Origin: Gemmatimonadota bacterium
GTDB lineage: Bacteria; Gemmatimonadota; Gemmatimonadetes; Longimicrobiales; RSA9
Length of the DNA: 64,000 bases
Assembly (NCBI GenBank): GCA_039715185.1
Contig: JBDLIA010000008.1
Location: 4,207 to 68,206, forward strand
Direction: 5' to 3'
Of this stretch, positions 1-64,000 are shown one piece after another. How positions within the stretch are numbered: position 1 is the first letter of the stretch; every line of letters begins with the position of its first letter. Made by a program: the position numbers and the translations under genes. Below the pieces are notes generated by a model. That model was not told the DNA's origin, made no database searches, and saw only the letters and a list, made by a program, of their open reading frames with translations.

Positions 1-1399
1 CGAAGAGGACATCCGGTTGCGAGGATATCAGATCCGTCACCAGAGCGTCGAACTGGTACCGCTCGGCCGGCCCCATCCGTTCCGGCTCGTTGTAGGCGAA
101 AGGTCGGCATGGCTCGGGGCAGGCGCCATCGTACAAGCCCGCCAGCAGCCAAAGCGAGTGGAAGCGGGACACGTACTCCACGTCCGCAGCGAGCGCGAGC
201 GGGAACGACGAGCGCATCGTGGCGCCGATTGTGAAGAACGACCTGGCTCCGCCGTCTGCCTTGAGAAAATCCGTCATGGGCGTCAGGTAGAACGGGTCGG
301 CTTGGTACGCCGCCCTCCAGCGACTCGTTGTGTTCGCCGCGTTCGCTGCGGCGAGCAGGATGAGGGCGAAGGCGGCCGGCCAGAGCAGCCATACACGGAG
401 CGTTCGGAGCCGATGAGCCCAGCGGACGTCAGACACCTCCGCCAGAGTCTGGTAGCCGGCGAGGAGAAGGAGCCCCTCCGCAGGATACCAGTGATTCGTG
501 AACGACTTCCCCTGCGCGGCGACCGCGCCGATGTAGCCTACCAGCGCGACCAGCAACACGGTGCGCAGTGGCCCGACCGGATATCGCTTCCTGAGGAGGA
601 TGGCGAACAGGACGACGATGTAGGCAGCCAACGCACGTGGATCGAAAAGGATCTCGGCGAGGGAGATCCGAGCGCCGTAGCTCCGATAAAGAGTCGCCCC
701 CCAGCCGGCTACCCGTAGATACGCCGGGGCCCACAGGGCGACCGCAGCGCCATACAGGATCCCTGCCGCCACGACCGCGATGCTTTCCGGCCGAGCCAAG
801 CGCCGGACTCCCAAGCGGACCGCCACCACTCCTTCCACCAGGAGCCAGATCGGCAGGTAGAACGGCTTCAGCCAGAACCCGACCCCGCCGACTGCACCAA
901 CCAGAACGACCAACGGTAGAGGTACGTCGACCCGGGCGAGGCGGGCCGAGGCGAGACAGAGGTACGGGAGGGTGAGCGCCAGGAAGACGTGCTCTCGCTG
1001 GAAGAAATGGTGGTCGACGACGCTGAGGAGGACGAATGCTGACGCCATTAGCAGCAGGTCTCGCCCGCGCGGCCCTATTGGCGGCGCATCGCGAAGGCAC
1101 GCCGCGCAAAGCCAGACGGATCCCGCCGCCATGACCAGTCCCCCCAAGCGGAGGAATATCCCCGCTTGGATACCGGTCCACGTCGAGACTAGTTGGAAGG
1201 GAAGGTTCAACCAGACAATAAGCGGCGGATTGGGCTCGACCCAGTCCACGTACAGAGTGGCACCTTCTACAATGCGGGAGGCGCCGTACAGGTACCAAGA
1301 AACGTCAAAGTTGATGGGCAGCCGGAACTGTGCGACGGCCGCGAAGCCCATCAGACCCACTGTAACGACCGGCCAGAGGGGCCGCCGAACTTCCGGCAT
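1..1399 (-). CDS. Polytopic membrane glycosyltransferase-like protein (GT-C / ArnT-PMT-like), 3' end cut by window edge
   Basis: Absent from the ORF track because it runs off the window. Manual translation from ATG at 1399-1397 gives MPEVRRPLWPVVTVGLMGFAAVAQFRLPINFDVSWYLYGASRIVEGATLYVDWVEPNPPLIVWLN... It stays open to position 1, has many hydrophobic helices and G/C-rich third codon positions. The start lies 2 nt after the stop of the upstream GT2 gene (1402-1404). Confidence 0.55.
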   Translation of the reverse strand, partial: MPEVRRPLWPVVTVGLMGFAAVAQFRLPINFDVSWYLYGASRIVEGATLYVDWVEPNPPLIVWLNLPFQLVSTWTGIQAGIFLRLGGLVMAAGSVWLCAACLRDAPPIGPRGRDLLLMASAFVLLSVVDHHFFQREHVFLALTLPYLCLASARLARVDVPLPLVVLVGAVGGVGFWLKPFYLPIWLLVEGVVAVRLGVRRLARPESIAVVAAGILYGAAVALWAPAYLRVAGWGATLYRSYGARISLAEILFDPRALAAYIVVLFAILLRKRYPVGPLRTVLLVALVGYIGAVAAQGKSFTNHWYPAEGLLLLAGYQTLAEVSDVRWAHRLRTLRVWLLWPAAFALILLAAANAANTTSRWRAAYQADPFYLTPMTDFLKADGGARSFFTIGATMRSSFPLALAADVEYVSRFHSLWLLAGLYDGACPEPCRPFAYNEPERMGPAERYQFDALVTDLISSQPDVLF

Positions 1400-1401
1400 C
1401 C

Positions 1402-2400
1402 TCAGGCGGATGCCGAGGCCCCGGAGCGTGGAGTGATCCCTCGTCCGCTCCAGTGCTCCACTCGATCGATGAAGTGCTCGAAATCCCGTCTCGGTATCAC
1501 CGGCGCCGCGCGACGTCCGCGATGGATGAGAAAGCCGACCACCAGCGCACCCACGTTCAGTTGGGTCAGCAGAATCAACGCCGCCGCCGCGGCCCAGACG
1601 CCACCAGCAGCCCACTCGACCGCCTCGGTGGCCACCGCCACCCAGGCCGCAACGACGAGCACGCCGGCGGCCAAGCTCGCGGCTGCCGCGGCGATGAGAA
1701 GCCTTACGCTGACGATGTCTCCGAACACGGCGATGGCCGCCAGACCGTGGGTGACGAGCCCGACGAACTTCATCTTCGGCGGACCCTTGAGTCGCTTAGC
1801 ACGGGCAATGTCCACGACCGCGACTGGTAGCCGGGTCTGGTAAACCGCCGCGGCGTAGTGACTCCATGCGTCCGGGGAGCAGGTGATCGCTCCCACCGCT
1901 CGTCCTGGCAATACGCTGAAGTTCCCAACGCGGATGGTCCTGCCGGTCAGCAAACGGTGCAGGACCCGATAAAGCCAGTAGAAAGCTTTGAATAGTGAGC
2001 CCTCTGGTCGCTTCGTGCGTCCCGCAAAGACGACCCTGCGACCCGCGTGCCGTTCGAACTCTTCGACCAAGGCAGGAATGTCGGCGGGAGCATCCTGGCC
2101 ATCTCCGTCCATGACGATGACATGTGCGCCAGTCTTCGAGCGCTCGAGATGGCACAGGCCTACGGAAATCGCCCGCTGGTGCCCGAGGTTGCGGCGCAGG
2201 CGGATCACCTCGACCGTCTGCAGTGAGGCTGGCGAAAAGTCGAGCGGCGCGGCGTTCTCACTGGAGCCGTCATCGACGATGAGCGCGGAGCCGGCCCACC
2301 CCCGTGCCGAGAAAGTCGAGTCAACCTCAGCCAGGACGGAGGCCGCGTTGGCCCAGTCGTTGAGGACGGGCATCAGGACGACAAAACGGGGCTCGGTCAT
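1402..2400 (-). CDS. Family 2 glycosyltransferase with C-terminal TM helices (polyprenyl-phosphate sugar synthase, GtrB/ArnC/DPM1-like)
   Basis: 332-aa ORF. N-terminus VVLMPVLNDW...LIVDDGSSE and DGDGQD motifs are typical of GT-A/GT2. Hydrophobic C-terminal segments. Tightly followed by the GT-C-like gene. Confidence 0.8.
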   Translation of the reverse strand: MTEPRFVVLMPVLNDWANAASVLAEVDSTFSARGWAGSALIVDDGSSENAAPLDFSPASLQTVEVIRLRRNLGHQRAISVGLCHLERSKTGAHVIVMDGDGQDAPADIPALVEEFERHAGRRVVFAGRTKRPEGSLFKAFYWLYRVLHRLLTGRTIRVGNFSVLPGRAVGAITCSPDAWSHYAAAVYQTRLPVAVVDIARAKRLKGPPKMKFVGLVTHGLAAIAVFGDIVSVRLLIAAAAASLAAGVLVVAAWVAVATEAVEWAAGGVWAAAAALILLTQLNVGALVVGFLIHRGRRAAPVIPRRDFEHFIDRVEHWSGRGITPRSGASASA

Positions 2401-2734
2401 GTGCTCATCACCGTGCTCGGTTGGACCAGGCCGCAGCTTCGGCCCGTCAAGGCCGTTGTCCCGGGCCCGACTACAGCCTCAGGACGCTTCGACCGTGGCG
2501 CTCTCCCCCCGAAACCGGACCTGGTCTCAACCGACACGGCGGCCAGGACGACCCACCCTCGTCAGCGAGCCGCCCCGGACCGTCCGTCACTGGATGCGGC
2601 ATTCCTAGAGACAAGTCGCGTGCCACCCTCGAGGGTTTTTCCAAAGCGCTTCCGTAAAACAACTTAGCCGACAACGGCCGTCCCGCTGTAAGCCCGGCCG
2701 AAACGGTTTGTTACGCTCGCGATCCTTCGTTTCG

Positions 2735-4096
2735 TTACGACGGTACCGAGATGTCGTACTTCTCTATCAAGCGATTCAGCCGCGGCCGTGAGATTCCGAG
2801 CATGCGCGCCGCGTTGGCCTTGTGGCCCCGCGTCTTGGCGAGAACGCGCTGGATGTGGTAGCGCTCCATCGACTCGAGCGAGGCCTGCGTCGGGTCGTCC
2901 AGGTCAGGAGCGGCGGTCGGTGCCCTGTCCGTCGCGCCGAGGAACAGGTTTTCCCTCGCGATCGCGCCCTGCGCGTGCACCGCCGCCCGCGTCAACGCGT
3001 TCTCCAGCTCGCGGACGTTGCCCGGCCAGTCGTAGGTGACCAGGCGCTCCATCACGTTCTCGGGGATGACCAGCTCGCCCTTGCCCATCTCGGTGGCTAC
3101 CTGGCGCAGGAGGTGGCGGGCCAACTCGGGGATGTCGCCGCGCCGCTCCCTGAGCGGAGGCACCGAGATCTCCATGACGCGCAGCCGGAAGTACAGGTCC
3201 TCGCGGAAATCGCCCTCGGCGACCAGATCCTCCATGGGCCGGTGGGTGGCCGCTATCACCCGCGCCTCGGTCCGGCGGGGCTGCTCCGCGCCGACCGGCT
3301 GGAACTCCTTTTCCTGGAGCACCCGCAGGAGCTTGGCCTGGAAGGCCGGGCTCACGTCGCCCACCTCGTCCAGCAGGATGGTGCCACGGCCCGCCAACTC
3401 GAAGCGCCCCTTGCGGTCCCCTACCGCGCCGGTGAACGCCCCGCGCACGTGCCCGAAGAGCTCGGACTCGAGCAGCGTATCGGGCAGCGCCGTGCAGTTG
3501 ACCGCCATGAACGGCTCGTCAGGCGCCGGGGAGTGCGCGTGTATGGCCCGCGCGATGCGCTCCTTCCCGGTCCCGGTTTCGCCCCGGATGAGCACAGGAG
3601 TCCGCACCGCCGCCAGCTTCCCGATGAGCTTGTAGATCTCGATCATCTTGGGATCGGATCCGACCATCAGGTTGCGCAGGTCCAGCGCCGGGACGGCTTC
3701 CTGCACCGAAGCCGCCTGGCGCCGGTTCCGGCGCTCCCAGAAGCAACGCTCCAGCGCGGCGTCGATACGGTCCAGATCCAGCGGCTTCACCAGGTAGTCG
3801 TAGGCCCCGATCTTCATGGCCTCGACCGCCGTCTGCATGTCCTCGAACGCGGTGATCAGGATGATGTCGGCGGCGTGCTCGCTGTCGATGAGCTTGCGCA
3901 GCAGGTCGAGCCCCGACAGTCCGGGCATGCGGATGTCGGACAGGATCACCTCGGGGTCCGCGTCCGCCAGCATCATCAGCGCCTGCTCGGCGCTGTCCGC
4001 CGCCGCGACCCGGTACCCCTGCCGGCTCAGGTAGCCGGTCAGCGTCTTCCTGTGCGCGTCGTCGTCGTCGACGACCAGGAGCCTGCCATCGCTCAT
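2735..4096 (-). CDS. Sigma-54-dependent two-component response regulator (NtrC family: REC + AAA+ + Fis-type HTH)
   Basis: Start trimmed to MSDGRLLVVDDDD (ATG 4096-4094), which overlaps the kinase stop as ATGA. Motifs: GETGTGKE Walker A, ESELFGHVRGAFTGA (GAFTGA sigma54-contact motif), C-terminal AARMLGISRPRLNRLIEKY HTH. The 108-aa N-terminal extension in the track ORF (to 4420) is Arg/Pro/Gly junk overlapping the kinase. Confidence 0.9.
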   Translation of the reverse strand: MSDGRLLVVDDDDAHRKTLTGYLSRQGYRVAAADSAEQALMMLADADPEVILSDIRMPGLSGLDLLRKLIDSEHAADIILITAFEDMQTAVEAMKIGAYDYLVKPLDLDRIDAALERCFWERRNRRQAASVQEAVPALDLRNLMVGSDPKMIEIYKLIGKLAAVRTPVLIRGETGTGKERIARAIHAHSPAPDEPFMAVNCTALPDTLLESELFGHVRGAFTGAVGDRKGRFELAGRGTILLDEVGDVSPAFQAKLLRVLQEKEFQPVGAEQPRRTEARVIAATHRPMEDLVAEGDFREDLYFRLRVMEISVPPLRERRGDIPELARHLLRQVATEMGKGELVIPENVMERLVTYDWPGNVRELENALTRAAVHAQGAIARENLFLGATDRAPTAAPDLDDPTQASLESMERYHIQRVLAKTRGHKANAARMLGISRPRLNRLIEKYDISVPS

Positions 4097-5847
4097 GGAT
4101 TTCCTCGCACCTGGTCTGCCGGCGCTCCCGCGTCGTCCGGGGAGCTTGGGGGGCGGCGAGCCGACCCGGCCCCGGCGGGTCGCGCGGGGAGTTCCATCAC
4201 GAACTCCGTTCCGCCCAGCATTTCCGAACGGCGGGCCAGGTAGAGCCGGCCGCCGTGCTCTCGCACCGACCTCAGCGCCTGCGAGAGCCCCAGGCCCGTG
4301 CCGCCGTCCTTGGTCGTGTAGAACGGCTGAAAGATGCGCTCGCGCGTTTCGGGAGGGATGCCCGGCCCCTGGTCGGCGACGTGGATCCGCAGCACATCCG
4401 GACTCCTCGCGGAATTCCACGACGTCCTCACCTTCAGCGTACCGCCCTGGGGCGTGGCCTCCATGGCGTTGTAGAGCAGGTTCATCAGCGCGCCCTGCAG
4501 GTCGGCGTGGCGGCCGAGGAGGATACCTTCGCCCAACGTGGACAACTCTGTCTCCAGCATCACCCCTCGTTCGCGCAGCTCGGGACTGAGCACCCTCGTC
4601 GAATCGAGCACCAGCCGGTGCAGCTCCACGTCCGTCGGCTCCTCGGCGGGGGCGTCCGACCGCGCCATCGACAGCACGGACTGGACCACCGTCTCCAGGC
4701 GACTGATTTCCTGCAGGCAGATCGTGACCGGCTCGCCGATCTCGTCCGGCAGACGCCCCTTGCGGACGTCGCGGTCAAGCTCCTGGAGATTCAGCCGGAT
4801 GGAGCTCAGCGGATTGCGGATTTCGTGCGCCAGGTTGGGCGCGAATTCGGCCATCATGGCGAGCGGCCGCGCCACCGAGATCTCCTGCATCAGCTCGCGC
4901 AGGCGCGCGCTCATGTCGCCGAAGGCTAGCGTCAGCCTACCCACCTCGTCGTTCTGCGGGATGGGCAGCCACGGCTGTAGGTCTCCACCGGCCACCTGGT
5001 CGGTTGCGCGGGTCAGCTCGGTCAGAGAGCCCATGACCCTGCGCAAGAGCAGGCTGAAGGCCAGCGCCGTCCCCAACGTGATCAGCACCACCATGAGCAG
5101 GTAAACCAGACGGGCGTCCGCGTAGGGCGCGGTGAACTCGGTGGGCCTGAGCACGCTCGCGACCACCCAGTCGCCCGCCACCAACGGCGCGAACGACCCG
5201 AACCAGCCCTCGCCGCGATCCGCGAAGCGGACGTCCCCGCGGGCGCCCTCCCGCACCGCTCCCGCGAGCCTGGAGCCGGCGGCCGCCTGAAGCCCTTCGC
5301 AACTAGCGTGGCTGAGCAGCTCTCCGGAGGCGCGGTCGGCGATCACCGAGTAGCCCTCCGACCCCAGCCGCATGCGGCGCGCTTCGGCGGGGAAAACGTC
5401 CTCGAAGCGCGCGTAGACGAGGAGCTCGCCGCCGCCCTGGATCCCTCGGCGCAGCGGAATCAGCAGTCGGTGCCCGCCCACGCACGCGTCTAGCGCGGCG
5501 GGCTGCGGTACGGGTAGATCGAGCAGCAGGGCGCCCGTCTCGTCGCGCAACTGAGCGCCTTCCACCCAGGCGTTGGCGGAGACGAGCGAGAGCAGCGCGG
5601 CTTCGGCGGACCCGGCGCTGCCGCCTACGACAGCGGGATCCTGGGCCCACACGGCCACCTCGTCGGCGCGGCGCCCGGCGCCGCGGTCCAGCTCCGCGGC
5701 CAACCGGGCCGCGAGGTTTCGGTTCTCGCCCTCGATCAGGCGAGAAAGCGCGGCGACCGAATCGAAGTAGTCGAAGAACCCGATGGCCAGCAGGGGGACG
5801 ACCGCGAACGTCGCGAAGAGCAACAGGACCTTGCCACGAAGGCTCAT
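4093..5847 (-). CDS. Membrane sensor histidine kinase (periplasmic sensor, HAMP, HisKA, HATPase_c)
   Basis: 584 aa. N-terminal TM (VLLLFATFAVVPLLAIGFF) and a second TM before a HAMP-like segment. H-box NLAHEIRNPL, N-box LYNAMEA, G-boxes DQGPGI and GTGLGL. Confidence 0.9.
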   Translation of the reverse strand: MSLRGKVLLLFATFAVVPLLAIGFFDYFDSVAALSRLIEGENRNLAARLAAELDRGAGRRADEVAVWAQDPAVVGGSAGSAEAALLSLVSANAWVEGAQLRDETGALLLDLPVPQPAALDACVGGHRLLIPLRRGIQGGGELLVYARFEDVFPAEARRMRLGSEGYSVIADRASGELLSHASCEGLQAAAGSRLAGAVREGARGDVRFADRGEGWFGSFAPLVAGDWVVASVLRPTEFTAPYADARLVYLLMVVLITLGTALAFSLLLRRVMGSLTELTRATDQVAGGDLQPWLPIPQNDEVGRLTLAFGDMSARLRELMQEISVARPLAMMAEFAPNLAHEIRNPLSSIRLNLQELDRDVRKGRLPDEIGEPVTICLQEISRLETVVQSVLSMARSDAPAEEPTDVELHRLVLDSTRVLSPELRERGVMLETELSTLGEGILLGRHADLQGALMNLLYNAMEATPQGGTLKVRTSWNSARSPDVLRIHVADQGPGIPPETRERIFQPFYTTKDGGTGLGLSQALRSVREHGGRLYLARRSEMLGGTEFVMELPARPAGAGSARRPPSSPDDAGAPADQVRGNP

Positions 5848-6133
5848 GGGATCGCTATGCTATTGGCGGCCGCGGAACGCGGCAAGACGGGCGGCGCTCC
5901 AGGGCCGCCCGAATTGCCCTTCAGGGCATAACATAGGTGACGAACCGGCGTCTGGTTCGTCCCATCCAGGCATGGTACTTTGAGCGAACTGCTAACAAGA
6001 ATGCTAGCGGGGATGCTCCGTTAATGCCTTTTCTTCCCGGCACGCTCTTCCCCCTGCCGGACAAATCGAGTGTGGCGACGCGCTCGGCGGGACCTCGGTC
6101 CGGCCCCCGGCGTCGCCCTTATAGGCGTCCGAT

Positions 6134-7963
6134 GTGACCCGAATTGGCCACGATTTAGCCTTTCGCGCACTGTTTCAGCGCATGCCGGAGCCCACCTGGG
6201 TGGTGTCCGGTGATGGCCGAGTTGTGGCCGCGAACGAGGCCGCGTGCGCGCTCCTGGGCCGGGCCGAGCAGGATCTGGTGGGGCGTCCGGCGGCCGCTCT
6301 GTTCGCGTCCGCGTCCGATTTCGAGCGGCTGGAGCGGGAGTTGGCCGGCGAGGGCCTGGTCCCGGGTCGCGAAATGCGCCTGCGGGCGGGCTCCAACGGC
6401 TACGTGCAGTGCCTGGTCTCGGCGGCGACCGCGTCCGCGCAGGACACGGCCGAGGGCTACGTCCTCACCGCGCGGGACGTTTCCACGCAGACGCACCGCA
6501 TCCGCAAGCTCCAGCACAACGCGCTGCACGACGGGCTCACCGGCCTGCCGAACCGCAGCCTCTTCCGCGACCGCCTGGAACGCGCGATTCAGAGGGCACA
6601 GCGGAGCGACGAGGACCAGTTCGCGGTGCTGTTCCTGGATCTGGACCGGTTCAAGGTCGTCAACGACAGCCTGGGCCACATGGTGGGCGACGAGTTCCTG
6701 GTGCTGGTGGCGGCGGCGCTCAAGTCCTGCCTGCGCGAGGTCGACACCGTCGCGCGCATGGGCGGCGACGAGTTCGCCATCCTGCTGGACACCGTGGACG
6801 GCGTCGACGACGCCAAGCGCGTTGCCGAACGGATAGGCGAAGTTCTGGAGACGCCGCTCAACCTGCGCGGCCACGAGGTGTTCGCCTCCACGAGCATCGG
6901 CGTCGCGCTCGGCCAGCGGCACTACAAGAACCCCGAGGAGGTGCTGCGGGACGCGGACATCGCCATGTACCGCGCCAAGTCCTTCGGACCCGGACGCTAC
7001 GAGATCTTCGACGAGACCATGCGCGCCGAGGTGGAGGAGCTGCTGCAGACGCAGACCGACCTGTCACGGGCGCTCAAGGAGGAGCAGCTCCTGGTCCACT
7101 ACCAGCCCATCGTCACGCTGTCCACGAATCGGCTGGCGGGGTTCGAGGCGCTGCTGCGCTGGCAGCACCCCAGCCGTGGCCTCCTGTACCCGAAGTCCTT
7201 CCTGTCGCTGGCGGAGGAAACGGGGCTGATCGGGCCTATCGGCTGGTGGCTGTTCGAGGAAGCGTGCAGGCAGCTCGGAGCCTGGCGCCGCGATTATCCG
7301 CGCGATCCGCAGCTCACCCTGAGCATCAACGTGGCGGGGTCTCAGTTGCGAGAACCTGGCGCCGCGGAGCGCATCCGGGACATCCTTGCTAGCAGCGGCC
7401 TGGGGTCCGGCAAGGGAATCACGCTGGACGTCACCGAGCGCGCGATCATGGGCGAGTCGGAGTCGCTGAGCAGCACGCTGCAGACCTTGAAGACTATGGG
7501 GCTGCGGCTGTCGATCGACGATTTCGGCACCGGCTACAGCTCGCTCGGGTACCTGCATCGCTACCCGTTCGACACCGTCAAGATCGATCGCTCCTTCATC
7601 AGGGAGCTCGGCCGCGACGAGAGCGACTCGGGACTGGTCTGGTCGATCGCGGCGCTTGCCCACAACTTGGGTATGGACGTGATCGGCGAGGGGGTAGAGA
7701 CTCCGGGGCAGTTGGAGGAGCTACGGGTGCTCCGGTGCGAGTACGGCCAGGGGAACCTCTTCTCCGGCCCGCTGGAAGGCGAAAAGGCGAGTCGATTCCT
7801 CGCCGATGCGGCAGGGCGATCCGGGTCGGAGGCCCCTACCGGGGATCCGGATCCGGAGGCAGGTGGGGCAGCGACCGCCGCGAGTCAGGGGTCCGCGGAC
7901 CCCGCGAAGCGAGGCCGCTGGGCGGCGAGGTTCGGAGCACGCGGCGGCGGGCGCGGAAAGTAG
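6134..7963 (+). CDS. PAS-GGDEF-EAL c-di-GMP turnover protein
   Basis: 609 aa. PAS-like N-terminus, RMGGDEFAIL (GGDEF), FEALLRW and DDFGTGYSSL (EAL) motifs all intact. Divergent from the kinase/regulator pair. Confidence 0.9.
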   Translation: MTRIGHDLAFRALFQRMPEPTWVVSGDGRVVAANEAACALLGRAEQDLVGRPAAALFASASDFERLERELAGEGLVPGREMRLRAGSNGYVQCLVSAATASAQDTAEGYVLTARDVSTQTHRIRKLQHNALHDGLTGLPNRSLFRDRLERAIQRAQRSDEDQFAVLFLDLDRFKVVNDSLGHMVGDEFLVLVAAALKSCLREVDTVARMGGDEFAILLDTVDGVDDAKRVAERIGEVLETPLNLRGHEVFASTSIGVALGQRHYKNPEEVLRDADIAMYRAKSFGPGRYEIFDETMRAEVEELLQTQTDLSRALKEEQLLVHYQPIVTLSTNRLAGFEALLRWQHPSRGLLYPKSFLSLAEETGLIGPIGWWLFEEACRQLGAWRRDYPRDPQLTLSINVAGSQLREPGAAERIRDILASSGLGSGKGITLDVTERAIMGESESLSSTLQTLKTMGLRLSIDDFGTGYSSLGYLHRYPFDTVKIDRSFIRELGRDESDSGLVWSIAALAHNLGMDVIGEGVETPGQLEELRVLRCEYGQGNLFSGPLEGEKASRFLADAAGRSGSEAPTGDPDPEAGGAATAASQGSADPAKRGRWAARFGARGGGRGK

Positions 7964-8005
7964 ATCGGCGCCCGACAGCGCAGGGGACACGGGAGTGGAG
8001 AGGTC

Positions 8006-8347
8006 GTGATGCGTGTGATCAATGCGGCGGTGGCCGGCTTCGGAAGCGCGGTATACATCCTTCTCCTGGCGGGCGCGATCGTGGGCGCGGCCTGGGCAGC
8101 GTCCTACCTGCGGGACCGGTCCTCGGACCAGATTCGAACGGCGCGCATGGTGGGGCTGGCGGTCCTGGGGATCGCGCTGCTGTCGGCCGCAATGTTCTCG
8201 GGGAGGCGGATTACGATGTTCTTCTTCCTCCTCACCCTCTTCGGGGTCCCCGTCGCGATCGGGATGGCGCCCCGGGGGTACTTCAAGAACCTCATCAAGC
8301 CTGACTCCGGCGGCGCGGAAGACCACCTGGGCGACCGCCTCCGCTAG
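8006..8347 (+). CDS. Small integral membrane protein, hypothetical
   Basis: 113 aa with three hydrophobic segments. Purine-rich GGAGTGGAGAGG upstream of the GTG/ATG start. Function unknown. Confidence 0.5.
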   Translation: MMRVINAAVAGFGSAVYILLLAGAIVGAAWAASYLRDRSSDQIRTARMVGLAVLGIALLSAAMFSGRRITMFFFLLTLFGVPVAIGMAPRGYFKNLIKPDSGGAEDHLGDRLR

Positions 8348-8383
8348 CGTCCTTCCCCGCCAGGCCGCCTCCAGGCTCCCTCT

Positions 8384-9217
8384 GTGGGCCCCGAGCTCTT
8401 TCGGCTGCACGCCCGGATCGAGGGCCGCCACTGGTGGTTCGCGGGCCGCAGGCGCGTCCTGCGCGCTCTGGGCGACGCAGTGCTCCCGGACGGGGGCGGC
8501 GTGGTGGTGGACATCGGCTGCGGCACGGGCGCCAACATCGCGGCGTTCGCCGCGGCCAACGACGCGGTGGGGGTGGACCCCTCCGCGGACGGCGTACGCC
8601 TGGCGCGCGAGCGATTCCCCACGGCCCGCTTCGTGGAGGGGACCGTGCCGGGGGCCGGCGACGACGAGGTTCGGCGCGCGGACCTGGTGCTGCTGACGGA
8701 CGTCATCGAGCACGTGCGCGACGACTTCCTGCTCACGTCCTCGGTGCTGGCCCTCATGGCGCCGGGCAGCCACCTGCTCCTGACCGTGCCCGCCCACCCG
8801 GACCTGTGGAGCGTCCACGACGTGACCTTCGGCCACTACCGCCGCTACACCGCCGATCGCCTGCGCCTGGTATGGCGCGACCTGCACGTCACCGAGCGCC
8901 TGCTCTCGCCCTACAACAGCAGGCTTTTCCCGCTGATCCGGCTCGTGCGGAGGGCGGGCGCCAGGCTGGGGCGCACCACGGGCCGCGAGGGGACCGACCT
9001 GCGCATGCCGCCGGCGCCCGCCAACGCGGCGCTCGCTTCGATCTTCGGCGGCGAGGCACGCGCGCTCCTGGCGGCGCTGAGGGAAGGCGGACCCGCCTAC
9101 CGCGACGGGCTCAGCCTGATCGCGCTCCTGCGCCGCGAGGATGGACCCCTGGAAGCCAGGCGGCGCGGCCCGGACGTGCCCGGCGACGCCCACAACCCGA
9201 ACCCCACCACCGCATGA
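8384..9217 (+). CDS. Class I SAM-dependent methyltransferase
   Basis: 277 aa with VVDIGCGTGAN motif I. Its stop overlaps the next gene's start as ATGA (9214-9217). Confidence 0.8.
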   Translation: MGPELFRLHARIEGRHWWFAGRRRVLRALGDAVLPDGGGVVVDIGCGTGANIAAFAAANDAVGVDPSADGVRLARERFPTARFVEGTVPGAGDDEVRRADLVLLTDVIEHVRDDFLLTSSVLALMAPGSHLLLTVPAHPDLWSVHDVTFGHYRRYTADRLRLVWRDLHVTERLLSPYNSRLFPLIRLVRRAGARLGRTTGREGTDLRMPPAPANAALASIFGGEARALLAALREGGPAYRDGLSLIALLRREDGPLEARRRGPDVPGDAHNPNPTTA

Positions 9218-10008
9218 GCGCACCCAGCGGACGCACTACCCTGGTCATTCCGTGTTTCAACGAGGCGGACCGGCTACCCGTGGCCGACTACCGGGCGTTT
9301 CTGGTGGGCGCCGAAGCGGTGGACTTCCTGTTCGTCGACGACGGCAGCACGGACCGGACCTTCGAGATTCTCCAGCAGATGTCCGACAGCGGGGGCGACC
9401 GCGTCCGCGCCGTGCGCCTTCCGCGCAACCGCGGCAAGGCGGAAGCGGTGCGCACTGGTATCCTGGCGGCGCTGGAGGGCGGGCCCCGCTACGTGGGCTT
9501 CTGGGACGCGGACCTGGCCACCCCCCTGGAGTCGGCGCTGGAGTTCCGCGAAACGCTGGAGCAGAACGACGCGCTGGACTGGGTGCTGGGGAGTCGCGTG
9601 CGGCTGCTCGGCCGACGCATCGACCGCAAGATCCACCGCCACTACGTGGGTCGAGCCATGGCGACCATGTTCTCCGCCTGGCTGCACCTGCCGGTGTACG
9701 ACACGCAGTGCGGCGCCAAGCTCTTCAGGGCATCCGACGAGCTGCGCGAGATCTTCCGGGCTCCCTTCGTCACCGGCTGGCTGTTCGACGTCGAGCTTCT
9801 GGCCCGCCTGATCGGCGTCCGCGGGGACGTCGCCGACGTCCGCCGCAGCGTGATCGAGTATCCGCTGCCGCGCTGGATCGACGTGAAGGGATCCAAGCTG
9901 GGCCTTCGCTCGGTGCTGCCGGTGCTGCGAGACCTGTTGCGACTCAGGATCGCCTACCGCGGCTCGATCGGGCGCGGCGTCGGCCGCCGCCTTCCCCCTA
10001 CTCGGTAA
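9214..10008 (+). CDS. Family 2 glycosyltransferase (dolichyl/polyprenyl-phosphate glycosyltransferase-like)
   Basis: Only the C-terminal 264 aa of track ORF 8434..10008 look real: MSAPSGRTTLVIPCFNEADRL...FLFVDDGSTDRT...WDADLATP. The upstream part of that ORF is an alternate frame of the methyltransferase. Confidence 0.8.
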   Translation: MSAPSGRTTLVIPCFNEADRLPVADYRAFLVGAEAVDFLFVDDGSTDRTFEILQQMSDSGGDRVRAVRLPRNRGKAEAVRTGILAALEGGPRYVGFWDADLATPLESALEFRETLEQNDALDWVLGSRVRLLGRRIDRKIHRHYVGRAMATMFSAWLHLPVYDTQCGAKLFRASDELREIFRAPFVTGWLFDVELLARLIGVRGDVADVRRSVIEYPLPRWIDVKGSKLGLRSVLPVLRDLLRLRIAYRGSIGRGVGRRLPPTR

Positions 10009-11662
10009 GCCGCGGAGCGCTGTCGGCGCGCGCGTCAGCCTCCTGGCGGCAGCCGGCCAGCCGTTCGTGGGCGGCCGCGCCCCGCTCGCCGCCCTGGCGC
10101 AGGACGATCACGGCGGCGGTGCCGTCGCAGTGACGCAGGCCCCAGCCCGGCTCGTCCACCAGGTGCTCGGCCAGAGCCCCTCCCGGCGCGACGAGCGCCA
10201 GCCGCATGCCGCGGCCCTCGATGGCCTCGCGCCACCCGGGCCTGGCCATGGCGATGGTGCGGTACTCCTCCAGCAGCTCCCCGTCGTAGAGCAGCCCGTC
10301 GATGTAGGCGCGGCGCTCGGGCCAGGCGTAGGCGACGTAACCGCCCCACACCATTTCGTTGAACAGCGGGCCGGCCAGGTCGGCGGCGCGCGCCGCGCGC
10401 ACGGCCTCCACCGGGAAGCGGTCGGGCGAGAAGCCGTTGGGCAGCAGTTGCGCGCCCGCCAGCCGGCCTTCGTTGACAGCCACCAGGCTCAGGCCGAGGG
10501 CGAACACGAAGGACAGCCAACCGGGCCCCTGGAGCGCCTTCTCCTGTAGAAAATCCCCCCCGGGTCGCGCCGGGCGAACCGCCAGAGCCGGCCAGCCGCG
10601 CGCCGCGAAGATCACCATGAGCGGGAAGGCCACCAGCAGGAAAAGCGGGATGTTCCGGGCCGAGTACAGCGCGTAGTAGGTGTTGGCCAGCAGAACCAGG
10701 ATCCAGGCCGTCGGCAGCCGCGCGCGACGCAGGGCCAGCGCGGCGTAGGCAAGCAGGAGCGCGAGCAGGAACGGCGTCGCGAAGCCCCAGTGGAAGTCGG
10801 GCGACTGGAATTCGTTGATCCGGTCGATGATGCTCGCGTCGCCCAGCAGGGTGGCGATCTCCAGGTATAGCAGCGGGCCGCGCGGGTTCACCAGGCTGCC
10901 CGCGATGGCCCAGCCCAGGAAGCCGGCGTAGCGGCGCACCGTGGCGTCCTGGCGCGCACGACGTAGGGCCGTTCGCCACGTGGGCTCGGCGCCCTCGCGC
11001 CGGCCCGTGACGAGCGCGTCGATGGCCGCCGCGAGGAGGTAGAGCCCCACCAGCAGGATCCCGTACGTGAAGCCGCCGTGCAGGTTGGTCCATAGCACGA
11101 ACAGCGGCGCCAGCCACCACGCCCGCGCGCGTGGATTCTCGAGCAGGATCAGCAGCAGGAGCGCGAAGTACCAAGTGAACAGGTGGGAGCGTCCCAGCCA
11201 GTGGAGCACCGAGCCTCCGGCGGCCAGGCCGGTGGCGGCGAGCGCGGCGTAAACCCCCACCCCGCGGGCCACCAGGAAGCGGCACAGCATGGCGAAGCAG
11301 AGCCCTATGAGGACGCCCGCGAGGACGAGCACGGCGGCCAGGCCTCCAGCTGAGTGTGTCGCGGCCAGCACCACCTCGCCCAGCCACGCATGACCCAGGA
11401 AGCGCGAGCCCTCCATGGCGTACGTGAACGGGTAGGCTTCCGGAATGGTCCCGCCGGCGAGGATCAGCTCGCCCATCCGGATGTGACTGGCCAGGTCGCC
11501 GTCGCCCGTGAGCACGGGCAGCGCGGCGGCGCTGACCACGAGCGAAGCCATGCCTATGAAGACCAGGTCGGCGACGGTGGGCAGGGCGCCGGCCAGGCGG
11601 CCCCGCTGGAGGGGCTCGTGCGCCATCGACCTAGTGTACCGTTGCAGAAGTCCCGTAGGCAT
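9998..11662 (-). CDS. Large polytopic membrane protein, possible GT-C-type glycosyltransferase
   Basis: 554 aa with more than 10 hydrophobic helices and a C-terminal soluble domain. Convergent with, and overlapping, the GT2 gene end. No catalytic motif recognised by eye. Confidence 0.6.
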   Translation of the reverse strand: MPTGLLQRYTRSMAHEPLQRGRLAGALPTVADLVFIGMASLVVSAAALPVLTGDGDLASHIRMGELILAGGTIPEAYPFTYAMEGSRFLGHAWLGEVVLAATHSAGGLAAVLVLAGVLIGLCFAMLCRFLVARGVGVYAALAATGLAAGGSVLHWLGRSHLFTWYFALLLLILLENPRARAWWLAPLFVLWTNLHGGFTYGILLVGLYLLAAAIDALVTGRREGAEPTWRTALRRARQDATVRRYAGFLGWAIAGSLVNPRGPLLYLEIATLLGDASIIDRINEFQSPDFHWGFATPFLLALLLAYAALALRRARLPTAWILVLLANTYYALYSARNIPLFLLVAFPLMVIFAARGWPALAVRPARPGGDFLQEKALQGPGWLSFVFALGLSLVAVNEGRLAGAQLLPNGFSPDRFPVEAVRAARAADLAGPLFNEMVWGGYVAYAWPERRAYIDGLLYDGELLEEYRTIAMARPGWREAIEGRGMRLALVAPGGALAEHLVDEPGWGLRHCDGTAAVIVLRQGGERGAAAHERLAGCRQEADARADSAPRLTE

Positions 11663-11710
11663 TCGGCTCGCGCTGCATCCCGCGGAGCCTGCGTTGGAAC
11701 TCCTCCGCCG

Positions 11711-12391
11711 TCACGCGTCGACCGCGTCCGCGACTTCTTCGCCGCCCTCGACGTGGGCGCCGTCGGAGACGATCGTGACCCGAAGGGCCCGAGACCAGTG
11801 GGCGCGCTGATCGAATTCGGCCTCGCCCTCCGTCTCGTTTCGGGTGGCGAAAACGCGGCCGTACACGGCGTCGGCGCCCTCGGTGTCGCCCAACTCCATG
11901 AGGTGCTCGGCGATCATCTCGCGGATTTCCTCCTGGCCCGTCGCCTCGGCCATGATGCGCAGTCGCTCCGCGGCGTATTTATCGTTGTCCTTCGCCTTGG
12001 CCGCCTTGACGTAGAGTCCGATCTCGCGGCGGGCGTCCTGGGCGACGCCGTCGAAGGAGGAGTGCTCCAGGTCCTCCGCCAGGGACAGGAACGCCAGCGT
12101 CCCGCGGGCGCGAACCACGTCCGGGTACAGCTCCACGAGGCGCCGACATATGGACGCGGCGCTGTCGTAGTAGCCGTTCCCGAGATAGGCGTCCACCGCA
12201 CGGCCGAGAAACTCCTTGGCGCGCGCCTCCTGGCCCGCCTCCGCGGCGCGCTCGCCCGCCTGCTTGAGTTTCATGGCCTTGAACACCAACGAATCGGTGG
12301 TCTCTGCCGTCTCCTCGAGCTGGGCGAGATCTTCCTCCAGGCGCTCCCGTGATCCGGCGCGCCGAAACCGTGACATCAGGCCTCGAAGCAT
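11711..12391 (-). CDS. Hypothetical acidic helical protein (possibly TPR-like)
   Basis: 226 aa with coding-like composition and helical repeats (GRAVDAYLGNGYYDSAASICRRLVELYPD). No family recognised. Confidence 0.5.
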   Translation of the reverse strand: MLRGLMSRFRRAGSRERLEEDLAQLEETAETTDSLVFKAMKLKQAGERAAEAGQEARAKEFLGRAVDAYLGNGYYDSAASICRRLVELYPDVVRARGTLAFLSLAEDLEHSSFDGVAQDARREIGLYVKAAKAKDNDKYAAERLRIMAEATGQEEIREMIAEHLMELGDTEGADAVYGRVFATRNETEGEAEFDQRAHWSRALRVTIVSDGAHVEGGEEVADAVDA

Positions 12392-12570
12392 GTTCCTCGA
12401 CGTAAGGAGATTGTCTGCGGGGAGGAAGGCCGCGCACCATTACCGCCGGCGCGTGCCCGGGATGAGACGAGTGCCCCCCGGCACCCGTCACACGGGAAGG
12501 AAATGTCTCCCCGGTGCTGCGCACGCGCAACGTTCATGTTTTTCGCCACCCCTCCCCTTTGGCCCGGGGC

Positions 12571-13350
12571 CTACGTTCCGGGCTCGAGCCGCACCGATCC
12601 AGCCGACGCCGAGTCCCCACCGTCGTCGGCTCCGCTGCGCAGAGCTTCTACCATCGCGGCCACGGTCTCGGCCGGCACCACGCCCGGCAGCAACTGGGAC
12701 GCCTCTCCGAACCGCACGATCGTGGTGGGCGTGGAGCGCGCCCCCTCCGCCAGCGCGCGGCGCAGGTTACGGTTGAGGATCTGCCCCACCGTCACGCGCT
12801 GGCTGTCCAGGCACGCGTCCAGCGCCGCCGGGTCGGCCACCAGCGGCGCGACCATGGCGCGCAGCAGGGTGTCGGCCCCGAGCGAGCCGGACCACTCCTC
12901 CTGGCGCGAATAGAGCGCGTGCCGCGCCTCGGCGTATGCGCCCTGATCGCCCGCACAGCGTGCCGCGACCGTGGCGTCCAGCGCCTGCGGGTGAGCCGGG
13001 CCGGCCAGCTCGTAGTACTCGTAGCGGATTCCGCCCCCCCCGATCAGCGCGTCGATGGCTTCGTGGTTCTCCTCGTGGTGGCGCGCGCAGAAGGGGCACT
13101 GGAAGTCCGCATACTCCTCGATGACGACCGGCCCAGCCAGGTCACCGGCGATCATGCCGGGGCTCGCGTCGGGAGTCGACGCGGGCAGCGGAATGGACGA
13201 CTCGACGGGGACGCTCGTCTCTTCGCCCTGGCCAGCGTCGCACGCCGTCACCAGAGCCAGCGCCGCCAACGCGGCTGGCACGGCCGCCCCGCGGCCCCGG
13301 GCGGACCATCCCGCGTGGCGGCGCTCGAACTTCTCGTTTTGTGCGGTCAC
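12571..13350 (-). CDS. DsbA-family thiol:disulfide oxidoreductase lipoprotein
   Basis: Thioredoxin-fold motif FQCPFCARHH. Lipobox LALVTAC near the N-terminus. Start placed at in-frame GTG 13350, so the start is uncertain. Track ORF extends to 13479. Confidence 0.7.
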   Translation of the reverse strand: MTAQNEKFERRHAGWSARGRGAAVPAALAALALVTACDAGQGEETSVPVESSIPLPASTPDASPGMIAGDLAGPVVIEEYADFQCPFCARHHEENHEAIDALIGGGGIRYEYYELAGPAHPQALDATVAARCAGDQGAYAEARHALYSRQEEWSGSLGADTLLRAMVAPLVADPAALDACLDSQRVTVGQILNRNLRRALAEGARSTPTTIVRFGEASQLLPGVVPAETVAAMVEALRSGADDGGDSASAGSVRLEPGT

Positions 13351-13495
13351 GCTCAGCTCGGTTTCGGGGCGACGGAAGCACGGGTCCTCCCTGAGTGCCG
13401 CAGCATACTCCGCGCCAGCCGGCGTGAAAAGAGCCGGGGGGCGCCGGCAGTGCCGACGCCCCCCGGGTTGAGAGGTCAAACGCTACGCCAGGGAA

Positions 13496-16400
13496 TCAGT
13501 TCGCTGACTCGTCATCCTCGGTGCAGTGTCCGGGTCCGATCAGACCCTCGTTGTAATCCGTCAGCAACGACATCGCCGCGACGATCTCCGCGCGGCTGTC
13601 GATCACGCCAGGCGTGCCCGGATCCTGCTTGGGCAACGCCTTGGCCTGCGCCGGCGTGTACGTCGAGAAGAAGACATAGCCGGCCGCCAGGGCATCATCG
13701 ACCTCCGGCGTCGTCGCCGCGTTGAAGTCGTTCAGCGTGGCGGCTATCCACTGGCGGGCCAGCTGCCAGTACATGTTGCCCTTCGGCGCCGTCCACATGG
13801 CCCCGAACCAGCTCGTGCCGCTGAGGAAGAAGTCCTCTGCATGCCCTTCGGACGCCATGTCACCGTCGACGTCGCCGATCTCGAACCAGGTGGAGTCGGC
13901 CTTGTTGGACGCTCCGCCCCAGAACCAGTCGTTGTGCGTCTTCCAGTAGCCCTGCGTGAGGGTGCAGCCCTCCTCGCACACCACGTTGACCCAGAACAGC
14001 TCGGTGTCCGTGTGCTGGGTGCTGTTGTCGATCTCGGTGGCGGTCACGGTGTTGGTGAACTCGTTCACGCCGCACCGCGTGTCATCGAGCTGGATGACCA
14101 CCTCGTGCGGTGACGCCGGGAACGTATGCGGCAGCGCCACCACGTCGGACGCATCCGGCTCGTCGCCCTGCTCCACGCAGAAGCGGCCGAGGTCGGTCGT
14201 GTCAGCGGTCATGGCGTTGACGTCCTGGAAGATGTCCTCGACGTCCACGCACTCGTCGATGATCATCGAGGGATCGCCGAAGTCGACGGTCTCCGCCGAC
14301 GACATGAACGTCGTCGTGCCCGAAGGCGTCGGCACGCCGTCCTTGTCGAACGAGTTGTTCTCCAACTCGGCCGTGGCCTTGTTGGTGCCGTCGAAGTCGC
14401 CGCTCAGGGAGTCGGAATACGCACAGGAGATCGAATCGCCCGCGGCGATCGTCTCGTCCAGTCCGTCACCGTCACCGCAATCGACCGTTAGACCCATCAT
14501 GTCGGACAGCTCATCCGACACATCCACAGTCGCCGGCAGATCCGGGTTCGGGTTGACCACCTTGATGTCACCGCTGACGAAGAAGCCGAAGTCCTCCACG
14601 CCAGTGGTGTCGACAGTGAACTCGAACTTCGGGGTCAGGATCTGACCCGGCACGACCGTGGCCGTGTCGTTGACGAAGTTGACCAGCATGTCGGTCAGGA
14701 GCTCCTTGTCGACGTCCCAATCGTAGCGGCGCTTGAAGTCGGTATCGACCGTCTTGCTGACCGTCAGATCGTGGCAGACGACCTCCATCAGCTCGTCGTC
14801 CGAAGCGACGGTGTCGCCCGAGAACGAGAGGATCGCCGCGGTGTTCGGGTGCATCCCCTCGTCGGCGTCGCACGCGAAGTTCACCGTGTACATGAACATC
14901 GTGTCCGAGCTGATGGTGTCGCCGTTCTCCAGGAACTCGGAGAAGTCGTCCTCGATCGTGACCTCGTCGTTGCCCGGATCATCGTCCATCGTGGCCAGGG
15001 CGAAGCCAGCCGTGTCGGAGTCGATCACCATGCCGCCCATCTCGATGTCGACCACGTTCTGGAAGGACGTCTTCCCGGTCGGGTCGAACTCGATGTCGTA
15101 GTCGAGCGTGTCGGTGTCCTCCGCGCTGATGGTGATGCCCATCGCGACCGTGTCGCACGCCAGGTCCATCCAGGAGGTGCCGCCGTCGTCGCTACCCTGG
15201 ACGCAGTCGATCACGTCGACCGCGGTCTTGTCTATGGTAGCGGTGTTCACGATGACGATCTCACCGGCTACGCTGTGCACCTGCGAGGCCGACATCTTCG
15301 TGACGTTGAGCGTGTACTTCACGTCGCCGTCATCGCCCTTGAACAGGTTCAGCGTGCTGTCGGCGTCGGAATGCGACTTCGTGATGTCCCACTGGAAGTC
15401 TTCCTCCAGGTTGGCCGTGGCCGTCTTCGTCACGGTCACGTTGCCGCAGTTGACGGTCACGTTGGCCGTGTCCGCCTGCATCGTCTCGATGATCTCGGCG
15501 ACGTTCTCGTGCATGCCCTCGTCGCCGTCGCAGACGAACCAGCGGTCGTACATGAACATGGCCGTGTCGGCCACGGCGGAGCCGAGCGGGCCCTCGAAGC
15601 TGTCGGTGATGTTCACCGAGTCGTCCATCTCGGTGATGGTCGCCGACGCGAAGTCGATGGCCGTCGAGCCCATGCCTACGCCCACGTCCACCAGGTCCAC
15701 GAACGCCGTGTTGGTGCGGTTCGTGCCGTCCGGCAGGCTGGCCGTGTAGGTGCAGACGAGCGAATCGCCTGCGGCCACGGTCACGGGGAAGGTCACGCCG
15801 CACACGGGCGTTACCGGGATGTCTCCGGGCGTGATCGTGTCGGCCACGCCTTCGACGCCCACGTCGGAGTCCGACGGGTTCTTGATGACGATGTTGCCCG
15901 AGACCGCCCAGTTGCTGTCGACCGATCCCAGCCAGTTCACCTCGACCGTGTACTTCGACTTGGCCGAGTCGCCCGTGAAGAGGTCGTGCTGGTCGATGTC
16001 GACCGACTTCACGATCTCCCACATGTGGTCCCGATCCAAGCTCGGGTCGGCGGTCTTGGTGACCTCCACGAAGGGTCGCTTGATCGTGGACATCTCCTCG
16101 AAGGTGGCTCCCGTGGTCAGATCGCCACCCTGGAAGCCCATCCGGACGTCCAGCACCAGGAAGATGCCGCACGGGGTGGCGTCGATGCCCTGGAAGGCGC
16201 AGCCCGAAATGTCGGCCGGAATCGCCGCGGCAGCCGCCAGGAAGTTGGCCTCCGGGATCAGAATCTGGTAATCGAGGTCCAGCCCGCTGCCGCTCGTTAC
16301 GGCGTCCGTCGCCTTGATGTGGTCGACGTCGCTGCCGCCGATATCGTCGTCGATGTCGTAGACGAGCTCGCAGGAGGCGTTGCTCTGGAAGTCTGACCGA

Positions 16401-16885
16401 TCATCGTACGCCGGCGCACCGGCGTCGTCGCACATCCACAGATCGAAGCGGTCGATGGAGAACAGCGCGTCCGGCTCGCTGTTCGACTCGTTCGCGTCCA
16501 GGATGATCTCGCGGGCGAGGCCCACGGAGCTTTCGATGATCGGCACGAAATTCAGCGGAAGCGCGTTGGTGAAGTTCGGCCGCGTGTCGTCCAGGGGCAG
16601 CGGCGAGTCGTCGGTGTTGAACCCTTCCTCGTTGGGATTGTTCTGGACGCTGAGGAAGGGATTGATGAGCCCAGTGCCGACGTTGAACGGCACCGGGAAG
16701 GTCCACAACGCGTCGTTGACGACGATAGAGTCGCCCGCGGTGTTGGAAAGGTCGATTTCCGCGAGCTGCGGAGTCGGCCCATCGATCGGGGTGATCACAT
16801 CCGTCGCCGTCTCGCTACACGCAGCGACGGCGACGGCCAACCCCGCGAGCGCGGCAAGCCGCCACGTTCGCATGAACTCGGTCAT
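13496..16885 (-). CDS. Giant hyper-acidic surface lipoprotein with three internal repeat units and a Trp-rich C-terminal domain
   Basis: 1129 aa. Signal/lipobox MRTWRLAALAGLAVAVAAC. GGAGG lies 8 nt upstream of the ATG. Repeated V[TS]KT...W[DE][IV].K modules, conserved Cys pairs and MFMY...CD[GA]DEGMH linkers. Confidence 0.85.
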   Translation of the reverse strand: MTEFMRTWRLAALAGLAVAVAACSETATDVITPIDGPTPQLAEIDLSNTAGDSIVVNDALWTFPVPFNVGTGLINPFLSVQNNPNEEGFNTDDSPLPLDDTRPNFTNALPLNFVPIIESSVGLAREIILDANESNSEPDALFSIDRFDLWMCDDAGAPAYDDRSDFQSNASCELVYDIDDDIGGSDVDHIKATDAVTSGSGLDLDYQILIPEANFLAAAAAIPADISGCAFQGIDATPCGIFLVLDVRMGFQGGDLTTGATFEEMSTIKRPFVEVTKTADPSLDRDHMWEIVKSVDIDQHDLFTGDSAKSKYTVEVNWLGSVDSNWAVSGNIVIKNPSDSDVGVEGVADTITPGDIPVTPVCGVTFPVTVAAGDSLVCTYTASLPDGTNRTNTAFVDLVDVGVGMGSTAIDFASATITEMDDSVNITDSFEGPLGSAVADTAMFMYDRWFVCDGDEGMHENVAEIIETMQADTANVTVNCGNVTVTKTATANLEEDFQWDITKSHSDADSTLNLFKGDDGDVKYTLNVTKMSASQVHSVAGEIVIVNTATIDKTAVDVIDCVQGSDDGGTSWMDLACDTVAMGITISAEDTDTLDYDIEFDPTGKTSFQNVVDIEMGGMVIDSDTAGFALATMDDDPGNDEVTIEDDFSEFLENGDTISSDTMFMYTVNFACDADEGMHPNTAAILSFSGDTVASDDELMEVVCHDLTVSKTVDTDFKRRYDWDVDKELLTDMLVNFVNDTATVVPGQILTPKFEFTVDTTGVEDFGFFVSGDIKVVNPNPDLPATVDVSDELSDMMGLTVDCGDGDGLDETIAAGDSISCAYSDSLSGDFDGTNKATAELENNSFDKDGVPTPSGTTTFMSSAETVDFGDPSMIIDECVDVEDIFQDVNAMTADTTDLGRFCVEQGDEPDASDVVALPHTFPASPHEVVIQLDDTRCGVNEFTNTVTATEIDNSTQHTDTELFWVNVVCEEGCTLTQGYWKTHNDWFWGGASNKADSTWFEIGDVDGDMASEGHAEDFFLSGTSWFGAMWTAPKGNMYWQLARQWIAATLNDFNAATTPEVDDALAAGYVFFSTYTPAQAKALPKQDPGTPGVIDSRAEIVAAMSLLTDYNEGLIGPGHCTEDDESAN

Positions 16886-17628
16886 AGGGTACCTCCGGAG
16901 AGAGTGGATGGCGGGTGAGGCATGCGGCAGGGGATGCCGGTGTGCAGGCTTTCTCGCGCCACGATACCTCCTCCCGAGACCCGCCTTTCGGCAGGGCTCG
17001 AAGCCTGGTTGCCGGCCGTCGCGTCCGTGCGACGGCGGTGTCTCTTCGGCAACCAGGCGATCTCTCAGGGGGAGAGCTGCTGAGAGAGAGATCCTGGGCT
17101 TTGCGAGCCGACCTCGCGGTCGGGGTGCCTTTCTCGGAGCTGTTCGACCCTATGTGCGGGACGCACGAAGGCGCCGGGCCGCCTGAGTCGACGACGGCCC
17201 CGGGGTCCCCTCTACGGGGGACCGCGTTCGGATGGACGTGGGGAGAACGTCATCCAGTTCCTCGCTTGACTACGGATAAGTGTGCGGACGAATCAGCGTC
17301 TTACCGTCCGCCTTTGGAACAGTCACGCGACAGGCGTGGAGAACCCCGCTCTTACGAACCGCTCATTACGTCGGAAGACGTGTGAGCCAGGCTAGCGGAT
17401 CGTTGATCCTAGACTATCGGATCCGGATATCTCCATTCGCAATGTCGATCGCTCCCGCAACCGGCGCAAGCCTTTTCTTCGACGCGCTTCCGGTCATGGA
17501 AGGCGATTTGTGCGCGGTGCCACGGGGCTTTGCTCCTCCGGTGTGTCGGACGATCGACATGGGTTGTGCGTCACAACGTCACGAGGTGGGAGTTGGCAGC
17601 GCCCGCGGGCTGGACCTACCTGAAACGC

Positions 17629-17656
17629 GACGGGGCCCCACATCGGGAGCCCCGTC
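17629..17656 (-). terminator. Candidate intrinsic terminator after small membrane ORF
   Basis: Inverted repeat GACGGGGC-N12-GCCCCGTC about 30 nt after the stop of the 17687..17839 ORF. On the minus strand it is followed by GCGTTTCAG, a short T tract. Confidence 0.35.
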
Positions 17657-17686
17657 TTACGATCCTGCGTACCGTCTAGGCTGGTT

Positions 17687-17839
17687 TCAGCTGCGCCGCT
17701 TCGCGGCGCGTCGGTAGAGAATGATGGCTACGATAACGCCGGCAATGCTCGCCATGATGCCGCCGAACATGTCGCCGGTCGCCATCAGCCAGACGCCCGA
17801 ACCGATGCCGACCAGGAGCGCGGCCCAAACTAGACCCAT
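17687..17839 (-). CDS. Unlisted 50-aa small membrane protein
   Basis: Below the ORF-track size cutoff. Manual translation: MGLVWAALLVGIGSGVWLMATGDMFGGIMASIAGVIVAIILYRRAAKRRS. Two hydrophobic helices plus a basic tail. GGAGG lies 7 nt upstream of the ATG. Confidence 0.5.
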   Translation of the reverse strand: MGLVWAALLVGIGSGVWLMATGDMFGGIMASIAGVIVAIILYRRAAKRRS

Positions 17840-17973
17840 GAGTACGCCTCCATCTTCGAGTAGTGGGGATCGCGCACCATGAATGGTCTGGCCGCCGCCG
17901 TGGTGTCAAGGGTTGCGTGCCTGGTTGGGCGGGAGCCTGGCACCCCACTACGCGGGGCGTGTATCATTGGCTC

Positions 17974-18831
17974 ATGGGTACGATCCGTCTGCTTCCCTCG
18001 GCAATCCTGGCCGTCTCGCTGGTCGCGAGTTCCGGCGTAATGGACACCGCCGACGCGCAGTCGCGAGGGCGCGCCGCGGTGTCTTCGCGGAGTAGCAGAT
18101 CGTTCCAGCGCGCGGTTCGGTCCTCCCGCTCCGGCCTCTCGGCCCGGTCACCGCGTTCGGCCTTCGGCGTGCCCGTCGTTCGAGACGCACCCATCCGCGA
18201 GTGGGCCCTGCGCGACTCCCCCTTCGGACGCGAGGCCATCGGGCGATCGCTGGACGGCCGCTGGCGGCGAGGGCGTCGCGACGGGCTGCGCCGGCGCGCC
18301 GGCACCCACCTCCGCGGCGCAGCGCGCCCGCTGCTCCGCGGCGGTTGTTACGGCGGGGGCGGCGGCGTGCACGTGGGCGTCGGATCGCGCGGCGTGCGTG
18401 TCGGCGTGTCGACGGGGTACGGATTCGCTTCCTCGCGCTCCCGCTGCGGCCACGGCGCCGGCGGCGTTCTTTACGTGCCTTACGTCTACTCCGGCGGCGG
18501 CTACGTCTACGGCTCGGGCCGAGACGATTACCGGGAGGACGACTACTACGAGGAGAACTCCTCCGGGGCCGCGTTTTCCGGGCACGATCCGTCGGGCGGC
18601 ATGGTGACCGGTTGCGCCGCGGTCAGGGTCCATCTCCGGCGCGGCGAGTGGTACGGGGGCGAGGTTCGGTTGCCGGCGCTCGGGGCCGACACTCCCGAAG
18701 GCCTGGCCGCGGCGCTCCGCGCCCGTCATCGGCACGGCCGCTCCACCATGCTCGAGGGCTTCGAAGGGCTGAGCCTGGCGGTTCCGGCCGGCCCCGGCGT
18801 GGAAGCCGTCGACGTGCAGGCCTGCGGCTGA
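17974..18831 (+). CDS. Secreted low-complexity Arg/Ser/Gly/Tyr-rich protein, hypothetical
   Basis: Start trimmed to MGTIRLLPSAILAVSLVASSGVMDTADAQ (signal peptide). Third codon positions are strongly G/C in this frame. No family recognised. Confidence 0.5.
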   Translation: MGTIRLLPSAILAVSLVASSGVMDTADAQSRGRAAVSSRSSRSFQRAVRSSRSGLSARSPRSAFGVPVVRDAPIREWALRDSPFGREAIGRSLDGRWRRGRRDGLRRRAGTHLRGAARPLLRGGCYGGGGGVHVGVGSRGVRVGVSTGYGFASSRSRCGHGAGGVLYVPYVYSGGGYVYGSGRDDYREDDYYEENSSGAAFSGHDPSGGMVTGCAAVRVHLRRGEWYGGEVRLPALGADTPEGLAAALRARHRHGRSTMLEGFEGLSLAVPAGPGVEAVDVQACG

Positions 18832-19086
18832 GCGCTCCCGCCTGACACATTTTTTCCCGACCGGTATGACGTTTGTCTGCGACATCCGGCTCCCAGCTCC
18901 GGGTCCCACTCCGTTACAGCGTTACCCGACAACGACTTAAGGGCGGTGCCGCTGATGGCACGGCGGGTGCTCACTTTCAAGCCCGCGCGTGAGCCGGGCG
19001 GCACGTCTCGGGGCGCGCAGCCCGCCAGGGCACCGTCCGGTCTCTACTTGGGAAGAGGCCGAGCCTTCTTGCGGTTGGGAGCGGGG

Positions 19087-21231
19087 ATGGGGATTCCCTT
19101 CGAGTCGAAAGCACCGCATCGAGACGGTCGAGACCCCGCACCGGGGGCGCTCGCCGATGGGCCCGGTGTGCCCACCGGCCCTGTAGATCCGGACGATCCG
19201 GCCTCCGTGCTCGAGCAGATTCCGGACGCCTTTCTGGCGTTCGACCGCGACTGGCGCGTCCAGCACCTGAACTGGAAGGCAGCGCACCTGCTGGGGGCCA
19301 GCCGCGCCGAGGTGTTGGGCCGGGAGGTATGGAGCGCGCTCCCCGAGGCCGGCGGCCTGGAGTGGGAAAGCGAACTGCGTCGCGCGGCGCAGGGGTCGTC
19401 TACGCTCCACCTCGAAAAGTACTTCCGCTCACCCGGAGCGTGGTTCGAGATCCATGCCTTCCCCAGCCGAATGGGCGTAGCGCTGTACATGCGCGACATC
19501 TCCGACCGCAAGTGGACCGAGCGGTCGCTGCGCGACTCGGATCATTTCGCCCGCACCATCCTGGCCAGCGTGGGCGAGGGCATCTTCGTGCTCGATCGCG
19601 AGCTGCGCTGCCGGCTGTGGAACGACTTCATGGCGCAGGCAACCGGCCTGACCGCCGAGGAGGTGCTGGGGCGGCCGGTGGGCGAGGTGTTCAACCTGGA
19701 CGCCAGCCCCGGCGCCGGAATCGGCCTCGGTCGTGTGTTGGAAGGCGAAGGTTTTCGCATCCCCTCGACACGCGAGTTGGTGCCCAGCACGCGCTCTCAG
19801 CGCTGGGTGGACCTCGTGCTCAGCCCTCAGGTCTCTCTGGAGGGTGAGGTGGTGGGGGTCGTGGGCATCATGCACGACGTGACCGACCGCCACGCGGTAG
19901 AGGAGCGGCTACTCCACTCCGCCATGCACGACCCGCTCACGGGCCTGCCGAATCGCAGCTATTTCATGGAACAGCTGCGCCAGGCCAACGATCGCGCGCG
20001 CCGTTACGAGGACTTCCACTTCGGGCTCGTGTTCCTGGACGTCGATCACTTCAAGGTGATCAACGACAGCCTCGGCCACCAAGCCGGCGACGACCTCCTG
20101 CTCCAGTTCGCCCGCAAGCTGGAGGATTGCGTCCGGCCCGGCGACATCGCCGCTCGCATAGGCGGCGACGAATTCGCCGTGTTGCTCTACGACATGGGGG
20201 ACGAGGTCGACGCCACGGACATCGCACAGCGGATCCAGTCCAGCCTGGGCAACAGGTTCGTAATCCAGGGGCGTGAAGTGTTCGTGACGCTCAGCGCGGG
20301 CGTCGCGGTCGGTACGGTAGGCTACGAGCGCCCGGAGGACCTGCTGCGGGACGCCGACACCGCGATGTATCGGGCCAAGGAGAAGGGCCGCGGGCGCTTC
20401 GAGCTCTTCGACGCCGAGATGCACAAGAGCGCGGTGGCACTCCTGCTCATGCAGACCGACCTGCAGCGCGCCGTGGAGCGCGAGGAATTCGCGCTGCACT
20501 ACCAGCCCATCTTCGACATCCGCGACGCCACGCTGGTGGGCTTCGAGGCTCTGCTGCGGTGGGAGCACCCGCGCAACGGTCTGATCGCACCGGGCGCCTT
20601 CATCCACGTCGCGGAGGACACCGGCGTGATCGTGGAGATCGGCCGCTGGGCGGCCCGCGAGGCGTGCCGCCAGTTGGGCGAATGGCGCGCGACGAGCCCG
20701 GGCGCCTCCGAGCTGTCCGTACACGTGAACCTGTCCGGCAAGGAATTCGTCCAGCCGGACGGCGTGGGCGAGATACTGGACATCGTGCGCGGCGCCGGCC
20801 TGGGCCCGGGCAGCTTGAAGCTGGAGGTCACCGAGAGCATCATCCTGGAAAACGCCGACCTGGTGGCGCGCGCGCTCGAGGAACTGCGCGAGCACGGCAT
20901 TGAGCTGTCCATCGACGATTTCGGCACCGGGTACTCTTCGCTGAGCTACCTGCACCGCTTTCCGTTCGACACGGTCAAGATCGACCAGTCCTTCGTCAGC
21001 GGCGCGGCGGCGGAGGTCAGCAATCAGGAAATCATCCGGGCGATCATCTCGCTGTCCCACAACCTGGGCATGGACGTGATCGCCGAGGGCGTGGAGACCT
21101 CGGAGCAGATGGAGATGCTGCTGCGGCTGGGCTGCGACTTCGCGCAGGGCTTCTTTTTCTCGGGGCCGATGGCGGGCGGCGACGCCGGGGCCTACATCGA
21201 CAGGGCCACGGCCACGGCGCTCGCGGGCTAG
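19087..21231 (+). CDS. PAS-PAS-GGDEF-EAL c-di-GMP turnover protein
   Basis: Two PAS-like segments, RIGGDEFAVL, FEALLRW and DDFGTGYSSL motifs. Start uncertain: the track ORF begins at 18946, and the internal Met MGIPFES at 19087 was chosen. Confidence 0.85.
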   Translation: MGIPFESKAPHRDGRDPAPGALADGPGVPTGPVDPDDPASVLEQIPDAFLAFDRDWRVQHLNWKAAHLLGASRAEVLGREVWSALPEAGGLEWESELRRAAQGSSTLHLEKYFRSPGAWFEIHAFPSRMGVALYMRDISDRKWTERSLRDSDHFARTILASVGEGIFVLDRELRCRLWNDFMAQATGLTAEEVLGRPVGEVFNLDASPGAGIGLGRVLEGEGFRIPSTRELVPSTRSQRWVDLVLSPQVSLEGEVVGVVGIMHDVTDRHAVEERLLHSAMHDPLTGLPNRSYFMEQLRQANDRARRYEDFHFGLVFLDVDHFKVINDSLGHQAGDDLLLQFARKLEDCVRPGDIAARIGGDEFAVLLYDMGDEVDATDIAQRIQSSLGNRFVIQGREVFVTLSAGVAVGTVGYERPEDLLRDADTAMYRAKEKGRGRFELFDAEMHKSAVALLLMQTDLQRAVEREEFALHYQPIFDIRDATLVGFEALLRWEHPRNGLIAPGAFIHVAEDTGVIVEIGRWAAREACRQLGEWRATSPGASELSVHVNLSGKEFVQPDGVGEILDIVRGAGLGPGSLKLEVTESIILENADLVARALEELREHGIELSIDDFGTGYSSLSYLHRFPFDTVKIDQSFVSGAAAEVSNQEIIRAIISLSHNLGMDVIAEGVETSEQMEMLLRLGCDFAQGFFFSGPMAGGDAGAYIDRATATALAG

Positions 21232-21242
21232 GCCTCCGCCGG

Positions 21243-21608
21243 TCAGCCCTCGCGGGGGGGCAGCAGCGTGGCGATCCGCCGCGCCAGCGCGCCGCGGCGA
21301 GCGACCACGCCGTCCAGCGCGTCGCGGAGATCCGGGGGGAGCCGCTCGAAGGGAACGCCGTCGCGGTAGTGGCCGAGCAGGACCGCCGAGATGACCTCGT
21401 CGTCGTGGTCGTCCCACCGAAAGGCGGCGTCCGTGCCGCGTAACGCGAGCGCCGCGAACGCCGTGCGATCGGCGCCGTCCACGCGCACCTCATCCACGCG
21501 TCCGTCCGTGCGCGTCTGCATCAGGTAGATCGCGCCGTCGTCCGCGGCGTTCATCGCCACCCCCGCGCGTTCCACATACCCTTCGCCCCACTCGCCATCC
21601 GTCAGCAT
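21243..21608 (-). CDS. Hypothetical protein
   Basis: 121 aa with non-junk composition. Convergent with the GGDEF-EAL gene. No motif recognised. Confidence 0.4.
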   Translation of the reverse strand: MLTDGEWGEGYVERAGVAMNAADDGAIYLMQTRTDGRVDEVRVDGADRTAFAALALRGTDAAFRWDDHDDEVISAVLLGHYRDGVPFERLPPDLRDALDGVVARRGALARRIATLLPPREG

Positions 21609-21703
21609 TCGTCCCCCTTGTCCGGTGGGCCGCGAGAGGCATAGCTTTGCGCCATGCGTTTCTCCCGTCGCCGCCCGAACTTACGCCGCGTGCGCATCGC
21701 CTC

Positions 21704-22861
21704 ATGAACGACGCCACTCTGCTCGGCGCGAGTGCCCTCGTTGCCCTCCTGGCCCTGGCCACGGCGGCCGTAGCCTGGGCCTCCAAGATTCGGTCTGATC
21801 GCCGGCACCGAATCGTCCTGGAAGAGGCGATTCGCTCCAGGGATAAGCAGATCGCGGCGCTCGAGCAACAGGTCGATTTCCTGCGCCAACTGGAGGCCGT
21901 GAAGTTCGTAGAGCGCTACATAGCGACGCGGCGCGGGCTCCAGCAGCGGCTGGACCGGCTCGCGGCGGACGAAGAGGCCGGACGCGCGCACGAGCGCCAC
22001 ATCGAACGCGAGATCCGCGAGCTGTCACGCTCCGATGAGGAGCGCCAGGAGGACGTGCAGCGGCTTCGAGCAGAGCTCTCGCGCAATCAGCAGGAGGCGC
22101 ACCGGCTGGAGCAGGCGATCGACGCGGTGTACTCGATCGGCGAAATCCAGGTGGACGAGGTGCGTCGCGAGGTGGCCAGGCGCAGGCGACTGGCGGTAGA
22201 GCTCAGGGGTCGCATCGAGCGCATGGCGCTGGACGCGGACGCGAAGGTGGCCGAGATCGCGCGCTTGAGCGCCGAACTCGAGAGCGGCCGCGAAGGCATG
22301 GAGGCGCTCAGGCGCGAGCTGGACCTGACGCGCTCCGCGGGACCCATCGTCGACGGGCTGCTCGGCATCGACGAGGATCTCGCGGACCAGGTGGACGACA
22401 TCGACCACCACCTGGCGCAGGCGGGCCTGGACCTGGGCTCGGGCGGCGACGCCGACACCGTGGGCCATTTCCTGGCCGTCGTCGAGAGGGAGCGCTCACA
22501 GCGCGGGAAGCTGCTCGGCGCCGGGGGGGGCAAGGCGACGGACGGCGCCGCGGCCCAGAGGGGTCGCGAGGCTACGGCCGCGGCGGAGCGCGGGGGCGCG
22601 GGGACCGAAGAGGAGGCGGCGGAATGGGTGGCAGACGCGGTAGGACTCGAAGGCGGCCCCGAGCAGGATCCGTGGGACGCGGTGACGGCGGGCTCGAGCG
22701 GCAACAACAACGGCACCAACGCGGACGCGGCCACGCCGCCGCCTCCGGAGCCGGAGTCCAGGCGCCCGGTGGCCGTGCCGGGTCCGGTCGTGGCGGAATC
22801 CCCGCCGGCCGAGGAGCACAGCCCGGAAGAGGAGCCGCCGGAACCTCGCGTCTGGTACTGA
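21704..22861 (+). CDS. Membrane-anchored coiled-coil protein with acidic/Pro-rich tail
   Basis: Start trimmed to MNDATLLGASALVALLALATAAVAWA (TM). About 200 aa of heptad-like charged helix (RLRAELSRNQQEAHRLEQ...), then a PPPPEPE tail. Confidence 0.6.
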   Translation: MNDATLLGASALVALLALATAAVAWASKIRSDRRHRIVLEEAIRSRDKQIAALEQQVDFLRQLEAVKFVERYIATRRGLQQRLDRLAADEEAGRAHERHIEREIRELSRSDEERQEDVQRLRAELSRNQQEAHRLEQAIDAVYSIGEIQVDEVRREVARRRRLAVELRGRIERMALDADAKVAEIARLSAELESGREGMEALRRELDLTRSAGPIVDGLLGIDEDLADQVDDIDHHLAQAGLDLGSGGDADTVGHFLAVVERERSQRGKLLGAGGGKATDGAAAQRGREATAAAERGGAGTEEEAAEWVADAVGLEGGPEQDPWDAVTAGSSGNNNGTNADAATPPPPEPESRRPVAVPGPVVAESPPAEEHSPEEEPPEPRVWY

Positions 22862-22892
22862 TGGTCCGCGCGGGCCACCCTCGCGGGGCGCC

Positions 22893-25367
22893 ATGAGCGG
22901 GCCGGACTACTACGCGCTTCTAGGCGTCTCCCGCGACGCCGAACTCGCCGCCATCAAGCAGGCGTACCGTCGGCTCGCGCTGCGCTACCATCCCGATCGG
23001 CGCGGCGGCGATCCGTCCGCGGCCGAGGCGTTCAGGCTCGTCACCGAGGCCTACCGCGTCCTGCGCGATCCGCGCAAGCGACCCATCTACGACCGCTTCG
23101 GCAGCACCGGGCTCACCATTCAAGAGGGCCCCGCGGCGGACCTCACCATGGCGGAGGCGCTGGAGACCTTCGTGCGCGACTTCGGGGCCTTCTCCGACAT
23201 CGGCACCGAGGCCGCGGCGGCCGCGGAGGCCGCGCTGCGGGCCGACCCGGCGGGGCGGCGGACCACGCGGGACCGGCCGCGCGCGGGCCCCGTTCGCTCG
23301 CCTGAGACCGCGCGTTCGGGGCAGCGAACCCAGCAGCGGCGGGAGGCACGCCCACCCGGCCGCAAGGCCCCGGTGCGGGCGGTGGCCCTCACGTTGGAGG
23401 AGGTCGATGCGGGCGTCGTGCGGGCGCTGCGGCCGCCCTGCGGCGCGTGCCGGGGCAGCGGCGAGCGCCGCGGCGAGCTCCAGCGTGTGTGCGAGCGCTG
23501 CGACGGCGTGGGCGACGTTCAGGTGCTCAAGCGCACCCTGCTCGGACCCACCAAGGCGCCGCAGCGCTGTCCGGACTGCGGCGGCTCGGGGCGGCGCCCC
23601 CTGCCCCCCTGCCCCGCGTGCCGTGGCACCGGCGATCTGCCGAACAGCAACGCGCACGTGGTGGAAATCCCGCCGGGCGTCAGGGACGGCGGGAGGATCG
23701 AGGTCGGGCCGGCGGACGACCGCCTGGACGTCCGCGTCCAGGTCATGGAGCACGAGCGCTTCGTGCGCGTGGGCGACGACCTGCAGGCCGAGCTGCCGCT
23801 CACCTTCACTCAGGCGGCGCTGGGCGCCGTGATGGACGTGCCCACGCTGCGGGGCCGGGGCCGGGTGCGGGTGCCGGCCGGCACTCAACCCGGTGAGGAG
23901 CTGCGCGTGCAGGGCGACGGCCTGCCGGAGACGAGCGGCGTGGGCCGGGGAGACCTGCTGCTACGCACCACGCTGACGGTGCCGCGCAAGCTCGCCAAGG
24001 AAGACCGCAAGCTCCTCAAGGAGTTGGAGTTCGGCGGGGGACGCATCGGCGGCTTGCGCTACATCCTGCCGGCGGCGGCGCTGCTGATCGCGACGGTTTC
24101 AATGGCGCTGTGGTACTGGCAAGGCCCGCAGCGCGCCCCGGGTGGCGACGGGCTGGTGGCGGCCGGCCCGCCGGGCGCGGCGGCTCCCGAGCTGGCGAGC
24201 ACGCTCCCCGCGGCGACCGAGCCGGCCGCGGGTGGCGGCGCCCAGCGCGCCGACCCGGAGCGAGCCGGCGGCGGGCCGACTCAGCCGGAGCCGCCGCCAG
24301 CCGGACCGGAGGAGGTCGCCGGGGCGCTGGCCGTCCTCCCGGCGGCGACGGGGGCTGACGCGGCGGCGGGGTCCGACGATGCGCGCCTGCTGGTGGGTGG
24401 CGCGGCCACGTGCGCGGGCTTGGACGGCGGCCGGCTGCGTTGCTGGGGAAGCGGACGCGGCCCGCTCCGCCTGGCGGCGATCCCGCGTACCGGCGACCCC
24501 AGATCGATTTCGGTCGGGATGCGGCACGCGTGCGTGGTGGACGTGGCAGGCGCGCTGAGCTGCTGGGGGGCCAACGAATCGGGCCAGATCGGCGACGGCG
24601 GCACGCGCGACCGACGCGGTCCGTGGCCGGTCCGCGCGCAGGCGCCTTTCGCGGAGGTGGCGGTGGGCGCCGGCCATACGTGCGCGCTGGGCGAGACCGG
24701 GGCGCTGAGCTGCTGGGGCGCGATAGCGGGCGGTCGCTCGGCTCCCGGCGTAGCCCTGGACGGAGCCATGTACGGCGGGCTCGTGGGCGGCTGGACGCAC
24801 GCCTGCGCGCTCGACACCGACGGCTACGCCCACTGCCTGGGCGGCAACAGGTTCGGGCAGGTGGGAGACGGGACGACGCGGGACCGAGACGTCCCAGCGC
24901 CGGTGGCGTCCGACGCCCGCTTCGTCGCCCTCGCGGCCGGCTCCGGGCATACCTGCGGCGTGGACGTTGCCGGTCGCGCCTGGTGTTGGGGACGGAACGA
25001 TGGCGGACAGCTAGGCCTGTCCGGCGGGGCACCCGCGGTCAGGCCGGTCGAGCTGGAAGCTCCGGTGGTATTCGTGTTCGTAACGGCGGGCGCGCGCTTT
25101 ACGTGCGCGCTGGATGAGGAGGCACGGGCATGGTGTTGGGGAGCCAACGGATACGGGCAGTTGGGAACGGGCGACACGGACGGTCGCGCGCGGCCCTCAC
25201 CGGTGCGGGGCGGGTTGCGCTTCCGCACCATCCAGGCGGGCGCGGCGCACGTGTGCGGGCAGACCACCCAGGGCGAGCTGGTGTGTTGGGGGGCGAACGT
25301 CGCCGGCCAGTTGGGCGACGCGTCGCGCGGCAACCGCTCGAGTCCGGTGCTCCTGCCGGGCGACTAG
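22893..25367 (+). CDS. Membrane-spanning DnaJ (J domain + CR zinc finger + DnaJ C-terminal region) fused to a 7-repeat RCC1-like beta-propeller
   Basis: J domain DYYALLGVSRDAELAAIKQAYRRLALRYHPDR. Cys-rich zinc-finger-like region containing CxxCxGxG motifs (CGACRGSG, CPDCGGSG, CPACRGTG) plus CERCDGVG. TM LRYILPAAALLIATVSMALWYW. Seven CWG..xxGQ[LIV]GDG-type repeats. Confidence 0.85.
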   Translation: MSGPDYYALLGVSRDAELAAIKQAYRRLALRYHPDRRGGDPSAAEAFRLVTEAYRVLRDPRKRPIYDRFGSTGLTIQEGPAADLTMAEALETFVRDFGAFSDIGTEAAAAAEAALRADPAGRRTTRDRPRAGPVRSPETARSGQRTQQRREARPPGRKAPVRAVALTLEEVDAGVVRALRPPCGACRGSGERRGELQRVCERCDGVGDVQVLKRTLLGPTKAPQRCPDCGGSGRRPLPPCPACRGTGDLPNSNAHVVEIPPGVRDGGRIEVGPADDRLDVRVQVMEHERFVRVGDDLQAELPLTFTQAALGAVMDVPTLRGRGRVRVPAGTQPGEELRVQGDGLPETSGVGRGDLLLRTTLTVPRKLAKEDRKLLKELEFGGGRIGGLRYILPAAALLIATVSMALWYWQGPQRAPGGDGLVAAGPPGAAAPELASTLPAATEPAAGGGAQRADPERAGGGPTQPEPPPAGPEEVAGALAVLPAATGADAAAGSDDARLLVGGAATCAGLDGGRLRCWGSGRGPLRLAAIPRTGDPRSISVGMRHACVVDVAGALSCWGANESGQIGDGGTRDRRGPWPVRAQAPFAEVAVGAGHTCALGETGALSCWGAIAGGRSAPGVALDGAMYGGLVGGWTHACALDTDGYAHCLGGNRFGQVGDGTTRDRDVPAPVASDARFVALAAGSGHTCGVDVAGRAWCWGRNDGGQLGLSGGAPAVRPVELEAPVVFVFVTAGARFTCALDEEARAWCWGANGYGQLGTGDTDGRARPSPVRGGLRFRTIQAGAAHVCGQTTQGELVCWGANVAGQLGDASRGNRSSPVLLPGD

Positions 25368-25369
25368 CG

Positions 25370-27538
25370 ATGTTCTCCCAGAAGGGCGTCTCGCGCTCGA
25401 CCTGGCTGCGCGGCGTGCTCGCCGGCGGAGCGATTCTCTGGGCGCTGGGCGCCTCGGCCGAGCCGGCCGCGGCGCAGGATCGCACGACCGAGGCGTGCCG
25501 CGCATACGTGAGCGCGGGAGGCGCCGTACCGGTGGCCCCCACGTCCGATCCCGACGAGGTCGAACGGCTGGTGTCGGCGGCGCTCCAGGCGAGCCTGCTG
25601 GAGGACCACGAGACCGCCGGACAGTTGCTCCAGCGCGCGCGGCGGTTGGCCCCCTCGGACCCCGACGTGGCCTACTACATGGGCCGCGCGCAGGTGGCCG
25701 CGGGTGACTCCGCCAACGCCATCGCCTCCTATTGCGCCTACCTGAATCTGGCGCCCAACGCCCCCGATCGCGCCGTGGTGCAGGCCACCGTCGCCGGCCT
25801 GCTGGATGGCGTACCCGCGCCGTCCCCCGCCGTCGAGGCGAGCGCGCCCGAGGGGTCTGGCCTGGCGTTCGGCCGCCTGGAGATCCTGGCCGTCGTGGGC
25901 GTCCTGTTGGCGATCCTGCTGGCCCTCCTGGCTGCCGGCACGGACGGGTCGCGCGTCCTGACGCGGGCGCGAGCCTACCTGGCCGAGCGCCGCCAGCGCC
26001 GCGTGGGAAGCATCGCCGCGTCCGCGCGCCGCGGAGTCTCGGAGGCCTGGCTAGAGCACGGCCTCAGGGATCGTGGCTCTCCGGGCCGGAGGCTGGAGCG
26101 GCTATCAGAAGCCCTCGAGCGACTCGGCGACCGCGAGATAGCCACGCTCGAGAGGCTCGAGGCGCGGCTCGCCGCGGGCGCGCGCGCGCTGACCCGTGTC
26201 ATGGTCCGGCGCGACACCGCCTCCGGTGAGCGATCGCGCGAAGGGGAGCTCATCCCGCGGGGTGGCGACAGCGTCGCCATCGTGGTCATGCTCGCCATCG
26301 TGGCGGTGGCCGTCGTGGCGCTCAACACCATCCTGCTCCACGACGCGGTCGCCCAGGCGTTGCCTGCGCCCTCTTCCTTGACCGGGGTGGACGTCGCCCT
26401 GCTGGTGGCATTGGGCCTCGGCATCGCCGCCCTGGGCGCTGGCCTGCTGTGGTACGCGCTCGAGAGCGTGGAGGCGGCCAGCCTGCACACCCTTCTGTTC
26501 AAGCTCACGCCGTTCCTGCTGGTGTTCGGATTGACCACCGTGCAGGTTCTGGCCTACACGGTGGTAAGCGGTCGGCTGGACATTCCGGGCCGCCTGGACG
26601 TCGAACCGGGCACCATGCTCTATCCGGTGCTGAGCTACCTGGTGGTTCTCATCGGCGGGCTGATCCCGCTGTCTCTGGCCACCACCGGGTACTCGCTCTT
26701 CAACGGCCTCCAACGCGCGCGCGTGGCGACCAGTGAGCGGCGGCTGCAACGGGCCCTCGCCGACCGTCCGGAGGAGACTCTGGCGCGCATCGCCGAGCAC
26801 ACCGAACGGTTCCACCACGAGCTGATTCACGGCTTCAGGGACGCCGCGGGCATCGGCGGGGAAGACGAGGAGTCGGTGGCTCTCATCGTCAGGGAGGAGA
26901 TCACGGCGCTTCAGCGCACCGCCCCGGCGGCGGTCGCCGTGCGTCCCACCACCGAGGTGCTCGGGCCGTTCCTCCTGGACCTCGGCGTGGTGGCCGCGTG
27001 GGCGCTCGTGGTCGGTCACGCGTTCCAGCTGTTTTCGCGCCCCGGCGGCGGGCTCGATCCGGTAGCTTGGGGAATCGCAGCGCTGGCCGCCGCGCTGGCG
27101 GTCACCGCCGCCGGCATCGTCGCCAAGCGCGTGCTGTTCGGGCGCGCCGGGCTCGGCACCACGCCTTCCCTGCCGCGCGGCCGGCCGGGCAAGCTCGTGC
27201 TCGGATTCGCGGCGGCGTGCGGGCTCCTCGGCGGGTTGCTCCTTCTCGCGCTCGCGTACGGCCTGCAGCCGCTTTCCAGCGGCCCGACGCTCAACCTGCT
27301 GTACGGCGGCCTGCTCACTCTCCTGCTGGCGCTCGCCGCCGCCGCGCTGGACGACGCCATCCTCGCTCTCGCCACTCTGCTCCGGATGACCGGGCACGGG
27401 AGCGTCTGGCTCTTGGCCGAGATCGCCGCCGGGGCGTCCTTCGTGGCCGAGGCCGCGCTCGCCACGCTCGCGCTGGTCGCCAGCGGCGGAGCCGGCAGCC
27501 GGCGCGAAGGCGCCGGAGAGCCGGACGCGGCGGGCTAG
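25370..27538 (+). CDS. Polytopic membrane protein with N-terminal signal peptide and TPR-like periplasmic segment, hypothetical
   Basis: Start at ATG 25370 (MFSQKGVSRSTWLRGVLAGGAILWALGASA), 2 nt after the DnaJ-RCC1 stop. About 10 hydrophobic helices. The track ORF start (25130) lies inside the upstream gene. Confidence 0.6.
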   Translation: MFSQKGVSRSTWLRGVLAGGAILWALGASAEPAAAQDRTTEACRAYVSAGGAVPVAPTSDPDEVERLVSAALQASLLEDHETAGQLLQRARRLAPSDPDVAYYMGRAQVAAGDSANAIASYCAYLNLAPNAPDRAVVQATVAGLLDGVPAPSPAVEASAPEGSGLAFGRLEILAVVGVLLAILLALLAAGTDGSRVLTRARAYLAERRQRRVGSIAASARRGVSEAWLEHGLRDRGSPGRRLERLSEALERLGDREIATLERLEARLAAGARALTRVMVRRDTASGERSREGELIPRGGDSVAIVVMLAIVAVAVVALNTILLHDAVAQALPAPSSLTGVDVALLVALGLGIAALGAGLLWYALESVEAASLHTLLFKLTPFLLVFGLTTVQVLAYTVVSGRLDIPGRLDVEPGTMLYPVLSYLVVLIGGLIPLSLATTGYSLFNGLQRARVATSERRLQRALADRPEETLARIAEHTERFHHELIHGFRDAAGIGGEDEESVALIVREEITALQRTAPAAVAVRPTTEVLGPFLLDLGVVAAWALVVGHAFQLFSRPGGGLDPVAWGIAALAAALAVTAAGIVAKRVLFGRAGLGTTPSLPRGRPGKLVLGFAAACGLLGGLLLLALAYGLQPLSSGPTLNLLYGGLLTLLLALAAAALDDAILALATLLRMTGHGSVWLLAEIAAGASFVAEAALATLALVASGGAGSRREGAGEPDAAG

Positions 27539-27679
27539 CCGCCGGCGCAGCGAAGTCCCCCTCGCGGGCGACGCGCACGGGCCTCCGCCACCGCGCGTCG
27601 TCCGCGTCGAAGGAAGCGCGGCCGAGCCTCGTATCCGGGCGCGAGATCCGGTCCCGGCCACTCCCGACAGCGGAGGCGC

Positions 27680-28657
27680 ATGAGCGACGCGCTCATCCTG
27701 GAGAAGGTCACGAAGAGCTACGCGGAGCACGTGGCGGTGCGCGACTTGAGCATCCGCGTACCGACCGGCTCCGTCTACGGCATCCTCGGTCCCAACGGCG
27801 CGGGCAAGTCGACCACGCTACGCATGGTGATGAACATCCTGCTCAGGGACGAAGGAACCATTCGCCTGCTCGGTCGAGACCCCGAAACGGACCGGACGGT
27901 GCTGCGCAGGGTCGGCTATCTGCCCGAGGAGCGTGGGCTCTACAAGAAGATGAAGGTCATTGACGTGATCGTCTTCTTCGCGCGCCTGAAGGGGGTGGAC
28001 GCGACCGAGGCAAGGCGGCGCGGCGGCGCCTGGCTCGAACGCATGGGGCTGGAAGAGTGGGTCCACGCCAACGTCGATACCCTGTCCAAGGGCATGCAGC
28101 AGAAGGTCCAGTTCATCACGACCGTGCTGCACGACCCGGAAGTGCTGATCCTGGACGAGCCGCAAGCCGGTTTGGACCCGGTGAACCAGGAGGTTCTGCG
28201 GGAGACGATCCTCAACGCCAGCCGGTCCGGGCACACCGTGATACTCAGCACGCACAACATGGCGGAAGCCCAGCGCATGTGTGATTCGGTGTGCATCATC
28301 GCCGACGGAGCCAAGGTGCTGGAAGGAGACGTGCGCGAGCTGCGGCGCCGGCATCGCGGCGATCGCTACGTGGTCGAATTCGATCGCGACACGGAGGAAG
28401 CGCGTCGGTTCATGGCCCAGAGTCGGTTGATCGGAGACGCCCGCGAGTCCGAGGAGGCCTGGCACGTGGAGTTGGCCGAGGGCGCCGATGCGCGCTCGTT
28501 CCTGGGTCAGCTCAGCGCCCTGGACATGCCCTTGACGCGCTTCGAGCACCTGCAGCCAACGCTGCACGAGATCTTCGTGAGCCACGTGGGCAACGCCGCT
28601 CACCCCCGGCGTCGAGACGAAGCCCAGCTCCACGCCGAGGAGGCGCTCCGTGCGTGA
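27680..28657 (+). CDS. ABC transporter ATP-binding protein (ABC-2/NatA-like)
   Basis: Walker A GPNGAGKST, signature LSKGMQQK, Walker B LILDEP. Confidence 0.9.
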   Translation: MSDALILEKVTKSYAEHVAVRDLSIRVPTGSVYGILGPNGAGKSTTLRMVMNILLRDEGTIRLLGRDPETDRTVLRRVGYLPEERGLYKKMKVIDVIVFFARLKGVDATEARRRGGAWLERMGLEEWVHANVDTLSKGMQQKVQFITTVLHDPEVLILDEPQAGLDPVNQEVLRETILNASRSGHTVILSTHNMAEAQRMCDSVCIIADGAKVLEGDVRELRRRHRGDRYVVEFDRDTEEARRFMAQSRLIGDARESEEAWHVELAEGADARSFLGQLSALDMPLTRFEHLQPTLHEIFVSHVGNAAHPRRRDEAQLHAEEALRA

Positions 28658-29921
28658 GATCCTGATCGTCCTGCAGCGCGAGTTTCTGGAGCGCGTGCGA
28701 TCGCGGGCCTTCCTCATCGGCACGCTCGCCTTTCCGCTGCTGTTCATCGCGCTCATGGCGATGCCGGCCATGGTCGAGGACAGGGCCGAGCAGAGGCGCA
28801 TCGTGGTCGTCGACGACGCCCCCGCGGGCGTGGGCGAGCGCTTCGAGCAGATCCTTACGGCCGAGCGCGAGGACGGGGCCGCCAACAGCTACGACGTCGA
28901 ACGCACGGGCGGGACGTTCGCCGACCGGCGTGAGGAGCTGAACGCGCGCGTCCTGGACGAGACGATCGACGGTTGGGTGGCGCTCCCCGCGGGCGTGCTG
29001 GAGGACAACCTGATTCACTTCCGCGCCAGCAACATCGCCAACCGCACGGTGCTTCGGGATCTGCGCAACGCCGCCAGCCAGGCGGTGCAGTCGGTCCGGC
29101 TGGAGAGAGCCGGCCTGGACGTGGCGGAGATCGCTTCGCTCGTGCGCAGCGTGGACGTCGATGAAGCGCAGATCACCGCCAGCGGAGAGGAGGGCGGCGG
29201 AGCGTTCTCCACGTTCTTCTTCGCCTACGGCGTGACCTTCCTGATCTACTTCATCACCTTCTTTTACTCGCTCGCGGTGATGCGCAGCGTGCTGGAGGAA
29301 AAGACGAACCGTATTTCGGAGGTGCTCGTCAGCTCCGTGCCCGCGAGCAGGCTCCTGGCGGGCAAGATCATGGGGGTCAGCGCCGCCGCCATCCTCCAGG
29401 TGGGAATCTGGGTGGGGATCGTGACCCTCGCGGTGAGCCGATCCGACACCCTGATCGAGCGCTTCGGGATCCCCGCGGAGGTGTTCGCGGCGATGAGCAT
29501 AGACCCCCTGACGCTGGCCCAGTTCCTCAGTTTCTTCCTGCTGGGATTCGTCCTCTACTCGTCTCTCTTCGCGGGGCTCGGCGCGGCGGTCACCTCCGAG
29601 CACGAGGCGCAGTCCTATCAGTTCATCCTGCTGATTCCGCTGATCCTGCCGCTGCTATTCCTGAGCGCGATCACCGGGGAGCCCACGGGCCGCATCGCCA
29701 CCACCCTGGGGCTGATCCCGTTCACCGCGCCCATCGCCATGCCGATGCGAATCGCGTCCGCGCCCATACCGGCGTGGCAGATCGCCGGCTCGCTGCTCGG
29801 GATTCTCCTCGCGGCGACGGTCGTGGCCTGGATCGCCGGCAAGATCTACCGGGTCGGGATGCTCGCCACGGGCCGCAAGGCGTCGCTTCGGGATCTGAGG
29901 CGCTGGCTGCGCGCAACCTAG
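28650..29921 (+). CDS. ABC-2 family transporter permease (NatB-like)
   Basis: 423 aa. One N-terminal TM, a large extracytoplasmic loop, then five C-terminal TMs. Overlaps the ATPase gene by 8 nt. Confidence 0.8.
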   Translation: MREILIVLQREFLERVRSRAFLIGTLAFPLLFIALMAMPAMVEDRAEQRRIVVVDDAPAGVGERFEQILTAEREDGAANSYDVERTGGTFADRREELNARVLDETIDGWVALPAGVLEDNLIHFRASNIANRTVLRDLRNAASQAVQSVRLERAGLDVAEIASLVRSVDVDEAQITASGEEGGGAFSTFFFAYGVTFLIYFITFFYSLAVMRSVLEEKTNRISEVLVSSVPASRLLAGKIMGVSAAAILQVGIWVGIVTLAVSRSDTLIERFGIPAEVFAAMSIDPLTLAQFLSFFLLGFVLYSSLFAGLGAAVTSEHEAQSYQFILLIPLILPLLFLSAITGEPTGRIATTLGLIPFTAPIAMPMRIASAPIPAWQIAGSLLGILLAATVVAWIAGKIYRVGMLATGRKASLRDLRRWLRAT

Positions 29922-30178
29922 GCACGGCGCGGATATCGGGCGAAATCGTTGCTCCGGAGCCATCTTGGGATTAGCTTTTTTGCATGCCTGGCTTCTCCCC
30001 CTTGCCCGGCAAGTAGCCACACATAAGCTGGACCGGTAGTCGGCGGTTCGAGTGACCGCGGGGTCGGCGTGCGCGTCGAATCTCCGCGGGGATGTTGCTC
30101 GGTTCGCCCGCGGCAAGGGCGTAGGGATAGCCGTTCGGTTAGTGCCGCTTGCGGCCGGCCGACGCGAAGGAGGATGAG

Positions 30179-30403
30179 ATGCCAGTACCCACCAAGGGCA
30201 TTGTGGCCCATACGAGGGCATTCTGGCTAGATGAGGCTGGGCAGGATCTGACCGAGTACGCGTTCCTGCTGGCCATTCTGGCGCTCGCGATCGTGGTGAT
30301 GCTGCTCAACTTTCGCGATACGATTGCCAAGGTCATCGGGCAGGCGACGGACTGCCTGAACGCGGTGGAGACCAACAATCCGGGCAGTTGTCCGGGGGGG
30401 TAG
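30179..30403 (+). CDS. flp: Flp/Fap family type IVb pilin precursor
   Basis: Motif EAGQDLTEYAFLLAILALAIVV matches the Flp G/xxxxEY processing motif followed by a hydrophobic helix. AAGGAGGA lies 5 nt upstream of ATG 30179. The track ORF starts earlier, at 30149. Confidence 0.8.
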   Translation: MPVPTKGIVAHTRAFWLDEAGQDLTEYAFLLAILALAIVVMLLNFRDTIAKVIGQATDCLNAVETNNPGSCPGG

Positions 30404-30429
30404 GGACTCGCGCTGACCGGCTGTACCAG

Positions 30430-30460
30430 ACGGCCGCTCCAGTAAGGAGCGGCCGTTTTG
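30430..30460 (+). terminator. Intrinsic terminator downstream of flp
   Basis: Perfect 11-bp stem ACGGCCGCTCC / GGAGCGGCCGT with loop AGTAA, followed by TTTTG. Confidence 0.65.
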
Positions 30461-30478
30461 CGTGGAGAAGCGGCCCCC

Positions 30479-32197
30479 CTAGCCGTCGTCAGATTCGGGC
30501 GACGAGCGGCCCCGCCATGCGGCCTGAAACCGTACCTCGACCGCGCGTGCCTCGGCGTCTCGCCCCTGCGCCTGGAGGCTGCGCTGAAGCCCGAACAGCG
30601 CCCAGCCGTTCTCGGCGTCGCGCCGCAGCGCCTCGCGGTACACGCGCTCCGCTTCTTCGGCCCGCCCGGCCTGGCGCAGGGCCCTGCCGAGGTCCACGCG
30701 CACCGGCGTGGGCCAGTCCGAGGGCTCCATGTGGCCCAGTGCATCCTCCAGCTCGGTCGCGCGGCCGTACGCCGCCGCGGCGGCGTCCCACTGGCCCAGC
30801 GCCGCGGCGATGTCGCCATCGAGCACCAAGCCGGCGATCTCGAGCAGGTCCGTCACCGGATTGACCATGGCCCGGTCACTGCCAGCCGCCCCGGCCGCAG
30901 CAGCCCGCAGGCTGTCCAGCGTGACCCTGGCCCCGTCCACATCGCCCAGAGCCGCCAGAGCGCTGCCCCTGGTCATGTGCCAGACACCTTGCACGTACGG
31001 CGGTAGATCGGGCGGCGGCAGCGTGCCCAGGATGTCCTCCCAGCGACCGAACCGGCGCAGCGCGAGCCAGCCGCGCACCGCGCGGGCCTGCGTGACGCCG
31101 TCGCGCAGGCGCTCGGGCGTAAGCACGCCGGTGGCGTCCCGGGCGAACCGCAGCGCAGGGGGCGCCATGCCCAGCCGCAGTGCGGCCAGGTACAGGATGT
31201 CGTTCGCGTGCGCCGTGTGCGCGAGCGGCGAAAGCCCATAGGTAACGCCGTCCGTGGGAGGGGCGCTCTCACCCCAGGCCTCGGCCAGCATCGCGTCCGC
31301 CGCGATCGACGCGCGGTTGAGCTGCATGGCTCGCACGTATCGCCCAGTCCGCAGGTAAATGTGGGATGCAACGTGCACCAGGTGCCCGGCTCCGGGCGCC
31401 AGCCCACGCAGGGCATCGGCCTTGGGCAGCGCCGACTCTGGCTCGGGGGATCGCTCCAGCAAGCGCACGACGAAGTGGTGCGCGCCGGGGTGCTCTGGGG
31501 CCGATGCGATCGCGGCTTCGAGCGCTTCCCGCGCCTCCTGGGTCCCCGTGGCCGGCTCGCCCGTGGCCGTCCAGTAGGTCCACGGAGAGCGCATCATCAG
31601 GGCCTGCGCCAACAGCGCGGCCGCGTCCGGGTCGTCCGGGCTGGCCACGCGCGCCCGTCGTAGCCCCTCCACGTACGCGGAGTCGGCCGCGGGGCGGCTC
31701 CGACCGTCGGCGTAGCGCTCGGCCATGGCGTCGATGAGCGCCTGGTCCGCGTCGCTGGCGCCGCCCCTCGCGGCCGCCGCGCGCGCCGCGGCCGCGGCGG
31801 CGCCGGCGGGGTCATCGGGCATCCCCAGGTAGCGACTGGTCGGGTTCGGGCCGAGCGCGAGCGCCAGCCCCCAGTACGCCATGGCACAGCCGTCGTCCAG
31901 GCGGATGGCCTCCCGAAACGACGCCGCCGCCTCGGCCGCGTAGTAGGCATACCCCAGGCGCAGGCCCTGGTCGAAGTACGCCACCGCCTCGGTGCCGCAC
32001 CCGGCGATCGAGCGCCGATAGTCGCCGAGGCCGAGGCCCTCCAGGAGCGGGGCGAGCGCGTCCGCGCCAGGCGGCGAAACGTCCGCGGGGAGCGGCGCCG
32101 GCCGGGTCGGCGCCGGGGGCCGGGTCTGGGCACCCGAGCAGGAGGCGGCCAGGGCGACACCGAAGGCCGCGCCGGCCAGGGAAGTTGTGATCCTCAT
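30479..32197 (-). CDS. TPR-repeat lipoprotein
   Basis: 572 aa. Lipobox GVALAASC. Multiple TPR-like helices throughout. Confidence 0.7.
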   Translation of the reverse strand: MRITTSLAGAAFGVALAASCSGAQTRPPAPTRPAPLPADVSPPGADALAPLLEGLGLGDYRRSIAGCGTEAVAYFDQGLRLGYAYYAAEAAASFREAIRLDDGCAMAYWGLALALGPNPTSRYLGMPDDPAGAAAAAARAAAARGGASDADQALIDAMAERYADGRSRPAADSAYVEGLRRARVASPDDPDAAALLAQALMMRSPWTYWTATGEPATGTQEAREALEAAIASAPEHPGAHHFVVRLLERSPEPESALPKADALRGLAPGAGHLVHVASHIYLRTGRYVRAMQLNRASIAADAMLAEAWGESAPPTDGVTYGLSPLAHTAHANDILYLAALRLGMAPPALRFARDATGVLTPERLRDGVTQARAVRGWLALRRFGRWEDILGTLPPPDLPPYVQGVWHMTRGSALAALGDVDGARVTLDSLRAAAAGAAGSDRAMVNPVTDLLEIAGLVLDGDIAAALGQWDAAAAAYGRATELEDALGHMEPSDWPTPVRVDLGRALRQAGRAEEAERVYREALRRDAENGWALFGLQRSLQAQGRDAEARAVEVRFQAAWRGRSSPESDDG

Positions 32198-32225
32198 GAA
32201 CGGTCCGAGGAAGGCGTCGAAAGAA

Positions 32226-32304
32226 TGGGCGTTGAGGGATTCGAACCCTCGACCACCTGCTTGTAAGGCACTCTCTGGGCGCTCGCTCGCGCTAGCCTGC
32301 GCCC
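32226..32304 (-). pseudogene. Degenerate tRNA-Val(TAC)-like sequence (good 3' half, broken acceptor/D/anticodon stems)
   Basis: Minus strand reads GGGCGCAGGCTAGCGCGAGCGAGCGCCCAGAGAGTGCCTTACAAGCAGGTGGTCGAGGGTTCGAATCCCTCAACGCCCA. The T-arm and anticodon loop CTTACAA are intact. Only 5/7 acceptor pairs and 3/5 anticodon-stem pairs form, and there is no canonical D-arm. Confidence 0.6.
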
Positions 32305-32664
32305 ATTTTACAACAACTTACGGGATTTCGCGCTCGCTCCCGCTTGCTCGCGACAGAGGGTTTGACACCGGCAACGACACCGGGTTTGGCCAAGTCGCGG
32401 GACATCAGTTGGGACACGGTCGAACCCCGTCCGTGAGGGCCGAGGATGCACCGGAGCCCCCGAGACAAAGCGGATCGCGGCCTCTCCCAACTGCTCTGAA
32501 AAAACTTCCAGGGATCATGATACCAGGTCTCGCTCTCAAAGCCGCATTTTCGCCCTGATTCCGCTCCGCCAGGGGACATTCCGGGGGTTCGGCCCAAGGG
32601 AACGGGCCTTGCACACCATTGCTCGCGAATGAGAATGAATCGCTGACCGGAAGGGAATCTGCAC

Positions 32665-33087
32665 ATGAAGACGCGCTTGATCTGGATGGCAGCTGCGGCG
32701 GGGCTCGTGCTCTCGGCCTGCGGCGACGATGGCAGTGGCATCGAGGCTCAGGATCTGCGGGGTTCGTGGTCGGCCACGATATACCAGTTGACAGACGACG
32801 CCGACGGACAGAACCAGGTCGATCTGATCCAGCGGGACGGAGCGAGCTTCACCCTGACGGTGGACGCGGCGGGCGTCGCCAGCACCGTCTTCGACGACGG
32901 CGTCGGAGGAACGAGTTCGGACTCCGGCACGCTCGACTCGACCGGCACGACGCTCACGCTGAGCGGCACACCGTTCACCGCGGTCAGGGCCGGCGACGTG
33001 CTGACGCTGAACGACTTCGACGCGTCCTTCGACTTCGGCAGCGGTATGACCGCAGCCTCGCTGCTGATCGTGATGAGCCGGAACTAG
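32665..33087 (+). CDS. Small lipoprotein, hypothetical (beta-rich, lipocalin-like size)
   Basis: 140 aa with lipobox AAGLVLSAC. Thr/Asp/Gly-rich beta-like sequence. Confidence 0.6.
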   Translation: MKTRLIWMAAAAGLVLSACGDDGSGIEAQDLRGSWSATIYQLTDDADGQNQVDLIQRDGASFTLTVDAAGVASTVFDDGVGGTSSDSGTLDSTGTTLTLSGTPFTAVRAGDVLTLNDFDASFDFGSGMTAASLLIVMSRN

Positions 33088-33154
33088 TGTACCGTCGCAC
33101 ACTAGATCGTCGGGGCGAGCCCGGCTTCTTTCCGGGGGCCTCGTTTGCAAGACA

Positions 33155-33200
33155 TGGGCGCTGAGGGATTCGAACCCCCGACCTCCTGCTTGTAAGGCAA
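33155..33200 (-). pseudogene. 3'-half remnant of tRNA-Val(TAC) (anticodon arm to acceptor end), att-like direct repeat
   Basis: Minus strand reads GTTGCCTTACAAGCAGGAGGTCGGGGGTTCGAATCCCTCAGCGCCCA with no matching 5' half upstream. It shares an identical 20-nt stretch with the intact tRNA at 39862..39936. Confidence 0.6.
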
Positions 33201-33430
33201 CACCGGCGCATCCTACAGACGCCAGATCGCCGCGCCAACCCTGGCTATCTGCGTCCCCGGCGTCCGCTGGCGTCGGTACCCGTCCGTGTAGTTTGTCACC
33301 ACGGCTGGCACCGCGTCTAGCGGGTAGGGTGGTCGAAGGGGTCGCATTCGAACCGACCCACCCCGTGGGCTGACCATCCGGGCGTCTGCCGAGTTTGACT
33401 CGCCGGCCACGGCCCGTCATCATCGGCGCG

Positions 33431-33778
33431 ATGCGATTCCGTCGGACGACCCGCGTGGCCGCGTGCTGGTGCCTACTGTCCCTACTGGGGGTTCTGGCCA
33501 CCGGACTGCCCACGCACCACCACGAAGTAGCCGCGAGCGAACTGCGCGAGGAGGGTCAGAGGGCCGCGCCCCTGCATCATTCGCACGGCAGCGAGCTCGT
33601 CGAGCAGGATGAGCGGGTGGTATCGAGCGGCCCCCTGGTCGTTTTCGACGCGATCGAGGTCGGCTTTCTCATGCGGACGACGTCTGTCCCGCTGCCGGTC
33701 GCGGTCACGGCGCCCATTCGTCCCACCGGGCGTGCCCCGCCGCCCGTCGCTCCCCGTGCCCCGCCCCTGACCGTCTGA
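33431..33778 (+). CDS. Small His-rich exported protein upstream of metal efflux operon, hypothetical
   Basis: Start trimmed to MRFRRTTRVAACWCLLSLLGVLATG (signal-like). Contains His clusters THHHE and HHSHG. Its position directly upstream of the czc-type genes suggests metal binding, which is inference. Confidence 0.45.
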   Translation: MRFRRTTRVAACWCLLSLLGVLATGLPTHHHEVAASELREEGQRAAPLHHSHGSELVEQDERVVSSGPLVVFDAIEVGFLMRTTSVPLPVAVTAPIRPTGRAPPPVAPRAPPLTV

Positions 33779-33880
33779 TCTCTCCGGCCACCCGGCCGGC
33801 CACCTCCGTACATCCGTGAAGGAACGACATACGCCCCTCCGGTGAGGGACGAACCGACTGCGGGAGTCTGGCCCGTGCAC

Positions 33881-35140
33881 ATGACTTTGCGATCGACCAT
33901 CTTCGCCGCTACGGCCCTGCTCGCGCTGGCCGCGCCCGCGGAATCGCAGCAGCCGCGCCGCGTCACGCTTGCCGAAGCGCTGGACCTCTTCGCGCGCAAC
34001 AGCCTGGAGCTCAGTCTCGGGCGAGCACAGGCGGCCGAAGCCATGGCGCTTGCGCGTCAGGCGGCGGCGTTCCCGAACCCTGCCGTCGCGACCACACACG
34101 AGCCCCTATCCGACGGCACCGAAGACTACTCGGAGACGTACGTCATGCTGAGTCAGCGACTGGAGTGGCCCGGCGCACGGGCGGCCCGGCGTGCGGCGGC
34201 CTCGGGTACAGCAGACGCGGCGGTCGCGCGGTTCGTTGCGGACAGTTCCCGCCTCGCTTTCGAGGTGAAGCGCGCATTCACCGAAGCCGCGCGCGCCGAG
34301 CGCGTGGAACGCGTGTTGGAGCGCGTGACATCGGTGTTCCGGGAAGGTGCGCGGAGCGCAGAGGTCAGGTACGCCGAGGGCGACATCTCGCTCTACGACA
34401 GCCGCCGAATCCGGGTCGAACGGGCCAAATACGAGACGCTGCTGGCGGAGGCCACGCTCGAGGCGTCAGCTGCGCGCCGGCGGCTGGCGCTTCTCGTGGC
34501 GCCCGTGGCAGAAGCCCTGGAACTCTCGCCCGCCGACTCTCTGGACGGCCTGCCCCCGGCGATCGCCGCCGAGCACGTACTGGAGGACGCCCTCGCCCGG
34601 CGAAGCGACATCGCCGCGGCGGACGCCGCGCTCGAGTCGGCGCGCGCGGGTGCGACGGCCGTCCGCCGCGAGCGCATCCCCGACGTTACGGCCACGGTGG
34701 GCTACAAGACGCAGTCGGACGGATTCGGAGGCGCGTTTCTAGGGCTGTCACTGCCGCTGCCTTTGTGGGACCGCAGGGGCGGCGCGGTCGCGGCAGCCGA
34801 CGCGCGCCTGCAAGCAGCACAATCGCGCCGCTCCCTGGTCCGTCGTCAGGTCGAAAACGATATGCGGCGCGCGTTGGAGGCCTACAGATCGCTGCGGCGG
34901 CGGGTCGAGTTGCTCGCCGAGTCTCGACCGGACGAGGGCGCCGACCTGCTGGCGATCGCTCGCGCGGCGTACGCGGAGGGAGAGTTGGAGTTGATCGCGC
35001 TGTTCGATGCGGCGGAGGCCCTGCTGGAAGCGCAGACCGCCGAGGTGAGCCTGCGCGCGGACCTGTGGACCGCTTACTACGACATTGAACGTGCCGCCGG
35101 GGGCTTCGACGGCTCGTTGGACCGAGGAGATGACCGATGA
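33881..35140 (+). CDS. TolC-family outer membrane efflux protein (CzcC/CusC-like)
   Basis: Start trimmed to MTLRSTIFAATALLALAAPAESQQ (signal peptide). Two-repeat helical OMF-like sequence. Stop overlaps the next gene's start (35137-35140). Confidence 0.8.
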   Translation: MTLRSTIFAATALLALAAPAESQQPRRVTLAEALDLFARNSLELSLGRAQAAEAMALARQAAAFPNPAVATTHEPLSDGTEDYSETYVMLSQRLEWPGARAARRAAASGTADAAVARFVADSSRLAFEVKRAFTEAARAERVERVLERVTSVFREGARSAEVRYAEGDISLYDSRRIRVERAKYETLLAEATLEASAARRRLALLVAPVAEALELSPADSLDGLPPAIAAEHVLEDALARRSDIAAADAALESARAGATAVRRERIPDVTATVGYKTQSDGFGGAFLGLSLPLPLWDRRGGAVAAADARLQAAQSRRSLVRRQVENDMRRALEAYRSLRRRVELLAESRPDEGADLLAIARAAYAEGELELIALFDAAEALLEAQTAEVSLRADLWTAYYDIERAAGGFDGSLDRGDDR

Positions 35141-36639
35141 TGAACGCGAGCCCTCAGGGAGGGCGGGCGGCCCGCAGGCTGGTAGCGGCGATCGCGTTTG
35201 CCGCCCTCGCTCCAGCGGGATGCGCCGTGGCGCCGGAGCCCCAAGCCGATGAGCCCGGCAGCGTGGTGGTGACCCAGTGGAACGACTCGACGGAGCTGTT
35301 CCTGGAATACCCGCATCTCCTGGCGGGGGAGCCCACGGGGAACTGGGCGATCCACCTGACCGACATGCAGGACTTCAAGCCGATCAGGGCGGGCGCGCTG
35401 ACCGTGCGCTTTCTGGACGGCCCCGCCGCGCAGAGGTTCACCGTCGCGGATGTAGCCCGAGACGGGATCTTCCTGCTCGATCCCGTCGTCGAGCGGCCCG
35501 GCACGTACACGGTCGAGCTGACCCTGGAGAGCCCGCAGGCTCGCAGCCGCCACGTCCTGTCCGAGGTGAAGGTGTACGCGGATGAGGGGGAGCTTCCGCG
35601 AGCGGAAGAGGAGGCCGCCGGCGGCATCGCGTTCCTCAAAGAGCAGCAGTGGCAGATCCCGTTCGCGGTCACGGCGGTCGGGGAGGAAACGGTGCGGCGT
35701 ACGGTCGCGGCACCCGGGGAGATCGTCGCCCCCGACGGCGCGCTCGTGCTGGTGAGCGCACCCGTCGATGGAATCGCCGCGGCCGGCGCTAACAGGAGCG
35801 CGCCGTCGGTAGGGCAGACCGTGCGCGCGGGTCAGGTCCTGGCAGTGTTGTCGCCCACCACTCAGGAGGGTGGCTTCGCGCAGATCAGGGCGAGCGTCGA
35901 GCGGCTCGAGCGCGAAGTGGCCCGAGCGGAACGCCTCTACGAGGCCGGTGCCATCGCCGAAAAGCGGCTCGAGGAAGCGCGCCACGACCTGGCGGTGACG
36001 CGAGCGCAGGCCGCGTCCCTGGGGGCTTCGGGGACGGCTGGAGACTACCTACTGCGCATCACCTCGCCCATCTCGGGCGTGGTCGCGCGCCGGGCCTTCG
36101 TACCCGGCGGGCGGGTGGCCGCGGGCGAGTCGCTCTTCACGATCGTAGACCCTCGCAACGCGTGGCTGCGCGCTCACGTCCCTGCCTCCGTTGCGGCCTC
36201 GGTCCCGGCTGACGCCACGGCCTTCTTCACGGTGGAGGGCGATGAAGCGATCCACGAGACGGCGCGTCTGATCTCCGTCGGTAGCGTCCTGGATCCCGAG
36301 ACGCGCACGGTCCCGGTGACCTTTCTGCTGGCGGACGGCGGCCGGCCGATCGCCTTCGGCCAGCTCGCCCAGGCCGCCGTCCCCACCGGCGACGCCGTCA
36401 CTGGGATCGTGATTCCGAATCGCGCCATCATTGACGACAACGGCACACCCGTCGCCTATGTGCAGGCGGGCGGAGAGACCTTCGAGCGCCGAGTCCTCAC
36501 ACTCGGGGCCACCGACGGGGCAGTTACCCAGGTGGTGGCAGGGATCGACAGCGGGGAGATGGTCGTGACGACCGGCGCGTATCAGGTGCGTCTGGCATCC
36601 ATGTCCGGCGGCGATTTCGCCGGCGGCCACGCGCACTGA
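35137..36639 (+). CDS. Efflux RND periplasmic adaptor (CzcB/CusB-like membrane fusion protein)
   Basis: 500 aa with lipobox-like ALAPAGC. Barrel-sandwich hybrid/hairpin signatures (ERLEREVARAERLYEAGAIAEKRLEEAR). Operonic with the RND pump. Confidence 0.85.
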   Translation: MMNASPQGGRAARRLVAAIAFAALAPAGCAVAPEPQADEPGSVVVTQWNDSTELFLEYPHLLAGEPTGNWAIHLTDMQDFKPIRAGALTVRFLDGPAAQRFTVADVARDGIFLLDPVVERPGTYTVELTLESPQARSRHVLSEVKVYADEGELPRAEEEAAGGIAFLKEQQWQIPFAVTAVGEETVRRTVAAPGEIVAPDGALVLVSAPVDGIAAAGANRSAPSVGQTVRAGQVLAVLSPTTQEGGFAQIRASVERLEREVARAERLYEAGAIAEKRLEEARHDLAVTRAQAASLGASGTAGDYLLRITSPISGVVARRAFVPGGRVAAGESLFTIVDPRNAWLRAHVPASVAASVPADATAFFTVEGDEAIHETARLISVGSVLDPETRTVPVTFLLADGGRPIAFGQLAQAAVPTGDAVTGIVIPNRAIIDDNGTPVAYVQAGGETFERRVLTLGATDGAVTQVVAGIDSGEMVVTTGAYQVRLASMSGGDFAGGHAH

Positions 36640-36649
36640 GGGGGCCACC

Positions 36650-39600
36650 ATGCTCGATTCATTGGTTCGGTGGTCGCTCGAGAACAGGCTTCCGGTAGTC
36701 GGCGCGGCGGGCCTCCTGCTCGCGGCCGGCACCATTACCGCAGTTCGGATGCCCGTCGACGTCTTCCCCGACCTCACTGCGCCCACGGTGGCCGTGCTCA
36801 CCGAGGCCCACGGGATGGCCCCCGAGGAGGTCGAGACGCTCGTCACCTTCCCGATCGAGACGGCCGTCAACGGGGCCACCGGCGTACGCCGCGTCCGCTC
36901 GTCCACGTCGCAGGGGATCAGCATCGTGTGGGTGGAGTTCGACTGGGGCACGGACATCTACCGGGCGCGTCAGATCGTCAACGAGAAGCTGCAGCTCGTG
37001 GGCGCCACCCTGCCGACGGAGGCCGGGCCTCCGGTGCTCGCTCCGATTTCATCGATCATGGGCGAGATCATGCTCATCGCTATCACCGGCGATGAAGGCG
37101 CATCGGAAATGGACATGCGCACGGTCGCCGACTGGACGGTGCGGCGCCGGCTGCTCGCGGTCCCGGGAGTGTCCCAGGTCATTCCGCTCGGCGGCGAGGT
37201 GCGTCAGTACCAGGTCCTCGTCGACCCCGACCGCCTCGCCGCTTACGACGTCACGCTCGAGGAGGTCGCGGGCGCGGCGGAGGGCTCGAACGTGAACGCC
37301 TCAGGCGGGGTGTTCATGGAGGGCGGGCAGGAGTACCTGATCCGCGCAACCGGCCGGGTCCAGACGATCGGGGACATCGGCGCCACGGTCGTCGCCGAGC
37401 GTGGCGGGACTCCTGTGCTGATCCGGGATGTCGCGGACGTACGCGTGGGAGCGGGAGTGCCGATCGGCCGTGGCTCGGCGAACGCCTCTTCCGCCGTAAT
37501 CCTGTCCATACAGAAGCAGCCCGATACGAACACGCTGGAGTTGACCGAGCGTATCGACCGGACGCTCGCCGACATCGAGGAGAGCCTGCCGGTGGGCATC
37601 TCGATCAACCGCGGGATCTTCCGACAGTCGAGCTTCATCGAGACGGCCATCGACAACGTGCTCGAGGCGCTGAGGGACGGGGCGATTCTGGTGGTCGTGA
37701 TCCTGTTCCTTTTCCTGTGGAGCTTCCGTACGACCTTCATATCCGTCCTGGCGATCCCGCTCTCGCTGGTCACGGCGGTGTTCGCCCTGAAACTCCTCGG
37801 GATCACCATCAACACGATGACCCTCGGGGGGATGGCCATCGCGATCGGCGCTCTGGTGGACGACGCGGTGATCTTCGTGGAGAACTCCTTCCGCAGGCTC
37901 CGCGAAAACTCGCTCCTGCCCCAGGCCGAGCAGAAACCCCCGCTCTCGGTCGTGTTCCTGGCGGCGCGGGAGATCCGCGACAGCATCGTCACAGCGACTT
38001 TCATCATCGGCATCGTCTTCGTGCCGCTCTTCTTTCTCAGCGGCGTCGAGGGCCGGATGCTCCAGCCTCTGGGGGTGGCCTACATCGTCTCCATCATGGC
38101 CTCGCTAGCGGTAGCGTTGACCGTTACGGCAGCGCTCAGCGCTTACCTGCTGCCTCGCTCCGCAGCCACCGAGGCGAGCCGCGACAGCTGGGTCGTGCGC
38201 ACGCTCAAGGCGGGCTACGCCCGGACGCTGGATGTGGCGCTTCGGCGGCCGGTGTCTGTAATGGCGGGGTCCGGACTGCTGGTGCTGGCCGCGGTCGCCG
38301 TCGTGCCGGTGCTGGGGCGGTCGTTCCTCCCGGAGTTCCAGGAGGGCACCCTGGTCATCAGTGCCATAACGCTTCCAGGGACGTCCCTCGACGAGTCTGA
38401 CGCGCTCGGCCGGCGCGTCGAGGAGATCCTGCTGGCACACCCGGCGGTGGTCGAAACGGCCCGCCGCACCGGCCGCGCCGAGTTGGACGAGCACGCGCAG
38501 GGTGCCAACGCCGCGGAAATCGACGTGCGGCTGGACCTCGAGGGCCATGTTTACGAGGAGGTGGCCGAGGAGCTACGCCGGAATCTGGGTGCCGTGCCCG
38601 GCACGCAGATCACCATCGGGCAGCCGATCGGCCATCGCATCGATCACATGCTCTCGGGGACTCGCGCGAGCATCGCCGTCAAGGTGTTCGGGCCGGAGCT
38701 GCGGGAGCTGCGCGCGCTGGCAGCCGAGGTCGAGGCGGCGATGGTGGATGTGCCCGGCACGGCGGACGTCGCGGTGGAGCAGCAGGCCGACGTACCGCAG
38801 GTGCGGGTGACGATGGACCGCGCGGCCATGGCGCGTCACGGCGTAACCCCCCAGCACCTCGCTCTGGCCATAGATGTCGCGTTCGCCGGAGAGGCGGTAT
38901 CGCAGGTTCTGGAGGAGCAGCGGAGCTTCGATCTCGTGGTCCGCTTCGCGGAACGGCACCGGGGCAGCTTGGAGGCCGTCCGGGCCGCACGCGTCAGCGT
39001 TCCAACGGGCGCACAGGTCCCCCTGTCCTCCCTCGCCGACGTGCGCCGGGACGTCGGGCCGAACATGATTTCGCGGGAGAACGTGCAGCGTAAGATCGTC
39101 GTCCAGGCGAACGTAGCCGGACGGGACGTGGGCAGCGTCGTCGAGGACATCCGCGGCCGCGTCGGCCGAGAGGTCCGGCTCCCACCGGGCTACTACGTGG
39201 AGTACGGGGGACAGTTCGAGTCGGCGGAGCAGGCGACCCGGCGGATCACGCTCCTCTCGCTGCTCTCGCTCGCCGCCATCGTCCTGCTGCTCTACATGGA
39301 GTTCCGGTCGATCCGGCAGGCCCTACTCGTGATGGTCAACCTGCCCCTGGCCCTCGTGGGGGGCGTGTTCGCGGTGCTCGTCACGGGTGGAGTGCTGAAC
39401 GTCGCCACGCTCGTGGGCTTCATAACGCTTTTCGGGATCGCGGTCCGGAACGGCATCCTGATGGTATCCCACTACAACCACCTGCTGGGCGAGGGAGAAT
39501 CGCTCCGGGAGGCCGTGTGGCGGGGCTCCATGGAGCGCCTCAACCCGGTCTTCATGACCGCCTTGACCGCGGGGCTGGCTCTGCTGCCCCTGGCCCTCGC

Positions 39601-39745
39601 GGGAGGCGAACCCGGCAACGAGATCCAGAGCCCGATGGCCGTGGTGGTGCTCGGCGGCCTGCTGACCTCGCTGGCGCTCAACATGGTGGTGGTACCGGTG
39701 CTGTTCCTGCGCCACGGTGTGGCGGACGCTCGGCCCAGGACGTGA
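36650..39745 (+). CDS. CusA/CzcA-family heavy-metal efflux RND transporter
   Basis: 1031 aa. N-terminus MLDSLVRWSLENRLPVV...VDVFPDLTAPTV.VLTEA.GMAPEEVE is characteristic of HME-RND pumps. 12-TM architecture. Confidence 0.9.
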   Translation: MLDSLVRWSLENRLPVVGAAGLLLAAGTITAVRMPVDVFPDLTAPTVAVLTEAHGMAPEEVETLVTFPIETAVNGATGVRRVRSSTSQGISIVWVEFDWGTDIYRARQIVNEKLQLVGATLPTEAGPPVLAPISSIMGEIMLIAITGDEGASEMDMRTVADWTVRRRLLAVPGVSQVIPLGGEVRQYQVLVDPDRLAAYDVTLEEVAGAAEGSNVNASGGVFMEGGQEYLIRATGRVQTIGDIGATVVAERGGTPVLIRDVADVRVGAGVPIGRGSANASSAVILSIQKQPDTNTLELTERIDRTLADIEESLPVGISINRGIFRQSSFIETAIDNVLEALRDGAILVVVILFLFLWSFRTTFISVLAIPLSLVTAVFALKLLGITINTMTLGGMAIAIGALVDDAVIFVENSFRRLRENSLLPQAEQKPPLSVVFLAAREIRDSIVTATFIIGIVFVPLFFLSGVEGRMLQPLGVAYIVSIMASLAVALTVTAALSAYLLPRSAATEASRDSWVVRTLKAGYARTLDVALRRPVSVMAGSGLLVLAAVAVVPVLGRSFLPEFQEGTLVISAITLPGTSLDESDALGRRVEEILLAHPAVVETARRTGRAELDEHAQGANAAEIDVRLDLEGHVYEEVAEELRRNLGAVPGTQITIGQPIGHRIDHMLSGTRASIAVKVFGPELRELRALAAEVEAAMVDVPGTADVAVEQQADVPQVRVTMDRAAMARHGVTPQHLALAIDVAFAGEAVSQVLEEQRSFDLVVRFAERHRGSLEAVRAARVSVPTGAQVPLSSLADVRRDVGPNMISRENVQRKIVVQANVAGRDVGSVVEDIRGRVGREVRLPPGYYVEYGGQFESAEQATRRITLLSLLSLAAIVLLLYMEFRSIRQALLVMVNLPLALVGGVFAVLVTGGVLNVATLVGFITLFGIAVRNGILMVSHYNHLLGEGESLREAVWRGSMERLNPVFMTALTAGLALLPLALAGGEPGNEIQSPMAVVVLGGLLTSLALNMVVVPVLFLRHGVADARPRT

Positions 39746-39817
39746 ACCGAGGCGGGCTCGCAGGCAGCTCCCCACCAGCGGCTGACACCGCGCCCGTTCA
39801 CTGTCGAATGACGAAAG

Positions 39818-39856
39818 AGCCCTCGCAACCGTAACCAACTGCGAGGGCTTCTTTTC
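39818..39856 (+). terminator. Intrinsic terminator after RND pump gene
   Basis: 10-bp stem AGCCCTCGCA / TGCGAGGGCT with a 12-nt loop, followed by TCTTTTCC. It abuts the 3' end of the tRNA on the opposite strand. Confidence 0.6.
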
Positions 39857-39861
39857 CGCGA

Positions 39862-39936
39862 TGGGCGCTACTGGATTCGAACCAGTGACCTCCTGCTTGT
39901 AAGGCAGGCGCTCTGGACCAACTGAGCTAAGCGCCC
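39862..39936 (-). tRNA. tRNA-Val(TAC): tRNA-Val, anticodon TAC
   Basis: Minus strand reads GGGCGCTTAGCTCAGTTGGTCCAGAGCGCCTGCCTTACAAGCAGGAGGTCACTGGTTCGAATCCAGTAGCGCCCA. This gives a full cloverleaf: 7-bp acceptor, GCTC/GAGC D-stem, CCTGC/GCAGG anticodon stem, loop CTTACAA, ACTGG/CCAGT T-stem. CCA is not encoded. Confidence 0.9.
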
Positions 39937-40153
39937 TGTAACGAGTTACGACCCTTTCGAGTGATCGATCCTTGGGGGTAAGGGCACCTTTAGGGCCCAC
40001 ACGTAGGCTGTCCCGGCGGCACACCCCCTTCCCTGCCGCCACCAAGTCTAATCCACAGGACGAGGGGACAGAAGGGACGGAAAGTCACGGAGGACCAGTA
40101 GCCTCGGGGCCCAACCCCGTGCACACGGGACTTTCTGCGCCGGCACACTCACG

Positions 40154-41074
40154 CTAGTAACGGCCTGGATCGGGGTACGCGGTGCGAAGTGCGGCGGCGG
40201 CTTCAGGGTCGTGGCTGGGCAGGATCACGAGGTCGGGCATGCGCTCACGCAGTGCCCGCACCCGACTGTAGCTTTCGAGAAGCGTCTCCCGGTCTCCCGT
40301 GCCCGGGAGGCGGCCTTCCATCAGCATGTCGACGGAGTAGCAGAGGTCTCCCACAAGCAGAAGCGGTGGTCTCCCGCCGCTCCTCACCAGCATCGAAAGC
40401 GATCCCGGCAGGTGTCCGGGAGTCGGCAGGAGCATCATCGAGGCGTCGCCCAGCAGGTCGTATGCCCGGGTGAACGGAGCCAGCGTCGGGTCGTTCGTCG
40501 GCGGAAGCGTGATCTGACGCCACTTCGCGCCGGGAATATCAATGTCCCGGCGGAGAACCATCTCCCGCTCCGGGTGAGGTCCGAGCATGTGCTGCCAGGC
40601 CTCGGCGCTCACGACCAGCTCCGCTTGGGGGATCTCGCGGATGCACCCGACGTGGTCGGCGTGGAGGTGCGAGATGACGGCCATGCGCACGTCGCCTGCC
40701 TCGTAGCCCGCGGCTGCGAGTCGCTCCGTGAGCGTGTCCTCCGGTCCGAGTCGGAGCCGGAAGATGTGCCGCATGAAGAAGGCGGTGACGCGATCGGGCC
40801 AGTAGTCGGGATCCGTGACGACGGCCCTGTCCTGGCCGGCGTCGAACAGGATCAGTCCGTCGGAGTGCTCTATCACATAGACGTTGATCGGCAGACGTAC
40901 CCAACTCCGACCCGCGAAAATCCACCAGAGCGCGGGCTTCCTGGTGCCCCGGACGTGCTCTCGGTGCGCCTCACCCCAGCCCGTGCTGATGACAGCAGCC
41001 CGCCGGATCTGACGTTGGCCATGCGGGAACGCCTCCTTGGGCTCGGCGTCGGGTCCTTTGGCTACGGTCTCCAT
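40154..41074 (-). CDS. MBL-fold metallo-hydrolase (lactonase-like)
   Basis: 306 aa with HxHxDH motif SHLHADHVG. Divergent from the TetR gene. Confidence 0.8.
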   Translation of the reverse strand: METVAKGPDAEPKEAFPHGQRQIRRAAVISTGWGEAHREHVRGTRKPALWWIFAGRSWVRLPINVYVIEHSDGLILFDAGQDRAVVTDPDYWPDRVTAFFMRHIFRLRLGPEDTLTERLAAAGYEAGDVRMAVISHLHADHVGCIREIPQAELVVSAEAWQHMLGPHPEREMVLRRDIDIPGAKWRQITLPPTNDPTLAPFTRAYDLLGDASMMLLPTPGHLPGSLSMLVRSGGRPPLLLVGDLCYSVDMLMEGRLPGTGDRETLLESYSRVRALRERMPDLVILPSHDPEAAAALRTAYPDPGRY

Positions 41075-41257
41075 CTTCGATTAGTTGCAGGCCCTGGGTA
41101 AGCTTCGGAACTGCGCTTAGTCTAAATGAAGGCGAGTCGACGGTCTGTCGGGCTCTGCTTGAGAGCGATGTGGGGGAAGACCCCTCAGTCACGGCTCAGA
41201 TTCGAGAGAATGGCCCACTGCTCATCCCGCACCGCAGCGCGAATCTCCGACGCTCCC

Positions 41258-41286
41258 TTGACAAATCCTACCCGAAGGTAAAAAAT
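41258..41286 (+). promoter_or_regulatory. Candidate sigma70-type promoter for the TetR/benzoyl-CoA operon
   Basis: TTGACA (41258-41263) followed 15-17 nt later by TAAAAAAT in an unusually AT-rich patch, about 30 nt upstream of the proposed TetR start. Confidence 0.35.
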
Positions 41287-41316
41287 CTACTAAGAGTTCA
41301 AAACAGGATAGGGCCT

Positions 41317-41928
41317 GTGTCTCGACAAGCCACGTTGACCGTCTCACCGCACGTTCGCGAGAAGCGGAAGCGGAGGCGCGCGGAGATTCTCCACGCCGCC
41401 CTCGCGACCGTCCGTGATCGGGGCTATCACGCCACCACCCTCGACCATATCGCCGAGCGCCTGGGCGTTCGGAAGGCCGCGCTCTACCACTACTTCCCGG
41501 ACAAGGACTCCATCCTCTACGCCTGTCACAAGGAGTCGTTGGCGGAGCTGGATCGGATGATCGAAGAGTCGGCGTCGTGCTGCACCTCGCACGGTGCACA
41601 ACTCGCGCACCTCATTCGCGAGCACGTGCGCGTCATGACGGAGAAGCTCGAGGGATCCCCTCTCGCCTTCGAGGTCTCCGCCCTCTCCCCCGAGCGCCGC
41701 GCCGAAATCATCGCGGGCAGGGATCGCTTCGAGCGCGTTCTACGCGAACTGGTGGCCGGAGGTGTCGAGAACGGTGAGTTCCGGGACGTGGATCCGAAGA
41801 TCGCGGTGTTCGCGATCCTGGGGGCCATCAACTGGATCGCGCGCTGGTACGACCCCGCAGGCGGAATCGACGGCACCGAGTTGGGCGATCAGTTCGCGGA
41901 TCTGCTCATAGGGGGGCTGGTGGAGTGA
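41317..41928 (+). CDS. TetR/AcrR family transcriptional regulator
   Basis: HTH ILHAALATVRDRGYHATTLDHIAERLGVRKAALYHYF. Start moved to in-frame GTG 41317, downstream of the promoter-like site, giving about 203 aa (typical TetR size). The track ORF begins at 41170. Confidence 0.8.
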   Translation: MSRQATLTVSPHVREKRKRRRAEILHAALATVRDRGYHATTLDHIAERLGVRKAALYHYFPDKDSILYACHKESLAELDRMIEESASCCTSHGAQLAHLIREHVRVMTEKLEGSPLAFEVSALSPERRAEIIAGRDRFERVLRELVAGGVENGEFRDVDPKIAVFAILGAINWIARWYDPAGGIDGTELGDQFADLLIGGLVE

Positions 41929-41929
41929 C

Positions 41930-42985
41930 ATGAGGGCGGTACGATTGCTGGCGCCTTCGGCGCCGCTGGAAGTCTTGGATGTCGAGCAGCCCACGGCGGG
42001 CGCCGACGAGGTCATCGTGCGCGTCGCCGGGTGCGGCGTCTGTCACACCGACATCGGCTTCTGGAGGGACGGAGTACCCACCCGGCACCCCCTCCCCATC
42101 ACGCTCGGCCACGAGATCTCCGGAGTGGTGGTCGACGCCGGAAGCGACTTCACCCACCTGCTCGATCGCGAGGTCATCGTGCCTTCGGTGATCCCTTGCG
42201 GCGCGTGCGACCTCTGCCTGTCCGGACGCGGCAACGTGTGCCTGTCCCAACTGATGCCGGGCAACGACATGGACGGCGGCTTCGCCGACTACATCAAGGT
42301 GCCCGGCCGCGGCATCTGCACGGTGGACGACAGGGGAGAGCTGGAGCTCGCCGAGCTGTCCGTCGTCGCGGACGCCGTGACTACCCCCTATCAGGCGGTG
42401 GTGCGGAGCGGTCTTCGGCCAGGGGACATGGCGATCGTGGTGGGCGTGGGAGGCGTCGGCGCGCACTGCGTGCAGATCGCCGCCGCGCTCGGCGCGCGTG
42501 TCGTCGCCATCGACGTCGAACCCGTCCGTCTCGAGCGCATCGCCTCCTTTGGAGCGTCGCTCTGCGTCGACTCCAGCCAGGCGGCGTTCAAGGAGCTCCG
42601 GAGTCAGGTCCGCGATGCCGCGAGCAGGTGGGGCTGTCCGGCGCACGGCTGGAAGATCTTCGAGTGCTCCGGGCATCCCGCCGGCCAGGAGACCGCGTTC
42701 GGGCTGTTGAACCACGCGGCGACGCTCATGCTCGTGGGCTTCACTCTGGAGAAGGTGAACGTCCGCCTGAGCAATCTCATGGCGTTCGACGCGACCGCGC
42801 AGGGCACGTGGGGCTGCAAGCCCGAATTGTATCCCGCGGCGCTGGAGCTGGTGACCAGCGGGAAGATCGCGCTGCGCCCCTTCATCCAGACCTTTCCGCT
42901 GGCCGACGGGCCATCGGTGATCCGCAAGGTGGCGGATCACGAGATCGGCCGCCGCGCGATCCTCACACCGGACGGAGCCGGCTGA
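41930..42985 (+). CDS. had: Zn-dependent alcohol dehydrogenase family; likely 6-hydroxycyclohex-1-ene-1-carbonyl-CoA dehydrogenase
   Basis: 351 aa with GCGVCHTD and GHEISGVV zinc-ADH motifs. The functional call comes from its position directly upstream of the oah/bamA-like gene and the BCR genes. Confidence 0.7.
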   Translation: MRAVRLLAPSAPLEVLDVEQPTAGADEVIVRVAGCGVCHTDIGFWRDGVPTRHPLPITLGHEISGVVVDAGSDFTHLLDREVIVPSVIPCGACDLCLSGRGNVCLSQLMPGNDMDGGFADYIKVPGRGICTVDDRGELELAELSVVADAVTTPYQAVVRSGLRPGDMAIVVGVGGVGAHCVQIAAALGARVVAIDVEPVRLERIASFGASLCVDSSQAAFKELRSQVRDAASRWGCPAHGWKIFECSGHPAGQETAFGLLNHAATLMLVGFTLEKVNVRLSNLMAFDATAQGTWGCKPELYPAALELVTSGKIALRPFIQTFPLADGPSVIRKVADHEIGRRAILTPDGAG

Positions 42986-44100
42986 TGCCGACTCAAGGAG
43001 AGAGCATGCAGCAGTTGAAGAGTCACACGCTGGTTCCCGAGCGAGAGTTCTCGGAGATCCTGTACGAGCTCCGCCCGGCGCTCGACCCCTCGGGCGCCCC
43101 GGTCGAGGGCCTGCACAACGCCTGGATAAGCCTCGACAACGCGGCTCAATACAACAGCTACACGACCGCAGCGGTGAAGGAGCTGATCCTCGCCTTCCGG
43201 CAGGCCTCGATGGATCGGAGCGTGGTCGCCGTGGTCTTTACCGCGGTGGGGGACAAGGCGTTCTGCACGGGGGGCAATACCAAGGAGTACGCCGAGTATT
43301 ACGCCGGCAACCCGCAGGAATACAAGCAGTACATGCGCCTGTTCAACGACATGATCGACGGCATTCTCCGGTGCGACAAGCCCGTGGTGAACAGGGTGAA
43401 CGGCATGCGGGTCGCCGGCGGTCAGGAGATCGGCATGGCGTGCGATTTCACCATCGCCGCCGACACCGCCCGTTTCGGCCAGGCCGGCCCGAAACACGGT
43501 TCCGCACCCGACGGAGGATCGACCGACTTCCTGCCGCTCTACGTGGGCTTCTCGAGGGCGATGGAAAGCGGCGTTTTGTGCGAAATGTGGAGCGCACACA
43601 AGGCGCTCTTCTACGGCTTGATCAACGAGGTCGTCCCGGTCCTCAAGCTCGGCGACGACTGGATTCCCAACCCCCTCGTCGTGACGGACCGCTTCCTGGG
43701 GCCGTTCGGAGCCCTCGACTTCGGTGATTTCAGGACCGGAGACGAGCTGGTCGCCGCCAAGGCGATCATGGCCGACGCCGCAACCGACCATAGCCTTCTG
43801 GACCGGGCCGTGGAGGCGCTGTGCACGAAGGTCCTGATGCTGATGCCGGACTGCACGTCGAAGACGGTCAACAGCCTGCGCAAGCACAAGCAGAAGCACT
43901 GGGATTTGAACGCGATCACCAATCGCGAGTGGTTGGGTCTGAACATGATGACCGAAGGGAAGGCCGGCTTCCGCGCGTTCAACGAGGGACCCAAGGGCCG
44001 CCGAGAGGTCGACTTCATCGAACTTCGGCAGCGTCTAGCCCGGGGGCATCCGTGGGACGATGAGCTCATCCGGGCTATCTCGCCGCAGTTCGACGGCTGA
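42985..44100 (+). CDS. oah: 6-oxocyclohex-1-ene-1-carbonyl-CoA hydrolase (ring-cleaving crotonase, Oah/BamA)
   Basis: Crotonase-fold protein of about 365-371 aa (VVFTAVGDKAFCTGGN...VNGMRVAGGQEIGMACDF) with the long C-terminal extension typical of Oah/BamA. Start is ATG 42985 (TGATG overlap with had) or ATG 43006 (AAGGAG upstream). Track ORF 42031..44100 is an over-extension. Confidence 0.75.
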   Translation: MPTQGESMQQLKSHTLVPEREFSEILYELRPALDPSGAPVEGLHNAWISLDNAAQYNSYTTAAVKELILAFRQASMDRSVVAVVFTAVGDKAFCTGGNTKEYAEYYAGNPQEYKQYMRLFNDMIDGILRCDKPVVNRVNGMRVAGGQEIGMACDFTIAADTARFGQAGPKHGSAPDGGSTDFLPLYVGFSRAMESGVLCEMWSAHKALFYGLINEVVPVLKLGDDWIPNPLVVTDRFLGPFGALDFGDFRTGDELVAAKAIMADAATDHSLLDRAVEALCTKVLMLMPDCTSKTVNSLRKHKQKHWDLNAITNREWLGLNMMTEGKAGFRAFNEGPKGRREVDFIELRQRLARGHPWDDELIRAISPQFDG

Positions 44101-44125
44101 TCGGCGGGTAAGGGAGACGGCGCGC

Positions 44126-44872
44126 ATGGACATGGGCCTCGAAGGCAAGGTGGCGCTGGTCACCGGAGCCGCCCGCGGGATCGGCGCGGAGATCGCGCGC
44201 GCCTTCGCCCTCGAGGGGTGCGATCTGTGCCTCGTCGACCTCGATGAGGAAGGGATCGAGAGGGTCGCTGGGGAGATACGCGCCGAAGGTCGCTCCGCGC
44301 TCGCCGTTCGGTGCGACGTGCGGAACGTCGAGGAAGCGACGCGCGCCGTGGAGCAAGCCGTCGAACAGCTCGGAGAGCTCCACGTCCTCGTGTGCAACGC
44401 TGGCATCACCAGCGACGCCGTGGTGTGGAAGATGTCGGAGCGGGCGTGGGACGACGTCGTGGACGTCAACCTCAAGGGCTGCTTCACGATGGTTCGCGCC
44501 GCCGTCCCGCGGCTACGGGAGCGGCGGTGGGGACGCATCGTGGCCGTGGCCTCCATCAACGGGCTCCGAGGGAAGGCGGGACAGGCGAACTACGCGGCCT
44601 CGAAGGCGGGGCTCATCGGGCTCATCAAGTCATCGGCCCGCGAGTTGGGAGGGTTCGGAGTCACGGCGAACGTGGTCGCCCCGGGCATGGTCATGACCGA
44701 AATGACGCGTCGACTCCCGGAGAGCTTCGTAACCCGGGCGCTCGACGACGCCGCGCTGGACCGACTCGCGAGCCCCCGGGACGTCGCCGACGCGGTGGTC
44801 TTCCTGTGCTCCGAGCGCGCCCGGAGCGTCACGGGCGAAGTCCTGCGCGTAGACAGCGGCCAGTACATATGA
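44126..44872 (+). CDS. Short-chain dehydrogenase/reductase (FabG/BadH-like)
   Basis: Start trimmed to MDMGLEGKVALVTGAARGIG (TGxxxGIG). Contains NAG, and YAASK (YxxxK) motifs. Confidence 0.85.
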   Translation: MDMGLEGKVALVTGAARGIGAEIARAFALEGCDLCLVDLDEEGIERVAGEIRAEGRSALAVRCDVRNVEEATRAVEQAVEQLGELHVLVCNAGITSDAVVWKMSERAWDDVVDVNLKGCFTMVRAAVPRLRERRWGRIVAVASINGLRGKAGQANYAASKAGLIGLIKSSARELGGFGVTANVVAPGMVMTEMTRRLPESFVTRALDDAALDRLASPRDVADAVVFLCSERARSVTGEVLRVDSGQYI

Positions 44873-44906
44873 CGGCGCGCCGAGAGCGGCGGGGAGTAGA
44901 CGAATA

Positions 44907-45662
44907 ATGCCGATCGACGTGAAGACCCACGAAGGGATCGCCCACGTCGTCCTGAGCGATCCCCCGCTCAACATCCTGACGCGGGCTCTCCTCTCGGACC
45001 TGCGCCGCGCCCTGACCGAGCTGTCCGCGGATGGCACGCTCCGGGTCCTGCTGCTGCGGGCCGAGGGAAAGCACTTCTCCTCGGGGGCATCCGTCGAGGA
45101 GCATCTCCCCGGGACCGTCGAGCGGATGATCCCTGAGTTCATGCAGACGATCGGGGCCGTGCGAGACTTCCCCGTGCCGACGATTTGCGCGGTGCAGGGG
45201 CGGTGCCTGGGCGGCGCGCTGGAGTTGGCGCTCGCCGCCGACTTGGTCATCGCCGCGGACAACGCCTCGTTCGGCGTGCCGGAGATCAGCCTGGGCGTGA
45301 TCCCTCCCGCGGCGTGCGTTCAGCTCCCGCGCATGGTCCCGCCCGGCGTCGCGGCCGAGCTGGTCTTCACGGGGAGACCGATCGACGCGCGTTCCGCCGT
45401 GGCGGTAGGGCTGGTGACGCACGTGGTGGAGGTGGATTCGCTGCACGACGCGGCGATGCGCCTGGCCCATGCCATTTCTGCGCACAGCGCCGCAGCGCTC
45501 CGCAGCGCGAAGGAAGCGCTGAGGGCCGGCGCGGAGGCGGTCGACAGAACGATGACCGAAGCGTCCCGGATCTACCTCGAGGACCTGATGCGCACGACTG
45601 ACGCCGCCGAAGGCCTGCTGTCGTTCATGGAGAAACGCCAACCTCACTGGACCCATTCATGA
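44907..45662 (+). CDS. dch: Enoyl-CoA hydratase (crotonase); likely cyclohexa-1,5-diene-1-carbonyl-CoA hydratase
   Basis: 251 aa crotonase fold ([34 protein letters not shown]). The specific function is inferred from context. Confidence 0.65.
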
Positions 45663-46828
45663 CCTCCGAACCGATCGTCCCGGAGCTTTCCACCGAGTCG
45701 CTGGAGGAGCTGCTGTGGAGCGCGCGTGAGCTGCTCGAAGACGACTCCTTCCCCACCGTGAGCCGTTGGCGAGAGGCTGGAGGCAAGGTCGTTGGACACT
45801 TCCAGGTCTACTTCCCGGAAGAGATCGCCCACGCCGCCGGCGCCCTTCCCTTCCGCATGCGCGGGGCGCCGGTCGAGCCACTCCAATCCGACTCCCGCTT
45901 CGGGTCGTACCTCTGCTCGATCCTCAAGACCTCTCTGGAGATCGCCCTCACGGGACGCGTGGAGCTCGACCTGTTCGTCACCCATCCGATCTGCGACGCC
46001 GCCCGCAACATGGCCGGCATCTTCGGTCGCAACTTCGACTACCCGTGCCAGATCCTGTACCTGCCGCAGAACACGGCCTCGGCCCACACGGTCACGTACC
46101 TGCGCGGCGAGTACGCGCGCCTGCAGCGCGTGGTGGAGGAGGCCACCGGCACCGCGGTGTCTGATGAAGCGCTGCGTTCCTCGATCGGCGTCTACAACCG
46201 GAATCGTGCGCTGCTGAGGGATCTGTACGCCGTCAAGCGAGACACCCCCTGGCAGATCTCCGCGGACGAAGCGTACGCGCTCATGGCGCTGGGCGGCGTG
46301 ATGAGGCGCGAGGACCACAACGCCGTACTCGAGACGGCGCTGCCGCTGATCCGGGCGCGGGATGCGCCTCGACCCGACCGCATTCGCGTCGTCTACGAGG
46401 GCGGCTTCTGCGAGCAGCCGCCGCTCGACCTCATCCGCGCGGTGGCGCGCTCGTGCTACGTGGTGGACGATGATCTGCTGATCGGCATGCGCTGGATCCT
46501 CAGCGATATCCCGACCACCGGCGACCTGCTGGCGAACATGGCCGAGGCGTACATCGAGGACTCCTCGTACTCGCCGGTGCAGCACGACGACCGGAAGAAG
46601 AAGGAGGACATGCTCCTGGAGCGCATCCGCGCCGCCGGGGCAGAAGCGGCCATCGTGACGGCGGCCAAGATGTGCGAGCCCGGACTCGAGGAGCAGGTCG
46701 CCTATACGCGGAGCCTGGACGAGGCCCGGGTCCCGTACTTCGTGAGCGAATTCGAGGAGAACATGACGAGCTTCGACCACCTGGAGATCCAGCTGGAGAC
46801 GTTCGTCGAGAACCTGATGTTCGACTGA
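45659..46828 (+). CDS. bcrC: Benzoyl-CoA reductase subunit C-like (BcrC/BadD/BzdN; 2-hydroxyacyl-CoA dehydratase family)
   Basis: 389 aa. N-terminal pattern [31 protein letters not shown] is typical of the BcrC/HgdB family. Overlaps dch by 4 nt. Confidence 0.75.
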
Positions 46829-46838
46829 GGAGCGGGAG

Positions 46839-48137
46839 ATGTCACAAGCGACGACCAGCCTGGTGGGCCGAGGCAACGCGGACGGTGCCCGTCTCTTCAA
46901 GGAATGGTTCACGGAACTCGGCCAGGCGGCCGAGGAAGGACGGGGCGGAGCGTACGTGTTCGTGATGGGGAGTCTGGTCGAACTGCTTCGCTGTTTCGAT
47001 CTGCCCGTGGTCTTTCCCGAGATCAACTCCCTGCAGACCGCGGTCCGCCACGAAGCGCACGAGTACCTGAACGAAGCGGAGGACTACGGCTACTCGCCCG
47101 ATATCTGCGGTTACGTGAAAGCCGACGTCGCCACGCAACTCCGAGGGGGGCGCCTGCCGATGGGCCGCATCCCGCCGCCCGGAATCGCGGTCTACACCAA
47201 CGCGTGCAACACGTACATCAAGTGGGCCGAGATCTGGGAGCGGATGTACGACTGCCCCATCGTCACGATCGACGTCCCCGGCAGCCGGGCGGCGGGCCTA
47301 CGCCCCGGGCGAGGAGACCCGGACTTCGAGAACGATCTGGGTTACGTCCTCGGCCAACTCCGGGAACTCATCCCGGTCCTCGAGAAGGTGAGCGGAAAGG
47401 CGTTCGATATCGACCGGCTCCGCGAGACCCTCGGGCACGCCAACACCATGGCTCGGGGGTGGCAACGGGTGCTGGAGCTGAACAAGTCGACGCCTTCCCT
47501 GTTCAACGCGCTCACGGACGGAACGATCTATCTCGGAGTATCGAACTGCCTTCGTGGGACCGCCGACGGGGCCGCGTATTTCGACGACCTCGTCGAGGAG
47601 ATGGAGTTCAAGAGTGACAACGGCATCGGCACGCTCACCGAGGAGCTCTACCGACTCCTGTTCGTCGGCGTGCCGTGCTATCCGATCTTCCGCCGCTTCG
47701 GCGAGCTGTTCAGCGAATGGGGCGGCACGTTCGTAAATTCGACCTACCTGTGGTTCGCCTCCGGCGGCGCGAACGAGGGGTATCAGTACGACGTCGATCG
47801 GCCCGTGGAGAGCCTGGCCGAGGGGCTTCTTCTGGGGACCCGGGCCGCCATGGACAGCATGTTCTTCCAGACCGAGCCGCTGCTCGAGATGTTCGACAGC
47901 TATCAGGCCGACGGCGTGGTCTACCACCCCATCAAGAGCTGCCGGACGGTCTCGACGGGCCTGGCGGACAACCGCCGCGAGGTCATGTCACGCGGCGACG
48001 TCCCTTCCCTCTTCATCGAGTCCGACATGATGGATCGTCGCGTGGTCTCCGAGGCTCAGCTGAAGAACCGGATCGACGCGTTCTTCGAGGGTCTCGCGTC
48101 CCGCCGCATCAAGGCCGCCACCACCACCGCCCAGTAG
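46839..48137 (+). CDS. bcrB: Benzoyl-CoA reductase subunit B-like (BcrB/BadE/BzdO)
   Basis: 432 aa member of the same dehydratase-component family (YVFVMGSLVELLRCFDLPVVFPEINSLQ...DICGYVK). Confidence 0.75.
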   Translation: MSQATTSLVGRGNADGARLFKEWFTELGQAAEEGRGGAYVFVMGSLVELLRCFDLPVVFPEINSLQTAVRHEAHEYLNEAEDYGYSPDICGYVKADVATQLRGGRLPMGRIPPPGIAVYTNACNTYIKWAEIWERMYDCPIVTIDVPGSRAAGLRPGRGDPDFENDLGYVLGQLRELIPVLEKVSGKAFDIDRLRETLGHANTMARGWQRVLELNKSTPSLFNALTDGTIYLGVSNCLRGTADGAAYFDDLVEEMEFKSDNGIGTLTEELYRLLFVGVPCYPIFRRFGELFSEWGGTFVNSTYLWFASGGANEGYQYDVDRPVESLAEGLLLGTRAAMDSMFFQTEPLLEMFDSYQADGVVYHPIKSCRTVSTGLADNRREVMSRGDVPSLFIESDMMDRRVVSEAQLKNRIDAFFEGLASRRIKAATTTAQ

Positions 48138-48299
48138 TGTGCCGTAACAGAAGTGTCGGTGGCATTCAGCGCGCGCTGCATCCCGCGAGCGCATCGTTGC
48201 CGCTCCTCACCGTAGCTATGGCTACGCTTCGTCGCGCCGCCTTGCTTCGCGGGCGCTTCGCGCGCTTCGGTACACACCCAACTTCCGTTACGGCACACT
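48136..48299. repeat. 164-bp imperfect palindrome (MITE/REP-like or large mRNA hairpin) between BCR core and ATPase genes
   Basis: Terminal 19-nt arms AGTGTGCCGTAACAGAAGT (48136-48154) and ACTTCCGTTACGGCACACT (48281-48299) are reverse complements with one mismatch. Inner arms pair partially (GCGCGCG, CCCGCGA blocks). Confidence 0.7.
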
Positions 48300-48311
48300 A
48301 GGGGAGCCCGC

Positions 48312-49130
48312 ATGGCATACGCAGCCGGAGTGGACGTGGGGTCCACGCAGACCAAGGCGGTCATCGTCGATGAGACCGGCGTCATCGTGGCGCGGGCGCT
48401 GACCGAGACGGGCGCCAACGTCATCCAGGCGGCGCAGACCGCGTTCGAGGAGGCTCTGGCAAAGGGTGGACTCGAGGAACGCGAGGTGGAGTACGTGATC
48501 GGCACCGGATACGGGCGCTACAAGGTGACCTTCGGAAACGCCCAGGTGACGGAGATAAGCTGCCACGGTCGCGGAGCCGTACACATGTTTCCCCGGACCC
48601 GCACGGTCGTGGACATGGGCGGACAGGACACGAAGGCGATACGGGTCGCCGAAGATGGCGAGATCCTCGACTTCTGCATGAACGACAAGTGCGCCGCCGG
48701 CACGGGACGCTTTCTGGGAGCCGCCTCGAGCGCGCTGGAGATTCCGCTCGACGAGCTCGGGCCCACCGCCCTCAGAGGCGAGCGGCCCGTAAAGATCAGC
48801 ACGACGTGCACCGTCTTCGCGGAGTCGGAGGTGCTGTCCTGGCTCGGGAAAGGCAAGAAGATCCAGGACATTCTTCTCGGCGTGCACCAATCGATCGCCG
48901 CGCGCTCGGCGGGTCTCCTGCGCAGGGTTGGCGTCGAGGATGAGGTCACGTTCACCGGAGGTGTCGCCCGGAACAGCGCCATGGTGGAGACCCTGGAGCA
49001 GCGTCTCGGACTCTCCCTCAACGTCAGCGACGAGTCGCACTACATGGGCGCGCTAGGCGCAGGCCTGTTCGCCCTGGATCGCATCCTGGCCAGCCGACAA
49101 CCCACGGAAGCGGAGGCGGCGGCGTCATGA
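48312..49130 (+). CDS. Benzoyl-CoA reductase ATPase subunit (BcrA/BcrD = BzdQ/BzdP, BadF/BadG/BcrA/BcrD ATPase family)
   Basis: 272 aa acetate/sugar-kinase fold ([14 protein letters not shown]). Cluster-ligand motifs [11 protein letters not shown] and [10 protein letters not shown]. Confidence 0.8.
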
Positions 49131-49945
49131 GATACACGGCTGGAGTCGACCTGGGCTCGACCTATACCAAGGCGGTCGTCCTGGACGCGGACTACCGCAT
49201 CGTGGGCAAGGCCATGCGTCCCACCGGCTTCCGACTCGGCGAGGTGGGGCGCGAGGCCCTGGACGAGGCGCTGGGTGCCGCGGGACTCGCGCGGCACGAG
49301 GTGGGCTACACGGTGACCACGGGCTTCGGCAGGCACCAGATGGCGGAGGCCGACACCCACGTGACCGACCTCACCGCGGCCGCCCGCGGCGCCACGCTCC
49401 TGTACCCGGGCACCGCGACCGTGCTGGACGTGGGCGGTCAGACGATGAAGGCGACGCGCGTCGGGACCGACGGCAAGGTCAAGTCGTTCAGGCTCAACGA
49501 CAAGTGCGCCGCCGGGACCGGGGCTTTCCTGGAAAAGACGGCCCGTTACATGGGTTTCGAGACGGAGGAGATCGGCCCCCTGGTCTCCACCTCGAAGACC
49601 CCCGTACCGATCTCGGGCGTGTGCGCCGTCTTCGCCGAGTCGGAAGTGATCAACCAGCTCTCACAGGGCGCCGCCCCCGCCGACATCATGCACGGCGCGG
49701 TCGTCTCGCTCGTGGGTCGGTCGGTACAGCTCATGAAGCGGGTGAGGATGGAACCGGAGTACACGCTCATCGGAGGCATCCTCCGCTTCCAACGCATGGC
49801 CGACGTGATCCGCGCCGAGCTGGACTCGGAGGTGAACGTCCCGCACGGAGACCTGGTCCAATTCACGTCGGCTCTGGGCGCCGCCTACCTGGCCCACCTC
49901 CGGGTTGCCCGGCTGGAATCGTCCGAAGCCACCACCCGCTCATGA
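49127..49945 (+). CDS. Benzoyl-CoA reductase ATPase subunit (second BcrA/BcrD-family protein)
   Basis: 272 aa with [25 protein letters not shown] and [11 protein letters not shown]. Overlaps the previous gene by 4 nt. Two similarly small ATPase subunits resemble the Azoarcus Bzd type. Confidence 0.8.
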
Positions 49946-50286
49946 ACAGAAGCGAGCGTCGATCCCTGCCCGTCCTCGGGGCGCCTCACTCCCGCCGGTC
50001 GTCCGATGCCGCGACCGGCAGCGACTCCTGGCTGGCGGGGGTGCAGCCCGATCCGGAGCGGCTTCGGGCGGGATGGGAGCACCGCTTCGTGGCCGACGCA
50101 GAACGAGCCAGGGAGATGGTCCAGCTCTACCTCGAGTTGGGCTTCGAGGTGGCCGCCGACCCCGTTCGCCTGGACGCCGCCGAAGGCGGGTGCACCGCCT
50201 GTTTCGAGGAGAGCGACCAAGGCTATCGATCCATCTACACGCGGCGCGCGTCGGAACGCGCCGCCGACCTCCGCCCGGAAGGATGA
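49942..50286 (+). CDS. Small hypothetical protein translationally coupled to BCR ATPase gene
   Basis: ATG 49942 overlaps the upstream stop as ATGA. 114 aa: [12 protein letters not shown]...WEHRFVADAERAREMVQLYLELGFEV...GGCTACFEE. No family recognised. Only the C-terminal part of track ORF 49504..50286. Confidence 0.45.
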   Translation: MNRSERRSLPVLGAPHSRRSSDAATGSDSWLAGVQPDPERLRAGWEHRFVADAERAREMVQLYLELGFEVAADPVRLDAAEGGCTACFEESDQGYRSIYTRRASERAADLRPEG

Positions 50287-50293
50287 GCGCGTG

Positions 50294-50842
50294 ATGGAGA
50301 AACACCCGACCCAGGTACTGCGCGACGAGCATCAGTGGATCCTGGCCGTGGCGGACGTCCTCTCCTCGCTCCTGGACGACCCCGCCGACCGCCTGGACTA
50401 CGACCGGATCGGCGAGTGCATCGACTTCATGCGACTCTTCGCCGACGCGTGTCATCACGGGAAAGAGGAAGATCACCTCTTCACCGCGCTAGTCGAGCAG
50501 GGGATGCCCAGAGAGCAGGGGCCGATCGCCGTGATGTTGCACGAACACCGACTCGGCCGCGAGCGCGTGTCCGACATGGCCAGCGCCATGCCTGGCGCCC
50601 GCGCCGGCGACTCGAACGATCGGCGGCGTCTGCTTCAGGCTGGTCGAGGATACGTCGAGCTGATCCGCAACCACATCCTCAAGGAAGACAACGTGCTCTT
50701 CGAGATGGCGGATGAGGTCATCACCGGTCCGGCGTGCGCACGACTGTGCGCGGCCTACGACGGCACCTGCGATCACACGTTCGAGGGCCGTACCAAGGAG
50801 CAGCTCGAGGCCCTGGGACGGTCGCTGTTCTCGTCGCCTTGA
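50294..50842 (+). CDS. Hemerythrin (HHE cation-binding) domain protein
   Basis: 182 aa starting MEKHPTQVLRDEHQ. His/Glu ligand pattern: DEHQ, HHGKEEDHLF, LHEHR, HILKEDN. Confidence 0.75.
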   Translation: MEKHPTQVLRDEHQWILAVADVLSSLLDDPADRLDYDRIGECIDFMRLFADACHHGKEEDHLFTALVEQGMPREQGPIAVMLHEHRLGRERVSDMASAMPGARAGDSNDRRRLLQAGRGYVELIRNHILKEDNVLFEMADEVITGPACARLCAAYDGTCDHTFEGRTKEQLEALGRSLFSSP

Positions 50843-51613
50843 TCAGCGCCGCACGGAAATCCGGCGCGTGGTCATTCCGAAGTTGGCGGTGCGGGCGTCG
50901 GTGGCGATCACCTGCAGCTCGAAATCGCCAGCCTCCTGCGCGGAGATCTCGGCCGCATAAAGGCTTCTCTCCCCGCTGAAGCTCAGCGGCCATTCCCCGA
51001 TTACATCCGAGCCTCGAACCAGGCGAGCGCTGATCTCGTAGCCATCGGAATCCCAGGTGCCGCCCGGCTCGGTGGGGCAGCCGCAGAGCATGGTGACGCT
51101 GGCGCGCACGTGGAAGGGGACGCCTACCTGCACCGAATCCTGCGTGGGTTCCTGCAGCTCCACGGTGAAGCCGTTGAGCACCAGTATCACGCCCTCCCCG
51201 ACCACGTGCCGCCCAGGGACGACCAGCAGCGTCTTGGTCGTCGTATGCTGCGTTTCGGCGCCCAGCGGACCGGTACCGCGGATCTCGACGAGCGTGGGGC
51301 GGGCGAGGCTGAGCTCGGCCAGGAATCCGGCCGCGCCTTCGGTGTCGAAGACTGACTCCCCGCGTCCCCGCGGGCCCATTATCTTCGCCGTGTTGCCGGT
51401 AGACCCTTGTTGGACTCCCTCGGCCAGAAGCGCCCCGGTTTCGGCATCCCGTATCGAGATCGACGCGCCCCCCACGCCCGTACCGATGATCTTCGCGTCG
51501 TTCGCGACCACTCGCACCAGTACCTGCGTCGGTTCCTGAGCAGCGAGCGTTCCGGCGACCATCGAACAGGCCGCAAGGCACAGCGCGCAGGCCACAAGAC
51601 GTGCCGTCTTCAT
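50843..51613 (-). CDS. Secreted/lipoprotein of unknown function (beta-sandwich-like)
   Basis: Real start MKTARLVACALCLAACS at 51613. The upstream 400 aa of track ORF 50843..52825 are junk overlapping other genes. Confidence 0.55.
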   Translation of the reverse strand: MKTARLVACALCLAACSMVAGTLAAQEPTQVLVRVVANDAKIIGTGVGGASISIRDAETGALLAEGVQQGSTGNTAKIMGPRGRGESVFDTEGAAGFLAELSLARPTLVEIRGTGPLGAETQHTTTKTLLVVPGRHVVGEGVILVLNGFTVELQEPTQDSVQVGVPFHVRASVTMLCGCPTEPGGTWDSDGYEISARLVRGSDVIGEWPLSFSGERSLYAAEISAQEAGDFELQVIATDARTANFGMTTRRISVRR

Positions 51614-51627
51614 GAAAGCGCTCCGGG

Positions 51628-51819
51628 TCAGCGAATCAGCGCGAGCGGAAGTAGGACCACGTAGCCCAGAACCAGCAGCAGTGGCGCCGCGACGGTCGAG
51701 CCGCCGTTGAGCAGGACGTACCCCAGCACGATGGCGAGAACTCCCGCCCCCATTAGTACCCAGTTCACTCGGGAAAAGCTGAGCGAGTCCGCTCTGGATC
51801 GATTCGATTTTCTTGCCAT
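51628..51819 (-). CDS. Small two-TM membrane protein, hypothetical
   Basis: 63 aa: basic N-terminus followed by two hydrophobic helices (WVLMGAGVLAIVLGYVLL, AAPLLLVLGYVVLLPLALI). Confidence 0.5.
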   Translation of the reverse strand: MARKSNRSRADSLSFSRVNWVLMGAGVLAIVLGYVLLNGGSTVAAPLLLVLGYVVLLPLALIR

Positions 51820-51852
51820 GGCGGCGGAAATCTAACCGCGCCCACCGGCCGG

Positions 51853-52884
51853 TCAACGGTCCGGAGGCGTTTCCGGGCGAGAAGCGGGCGCGTCGTCCTC
51901 CGGGTGCGTGCCGCCATCCGGTCCCGGGCGGATCTCCTCCCCCAGCCAGTAGGCCGGACGGTCGGGCGGCTCCACCAGCGCCTCCCGCCGCTCCGCAGTG
52001 CGACGCCGCCGCAGCCCGTACATGGCGATCAGGATGAGTGCCGCAAAGGCCCAGAACACGGTGGCGTGGGACAGCGCGGTGGCCCAACCGTAGCGTGCCT
52101 TGACGGAGCGCTGCCAGTCGTGCTCGAGCTGGCCGAGGGTGCGGCCGTAGGTGGCGCGCAGAGCCGCGTCCAGCGACCCCATGTCGCGCCAGCGGCGCAG
52201 AAAGCGGGTCAGGCCCTCCTCCCCGCCCTGCTCCAGCAGGTAGCCGACCGCGCTTACGGACAGCAGGTATGCCACCTCCGCCTCCACCGAGCGCGCGGGC
52301 CAGGCGAACGAGATGGAGTCCAACGGCGGCGTCCGGTTCAGCGCGAAGGCAAGCCTGAGCCGCCATTCCGCGCCGGTGCTCCACTCGCCGGCTACCCAGC
52401 GCGCGTACCCCTCGTCGAACCAGCGCGGCACCCGTGCGGGCGCGACGGCGTCGCGCAGCGCGATGTGGGCGAGCTCGTGGCGGAGGGTCCGGAGCAGGGC
52501 CTGCGGGTCTCGATTGCGGCGGCCGAACGCCGGCAGCACGACCGTGCGCGTCGCGGGAAACGCGAACCCCGCCCCCCACTCGGGCAGTCCGCCGCCCGAC
52601 AGCCGGGTCAGCTCGTCCTCCGACCCCGCTACCTCCACGGTAACGGGCGCGCGGTCCACCACCAGCGGCGAGTCGATCGGCAGGCTCGGGAATGGCGCCA
52701 TGTCGCGCGCGGCATCCTCCAGAAAGCGGAGGAGCTCGTCCGCCACTCCGTGTCCGCGCATCTCCACCGCGGGGACCGGGCGCTGGGCCAGCGCCGGCGC
52801 TGCCACCGTGGTGCTCAGCGCGCACATGGCAGCGCAGCTCAGCGCGATCCGGCTCAGGCTCCGGGCGCGGGGCGACAGGAACAC
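51853..52884 (-). CDS. Putative zinc metallopeptidase (HExxH) with signal peptide and C-terminal TM anchor
   Basis: 343 aa. Signal CAAMCALSTTVAAPALAQ, motif LRHELAHIAL, C-terminal TM VFWAFAALILIAMYGL. Confidence 0.6.
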   Translation of the reverse strand: MFLSPRARSLSRIALSCAAMCALSTTVAAPALAQRPVPAVEMRGHGVADELLRFLEDAARDMAPFPSLPIDSPLVVDRAPVTVEVAGSEDELTRLSGGGLPEWGAGFAFPATRTVVLPAFGRRNRDPQALLRTLRHELAHIALRDAVAPARVPRWFDEGYARWVAGEWSTGAEWRLRLAFALNRTPPLDSISFAWPARSVEAEVAYLLSVSAVGYLLEQGGEEGLTRFLRRWRDMGSLDAALRATYGRTLGQLEHDWQRSVKARYGWATALSHATVFWAFAALILIAMYGLRRRRTAERREALVEPPDRPAYWLGEEIRPGPDGGTHPEDDAPASRPETPPDR

Positions 52885-52895
52885 TCTTATTCGAC

Positions 52896-53768
52896 TCAGC
52901 GTGTCCCCGTCTCTCCCTGCAGAACGCCGCGCTGGTGGGGCTCGAGCAGGGCGCTGGCGCGCAGCACCAGGAGGGGCGCCGCTCCGCCGTCGCTCACCAC
53001 GCCCGACACGAGCGCCGCGCTCCGGCCGCTGAAGAGCGCTGGCAGGGGCGCCCAGCGACTCCGCTGGATGGCCTCCACCGCGACGACCTCGTCAACAACC
53101 CAGCCCACCCGCTGGTCCTCCTCCCCCAGTATCAGGACGCGGCGGTCCGGCCCGCGCTCGGGTTCCAGGCCCAGGTGCGGCCCCAGGTCCAGAACCGGCA
53201 TGGCGAACCCCCGCAGCGGCAGCATGCCCAGCACGTAGGACGGCAGTCCGGGGACCGGCTGCGGATCATCGTACGGCCAGATCCTGTCGACGTCGTCGGA
53301 CTCGAACGCGAACTGGTGCGCTCCTATCCGGAAGCGGACCAGCGACAGCGCGTCGGCGGCGCCATCGACGCCGGGCACCGGCGCCTGGCCGCCCTCGCGC
53401 ACCGGCGCGGCGAACAGGCGTTCGAGGTCCAGGCGCGTCACCACGCGGCCGTCCTCGGTCCACGCCTCGACGTCTTCCTCATCCTCTCGCTCCGCGACGC
53501 CGCGCACGGTCTCGACCAGCAACGCGTACACGGTCGACCCCCGGTCCAGTATCAGCGCCACCCCCGGCCCAGGGATCGCCTTCAGCTCCAGCGCCCGCCC
53601 GAGGTCGATGACCGGGAGCCACGATTCTCGATGCTCGATCACGCCGCGGACGCGCTCCGGCATGCCGGGCATGGCGTCCACCACGGGCTCGTCCACGGCC
53701 TCGGTCACGGCGTCCGACGGAATGGCCCAGGTCTCCCCTCCGGCCACGACGAGCAGGTAGCGCGTCAC
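52896..53768 (-). CDS. cheW: Tandem CheW-domain coupling protein
   Basis: 290 aa with two CheW-like halves (LLVVAGGETWAIPSDAV...GVIEHRESWLPVIDL and LVRFRIGAHQFAFESDDV...GMLPLRGFAMPVLDL). Confidence 0.75.
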   Translation of the reverse strand: MTRYLLVVAGGETWAIPSDAVTEAVDEPVVDAMPGMPERVRGVIEHRESWLPVIDLGRALELKAIPGPGVALILDRGSTVYALLVETVRGVAEREDEEDVEAWTEDGRVVTRLDLERLFAAPVREGGQAPVPGVDGAADALSLVRFRIGAHQFAFESDDVDRIWPYDDPQPVPGLPSYVLGMLPLRGFAMPVLDLGPHLGLEPERGPDRRVLILGEEDQRVGWVVDEVVAVEAIQRSRWAPLPALFSGRSAALVSGVVSDGGAAPLLVLRASALLEPHQRGVLQGETGTR

Positions 53769-54841
53769 CGGCGCCCTCGGCGGCTCCGAGCGCGCGGCCG
53801 CGGCCGCTCCGCCACGGCCTCGGCAAGAGCGTCGGCCATCCCGTGCAGTGGAGCGACGCGAGCCGCGTACGGCGCCGCCGCCGCCGGCATGCCGAAGATC
53901 ACGGACGTATCGCGATCCTGCGCCAGCGTGCCGCCGCCCACCTCGCGGATTGCTCGCAGCCCCTCCGCGCCGTCCCGCCCCATCCCCGTCAGCACGGCGC
54001 CCACGGCGCGAGGCCCGGCGTGACGCGCCAGCGACGCCAGCAGGATGTCCCCCGAGGGCCGCACGCCGTGCACGGGCGGGCTGTCCACGAGCCGCTGGAT
54101 CCAGTGTTCCCCGTCGCGGCCGATCTCCAGGTGGGTCCCACCCGGTGCCAGGTAGGCGCAGCCGGCCGCCACCGGCTCGCCGTGCGCCGCCTCGCGCACG
54201 GGAAGCCGCGCGACGCCGTCCAGGCGCTCCGCCAGCGACGCCGTGAAGCGCGGCGGCATGTGCTGCGCGATGAGCACCGCGGCGGGCAGGGTGGGTGACA
54301 GACCGGGCACCAGCTCCATGAGCGCGCGCGGCCCCCCGGTGGAGGCCACGATGCCCACCACCGCCGGCGCCGGCGCCGATTCGGTGCGCGACGCCCGGCG
54401 GCGTCGGCGAGGCGGCACCGGCGGGCGAAACCGCAGGTTCGTGATCCGGGCCATGGCGGCCGCGCGAAGCGCCCTCAGGAGGCGTTCCGCGAACGGCGCC
54501 TCGTCCTCCAGGGTAGCCGGCTTCGCGACGATCTCGGCGGCGCCGTAGTCGAGCGCCCTCAGCACCTCCTCCCCGCGCGCATCCAGCGCGGACACGACGA
54601 CGACCGGCCGCGGGGCCTCGCTCATGATGTACCCCAGCGCGTCGAGGCCGTCGAGGTCGGGCATGCGCAGGTCGAGCGCTACGATCGCGGGGTCGGTCTC
54701 GTGCACCTGCCGGATCGCCTCGTACCCGGTCGCCGCCTCTCCGACCACGGAGAATTCCTGTGACCGCTCGACGACGTCGCGCACGAAGGAGCGCATCATC
54801 ACGCTGTCGTCCACGACCAGAACTCCGGGCGGGCCGGTCAC
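53765..54841 (-). CDS. cheB: Protein-glutamate methylesterase CheB (REC + methylesterase)
   Basis: VLVVDDSVMMR...ALDLRMPDLDG receiver. VVGIVASTGGPRAL and GMGRDGAEGL...VIFGMP catalytic-domain motifs. Confidence 0.9.
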   Translation of the reverse strand: MTGPPGVLVVDDSVMMRSFVRDVVERSQEFSVVGEAATGYEAIRQVHETDPAIVALDLRMPDLDGLDALGYIMSEAPRPVVVVSALDARGEEVLRALDYGAAEIVAKPATLEDEAPFAERLLRALRAAAMARITNLRFRPPVPPRRRRRASRTESAPAPAVVGIVASTGGPRALMELVPGLSPTLPAAVLIAQHMPPRFTASLAERLDGVARLPVREAAHGEPVAAGCAYLAPGGTHLEIGRDGEHWIQRLVDSPPVHGVRPSGDILLASLARHAGPRAVGAVLTGMGRDGAEGLRAIREVGGGTLAQDRDTSVIFGMPAAAAPYAARVAPLHGMADALAEAVAERPRPRARSRRGRR

Positions 54842-55737
54842 GGGCGCCGCCTGTACACGCGCAGCGGGACGGAAACCGTGTCGTAGAGGGTCGCCGAAGC
54901 CCCTACCAGGCTCTCGGCGCGGCCCAGCACGAGGAACCCACCGGGCACGAGCGCCTGGTGCAGCCTCTCCAGAATGGCCGCCTGGGACTCGGAATCGAAG
55001 TACATGATGACGTTGCGGCAGCAGATCAGGTGCTGACCGCGGGGATACCGGCCCGCGAGCAGATCCAGGTGCCAGAAAGCCGCCTTTCGCCTGATGCGAT
55101 CCACCGGTCTGTGGGGCGGGCCGCCCGCCTCGAACCAGCGAGCTCGGTCTTCGTCCGTGGTCTCCGCGAGCCCCAGGTCCGCGTACGCCGCGGCGCGCGC
55201 CGCGTCCAGCGCGTCGGGGTCGATGTCCGTCGCTACGAGGCGAAAGCGGCGGGAGCCGGAGCCGGGTCGGAGCCGGTCGAACTCGTCCAGGAGCATCGCC
55301 AGCGTGTACGCCTCCTCGCCGGCCGCGCAGCCCGCGCTCCAGAGGTTCAGAAACGCGTCGGGGCGCGCGACGAGCTCCGGCAGCACCCGCTCGGCCATGT
55401 GGCGCCAGACGTCGCGGTTCCGGAAGAACCTGCTGACGTTGATCGTGACCGCGGCGAGCAGGCGCTCGTACTCCGCGGGGTCCGCGTGGAGGACGCCAGC
55501 GTACTCCTGGTAGCTGGCGGCCCCGGTGGCCCGCATGCGCACCGCCACTCTGCGCCGAAAACAGGCCTCCTTGTAGCGCGACAGCGAGAGCCCGGTGGCC
55601 AGGTCTATCTGGCGCGTGAGCGCATCCAGTTCCGCCGCCTGCTCCGGCGAGAGCGTGCCGGACGCCAGCGGAAGCAGAGCGGCCGACCCATCGATCGCGC
55701 TCTCGATCGAAGCGGGCGCGTCACTCCGCATTCCCAA
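54838..55737 (-). CDS. cheR: Chemotaxis protein methyltransferase CheR
   Basis: TINVSRFFRN, LWSAGCAAGEEAYTLAM and ICCRNVIMYF motifs. Confidence 0.9.
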   Translation of the reverse strand: MGMRSDAPASIESAIDGSAALLPLASGTLSPEQAAELDALTRQIDLATGLSLSRYKEACFRRRVAVRMRATGAASYQEYAGVLHADPAEYERLLAAVTINVSRFFRNRDVWRHMAERVLPELVARPDAFLNLWSAGCAAGEEAYTLAMLLDEFDRLRPGSGSRRFRLVATDIDPDALDAARAAAYADLGLAETTDEDRARWFEAGGPPHRPVDRIRRKAAFWHLDLLAGRYPRGQHLICCRNVIMYFDSESQAAILERLHQALVPGGFLVLGRAESLVGASATLYDTVSVPLRVYRRRP

Positions 55738-57337
55738 CGACCGCCAGATTCTTGCGGACCACCTCGTTGCGCGGATTCAGGTCCAACGCCCTACGCCAGC
55801 AACGGATCGCGTCTTCCCGCTCGCCGCGCTTGAGGTGCAGATTGCCCATGCGGGCGAACACGTCGTCTCCCAGGTCGGGGGCGGACGTGGTGGCCTTGCG
55901 GTACTGGTCCATCGCGTCGTCGTGGAGGCCCCGGCGATAGGCGATGTCGCCCAGGTTCTTGTAGGTCTGGGGCAACTGCCGATCCGCGTCCAGCGCGCGC
56001 AGGTACAGGCGCTCGGCCTCGTCCAGGTCGGCCTGGCGTTCCGCGATGGCTCCCGCCAGCAGTAGCAGCGGGGCGGACTCCGGAAAGGCACGCAGGCCCG
56101 CTTCCATTGTCGCGCGCGCCTCGTCCAGGCGTCCGGTCACCGCCGCGAGCAGGCCGGCCAGGTGAAAGAACGGCGCCGAGGGGGGTCGGTCGCCCAACCT
56201 GCGCCGGTACTCGACGAGGTGTTCGCCGGCGCCGCCCCAGTCGCCCCGCTCGGCGAGGATCGCCGCCCTGTGGAGCGATACGATCTCCGAATCGGGCGCC
56301 AATGACTCCGCCTCGTCCAGAACCAGCAGCGCGTCGGCGGCGCGCTCGAGCATGCGCAGCCCGTAGGCGAGCGATACGAACGCGCCGTGCTGGGGGCCCT
56401 GTTCTTCCAGGACGGCCTTGAGCCGCTGGACCGCGTCGCGTGGCCGGCCTCGCTGCAGTGCGATCCTGGCCAGGTAGGAACGCGCGGCGGAGTCCTTGGG
56501 CCTGATCTCGAGCACGCGCCGGAACTCCGCCTCGGCCTCCTCGAGCATGCCCGTCGAGTAGAACGCCGTGCCCAGGTTCAGCCGCTCGCTGAAGTCCGCT
56601 TCCCGCTCGGCGCTGGCGCCCTGCGCGCGCTGGCCCACCCGCTGCGCGAACCCCGCCTGAATCAGTCCGTAGAGGGCCTTGCCGGCGTCGAACTCCGCCA
56701 GGCCGCTGCGATCGGCGATCTCCGCGACGGTCGTCGCTCCATCCACGAGCGGCAGGATCCTCTCCTGCTCCGGCGTCAGCGCCAATCCCGCGTCGTGCAG
56801 CCGGTCGTGGTCCAGATCGAAGACGTCCTCCAGAGAAGGGATCTTCTTGGCGATGACGCTCCACTCGTCCACCCTGCGGGCGCCCTCCAGGAGCAGGCTT
56901 TCCGGGTTGATCGACACCAGGAACTCGGTCTCGCCCGGACGTTGATCCACCTCGAAAAAGAAACCCCCCTGAGACCACGTGAACAGGAAGTAAACCGCCT
57001 CTTCGATCTGCGCCCGGACGCGCTCCCGCAGCGCCTCCTCGTCGAGCCACCCGCGCGCGAGCAGGATCTGCCCCAGGCGGCGCTCGGGGGATCGGCCCTG
57101 CTCCTGCAACGCTTCGGCGAGCTGTTCGGCCGACACCACGCCCTCGGCCACCAGGAGGTCGCCCAGCCGGTCGCGCCGGTTCACCACGCTGGCGAACGTG
57201 ATGCGGCCCCCGTCGAAGTAGATGCGGCCGAAGCGCTCGCGGTCGGTGATGGACAGGCAGCCCGACTTCATCCCCATCGCCAGCAGCTGGCACACGTCCG
57301 CCAGGCTCGCCTCTCGGAGGCTCCCCTTGATTGCCAT
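55721..57337 (-). CDS. DUF4388 (PATAN-like) + T2SSE_N-like + TPR-repeat protein
   Basis: N-terminus MAIKGSLREASLADVCQLLAMGMKSGCLSI...IYFDGGRI is typical of DUF4388. LGDLLVAEGVVSAEQLAEAL motif. About 7 TPR repeats at the C-terminus. Overlaps cheR by 17 nt. Confidence 0.75.
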   Translation of the reverse strand: MAIKGSLREASLADVCQLLAMGMKSGCLSITDRERFGRIYFDGGRITFASVVNRRDRLGDLLVAEGVVSAEQLAEALQEQGRSPERRLGQILLARGWLDEEALRERVRAQIEEAVYFLFTWSQGGFFFEVDQRPGETEFLVSINPESLLLEGARRVDEWSVIAKKIPSLEDVFDLDHDRLHDAGLALTPEQERILPLVDGATTVAEIADRSGLAEFDAGKALYGLIQAGFAQRVGQRAQGASAEREADFSERLNLGTAFYSTGMLEEAEAEFRRVLEIRPKDSAARSYLARIALQRGRPRDAVQRLKAVLEEQGPQHGAFVSLAYGLRMLERAADALLVLDEAESLAPDSEIVSLHRAAILAERGDWGGAGEHLVEYRRRLGDRPPSAPFFHLAGLLAAVTGRLDEARATMEAGLRAFPESAPLLLLAGAIAERQADLDEAERLYLRALDADRQLPQTYKNLGDIAYRRGLHDDAMDQYRKATTSAPDLGDDVFARMGNLHLKRGEREDAIRCWRRALDLNPRNEVVRKNLAVVGNAE

Positions 57338-57365
57338 CAGGCGGCTCCGGTGGCCGGAGAGAGCC

Positions 57366-59165
57366 TCATCGGTCCCCCTCCGTCAGCCACTGGGCCACGT
57401 AGGGCCAGCGCCACACGACCTTGTCGCGCGCCAAGAAGAAGGCGTCCTCGTGCCCTCCGGCTCCGTCGGCCCCGCTCGACAGCGACGCCGCCGGCTCCCG
57501 CTGCGGGGGGGGCGGCTCCGCCGGTGCCGCGGCGGCGTCCCCTCCCGGGCCCTCGGCTTCTTCGGCCCCGCCGCCGGCCCTGTCCTCCAGCCCGACCACG
57601 AGGCCGGCCGCCAGACGGGAGCGCAGGCGGTCCTCCAACCCCGCTATCTGCGCCGGCGGTACGGTCCCGGTGAACGCCAACTGCGCGCCGCTCCTGAGCA
57701 GCGCGTCGAACAGGTGGAACAACTCCTCCTGGGCGCGTTCGGTATCGGCCAAGATGTCCACGTCCTCGAGCAACAGTGCGCCGGCGCCGCGGAAGCGCGC
57801 TCGCCACTCCTCGACCTGGTTGCGCTCGAGGGCCTGGATCAGCTCATCCGCGAACGCCTTGCCCGACATGAACGCCACCGGCCGGTCCGGATTGCGCTCG
57901 GCGATGCGGTTCCCCAGTGCGCCGAGCAGCGCGGACCGAACCGGCGAGGCGTGGCCGTGGACGTACAGCGGGTTGTAGCGCGAGCCGGGTTGTTCTGCCG
58001 CCGCGCGGGCGGCGCGCAGAGCCAGGCTGCCGTCATCCAGCTCTACGCGCGCGAATTGATACTCCGACGGGGGGGCGGGCAGCGGTTGACGCCGCTGCCG
58101 CACGGCCGCGAGCATGGCCTCGGCGTCGCCGATCCGGTCCGGATCGCGCAGCACACCCCAGTGCAGCTCGGGTGCGCCCGGATCCACCGAACGGATCTGG
58201 GCGTCGATTTCCCGCAACCGATCCACGTCGGCCTCGAAGGCGCGCACCGCTTCCTCCACTTCGGACGGGCCGTGCGATCCGTGCAGGAGGGCCTCCAGCC
58301 GGCTGGTGCGGTAGCCGTCCGCCTCCCACCTCATGACCGCCCCCGCGAGCTGTTGATCCTCGGCGGAGCGGGACACGACCGTGTCCATCGCGAGCGACAC
58401 GTCGGCCACGAAGTCGCCGAACTCCGACTCCCCCTTCGGCTCGGGACCCACGCCCACGAGGCGCCCCGCTTCATCCGTCCCAACGACGCGTTCCTCGAGT
58501 TCCTGAATGGCGAGCACCCGGTTCAAGGCGCCCTGGAGCTCGCGCACGTTGGAGAAGGTCGAGCGTGCCAGCAGCTCGGCGACACCGTCGGCCAGTTCCT
58601 GGGCCTGCTCCTCGGCCTTGCGGCGCACGATGGCGACCCTGGTCTCCAGGTCGGGGGCACCGATGTCCACTATGAGGCCGCCCGAAAAACGCGACAGGAG
58701 CCTGTCGTCCAACCCGTCGATCTCCTGCGGCGGCCGGTCGCTGGTCAACACGACCTGTCCCCCGCGGGCCGACATGGCGTCCCACACGCGGATCAACTCC
58801 TCCTGCGTCCTGCGTTTCCCGGCCAGGAACTGCACGTCGTCCAGGATGAGCAGACCCACGTCCTGGAAACGGGCGCGGAACGCGTCGCGGTCTCCGGCCT
58901 CGATGGCCTCCATCGCCCGATCCATGAAGCGTTCGAGCGTGTCGTAGACGACCTTGAGCGCCGGGTGGTCCAAGCCGGCCTGGTGGCCGATCGAGGTCAC
59001 GAGGTGCGTCTTGCCGAGCCCGGAGCCGCCGTAGATGAACAGCGGGTTGTACGACGACCCGGGCGACTCCGCCACGCGCTTGGCCGCGGCCACGGAAAGA
59101 CGGTTGCCGGTACCCACGACGAAATTGTCGAAGGTGAACGAGGGAACGAGGTCGACCGAGTTCAC
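57366..59165 (-). CDS. DnaA-like tandem AAA+ protein: intact DnaA domain III + degenerate second copy, no DnaA N-terminal or DNA-binding domain IV
   Basis: aa 10-225 align colinearly with DnaA domain III ([65 protein letters not shown]). aa 369-528 repeat the pattern but with GHASPVRS in place of the Walker A. Start overlaps the mglA stop (59162-59165). Confidence 0.85.
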
Positions 59166-59797
59166 GACCCCACCCCCTGCCCCGCGGTCGGCGCCGGCAC
59201 GATCGGCTGCCTATACCGGTCGGAAAGTCGCCGTAGCACGAGCTCGCTGGCCGTTCTCAGCGTTTCGAACACGCCCTCTCCGCTAATGGCCGTAGCGGCG
59301 TACTCGGGCACGCCCCGGAAGTTGAGCACGTCGCTGAGCACCTCAACCGGCAACGCGTCCGGCAGGTCGCGCTTGTTGTATTGCATCACCAGCGGCACCT
59401 CACGCACGTCCAGGCCCTCGGCGGAGAGATTCTCGTGCAGGTTACGCAGGCTGGTCACGTTCTCCGCGAGCACGCGCGGCTGCGAATCCGCGACGAACAC
59501 GACCCCGTCGGCGCCTCGCAGCACCAGCTTTCGGGTCGCGTCGTAGTAGACCTGCCCGGGCACCGTGTAGAGCTGAAGCCGAGTCCGAAACCCCGAGATG
59601 GATCCCAGATCGAGGGGGAGAAAATCGAAGAACAGGGTGCGGTCGGTCTCCGTGGCGAGGGACATCATTTCGCCCGTGCGGCCGCGCGGCAGCCGGCCGT
59701 GCACGTGCTGAAGATTGGTCGTCTTGCCGGATCGCCCTGGCCCGTAGTAGACGATCTTGCAGGTGATCTCGCGGGTGGAGTAGTTGACCAGCGACAT
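59162..59797 (-). CDS. mglA: MglA, Ras-like polarity GTPase
   Basis: Near-colinear with Myxococcus MglA: [70 protein letters not shown]. Confidence 0.92.
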
Positions 59798-59800
59798 CGG

Positions 59801-60286
59801 CTATCCGCGCTCTCCCATCACCCGTCGAACCCCGGCCTCCAACTCGTGCTCGAAGCGGCTCGCGTCCCGCACGGAGCTGGCCCCGCCGAGCTCCCGGATC
59901 TCCCGGAGCTGGTCGCCGAGCCGGTCGCTGAACAGCCGCACTATCCCCAGCGATGTCGCCCTGTCGAAGATGGCTACGAGGATCAAGTCGGAGCCTCCAA
60001 CTTCGTGCGGCGCCAGCAGCATCTGCTGGGTTCGTCCCTGGTTGTGCAGGTGAGTCCACCTGCGTACGCCCGTCATGTCCGCGAGGGCACCCGCTGCGGC
60101 GTGGGCGGCCGCCGCCAGCGAAGCCACGTTAGTAACCTCGTAGCCGCGGCTGAATCCCTGCTGGGCGAGAAGCTGGCCGCTGGCGTTCACGAGCACGGCC
60201 GTGCGCACCCTGCTCTCGCGCACGAACTCGCGGAGGGGCGCGCGCAGCCGCTCGACGAGGACAGCCAGCTCCTCCTGCGTTCTCAC
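59801..60286 (-). CDS. mglB: MglB, Roadblock/LC7-domain GTPase-activating protein
   Basis: 161 aa Roadblock fold (RTAVLVNASGQLLAQQG...LILVAIFD). Sits immediately upstream of mglA in the canonical mglBA order. Confidence 0.8.
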   Translation of the reverse strand: MRTQEELAVLVERLRAPLREFVRESRVRTAVLVNASGQLLAQQGFSRGYEVTNVASLAAAAHAAAGALADMTGVRRWTHLHNQGRTQQMLLAPHEVGGSDLILVAIFDRATSLGIVRLFSDRLGDQLREIRELGGASSVRDASRFEHELEAGVRRVMGERG

Positions 60287-60630
60287 GCGAGCGCCTCTAC
60301 CGCGCGGCTCGCCTCCACGCTCAACGATGCCAGCTGCGCGTCGGGAGCGGCCAGCGCGACGATGAGCATCTCCCCGGCCCCCGCGACGTGCAGGTAACCG
60401 CCGCTGGCGGCCAACTGCAGCGTGCGCAATCGCCCGGCGCCGGCGAGGTCGCTGCCGCGCGCGGTGCGCCGGAACAGCTCCGCCGCGAGCGCCGCAGTGG
60501 CGTTCCCGTCTACGTCGGAGTCGACCTCCATGACTACCGGCACGCCCATGTCGGCGTCGACCAGCAGGGCGGCGCGCACGCCGTCTACCCTGAGCAGCCG
60601 CTCCAGCGCGCGTTCGTATGCCTCAACCAC
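60283..60630 (-). CDS. Roadblock/LC7 domain protein (MglB paralog)
   Basis: 115 aa: VDGVRAALLVDADMGVPV...GGYLHVAGAGEMLIVALA. Overlaps mglB by 4 nt. Confidence 0.75.
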   Translation of the reverse strand: MVEAYERALERLLRVDGVRAALLVDADMGVPVVMEVDSDVDGNATAALAAELFRRTARGSDLAGAGRLRTLQLAASGGYLHVAGAGEMLIVALAAPDAQLASLSVEASRAVEALA

Positions 60631-61579
60631 GGTCTTCTCCCAGGAACGCGCGCGCGATCTCGGACGCCGCGCCCGCGGTGTGCAGCACCCAGCCGGTCGG
60701 CGCGACGCCGTCGGCGGTTATCAGGACGGCGTGCCGCTTCCCCACAGGACCCAGGTGGGCGGCCGCGTCGTCGGTCTGCATGTGAACCCCCCGCCAGGCG
60801 CCCAGACCCAGCAACTCGGCCGTCCGCTCGGCCTCGCCGGCGGCCCCCCGCAACGCCGCCCCGGCGGCGTCCGACTCCACGGCGGGAGTTCCGAGTCGAC
60901 CGCCTATGACGAAGCCGGCGCCGTCGACCAGGAGCGCGCCGCGAAACGGGCCGTTTCCGGCCAGCTCCTCGAACAGTCGCCCGGGATCACGCGCGCTTGG
61001 CGCCGCGCTCGCGGGGGAGTCTCCCTGGCCGGCGGGCGCTGGCGTGGGGGTCGGGGTCGACCGCGTGTCGGCGACCGGGCCGGGTGGGGGCGCGGGGGCC
61101 GGCGGACGCGACGCCTCGCTTGCGGCCGCCTGGTGCCCCAGGAGCGGCCCGGAGGGCGCCGCCTGCGCTGTCTTGCGCGCCACCAACTCGAGCGCCTCCC
61201 GCGTGAGCGCGTCGGCCGGGCGACGAGCGGCCGCGCGCTCCAGGTATGCGGTGGCCCCGAGCAGGTCGCCACGCTCCAGGCGCACGAAGCCCATGCCCCG
61301 GTTCGCTTCGAAGTGCGCGGGGTCCAGCCGCAGCACGACCCCCCACTCGTCGAAGGCCTTCTCGCGTTCCCCTCGCTCGAGATGGAGCCGCGCCAGGAGC
61401 GCGTGTGCGCCGGCGTGGTCGGGCCGCCGCTCCAGGCCACGCAGACACACGCGCAGCGCGCCGTCCAGGTTCCCCTGCCGCCGGTACGCGTCGGCCAGGT
61501 TCACGAACGTCGGCGCACCCGGATCGCGGGCGACCTCCAGGCTCCACCGCTGCACGTCAGCGGGCGCGGGCTTCGTCAT
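60623..61579 (-). CDS. TPR + Pro/Ala-rich linker + C-terminal Roadblock/LC7-like domain protein
   Basis: Real start MTKPAPADVQRW at 61579 (ATGA overlap with the upstream stop). TPR repeats (ADAYRRQGNLDGALRVCLRGLERRPDH...). C-terminus FRGALLVDGAGFVIGG...AVLITADG is Roadblock-like. The track ORF to 62275 is an over-extension. Confidence 0.7.
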   Translation of the reverse strand: MTKPAPADVQRWSLEVARDPGAPTFVNLADAYRRQGNLDGALRVCLRGLERRPDHAGAHALLARLHLERGEREKAFDEWGVVLRLDPAHFEANRGMGFVRLERGDLLGATAYLERAAARRPADALTREALELVARKTAQAAPSGPLLGHQAAASEASRPPAPAPPPGPVADTRSTPTPTPAPAGQGDSPASAAPSARDPGRLFEELAGNGPFRGALLVDGAGFVIGGRLGTPAVESDAAGAALRGAAGEAERTAELLGLGAWRGVHMQTDDAAAHLGPVGKRHAVLITADGVAPTGWVLHTAGAASEIARAFLGEDRG

Positions 61580-62751
61580 CGTCCTCCTTGGGATGAATCG
61601 GCAGTGGACATCGTGAGGCGTTCGCGCTCCGGGGGATAGGGGCCGTCTCGCAGCACCGAGCTCAGCGCCCGAAGCGCTTCGGTGCCGCGCAACGCGAGCG
61701 GCGCCCGCTCGTCGCCGTGCCCGAGCGCCAGAAACCACTCCCAGGCCTCTCCGGCCCGCTGGAGATCCCCGATCCGGGCCGCCGTGAAGCCCAGCTGAAA
61801 ATGCGCATCCGCCGATGTCGGCTCCAACCCGACGGCCTGCGCGAACGCCTCGGTGGCCGCGCGCATGCGCCCCTGGGCTGCGAGCGCCCTGCCCACAAGC
61901 AGGACCGGCTCGAACCGCCCGGGGTGACCCGCCGCGGCCGCCTGGGCCTCGCGCTCCGCTCCGCGCCAGTCCCCAGCCGCCAGCATCGTCTCCGCCGACG
62001 CCAGCGCTGCCTCGAGTTGCTCGGCGCCGGGCTCCGCCTGCGCGTGTTGGATCTCGACCACCCCCGTCGCGATCAGGCCGTAGACGATCTTGGCGACGGC
62101 GAACGTCCCACGCCCCACGGTCGCGGCCACGCGCCGCAAATCGGCCGCTCCATCGACGGCGGCGAGCACCGCCCATTCGTCGGGCCTGAGGTCCAGCGTC
62201 GTGTTGCCCGGAGGCGCGTCCGAAAGCACCGGCACCGCCTCCATGGTGGGAATACGTGCCTCCAACCGACTCCACTCGTCGATCCGACGCGCGCCTTCCA
62301 TCAACATCGACTCCACGCGCACCAGCACGCCCGTGGCGTCCGTCGCGGGCTTTCCTTCAACGAAACGGAACTCGCCCTCGCGCCATCCCAGCAGGTCGTA
62401 GACCGATTCCTCCATGTGGAAGCGGAGTTGGCGCTCCAGCTCCTCTTCGGACACGCTGCCCATCTCGACGAGGACCTGTCCGATGAGCTGTCCCGGGCGC
62501 TCTTTTTGTAGCGACAGGGCGCGCTGCAACTCTCCCTCCGTCAGCTTGCCCGCCCGCACCAGGTGCTCCGCCAAGCGCCGAACGGGGCGCTTGCGACGCA
62601 CCAGGTAGAGGGCCCCCTCGCTGAAATGCAGCTCCACCTCGTCGCGGTGCCGCTCGGAACGGATGTGCAGCAACCCGCTTTTTTTTGTCAGGTCCAGGAG
62701 CTGGAGCACGTCCTCCAGCCCGAGTTCGTGAAGCGGACCCTCGATCGCCAT
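61576..62751 (-). CDS. DUF4388 (PATAN-like) + TPR protein, paralog of 55721..57337
   Basis: MAIEGPLHELGLEDVLQLLDLTKKSGLLHI...LHFSEGAL matches the N-terminus of the 55721 protein. LAEHLVRAGKLTEGELQRAL motif. C-terminal TPRs. Confidence 0.75.
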   Translation of the reverse strand: MAIEGPLHELGLEDVLQLLDLTKKSGLLHIRSERHRDEVELHFSEGALYLVRRKRPVRRLAEHLVRAGKLTEGELQRALSLQKERPGQLIGQVLVEMGSVSEEELERQLRFHMEESVYDLLGWREGEFRFVEGKPATDATGVLVRVESMLMEGARRIDEWSRLEARIPTMEAVPVLSDAPPGNTTLDLRPDEWAVLAAVDGAADLRRVAATVGRGTFAVAKIVYGLIATGVVEIQHAQAEPGAEQLEAALASAETMLAAGDWRGAEREAQAAAAGHPGRFEPVLLVGRALAAQGRMRAATEAFAQAVGLEPTSADAHFQLGFTAARIGDLQRAGEAWEWFLALGHGDERAPLALRGTEALRALSSVLRDGPYPPERERLTMSTADSSQGGR

Positions 62752-64000
62752 CAGGCGGCTCCCACGTCACGCGGAGCCACGCCCAGGCCGTCCAGAGCGT
62801 CGCGAGCACGCGCGTGGCCCGGGTCGAACGCGAGGACCCGCCGAAACGCGGTTGCCGCGTCCTCGACGCGATCCTGCGCGGCCAGGTACTCGCCGAGCCG
62901 GTGCAGCCCGTCCAGGTGGTAGGGGTCGGCCGACAGGAAGTCTGCCAGGGTAGCGATCGCGCCGGACGGGTCGCCCGTGCGCCGCAGCAGCCTGGCGAGG
63001 GTGATCGCCGCATCTGCGTAGCTGGGGAGCGCCTCCAGCGCGGCCCGCAGGGTGGCCGTGGCTTCCTCCTCCCGGCCGACCGCGGCCAGCGCCCGCCCCA
63101 GGCCGGTCATGGCCGCGGGGCTGTCGGGCTCCAGCGACAGCGCCAGGCGGAAGAGTCGCTCGGCGTCCGGCCCCTGCCCCGACGCCAGGCGGGCGTGGCC
63201 GGCGTCGAGCGCCGCCCCGGCGCGGTCCTCCACGCCCTCTTCCAGCGCGCGTTCGAGCGCCTCGGCCGCCTCGGCCGGGCGCCCGTTGGCCGCGAGCGCC
63301 TGTCCGTGCACGCGCAGCGCCGACGCGGCGTCCCGCGCGCCCGCCAGCTCCGTGGTGACCAGCAGCGCCTCCGCGGCCCGGTCGAGTTGAAGGAGCGAAC
63401 GGGCGCGCCCGAGCTCGGCCGCTATCCGGGTGGCCTCCGGTAGGTCATCGCCCGCTTCGACCGCGAGCAGAGCGTCGAAGCGCTCCAGTGCTTCGCCGGC
63501 GAACCCCTGGCGCAGGAACGCCTCCGCCCGCACCAGCAGCACCTCGGCGCGCGGCGCCCCGCGCTCGGCCGCAGCGCGTGCCGCCCCGTGCACCTCGTGC
63601 AGGTCGCCGCGGGCGAGGGCTCGCCGTGCGACGGCCAGCGGGTCTGCGGGACGATCCGCTTGCCGGGCCGGATCGACGGCGGCCTCGCTCCGCGCAACTC
63701 CCTCGGGCGTTGCGGCGACGGCCGCCGTGGCCGGGTCTCCGGCGGTCCCTTCCGCGAGCGCCAGCACGAAGGGCGAGGGCGAAGTGTCCGCATCCGTCCT
63801 GTCCTGCGTCGGCGAGGCCGTCTCGGCCGCCGGCCGCTGCAGGGACTCGAACACATCGGCCAGCGCTTCAGACTCGAAGCGAAACTCCTCGACTCCCCCC
63901 TCCCCCGCCACGCGCCGTTCCGCGGCCAGCTCCGGAGCGGGGACCCCGGCCTCCTCGAAATGAAGGTCTATGAGAAGCCGAAAACGCGGCGCCGGGAAGA
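62751..64000 (-). CDS. TPR-repeat protein, 5' end probably beyond the window
   Basis: The track gives 62751..63911, but the frame stays open to 64000 (..FPAPRFRLLIDLHFEEAGVPAPELAAERR upstream of the listed GTG). Several TPR-like repeats. Its stop shares one nt with the next start (TGATG). Confidence 0.65.
   Translation of the reverse strand, partial: FPAPRFRLLIDLHFEEAGVPAPELAAERRVAGEGGVEEFRFESEALADVFESLQRPAAETASPTQDRTDADTSPSPFVLALAEGTAGDPATAAVAATPEGVARSEAAVDPARQADRPADPLAVARRALARGDLHEVHGAARAAAERGAPRAEVLLVRAEAFLRQGFAGEALERFDALLAVEAGDDLPEATRIAAELGRARSLLQLDRAAEALLVTTELAGARDAASALRVHGQALAANGRPAEAAEALERALEEGVEDRAGAALDAGHARLASGQGPDAERLFRLALSLEPDSPAAMTGLGRALAAVGREEEATATLRAALEALPSYADAAITLARLLRRTGDPSGAIATLADFLSADPYHLDGLHRLGEYLAAQDRVEDAATAFRRVLAFDPGHARARDALDGLGVAPRDVGAA

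Follow-up and report, generated by a model that had tools for sequence, protein, structure and literature searches.

The 64-kb stretch of Gemmatimonadota DNA analyzed here (hereafter the window) carries a gene encoding a tandem DnaA-type AAA+ ATPase, tentatively referred to as "DnaA2x", within a cluster of mglA, mglB, PATAN-TPR and che genes (Table 1). Its product is identical to a database protein named "MAG: DnaA/Hda family protein [Gemmatimonadota bacterium]" (P0001). The mglA gene ends in GGG TCG TGA and the ATPase gene begins with GTG AAC TCG, the two sharing the 4 nt GTGA; the overlap of the ATPase start codon with the mglA stop, reported in a first-pass annotation of this DNA, can thus be read directly, and all the motifs quoted there are found in the 599-aa ORF. 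The GTG start is taken as correct, since the protein aligns end to end (99–100%) with more than 100 homologues.

Among the neighboring gene products, MglA shows RTLFFDF and YTVPGQ in its alignment with M. xanthus MglA (6h17), and it has both the TVPGQ motif and the intrinsic Arg that define MglA orthologues. The c-di-GMP motifs of the downstream PATAN-TPR protein recur in 26/40 orthologues, against a chance expectation of 0.001 per protein. Neither pilus genes, nor replication genes including a canonical dnaA, were found within the window.

Table 1. Positions in the window of the tandem ATPase gene, the parts of its product, and the surrounding genes (res, residues).
Feature	Position	Strand	Basis or remarks
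Tandem DnaA-type AAA+ ATPase gene (DnaA2x)	57366..59165	minus	599 aa, GTG start
Module 1, res 5-231: complete DnaA domain III (IIIa core and IIIb lid), all catalytic motifs	58473..59153	minus	Pfam, NCBIfam, alignment, AF2 superposition
Walker A of module 1, GGSGLGKT, res 46-53	59007..59030	minus	Sequence and homologue conservation
Family-specific helical linker domain, res 248-358; motifs RWExxGYRTxRLE, LRDPDR, RPLPAPP	58092..58424	minus	High-pLDDT helices
Module 2, res 369-528: DnaA IIIa core alone, no lid, no sensor II	57582..58061	minus	Pfam, internal alignment, AF2
Degenerate Walker A of module 2, GHASPVRS, res 404-411	57933..57956	minus	Most family members have an unbroken GxxGxGK[TS]
Box VII-like Arg pair of module 2, EDRLRSRLA, R513 and R517	57609..57635	minus	Invariant in 111/111 homologues and all loci read
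Disordered Gly/Ala/Pro-rich tether, res 529-571	57453..57581	minus	pLDDT below 50; length differs between homologues
Conserved C-terminal motif [FW][FY]L..[ED]K....WP...., mostly acidic at the end; W587 invariant	57369..57446	minus	Homologue alignment
mglA, 211 aa	59162..59797	minus	252 bits to M. xanthus MglA 6h17; stop overlaps ATPase start
mglB (roadblock/LC7 GAP), 161 aa	59801..60286	minus	53 bits to 6h5b_B
Second roadblock/LC7 protein, 115 aa	60283..60630	minus	Pfam
TPR and roadblock protein, 318 aa	60623..61579	minus	ATG overlaps stop of upstream gene (ATGA); orthologue in L001
Upstream PATAN (DUF4388)-TPR protein, 391 aa	61576..62751	minus	Pfam
TPR protein, 386 aa, upstream edge of cluster	62751..63911	minus	Pfam
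Downstream PATAN-TPR protein, 538 aa; two MshEN-type c-di-GMP motifs, res 57-80 and 87-110	55721..57337	minus	NF053729, 54.8 bits vs. cut-off 38
cheR (54838-55737), cheB (53765-54841), cheW (52896-53768); overlapping stop/start codons	52896..55737	minus	ORFs

Two DnaA-type AAA+ modules in one polypeptide

A Pfam search of the 599-aa protein matched Bac_DnaA (PF00308) in two stretches (E 3.9e-90) and gave no match to Bac_DnaA_C (PF08299) or DnaA_N (PF11638), the two domain III matches and zero domain IV match being what the first-pass annotation had expected of a profile check. The protein also scores 410.4 bits with the NCBIfam model TIGR00362 (cut-off 343.9), a value summed over two domain III matches, and the best stretch reported covers profile positions 103-329 of 437 only, which correspond to domain III. 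With just 5 residues preceding domain III, domain I and the domain II linker are absent. Comparison by hhalign with a domain IV profile derived from 37 true DnaA sequences returned probabilities of 0.2% (linker), 0.8% (tail) and 2.3% (full-length protein), against 100% in the positive control; these values and the Pfam result rule out that the linker or the tail hides a degenerate domain IV. The earlier description of a DnaA paralogue cut down to its AAA+ modules, without domains I, II and IV, is therefore borne out.

Module 1 is 46–55% identical to DnaA domain III (B. subtilis 8bv3, A. aeolicus 2hcb). Its residues 6-234 align with 8bv3 at an E value of 3.8e-64, and its AF2 model superposes on the same structure with a TM-score of 0.96 and an rmsd of 1.4 Å. 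The AAA+ feature set of domain III (Walker A/B, sensor I/II and the box VII Arg finger) is present, and K52, T53, D109, D110, R155, R159 and R208 are unchanged in 111/111 homologues. Module 1 has kept all the residues that DnaA uses for ATP binding, hydrolysis and contact with a neighboring protomer. The equivalent of E. coli R245, an ssDNA-contact Arg, is R in only 65/111 homologues.

Module 2 repeats the core of module 1: residues 33-168 and 391-526 align without gaps over 136 aa at 38% identity (E 1e-29), which by sequence comparison places the internal repeat far past chance level. The two modules share a mean identity of 36%, whereas they are 44% (N-terminal) and 38% (C-terminal) identical to true DnaA, and each is monophyletic, with congruent subtrees, in a tree built by neighbor joining (NJ) only. 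Because the modules are no nearer to each other than to true DnaA, the duplication is regarded as ancient; the earlier claim of an internal duplication stands in this sense, and a recent event is ruled out by the identities and the congruent NJ subtrees.

The "dead second Walker A" of the first-pass annotation likewise requires a narrower scope. It does describe the product encoded in the window, but as a family hallmark it is ruled out by the second P-loop being intact in 26/26 Gemmatimonadaceae-type loci read and in 67/111 closer relatives; K is replaced by R in 34 of these 111. Two intact sites are the ancestral state, and loss of the second P-loop is lineage-specific. The parts of module 2 that do not change are the box VII Arg pair and a helix after Walker B. 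Its own nucleotide site, intact in some lineages and decayed in others, is dispensable, and a second site that decays repeatedly while the Arg finger stays fixed provides a natural experiment in the origin of tandem AAA+ pseudo-enzymes. R477 of module 2, the equivalent of E. coli R245, is present in 109/111 homologues, and this near-invariance leaves scope for nucleic-acid binding.

The linker between the modules was modeled alone at a pLDDT of 85, and an assignment to a known fold or family is ruled out, as the AF2 model of the linker had no PDB fold match (best E 1.9) and no consistent Pfam match was found among 55 members at E<=1. A motif search found no MshEN c-di-GMP motif in the linker. 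The AF2 model of the full-length ATPase has a pTM of only 0.52, a low value for predicting how the two modules pack. In the tail, disorder is predicted for residues 531-571. The C-terminus encoded in the window reads ...TEGDR, where the usual family ending is EELE/EEFR.

Distribution, gene neighborhoods and relatives in other lineages

In our family search, the tandem ATPase was confined to Gemmatimonadota. The layout of module 1, linker, module 2, tether and ..WP.. motif was found in more than 110 homologues (570–660 aa, 99–100% coverage), with the same layout in the Gemmatimonadaceae loci, and more than 100 homologues show strong purifying selection. The mglA gene lies directly upstream in about 38 of 40 other Gemmatimonadota loci, the two in which it does not adjoin the ATPase gene being L002 and L008, so the link to mglA noted initially is real and widespread. 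The gaps between genes are small (upstream -13 to +11 nt where measurable; downstream median -1 nt), leaving out gaps of ~1,060–1,100 nt and "proteins" of one or two residues, which are artefacts of coordinate extrapolation.

The family gene order is cheW/Y/A/C, PATAN-TPR, TPR-roadblock, roadblock, mglB, mglA, ATPase gene, PATAN-TPR, cheR/B/W. Wherever a locus is long enough to show it, a PATAN-TPR gene comes after the ATPase gene, and one database protein (P0230) is a fusion of the tandem ATPase to PATAN-TPR. The tightest partner of the ATPase gene is the downstream PATAN-TPR gene, not mglA alone, and the unit sits within a che operon. Its neighbors in about 40 loci include mglB, mglA, PATAN-TPR, cheR and cheB, and never dnaN or replication genes; on two chromosomes of ~5.4 Mb, the che/mglAB operon with the ATPase gene is located at 2.19 Mb and 3.50 Mb. 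The dnaA gene, in contrast, lies at oriC/dnaN, and DnaA also differs in lacking the second module, the new helical domain, and the disordered tail with its conserved C-terminal peptide.

Like the MglA/MglB, Frz and RomR/RomX system of Myxococcus xanthus, the cluster combines che genes with a roadblock GAP and a closely orthologous MglA, the logic of a signal-induced polarity switch. In Gemmatimonadota, however, a single operon holds all of these genes, the cluster showed no RomR/RomX, and additional roadblock, TPR and PATAN proteins are present along with the DnaA-type ATPase. To our knowledge, a DnaA-like component has not been reported for Myxococcus, and the ATPase would add a component to MglA/MglB systems beyond this genus.

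Other lineages contain single-module proteins in which DnaA domain III is fused to MshEN, also without domain IV. One such protein, in a second, unrelated lineage, is encoded in the order mglB-mglA-PATAN-[MshEN-DnaA III]-PATAN, with an MglA 53% identical to that of the window; others adjoin pilB-pilT-pilS-pilR or pilM/N-pilO-pilQ. MglA-PATAN gene neighborhoods are already known (PMC4316618), and in Synechocystis, PATAN domains bind the N-terminal (GspE_N/MshEN) region of PilB1, and also PilC (bioRxiv 10.1101/2021.06.11.447907). Similar to the PATAN regulators of the pilus motor PilB (the cyanobacterial PixG/PixE/PatA type), PATAN proteins flank the ATPase gene, and the single-module relatives carry the same MshEN/GspE_N domain by which PilB binds PATAN. 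Unlike PilB, the ATPase is of the DnaA type rather than a secretion ATPase, its Gemmatimonadota form lacks the MshEN domain, and the Gemmatimonadota PATAN partners bear TPR in place of REC domains. PATAN proteins may thereby gain a candidate ATPase partner besides PilB. Our literature search for DnaA together with MglA, PATAN, MshEN or roadblock found nothing relevant.

Possible functions of the tandem ATPase

The known roles of DnaA-clade AAA+ proteins are those of DNA-bound initiators, loaders, or regulators of these. Based on its sequence features and gene context, we lean toward the tandem ATPase being a non-replicative member of the initiator clade that acts as an ATP-dependent assembly switch or matchmaker in a chemosensory/MglA-MglB/PATAN polarity pathway, which most likely governs type IV pili or some other polar machinery for motility. 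The first-pass annotation had proposed a tie between "replication-type ATPase logic" and cell polarity; nothing connects the ATPase with replication, and the observations suggest co-option of the fold instead, with an ATPase of the replication type apparently given a new task in controlling motility or polarity. The family, conserved yet devoid of every DNA-targeting domain and embedded in polarity, chemosensory and pilus loci of several lineages, suggests that the initiator ATP switch has been put to a new use.

In such a switch, module 2 may serve as a built-in Hda or neighboring protomer whose Arg finger and interface are presented to an ATP site, that of module 1 in its own chain or in the next one. 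ATP would then promote head-to-tail dimers or short DnaA-like open oligomers formed without DNA. The disordered tether and conserved C-terminal peptide may recruit a partner, and our guess is the TPR domain of the neighboring PATAN-TPR proteins. Input from c-di-GMP could arrive via PATAN-TPR and signal-dependent switching via the che gene products, with a polar output through MglA/MglB.

As a more tentative extension, which we regard as possible rather than probable, DnaA-type ATPases without domain IV may constitute an unrecognized, multi-phylum class of ATP switches that cooperate with MglA/MglB and with c-di-GMP-linked PATAN/MshEN proteins in positioning or gating the machinery of type IV pili or of polarity. 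This class would include the tandem form in Gemmatimonadota (filling the polar landmark or exchange-factor role of Myxococcus RomR/RomX), the MshEN-fused form elsewhere, and coiled-coil giants such as P0173. If so, the bacterial initiator fold has a second cellular job that is independent of DNA.

Instead of promoting assembly, the protein could be an ATP-driven disassembly or remodeling factor that releases MglA-effector, PATAN-PilB or chemosensory complexes at polarity reversals. DnaC and IstB, relatives in the initiator clade, are ATP-dependent loaders or release factors; the hydrolysis site of module 1 is predicted to be fully competent; and the gene is placed in a switching operon (che with MglA/MglB). 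We nevertheless consider this unlikely, as the fold is of the open-filament type of DnaA and not that of a ring unfoldase. Type II tandem AAA+ proteins (p97/Cdc48) do likewise have two AAA+ modules per polypeptide, one often degenerate, but they match the tandem ATPase at a TM-score of just about 0.3 and 14% identity, and the latter belongs to the initiator clade, has a lidless module 2 and shows no evident ring or pore features. Scores with the models for DnaC/IstB helper ATPases are below cut-off (IS21_help_AAA, 58 vs. 200; DnaI model, 30 vs. 228).

Less likely still is a regulator coupled to replication, in which the Hda-like module would act by its Arg finger on canonical DnaA, in a hetero-oligomer formed through the AAA+ interface, so that polarity or chemosensory signals tune initiation. 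Hda/HdaA is a DnaA-related inactivator that works through its Arg finger, and module 2 resembles it in being a DnaA-like core in which conservation centers on the Arg finger and not on catalysis by the module itself. It also weakly matches HdaA (E about 1e-6), its Arg-finger residues are invariant, and the interface may be compatible given that the modules are 38–54% identical to true DnaA domain III. However, Hda is a single domain of ~230 aa, whereas here two modules occupy 599 aa with module 2 fused in cis and lacking a lid, and the scores fall far under the cut-offs of the Hda models TIGR03420 (117 vs. 194.8 bits) and NF006571 (28 vs. 297–300 bits). On reading, the N-terminus has no QL[SD]LF-type beta-clamp-binding motif. 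The gene context is unrelated to replication, and the single-module relatives adjoin pilB/pilT and pilMNOQ.

We consider it improbable that the protein anchors the polarity module to the nucleoid through a retained ssDNA-binding mode of DnaA domain III. The conservation of R477 and the presence of 3r8f, a DnaA domain III with ssDNA, among the fold matches are consistent with such a role, but the R245 position is variable in module 1, the V211 equivalent is not conserved, and domain IV is missing.

That the gene is the genome's true replication initiator, or a decaying pseudogene copy, can practically be dismissed: the above-cut-off TIGR00362 score and the JGI name given to homologues ("chromosomal replication initiator protein") speak for an initiator, but that score is reached by adding two domain III matches, the protein lacks domains I and IV, the operon is of the che/mglAB type at the chromosomal positions given above, and the strong purifying selection opposes decay. 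A further point against it, and our single lead toward a canonical dnaA, is a protein annotated as DnaA from a Longimicrobium MAG (P0397, 671 aa, "DnaA [Longimicrobium sp.]"), which has domains I, III and IV. It is encoded on a 3.1-kb contig, however, and with the duplicated segments in its sequence it probably represents a chimera of the assembly. The Gemmatimonas entries in the supplement of the DciA paper give no DnaA information. The frequent annotation of these proteins as "chromosomal replication initiator protein DnaA" can misdirect origin prediction and genome rotation in Gemmatimonadota.

Architecture and distribution of the tandem ATPase

The 599-aa product of the tandem ATPase gene is identical to P0001, a Gemmatimonadota MAG protein that carries the NCBI name "DnaA/Hda family protein" (P-numbers denote database proteins, and L-numbers denote fetched loci). 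The first-pass annotation described it as a DnaA paralog reduced to the AAA+ module, internally duplicated, with a dead second Walker A and translationally coupled to mglA. As an observation on this gene, the description was borne out in every element, by Pfam, NCBIfam, alignment with Bacillus subtilis DnaA, the internal repeat, the AF2 model, and the junction with mglA, where the GTG start and the mglA stop share TG (GTGA). Pfam finds Bac_DnaA twice (E 3.9e-90) and neither DnaA_N nor Bac_DnaA_C, i.e., the two domain III matches without a domain IV match that had been anticipated. The NCBIfam model TIGR00362 scores 410 bits (cut-off 343.9), a sum of two matches, and the reported match spans profile positions 103-329 only, which is domain III. 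Residues 6-234 match B. subtilis DnaA domain III (E 3.8e-64), and the AF2 model (mean pLDDT 88.3) superposes on 8bv3 with a TM score of 0.96 at 1.4 A; its pTM is 0.52, and the mutual orientation of modules 1 and 2 is uncertain. The modules share an ungapped repeat (38% identity, E 1e-29). Module 2 ends after the box VII strand and is therefore a IIIa core without the IIIb lid and without sensor II. The linker between them is confidently predicted as a helical domain (AF2), and after module 2 a disordered Gly/Ala/Pro stretch leads to a short C-terminal motif that is conserved.

A domain IV hidden in the linker or tail was ruled out by hhalign, using a domain IV profile made from 37 true DnaAs: the probability was 0.2% for the linker, 0.8% for the tail, and 2.3% for the full-length family alignment, vs. 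100% for true DnaAs as positive control. The tandem ATPase thus lacks the DNA-box-binding domain. When modelled alone (pLDDT 85), the linker has no PDB neighbor (best E 1.9), and it has no consistent Pfam match across 55 family members; it is a family-specific domain.

More than 110 full-length homologs (570-660 aa) are 50-80% identical. A profile built on the regions peculiar to the family (linker, module 2, and tail) was run against one genome per GTDB species. Full-length matches were confined to Gemmatimonadota (Longimicrobiales, Gemmatimonadales, Gemmatimonadaceae, Gemmatimonas), and the remaining matches were ordinary DnaAs aligning to module 2 alone. An exhaustive representative search placed the tandem architecture in dozens of 50%-identity clusters. 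Literature searches yielded no paper that connects DnaA-like ATPases with MglA, PATAN, or MshEN; MglA and MglB homologs near PATAN genes have been noted with no mention of such an ATPase (PMC4316618). Within the DnaA AAA+ family, the protein represents a variant that is new in both architecture and function, phylum-wide in Gemmatimonadota, with analogs elsewhere, and undescribed in the searchable literature. Four longer proteins (P0192, P0207, P0231, and P0238; 1250-1420 aa) contain 7-9 stretches matched by the module 2 profile; since Pfam finds a single C-terminal Bac_DnaA in P0192, the other stretches probably reflect low-complexity or coiled-coil sequence.

Features of the tandem ATPase, its window, and the compared loci
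Feature	Position	Remarks
Tandem ATPase gene	57366-59165 (-)	599 aa
Module 1 (domain III)	residues 5-231	Walker A Lys/Thr and Walker B DD invariant, 111/111
R155/R159	module 1	E. coli R281/R285 equivalents; 111/111
R208 (sensor II)	module 1	111/111
Linker	residues 248-358	
Module 2 (IIIa core)	residues 369-528	
R477	module 2	109/111
R513/R517 (box VII)	module 2	111/111
Internal repeat	residues 33-168 / 391-526	
Gly/Ala/Pro stretch	residues 531-571	
PATAN-TPR gene	55721-57337 (-)	538 aa
PATAN-TPR motif 1	residues 57-80	RLGDLLVAEGVVSAEQLAEALQEQ; strict consensus
PATAN-TPR motif 2	residues 87-110	RLGQILLARGWLDEEALRERVRAQ; relaxed consensus
PAS-GGDEF-EAL genes	6134-7963 (+); 18946-21231 (+)	
ORF	9998-11662 (-)	554 aa
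ORF	13496-16885 (-)	1129 aa
ORF	21647-22861 (+)	404 aa
ORF	25130-27538 (+)	802 aa
HGD-D pair and short-chain dehydrogenase	45659-48137 (+)	
L002, mglB / tandem ATPase gene	9498-10004 / 10001-11917	mglA missing from operon
Low-GC lineage loci	L085 1370-5650; L084 5937-10366; L076 155-2475	
Pilus contexts	L086 7001-15211; L087 7001-13629; L088 5944-15215	proteins of 404-755 aa

The two nucleotide sites

Judged by residue conservation over 111 homologs (see table), module 1 is a complete DnaA-type ATP switch, and module 2 a core in which the interface and arginine-finger residues are indispensable. The second Walker A reads GH/EASPVRS in the clade of the window (P0001-P0010) and is decayed differently in other clades. 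Its lysine position holds K in 70 homologs and R in 34, and the second Walker B Asp is D in 75, G in 25, and N in 7. The "dead second Walker A" is thus correct for the window gene (GHASPVRS-type) but not as a family trait, because the motif is canonical in 67 of the 111 homologs, and in all 26 extractable Gemmatimonadaceae-type loci the second site is fully canonical (GxxGxGK[TS]H and DD). These canonical sites, together with the varied decay, indicate that the ancestor had two nucleotide sites; site 2 was lost repeatedly, and the arginine finger of module 2 never.

Similarly, the internal duplication stands as a repeat but not as a recent event. Over the shared core, N modules average 71% identity with one another and C modules 58%. 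An N module averages 36% identity with a C module and 44% with true DnaA, and a C module averages 38% with true DnaA. In a neighbor-joining tree (136 columns, Hda and DnaC left out), the N modules and the C modules each form a monophyletic group, and the branching within the two groups is congruent. A recent tandem duplication is ruled out by these identities and the monophyly of each module, and the two modules have co-evolved since the family arose.

Operon context and the downstream PATAN-TPR protein

The window operon (-) is tightly packed, with 4-17 nt overlaps at most junctions, in the order TPR, PATAN-TPR, TPR-roadblock, roadblock, mglB, mglA, tandem ATPase, PATAN-TPR, cheR, cheB, and cheW; on longer contigs, cheW-cheY-cheA-cheC lie farther upstream. 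Its MglA scores 252 bits against Myxococcus xanthus MglA and keeps RTLFFDF and YTVPGQ, and its MglB matches solved MglBs. No pilus genes are present in the window. Reading the neighbors by tblastn over 40 other Gemmatimonadota loci, we found mglA directly upstream of the ATPase gene in ~38, so the arrangement recurs in other genomes, with a gap of -13 to +11 nt (extrapolated, valid estimates only). In L002 and L008, mglB is followed directly by the ATPase gene; both are Gemmatimonadales-type contigs, and the second P-loop is decayed in both ATPases. A PATAN-TPR gene lies 3' in every locus of sufficient length (median gap -1 nt, n=41). P0230 (1026 aa, representative library) is one polypeptide in which a tandem DnaA-type ATPase, WDWP tail motif included, is joined to PATAN and TPR; the fusion may be genuine, or it may stem from a lost stop codon or an error in sequencing.

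The PATAN-TPR protein of the window passes NF053729 (NCBIfam; 54.8 bits vs. 38) and contains two tandem 24-residue MshEN-type motifs, putatively c-di-GMP-binding, both inside the alpha-helical insertion of PATAN. The chance expectation of such motifs is 0.001 per protein, and at least one occurs at the same position in 26 of 40 orthologs. The PATAN alpha-clip insertion is similar to repeats of the GspE_N/MshEN region (bioRxiv 10.1101/2021.06.11.447907). Two PAS-GGDEF-EAL (c-di-GMP turnover) proteins encoded in the window could supply the signal that the PATAN-TPR protein reads, although the link is only speculative because they lie 35-50 kb away.

Related proteins in other lineages and predicted function

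In a low-GC uncultured lineage (L076, L084, and L085), a 494-aa protein without domain IV has MshEN at its N-terminus, followed by a single DnaA domain III and a coiled C-terminal part. The genes run AAA_22, roadblock, MglA (53% identity with the MglA of the window), PATAN, MshEN-DnaA(III), and PATAN; the order is a counterpart of that in Gemmatimonadota, but the ATPase has one module. A further search, with another MshEN-DnaA(III) protein as query, showed this architecture to be widespread. In L086 (a Candidatus Hydrogenedens MAG) and L087, its gene lies directly 5' of pilB-pilT, followed by a PilS-type kinase and, in L086 only, a sigma54-type (PilR-like) response regulator; in L088, its neighbors are a TPR gene on one side and pilM/N on the other, and pilO and the secretin gene pilQ follow farther downstream. 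A c-di-GMP motif regex had no match in the four MshEN-DnaA(III) proteins tested (L085, L086, L087, and L088). From these contexts, PATAN, MglA/MglB, and type IV pilus genes have a recurrent partner in DnaA domain III that lacks domain IV. P0173 (1876 aa) extends MshEN-DnaA(III) by ~1200 aa of coiled coil and a second, C-terminal DnaA(III). P0174 shares this giant layout (about 1900 aa; coiled coil Glu/Ala/Lys-rich), and the N-terminus of P0173 fits both c-di-GMP motifs by eye.

On balance, we favor, with moderate confidence, a non-replicative ATP switch or matchmaker of a polarity/pilus pathway; the individual steps below are considerably less secure. In the ATP state, the protein would self-associate head-to-tail like DnaA protomers, and module 2 would give an arginine finger to a module 1 site, as a built-in Hda-like or neighbor protomer. 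A live site 2, in a module without lid and sensor II, may hold a structural or slowly hydrolyzed nucleotide. The flexible tether and C-terminal peptide (usually with an acidic end, EELE/EEFR) could dock a partner, for which the TPR domains encoded around the gene are obvious candidates. Input would come from c-di-GMP via PATAN-TPR, with stimulus-dependent switching via the Che proteins, and MglA/MglB would relay the output to a polar machine, which is probably type IV pili because the MshEN-DnaA(III) relatives adjoin pilus genes. In Synechocystis, PATAN interacts with PilC and with the pilus ATPase PilB1, in the latter case by binding its N-terminal region (bioRxiv 10.1101/2021.06.11.447907).

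A remodeling or release factor is possible but unlikely. An Hda-like regulator of the true DnaA seems doubtful; neither dnaN nor any other replication gene is present in the window. Less probable again is a ssDNA or nucleoid anchor; the module 1 equivalents of the DnaA ssDNA contacts are not conserved (R245 equivalent R in only 65/111, V211 equivalent variable). A real initiator or a pseudogene is very improbable; the ATPase gene lies at 2.19 and 3.50 Mb in two ~5.4-Mb chromosomes. The switch recruited to a GTPase polarity module that the first-pass annotation proposed is partly supported, by the DnaA AAA+ modules, the missing domain IV, and the upstream mglA, and has here been extended considerably. 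Function is directly testable in cultured Gemmatimonas.

Other DnaA variants surfaced in the searches. P0397 (671 aa, "DnaA [Longimicrobium sp.]"), the sole lead to a canonical dnaA of the window genome or a sister genome, has two domain III copies, domain IV, and domain I (DnaA_N). Its contig is 3.1 kb long, and the protein contains segments that are near duplicates of each other (TTAEAFTNAF... / TTAERFTNEF...); probably two dnaA variants were assembled into a chimera. The more regular P0224 (673 aa; two domain III copies and domain IV, domain I not found) may be a real tandem-domain-III initiator. P0454 (578 aa, "DnaA [Thermoplasmata archaeon]") and P0451 combine DnaA domain III, a Hda-type lid, and C-terminal zinc ribbons without domain IV, another orphan use of the DnaA ATPase; one of the two is annotated from an archaeal MAG (3.6-Mb contig).

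Elsewhere in the window, a pair of 2-hydroxyglutaryl-CoA dehydratase D-component-like genes (HGD-D) beside a short-chain dehydrogenase has no relation to the tandem ATPase. Four further ORFs (554, 1129, 404, and 802 aa) have coding-type GC3 and no Pfam match at E<=1e-5; in the 1129-aa ORF, first-position GC is unusually low (0.58 vs. ~0.7-0.8 in its neighbors).
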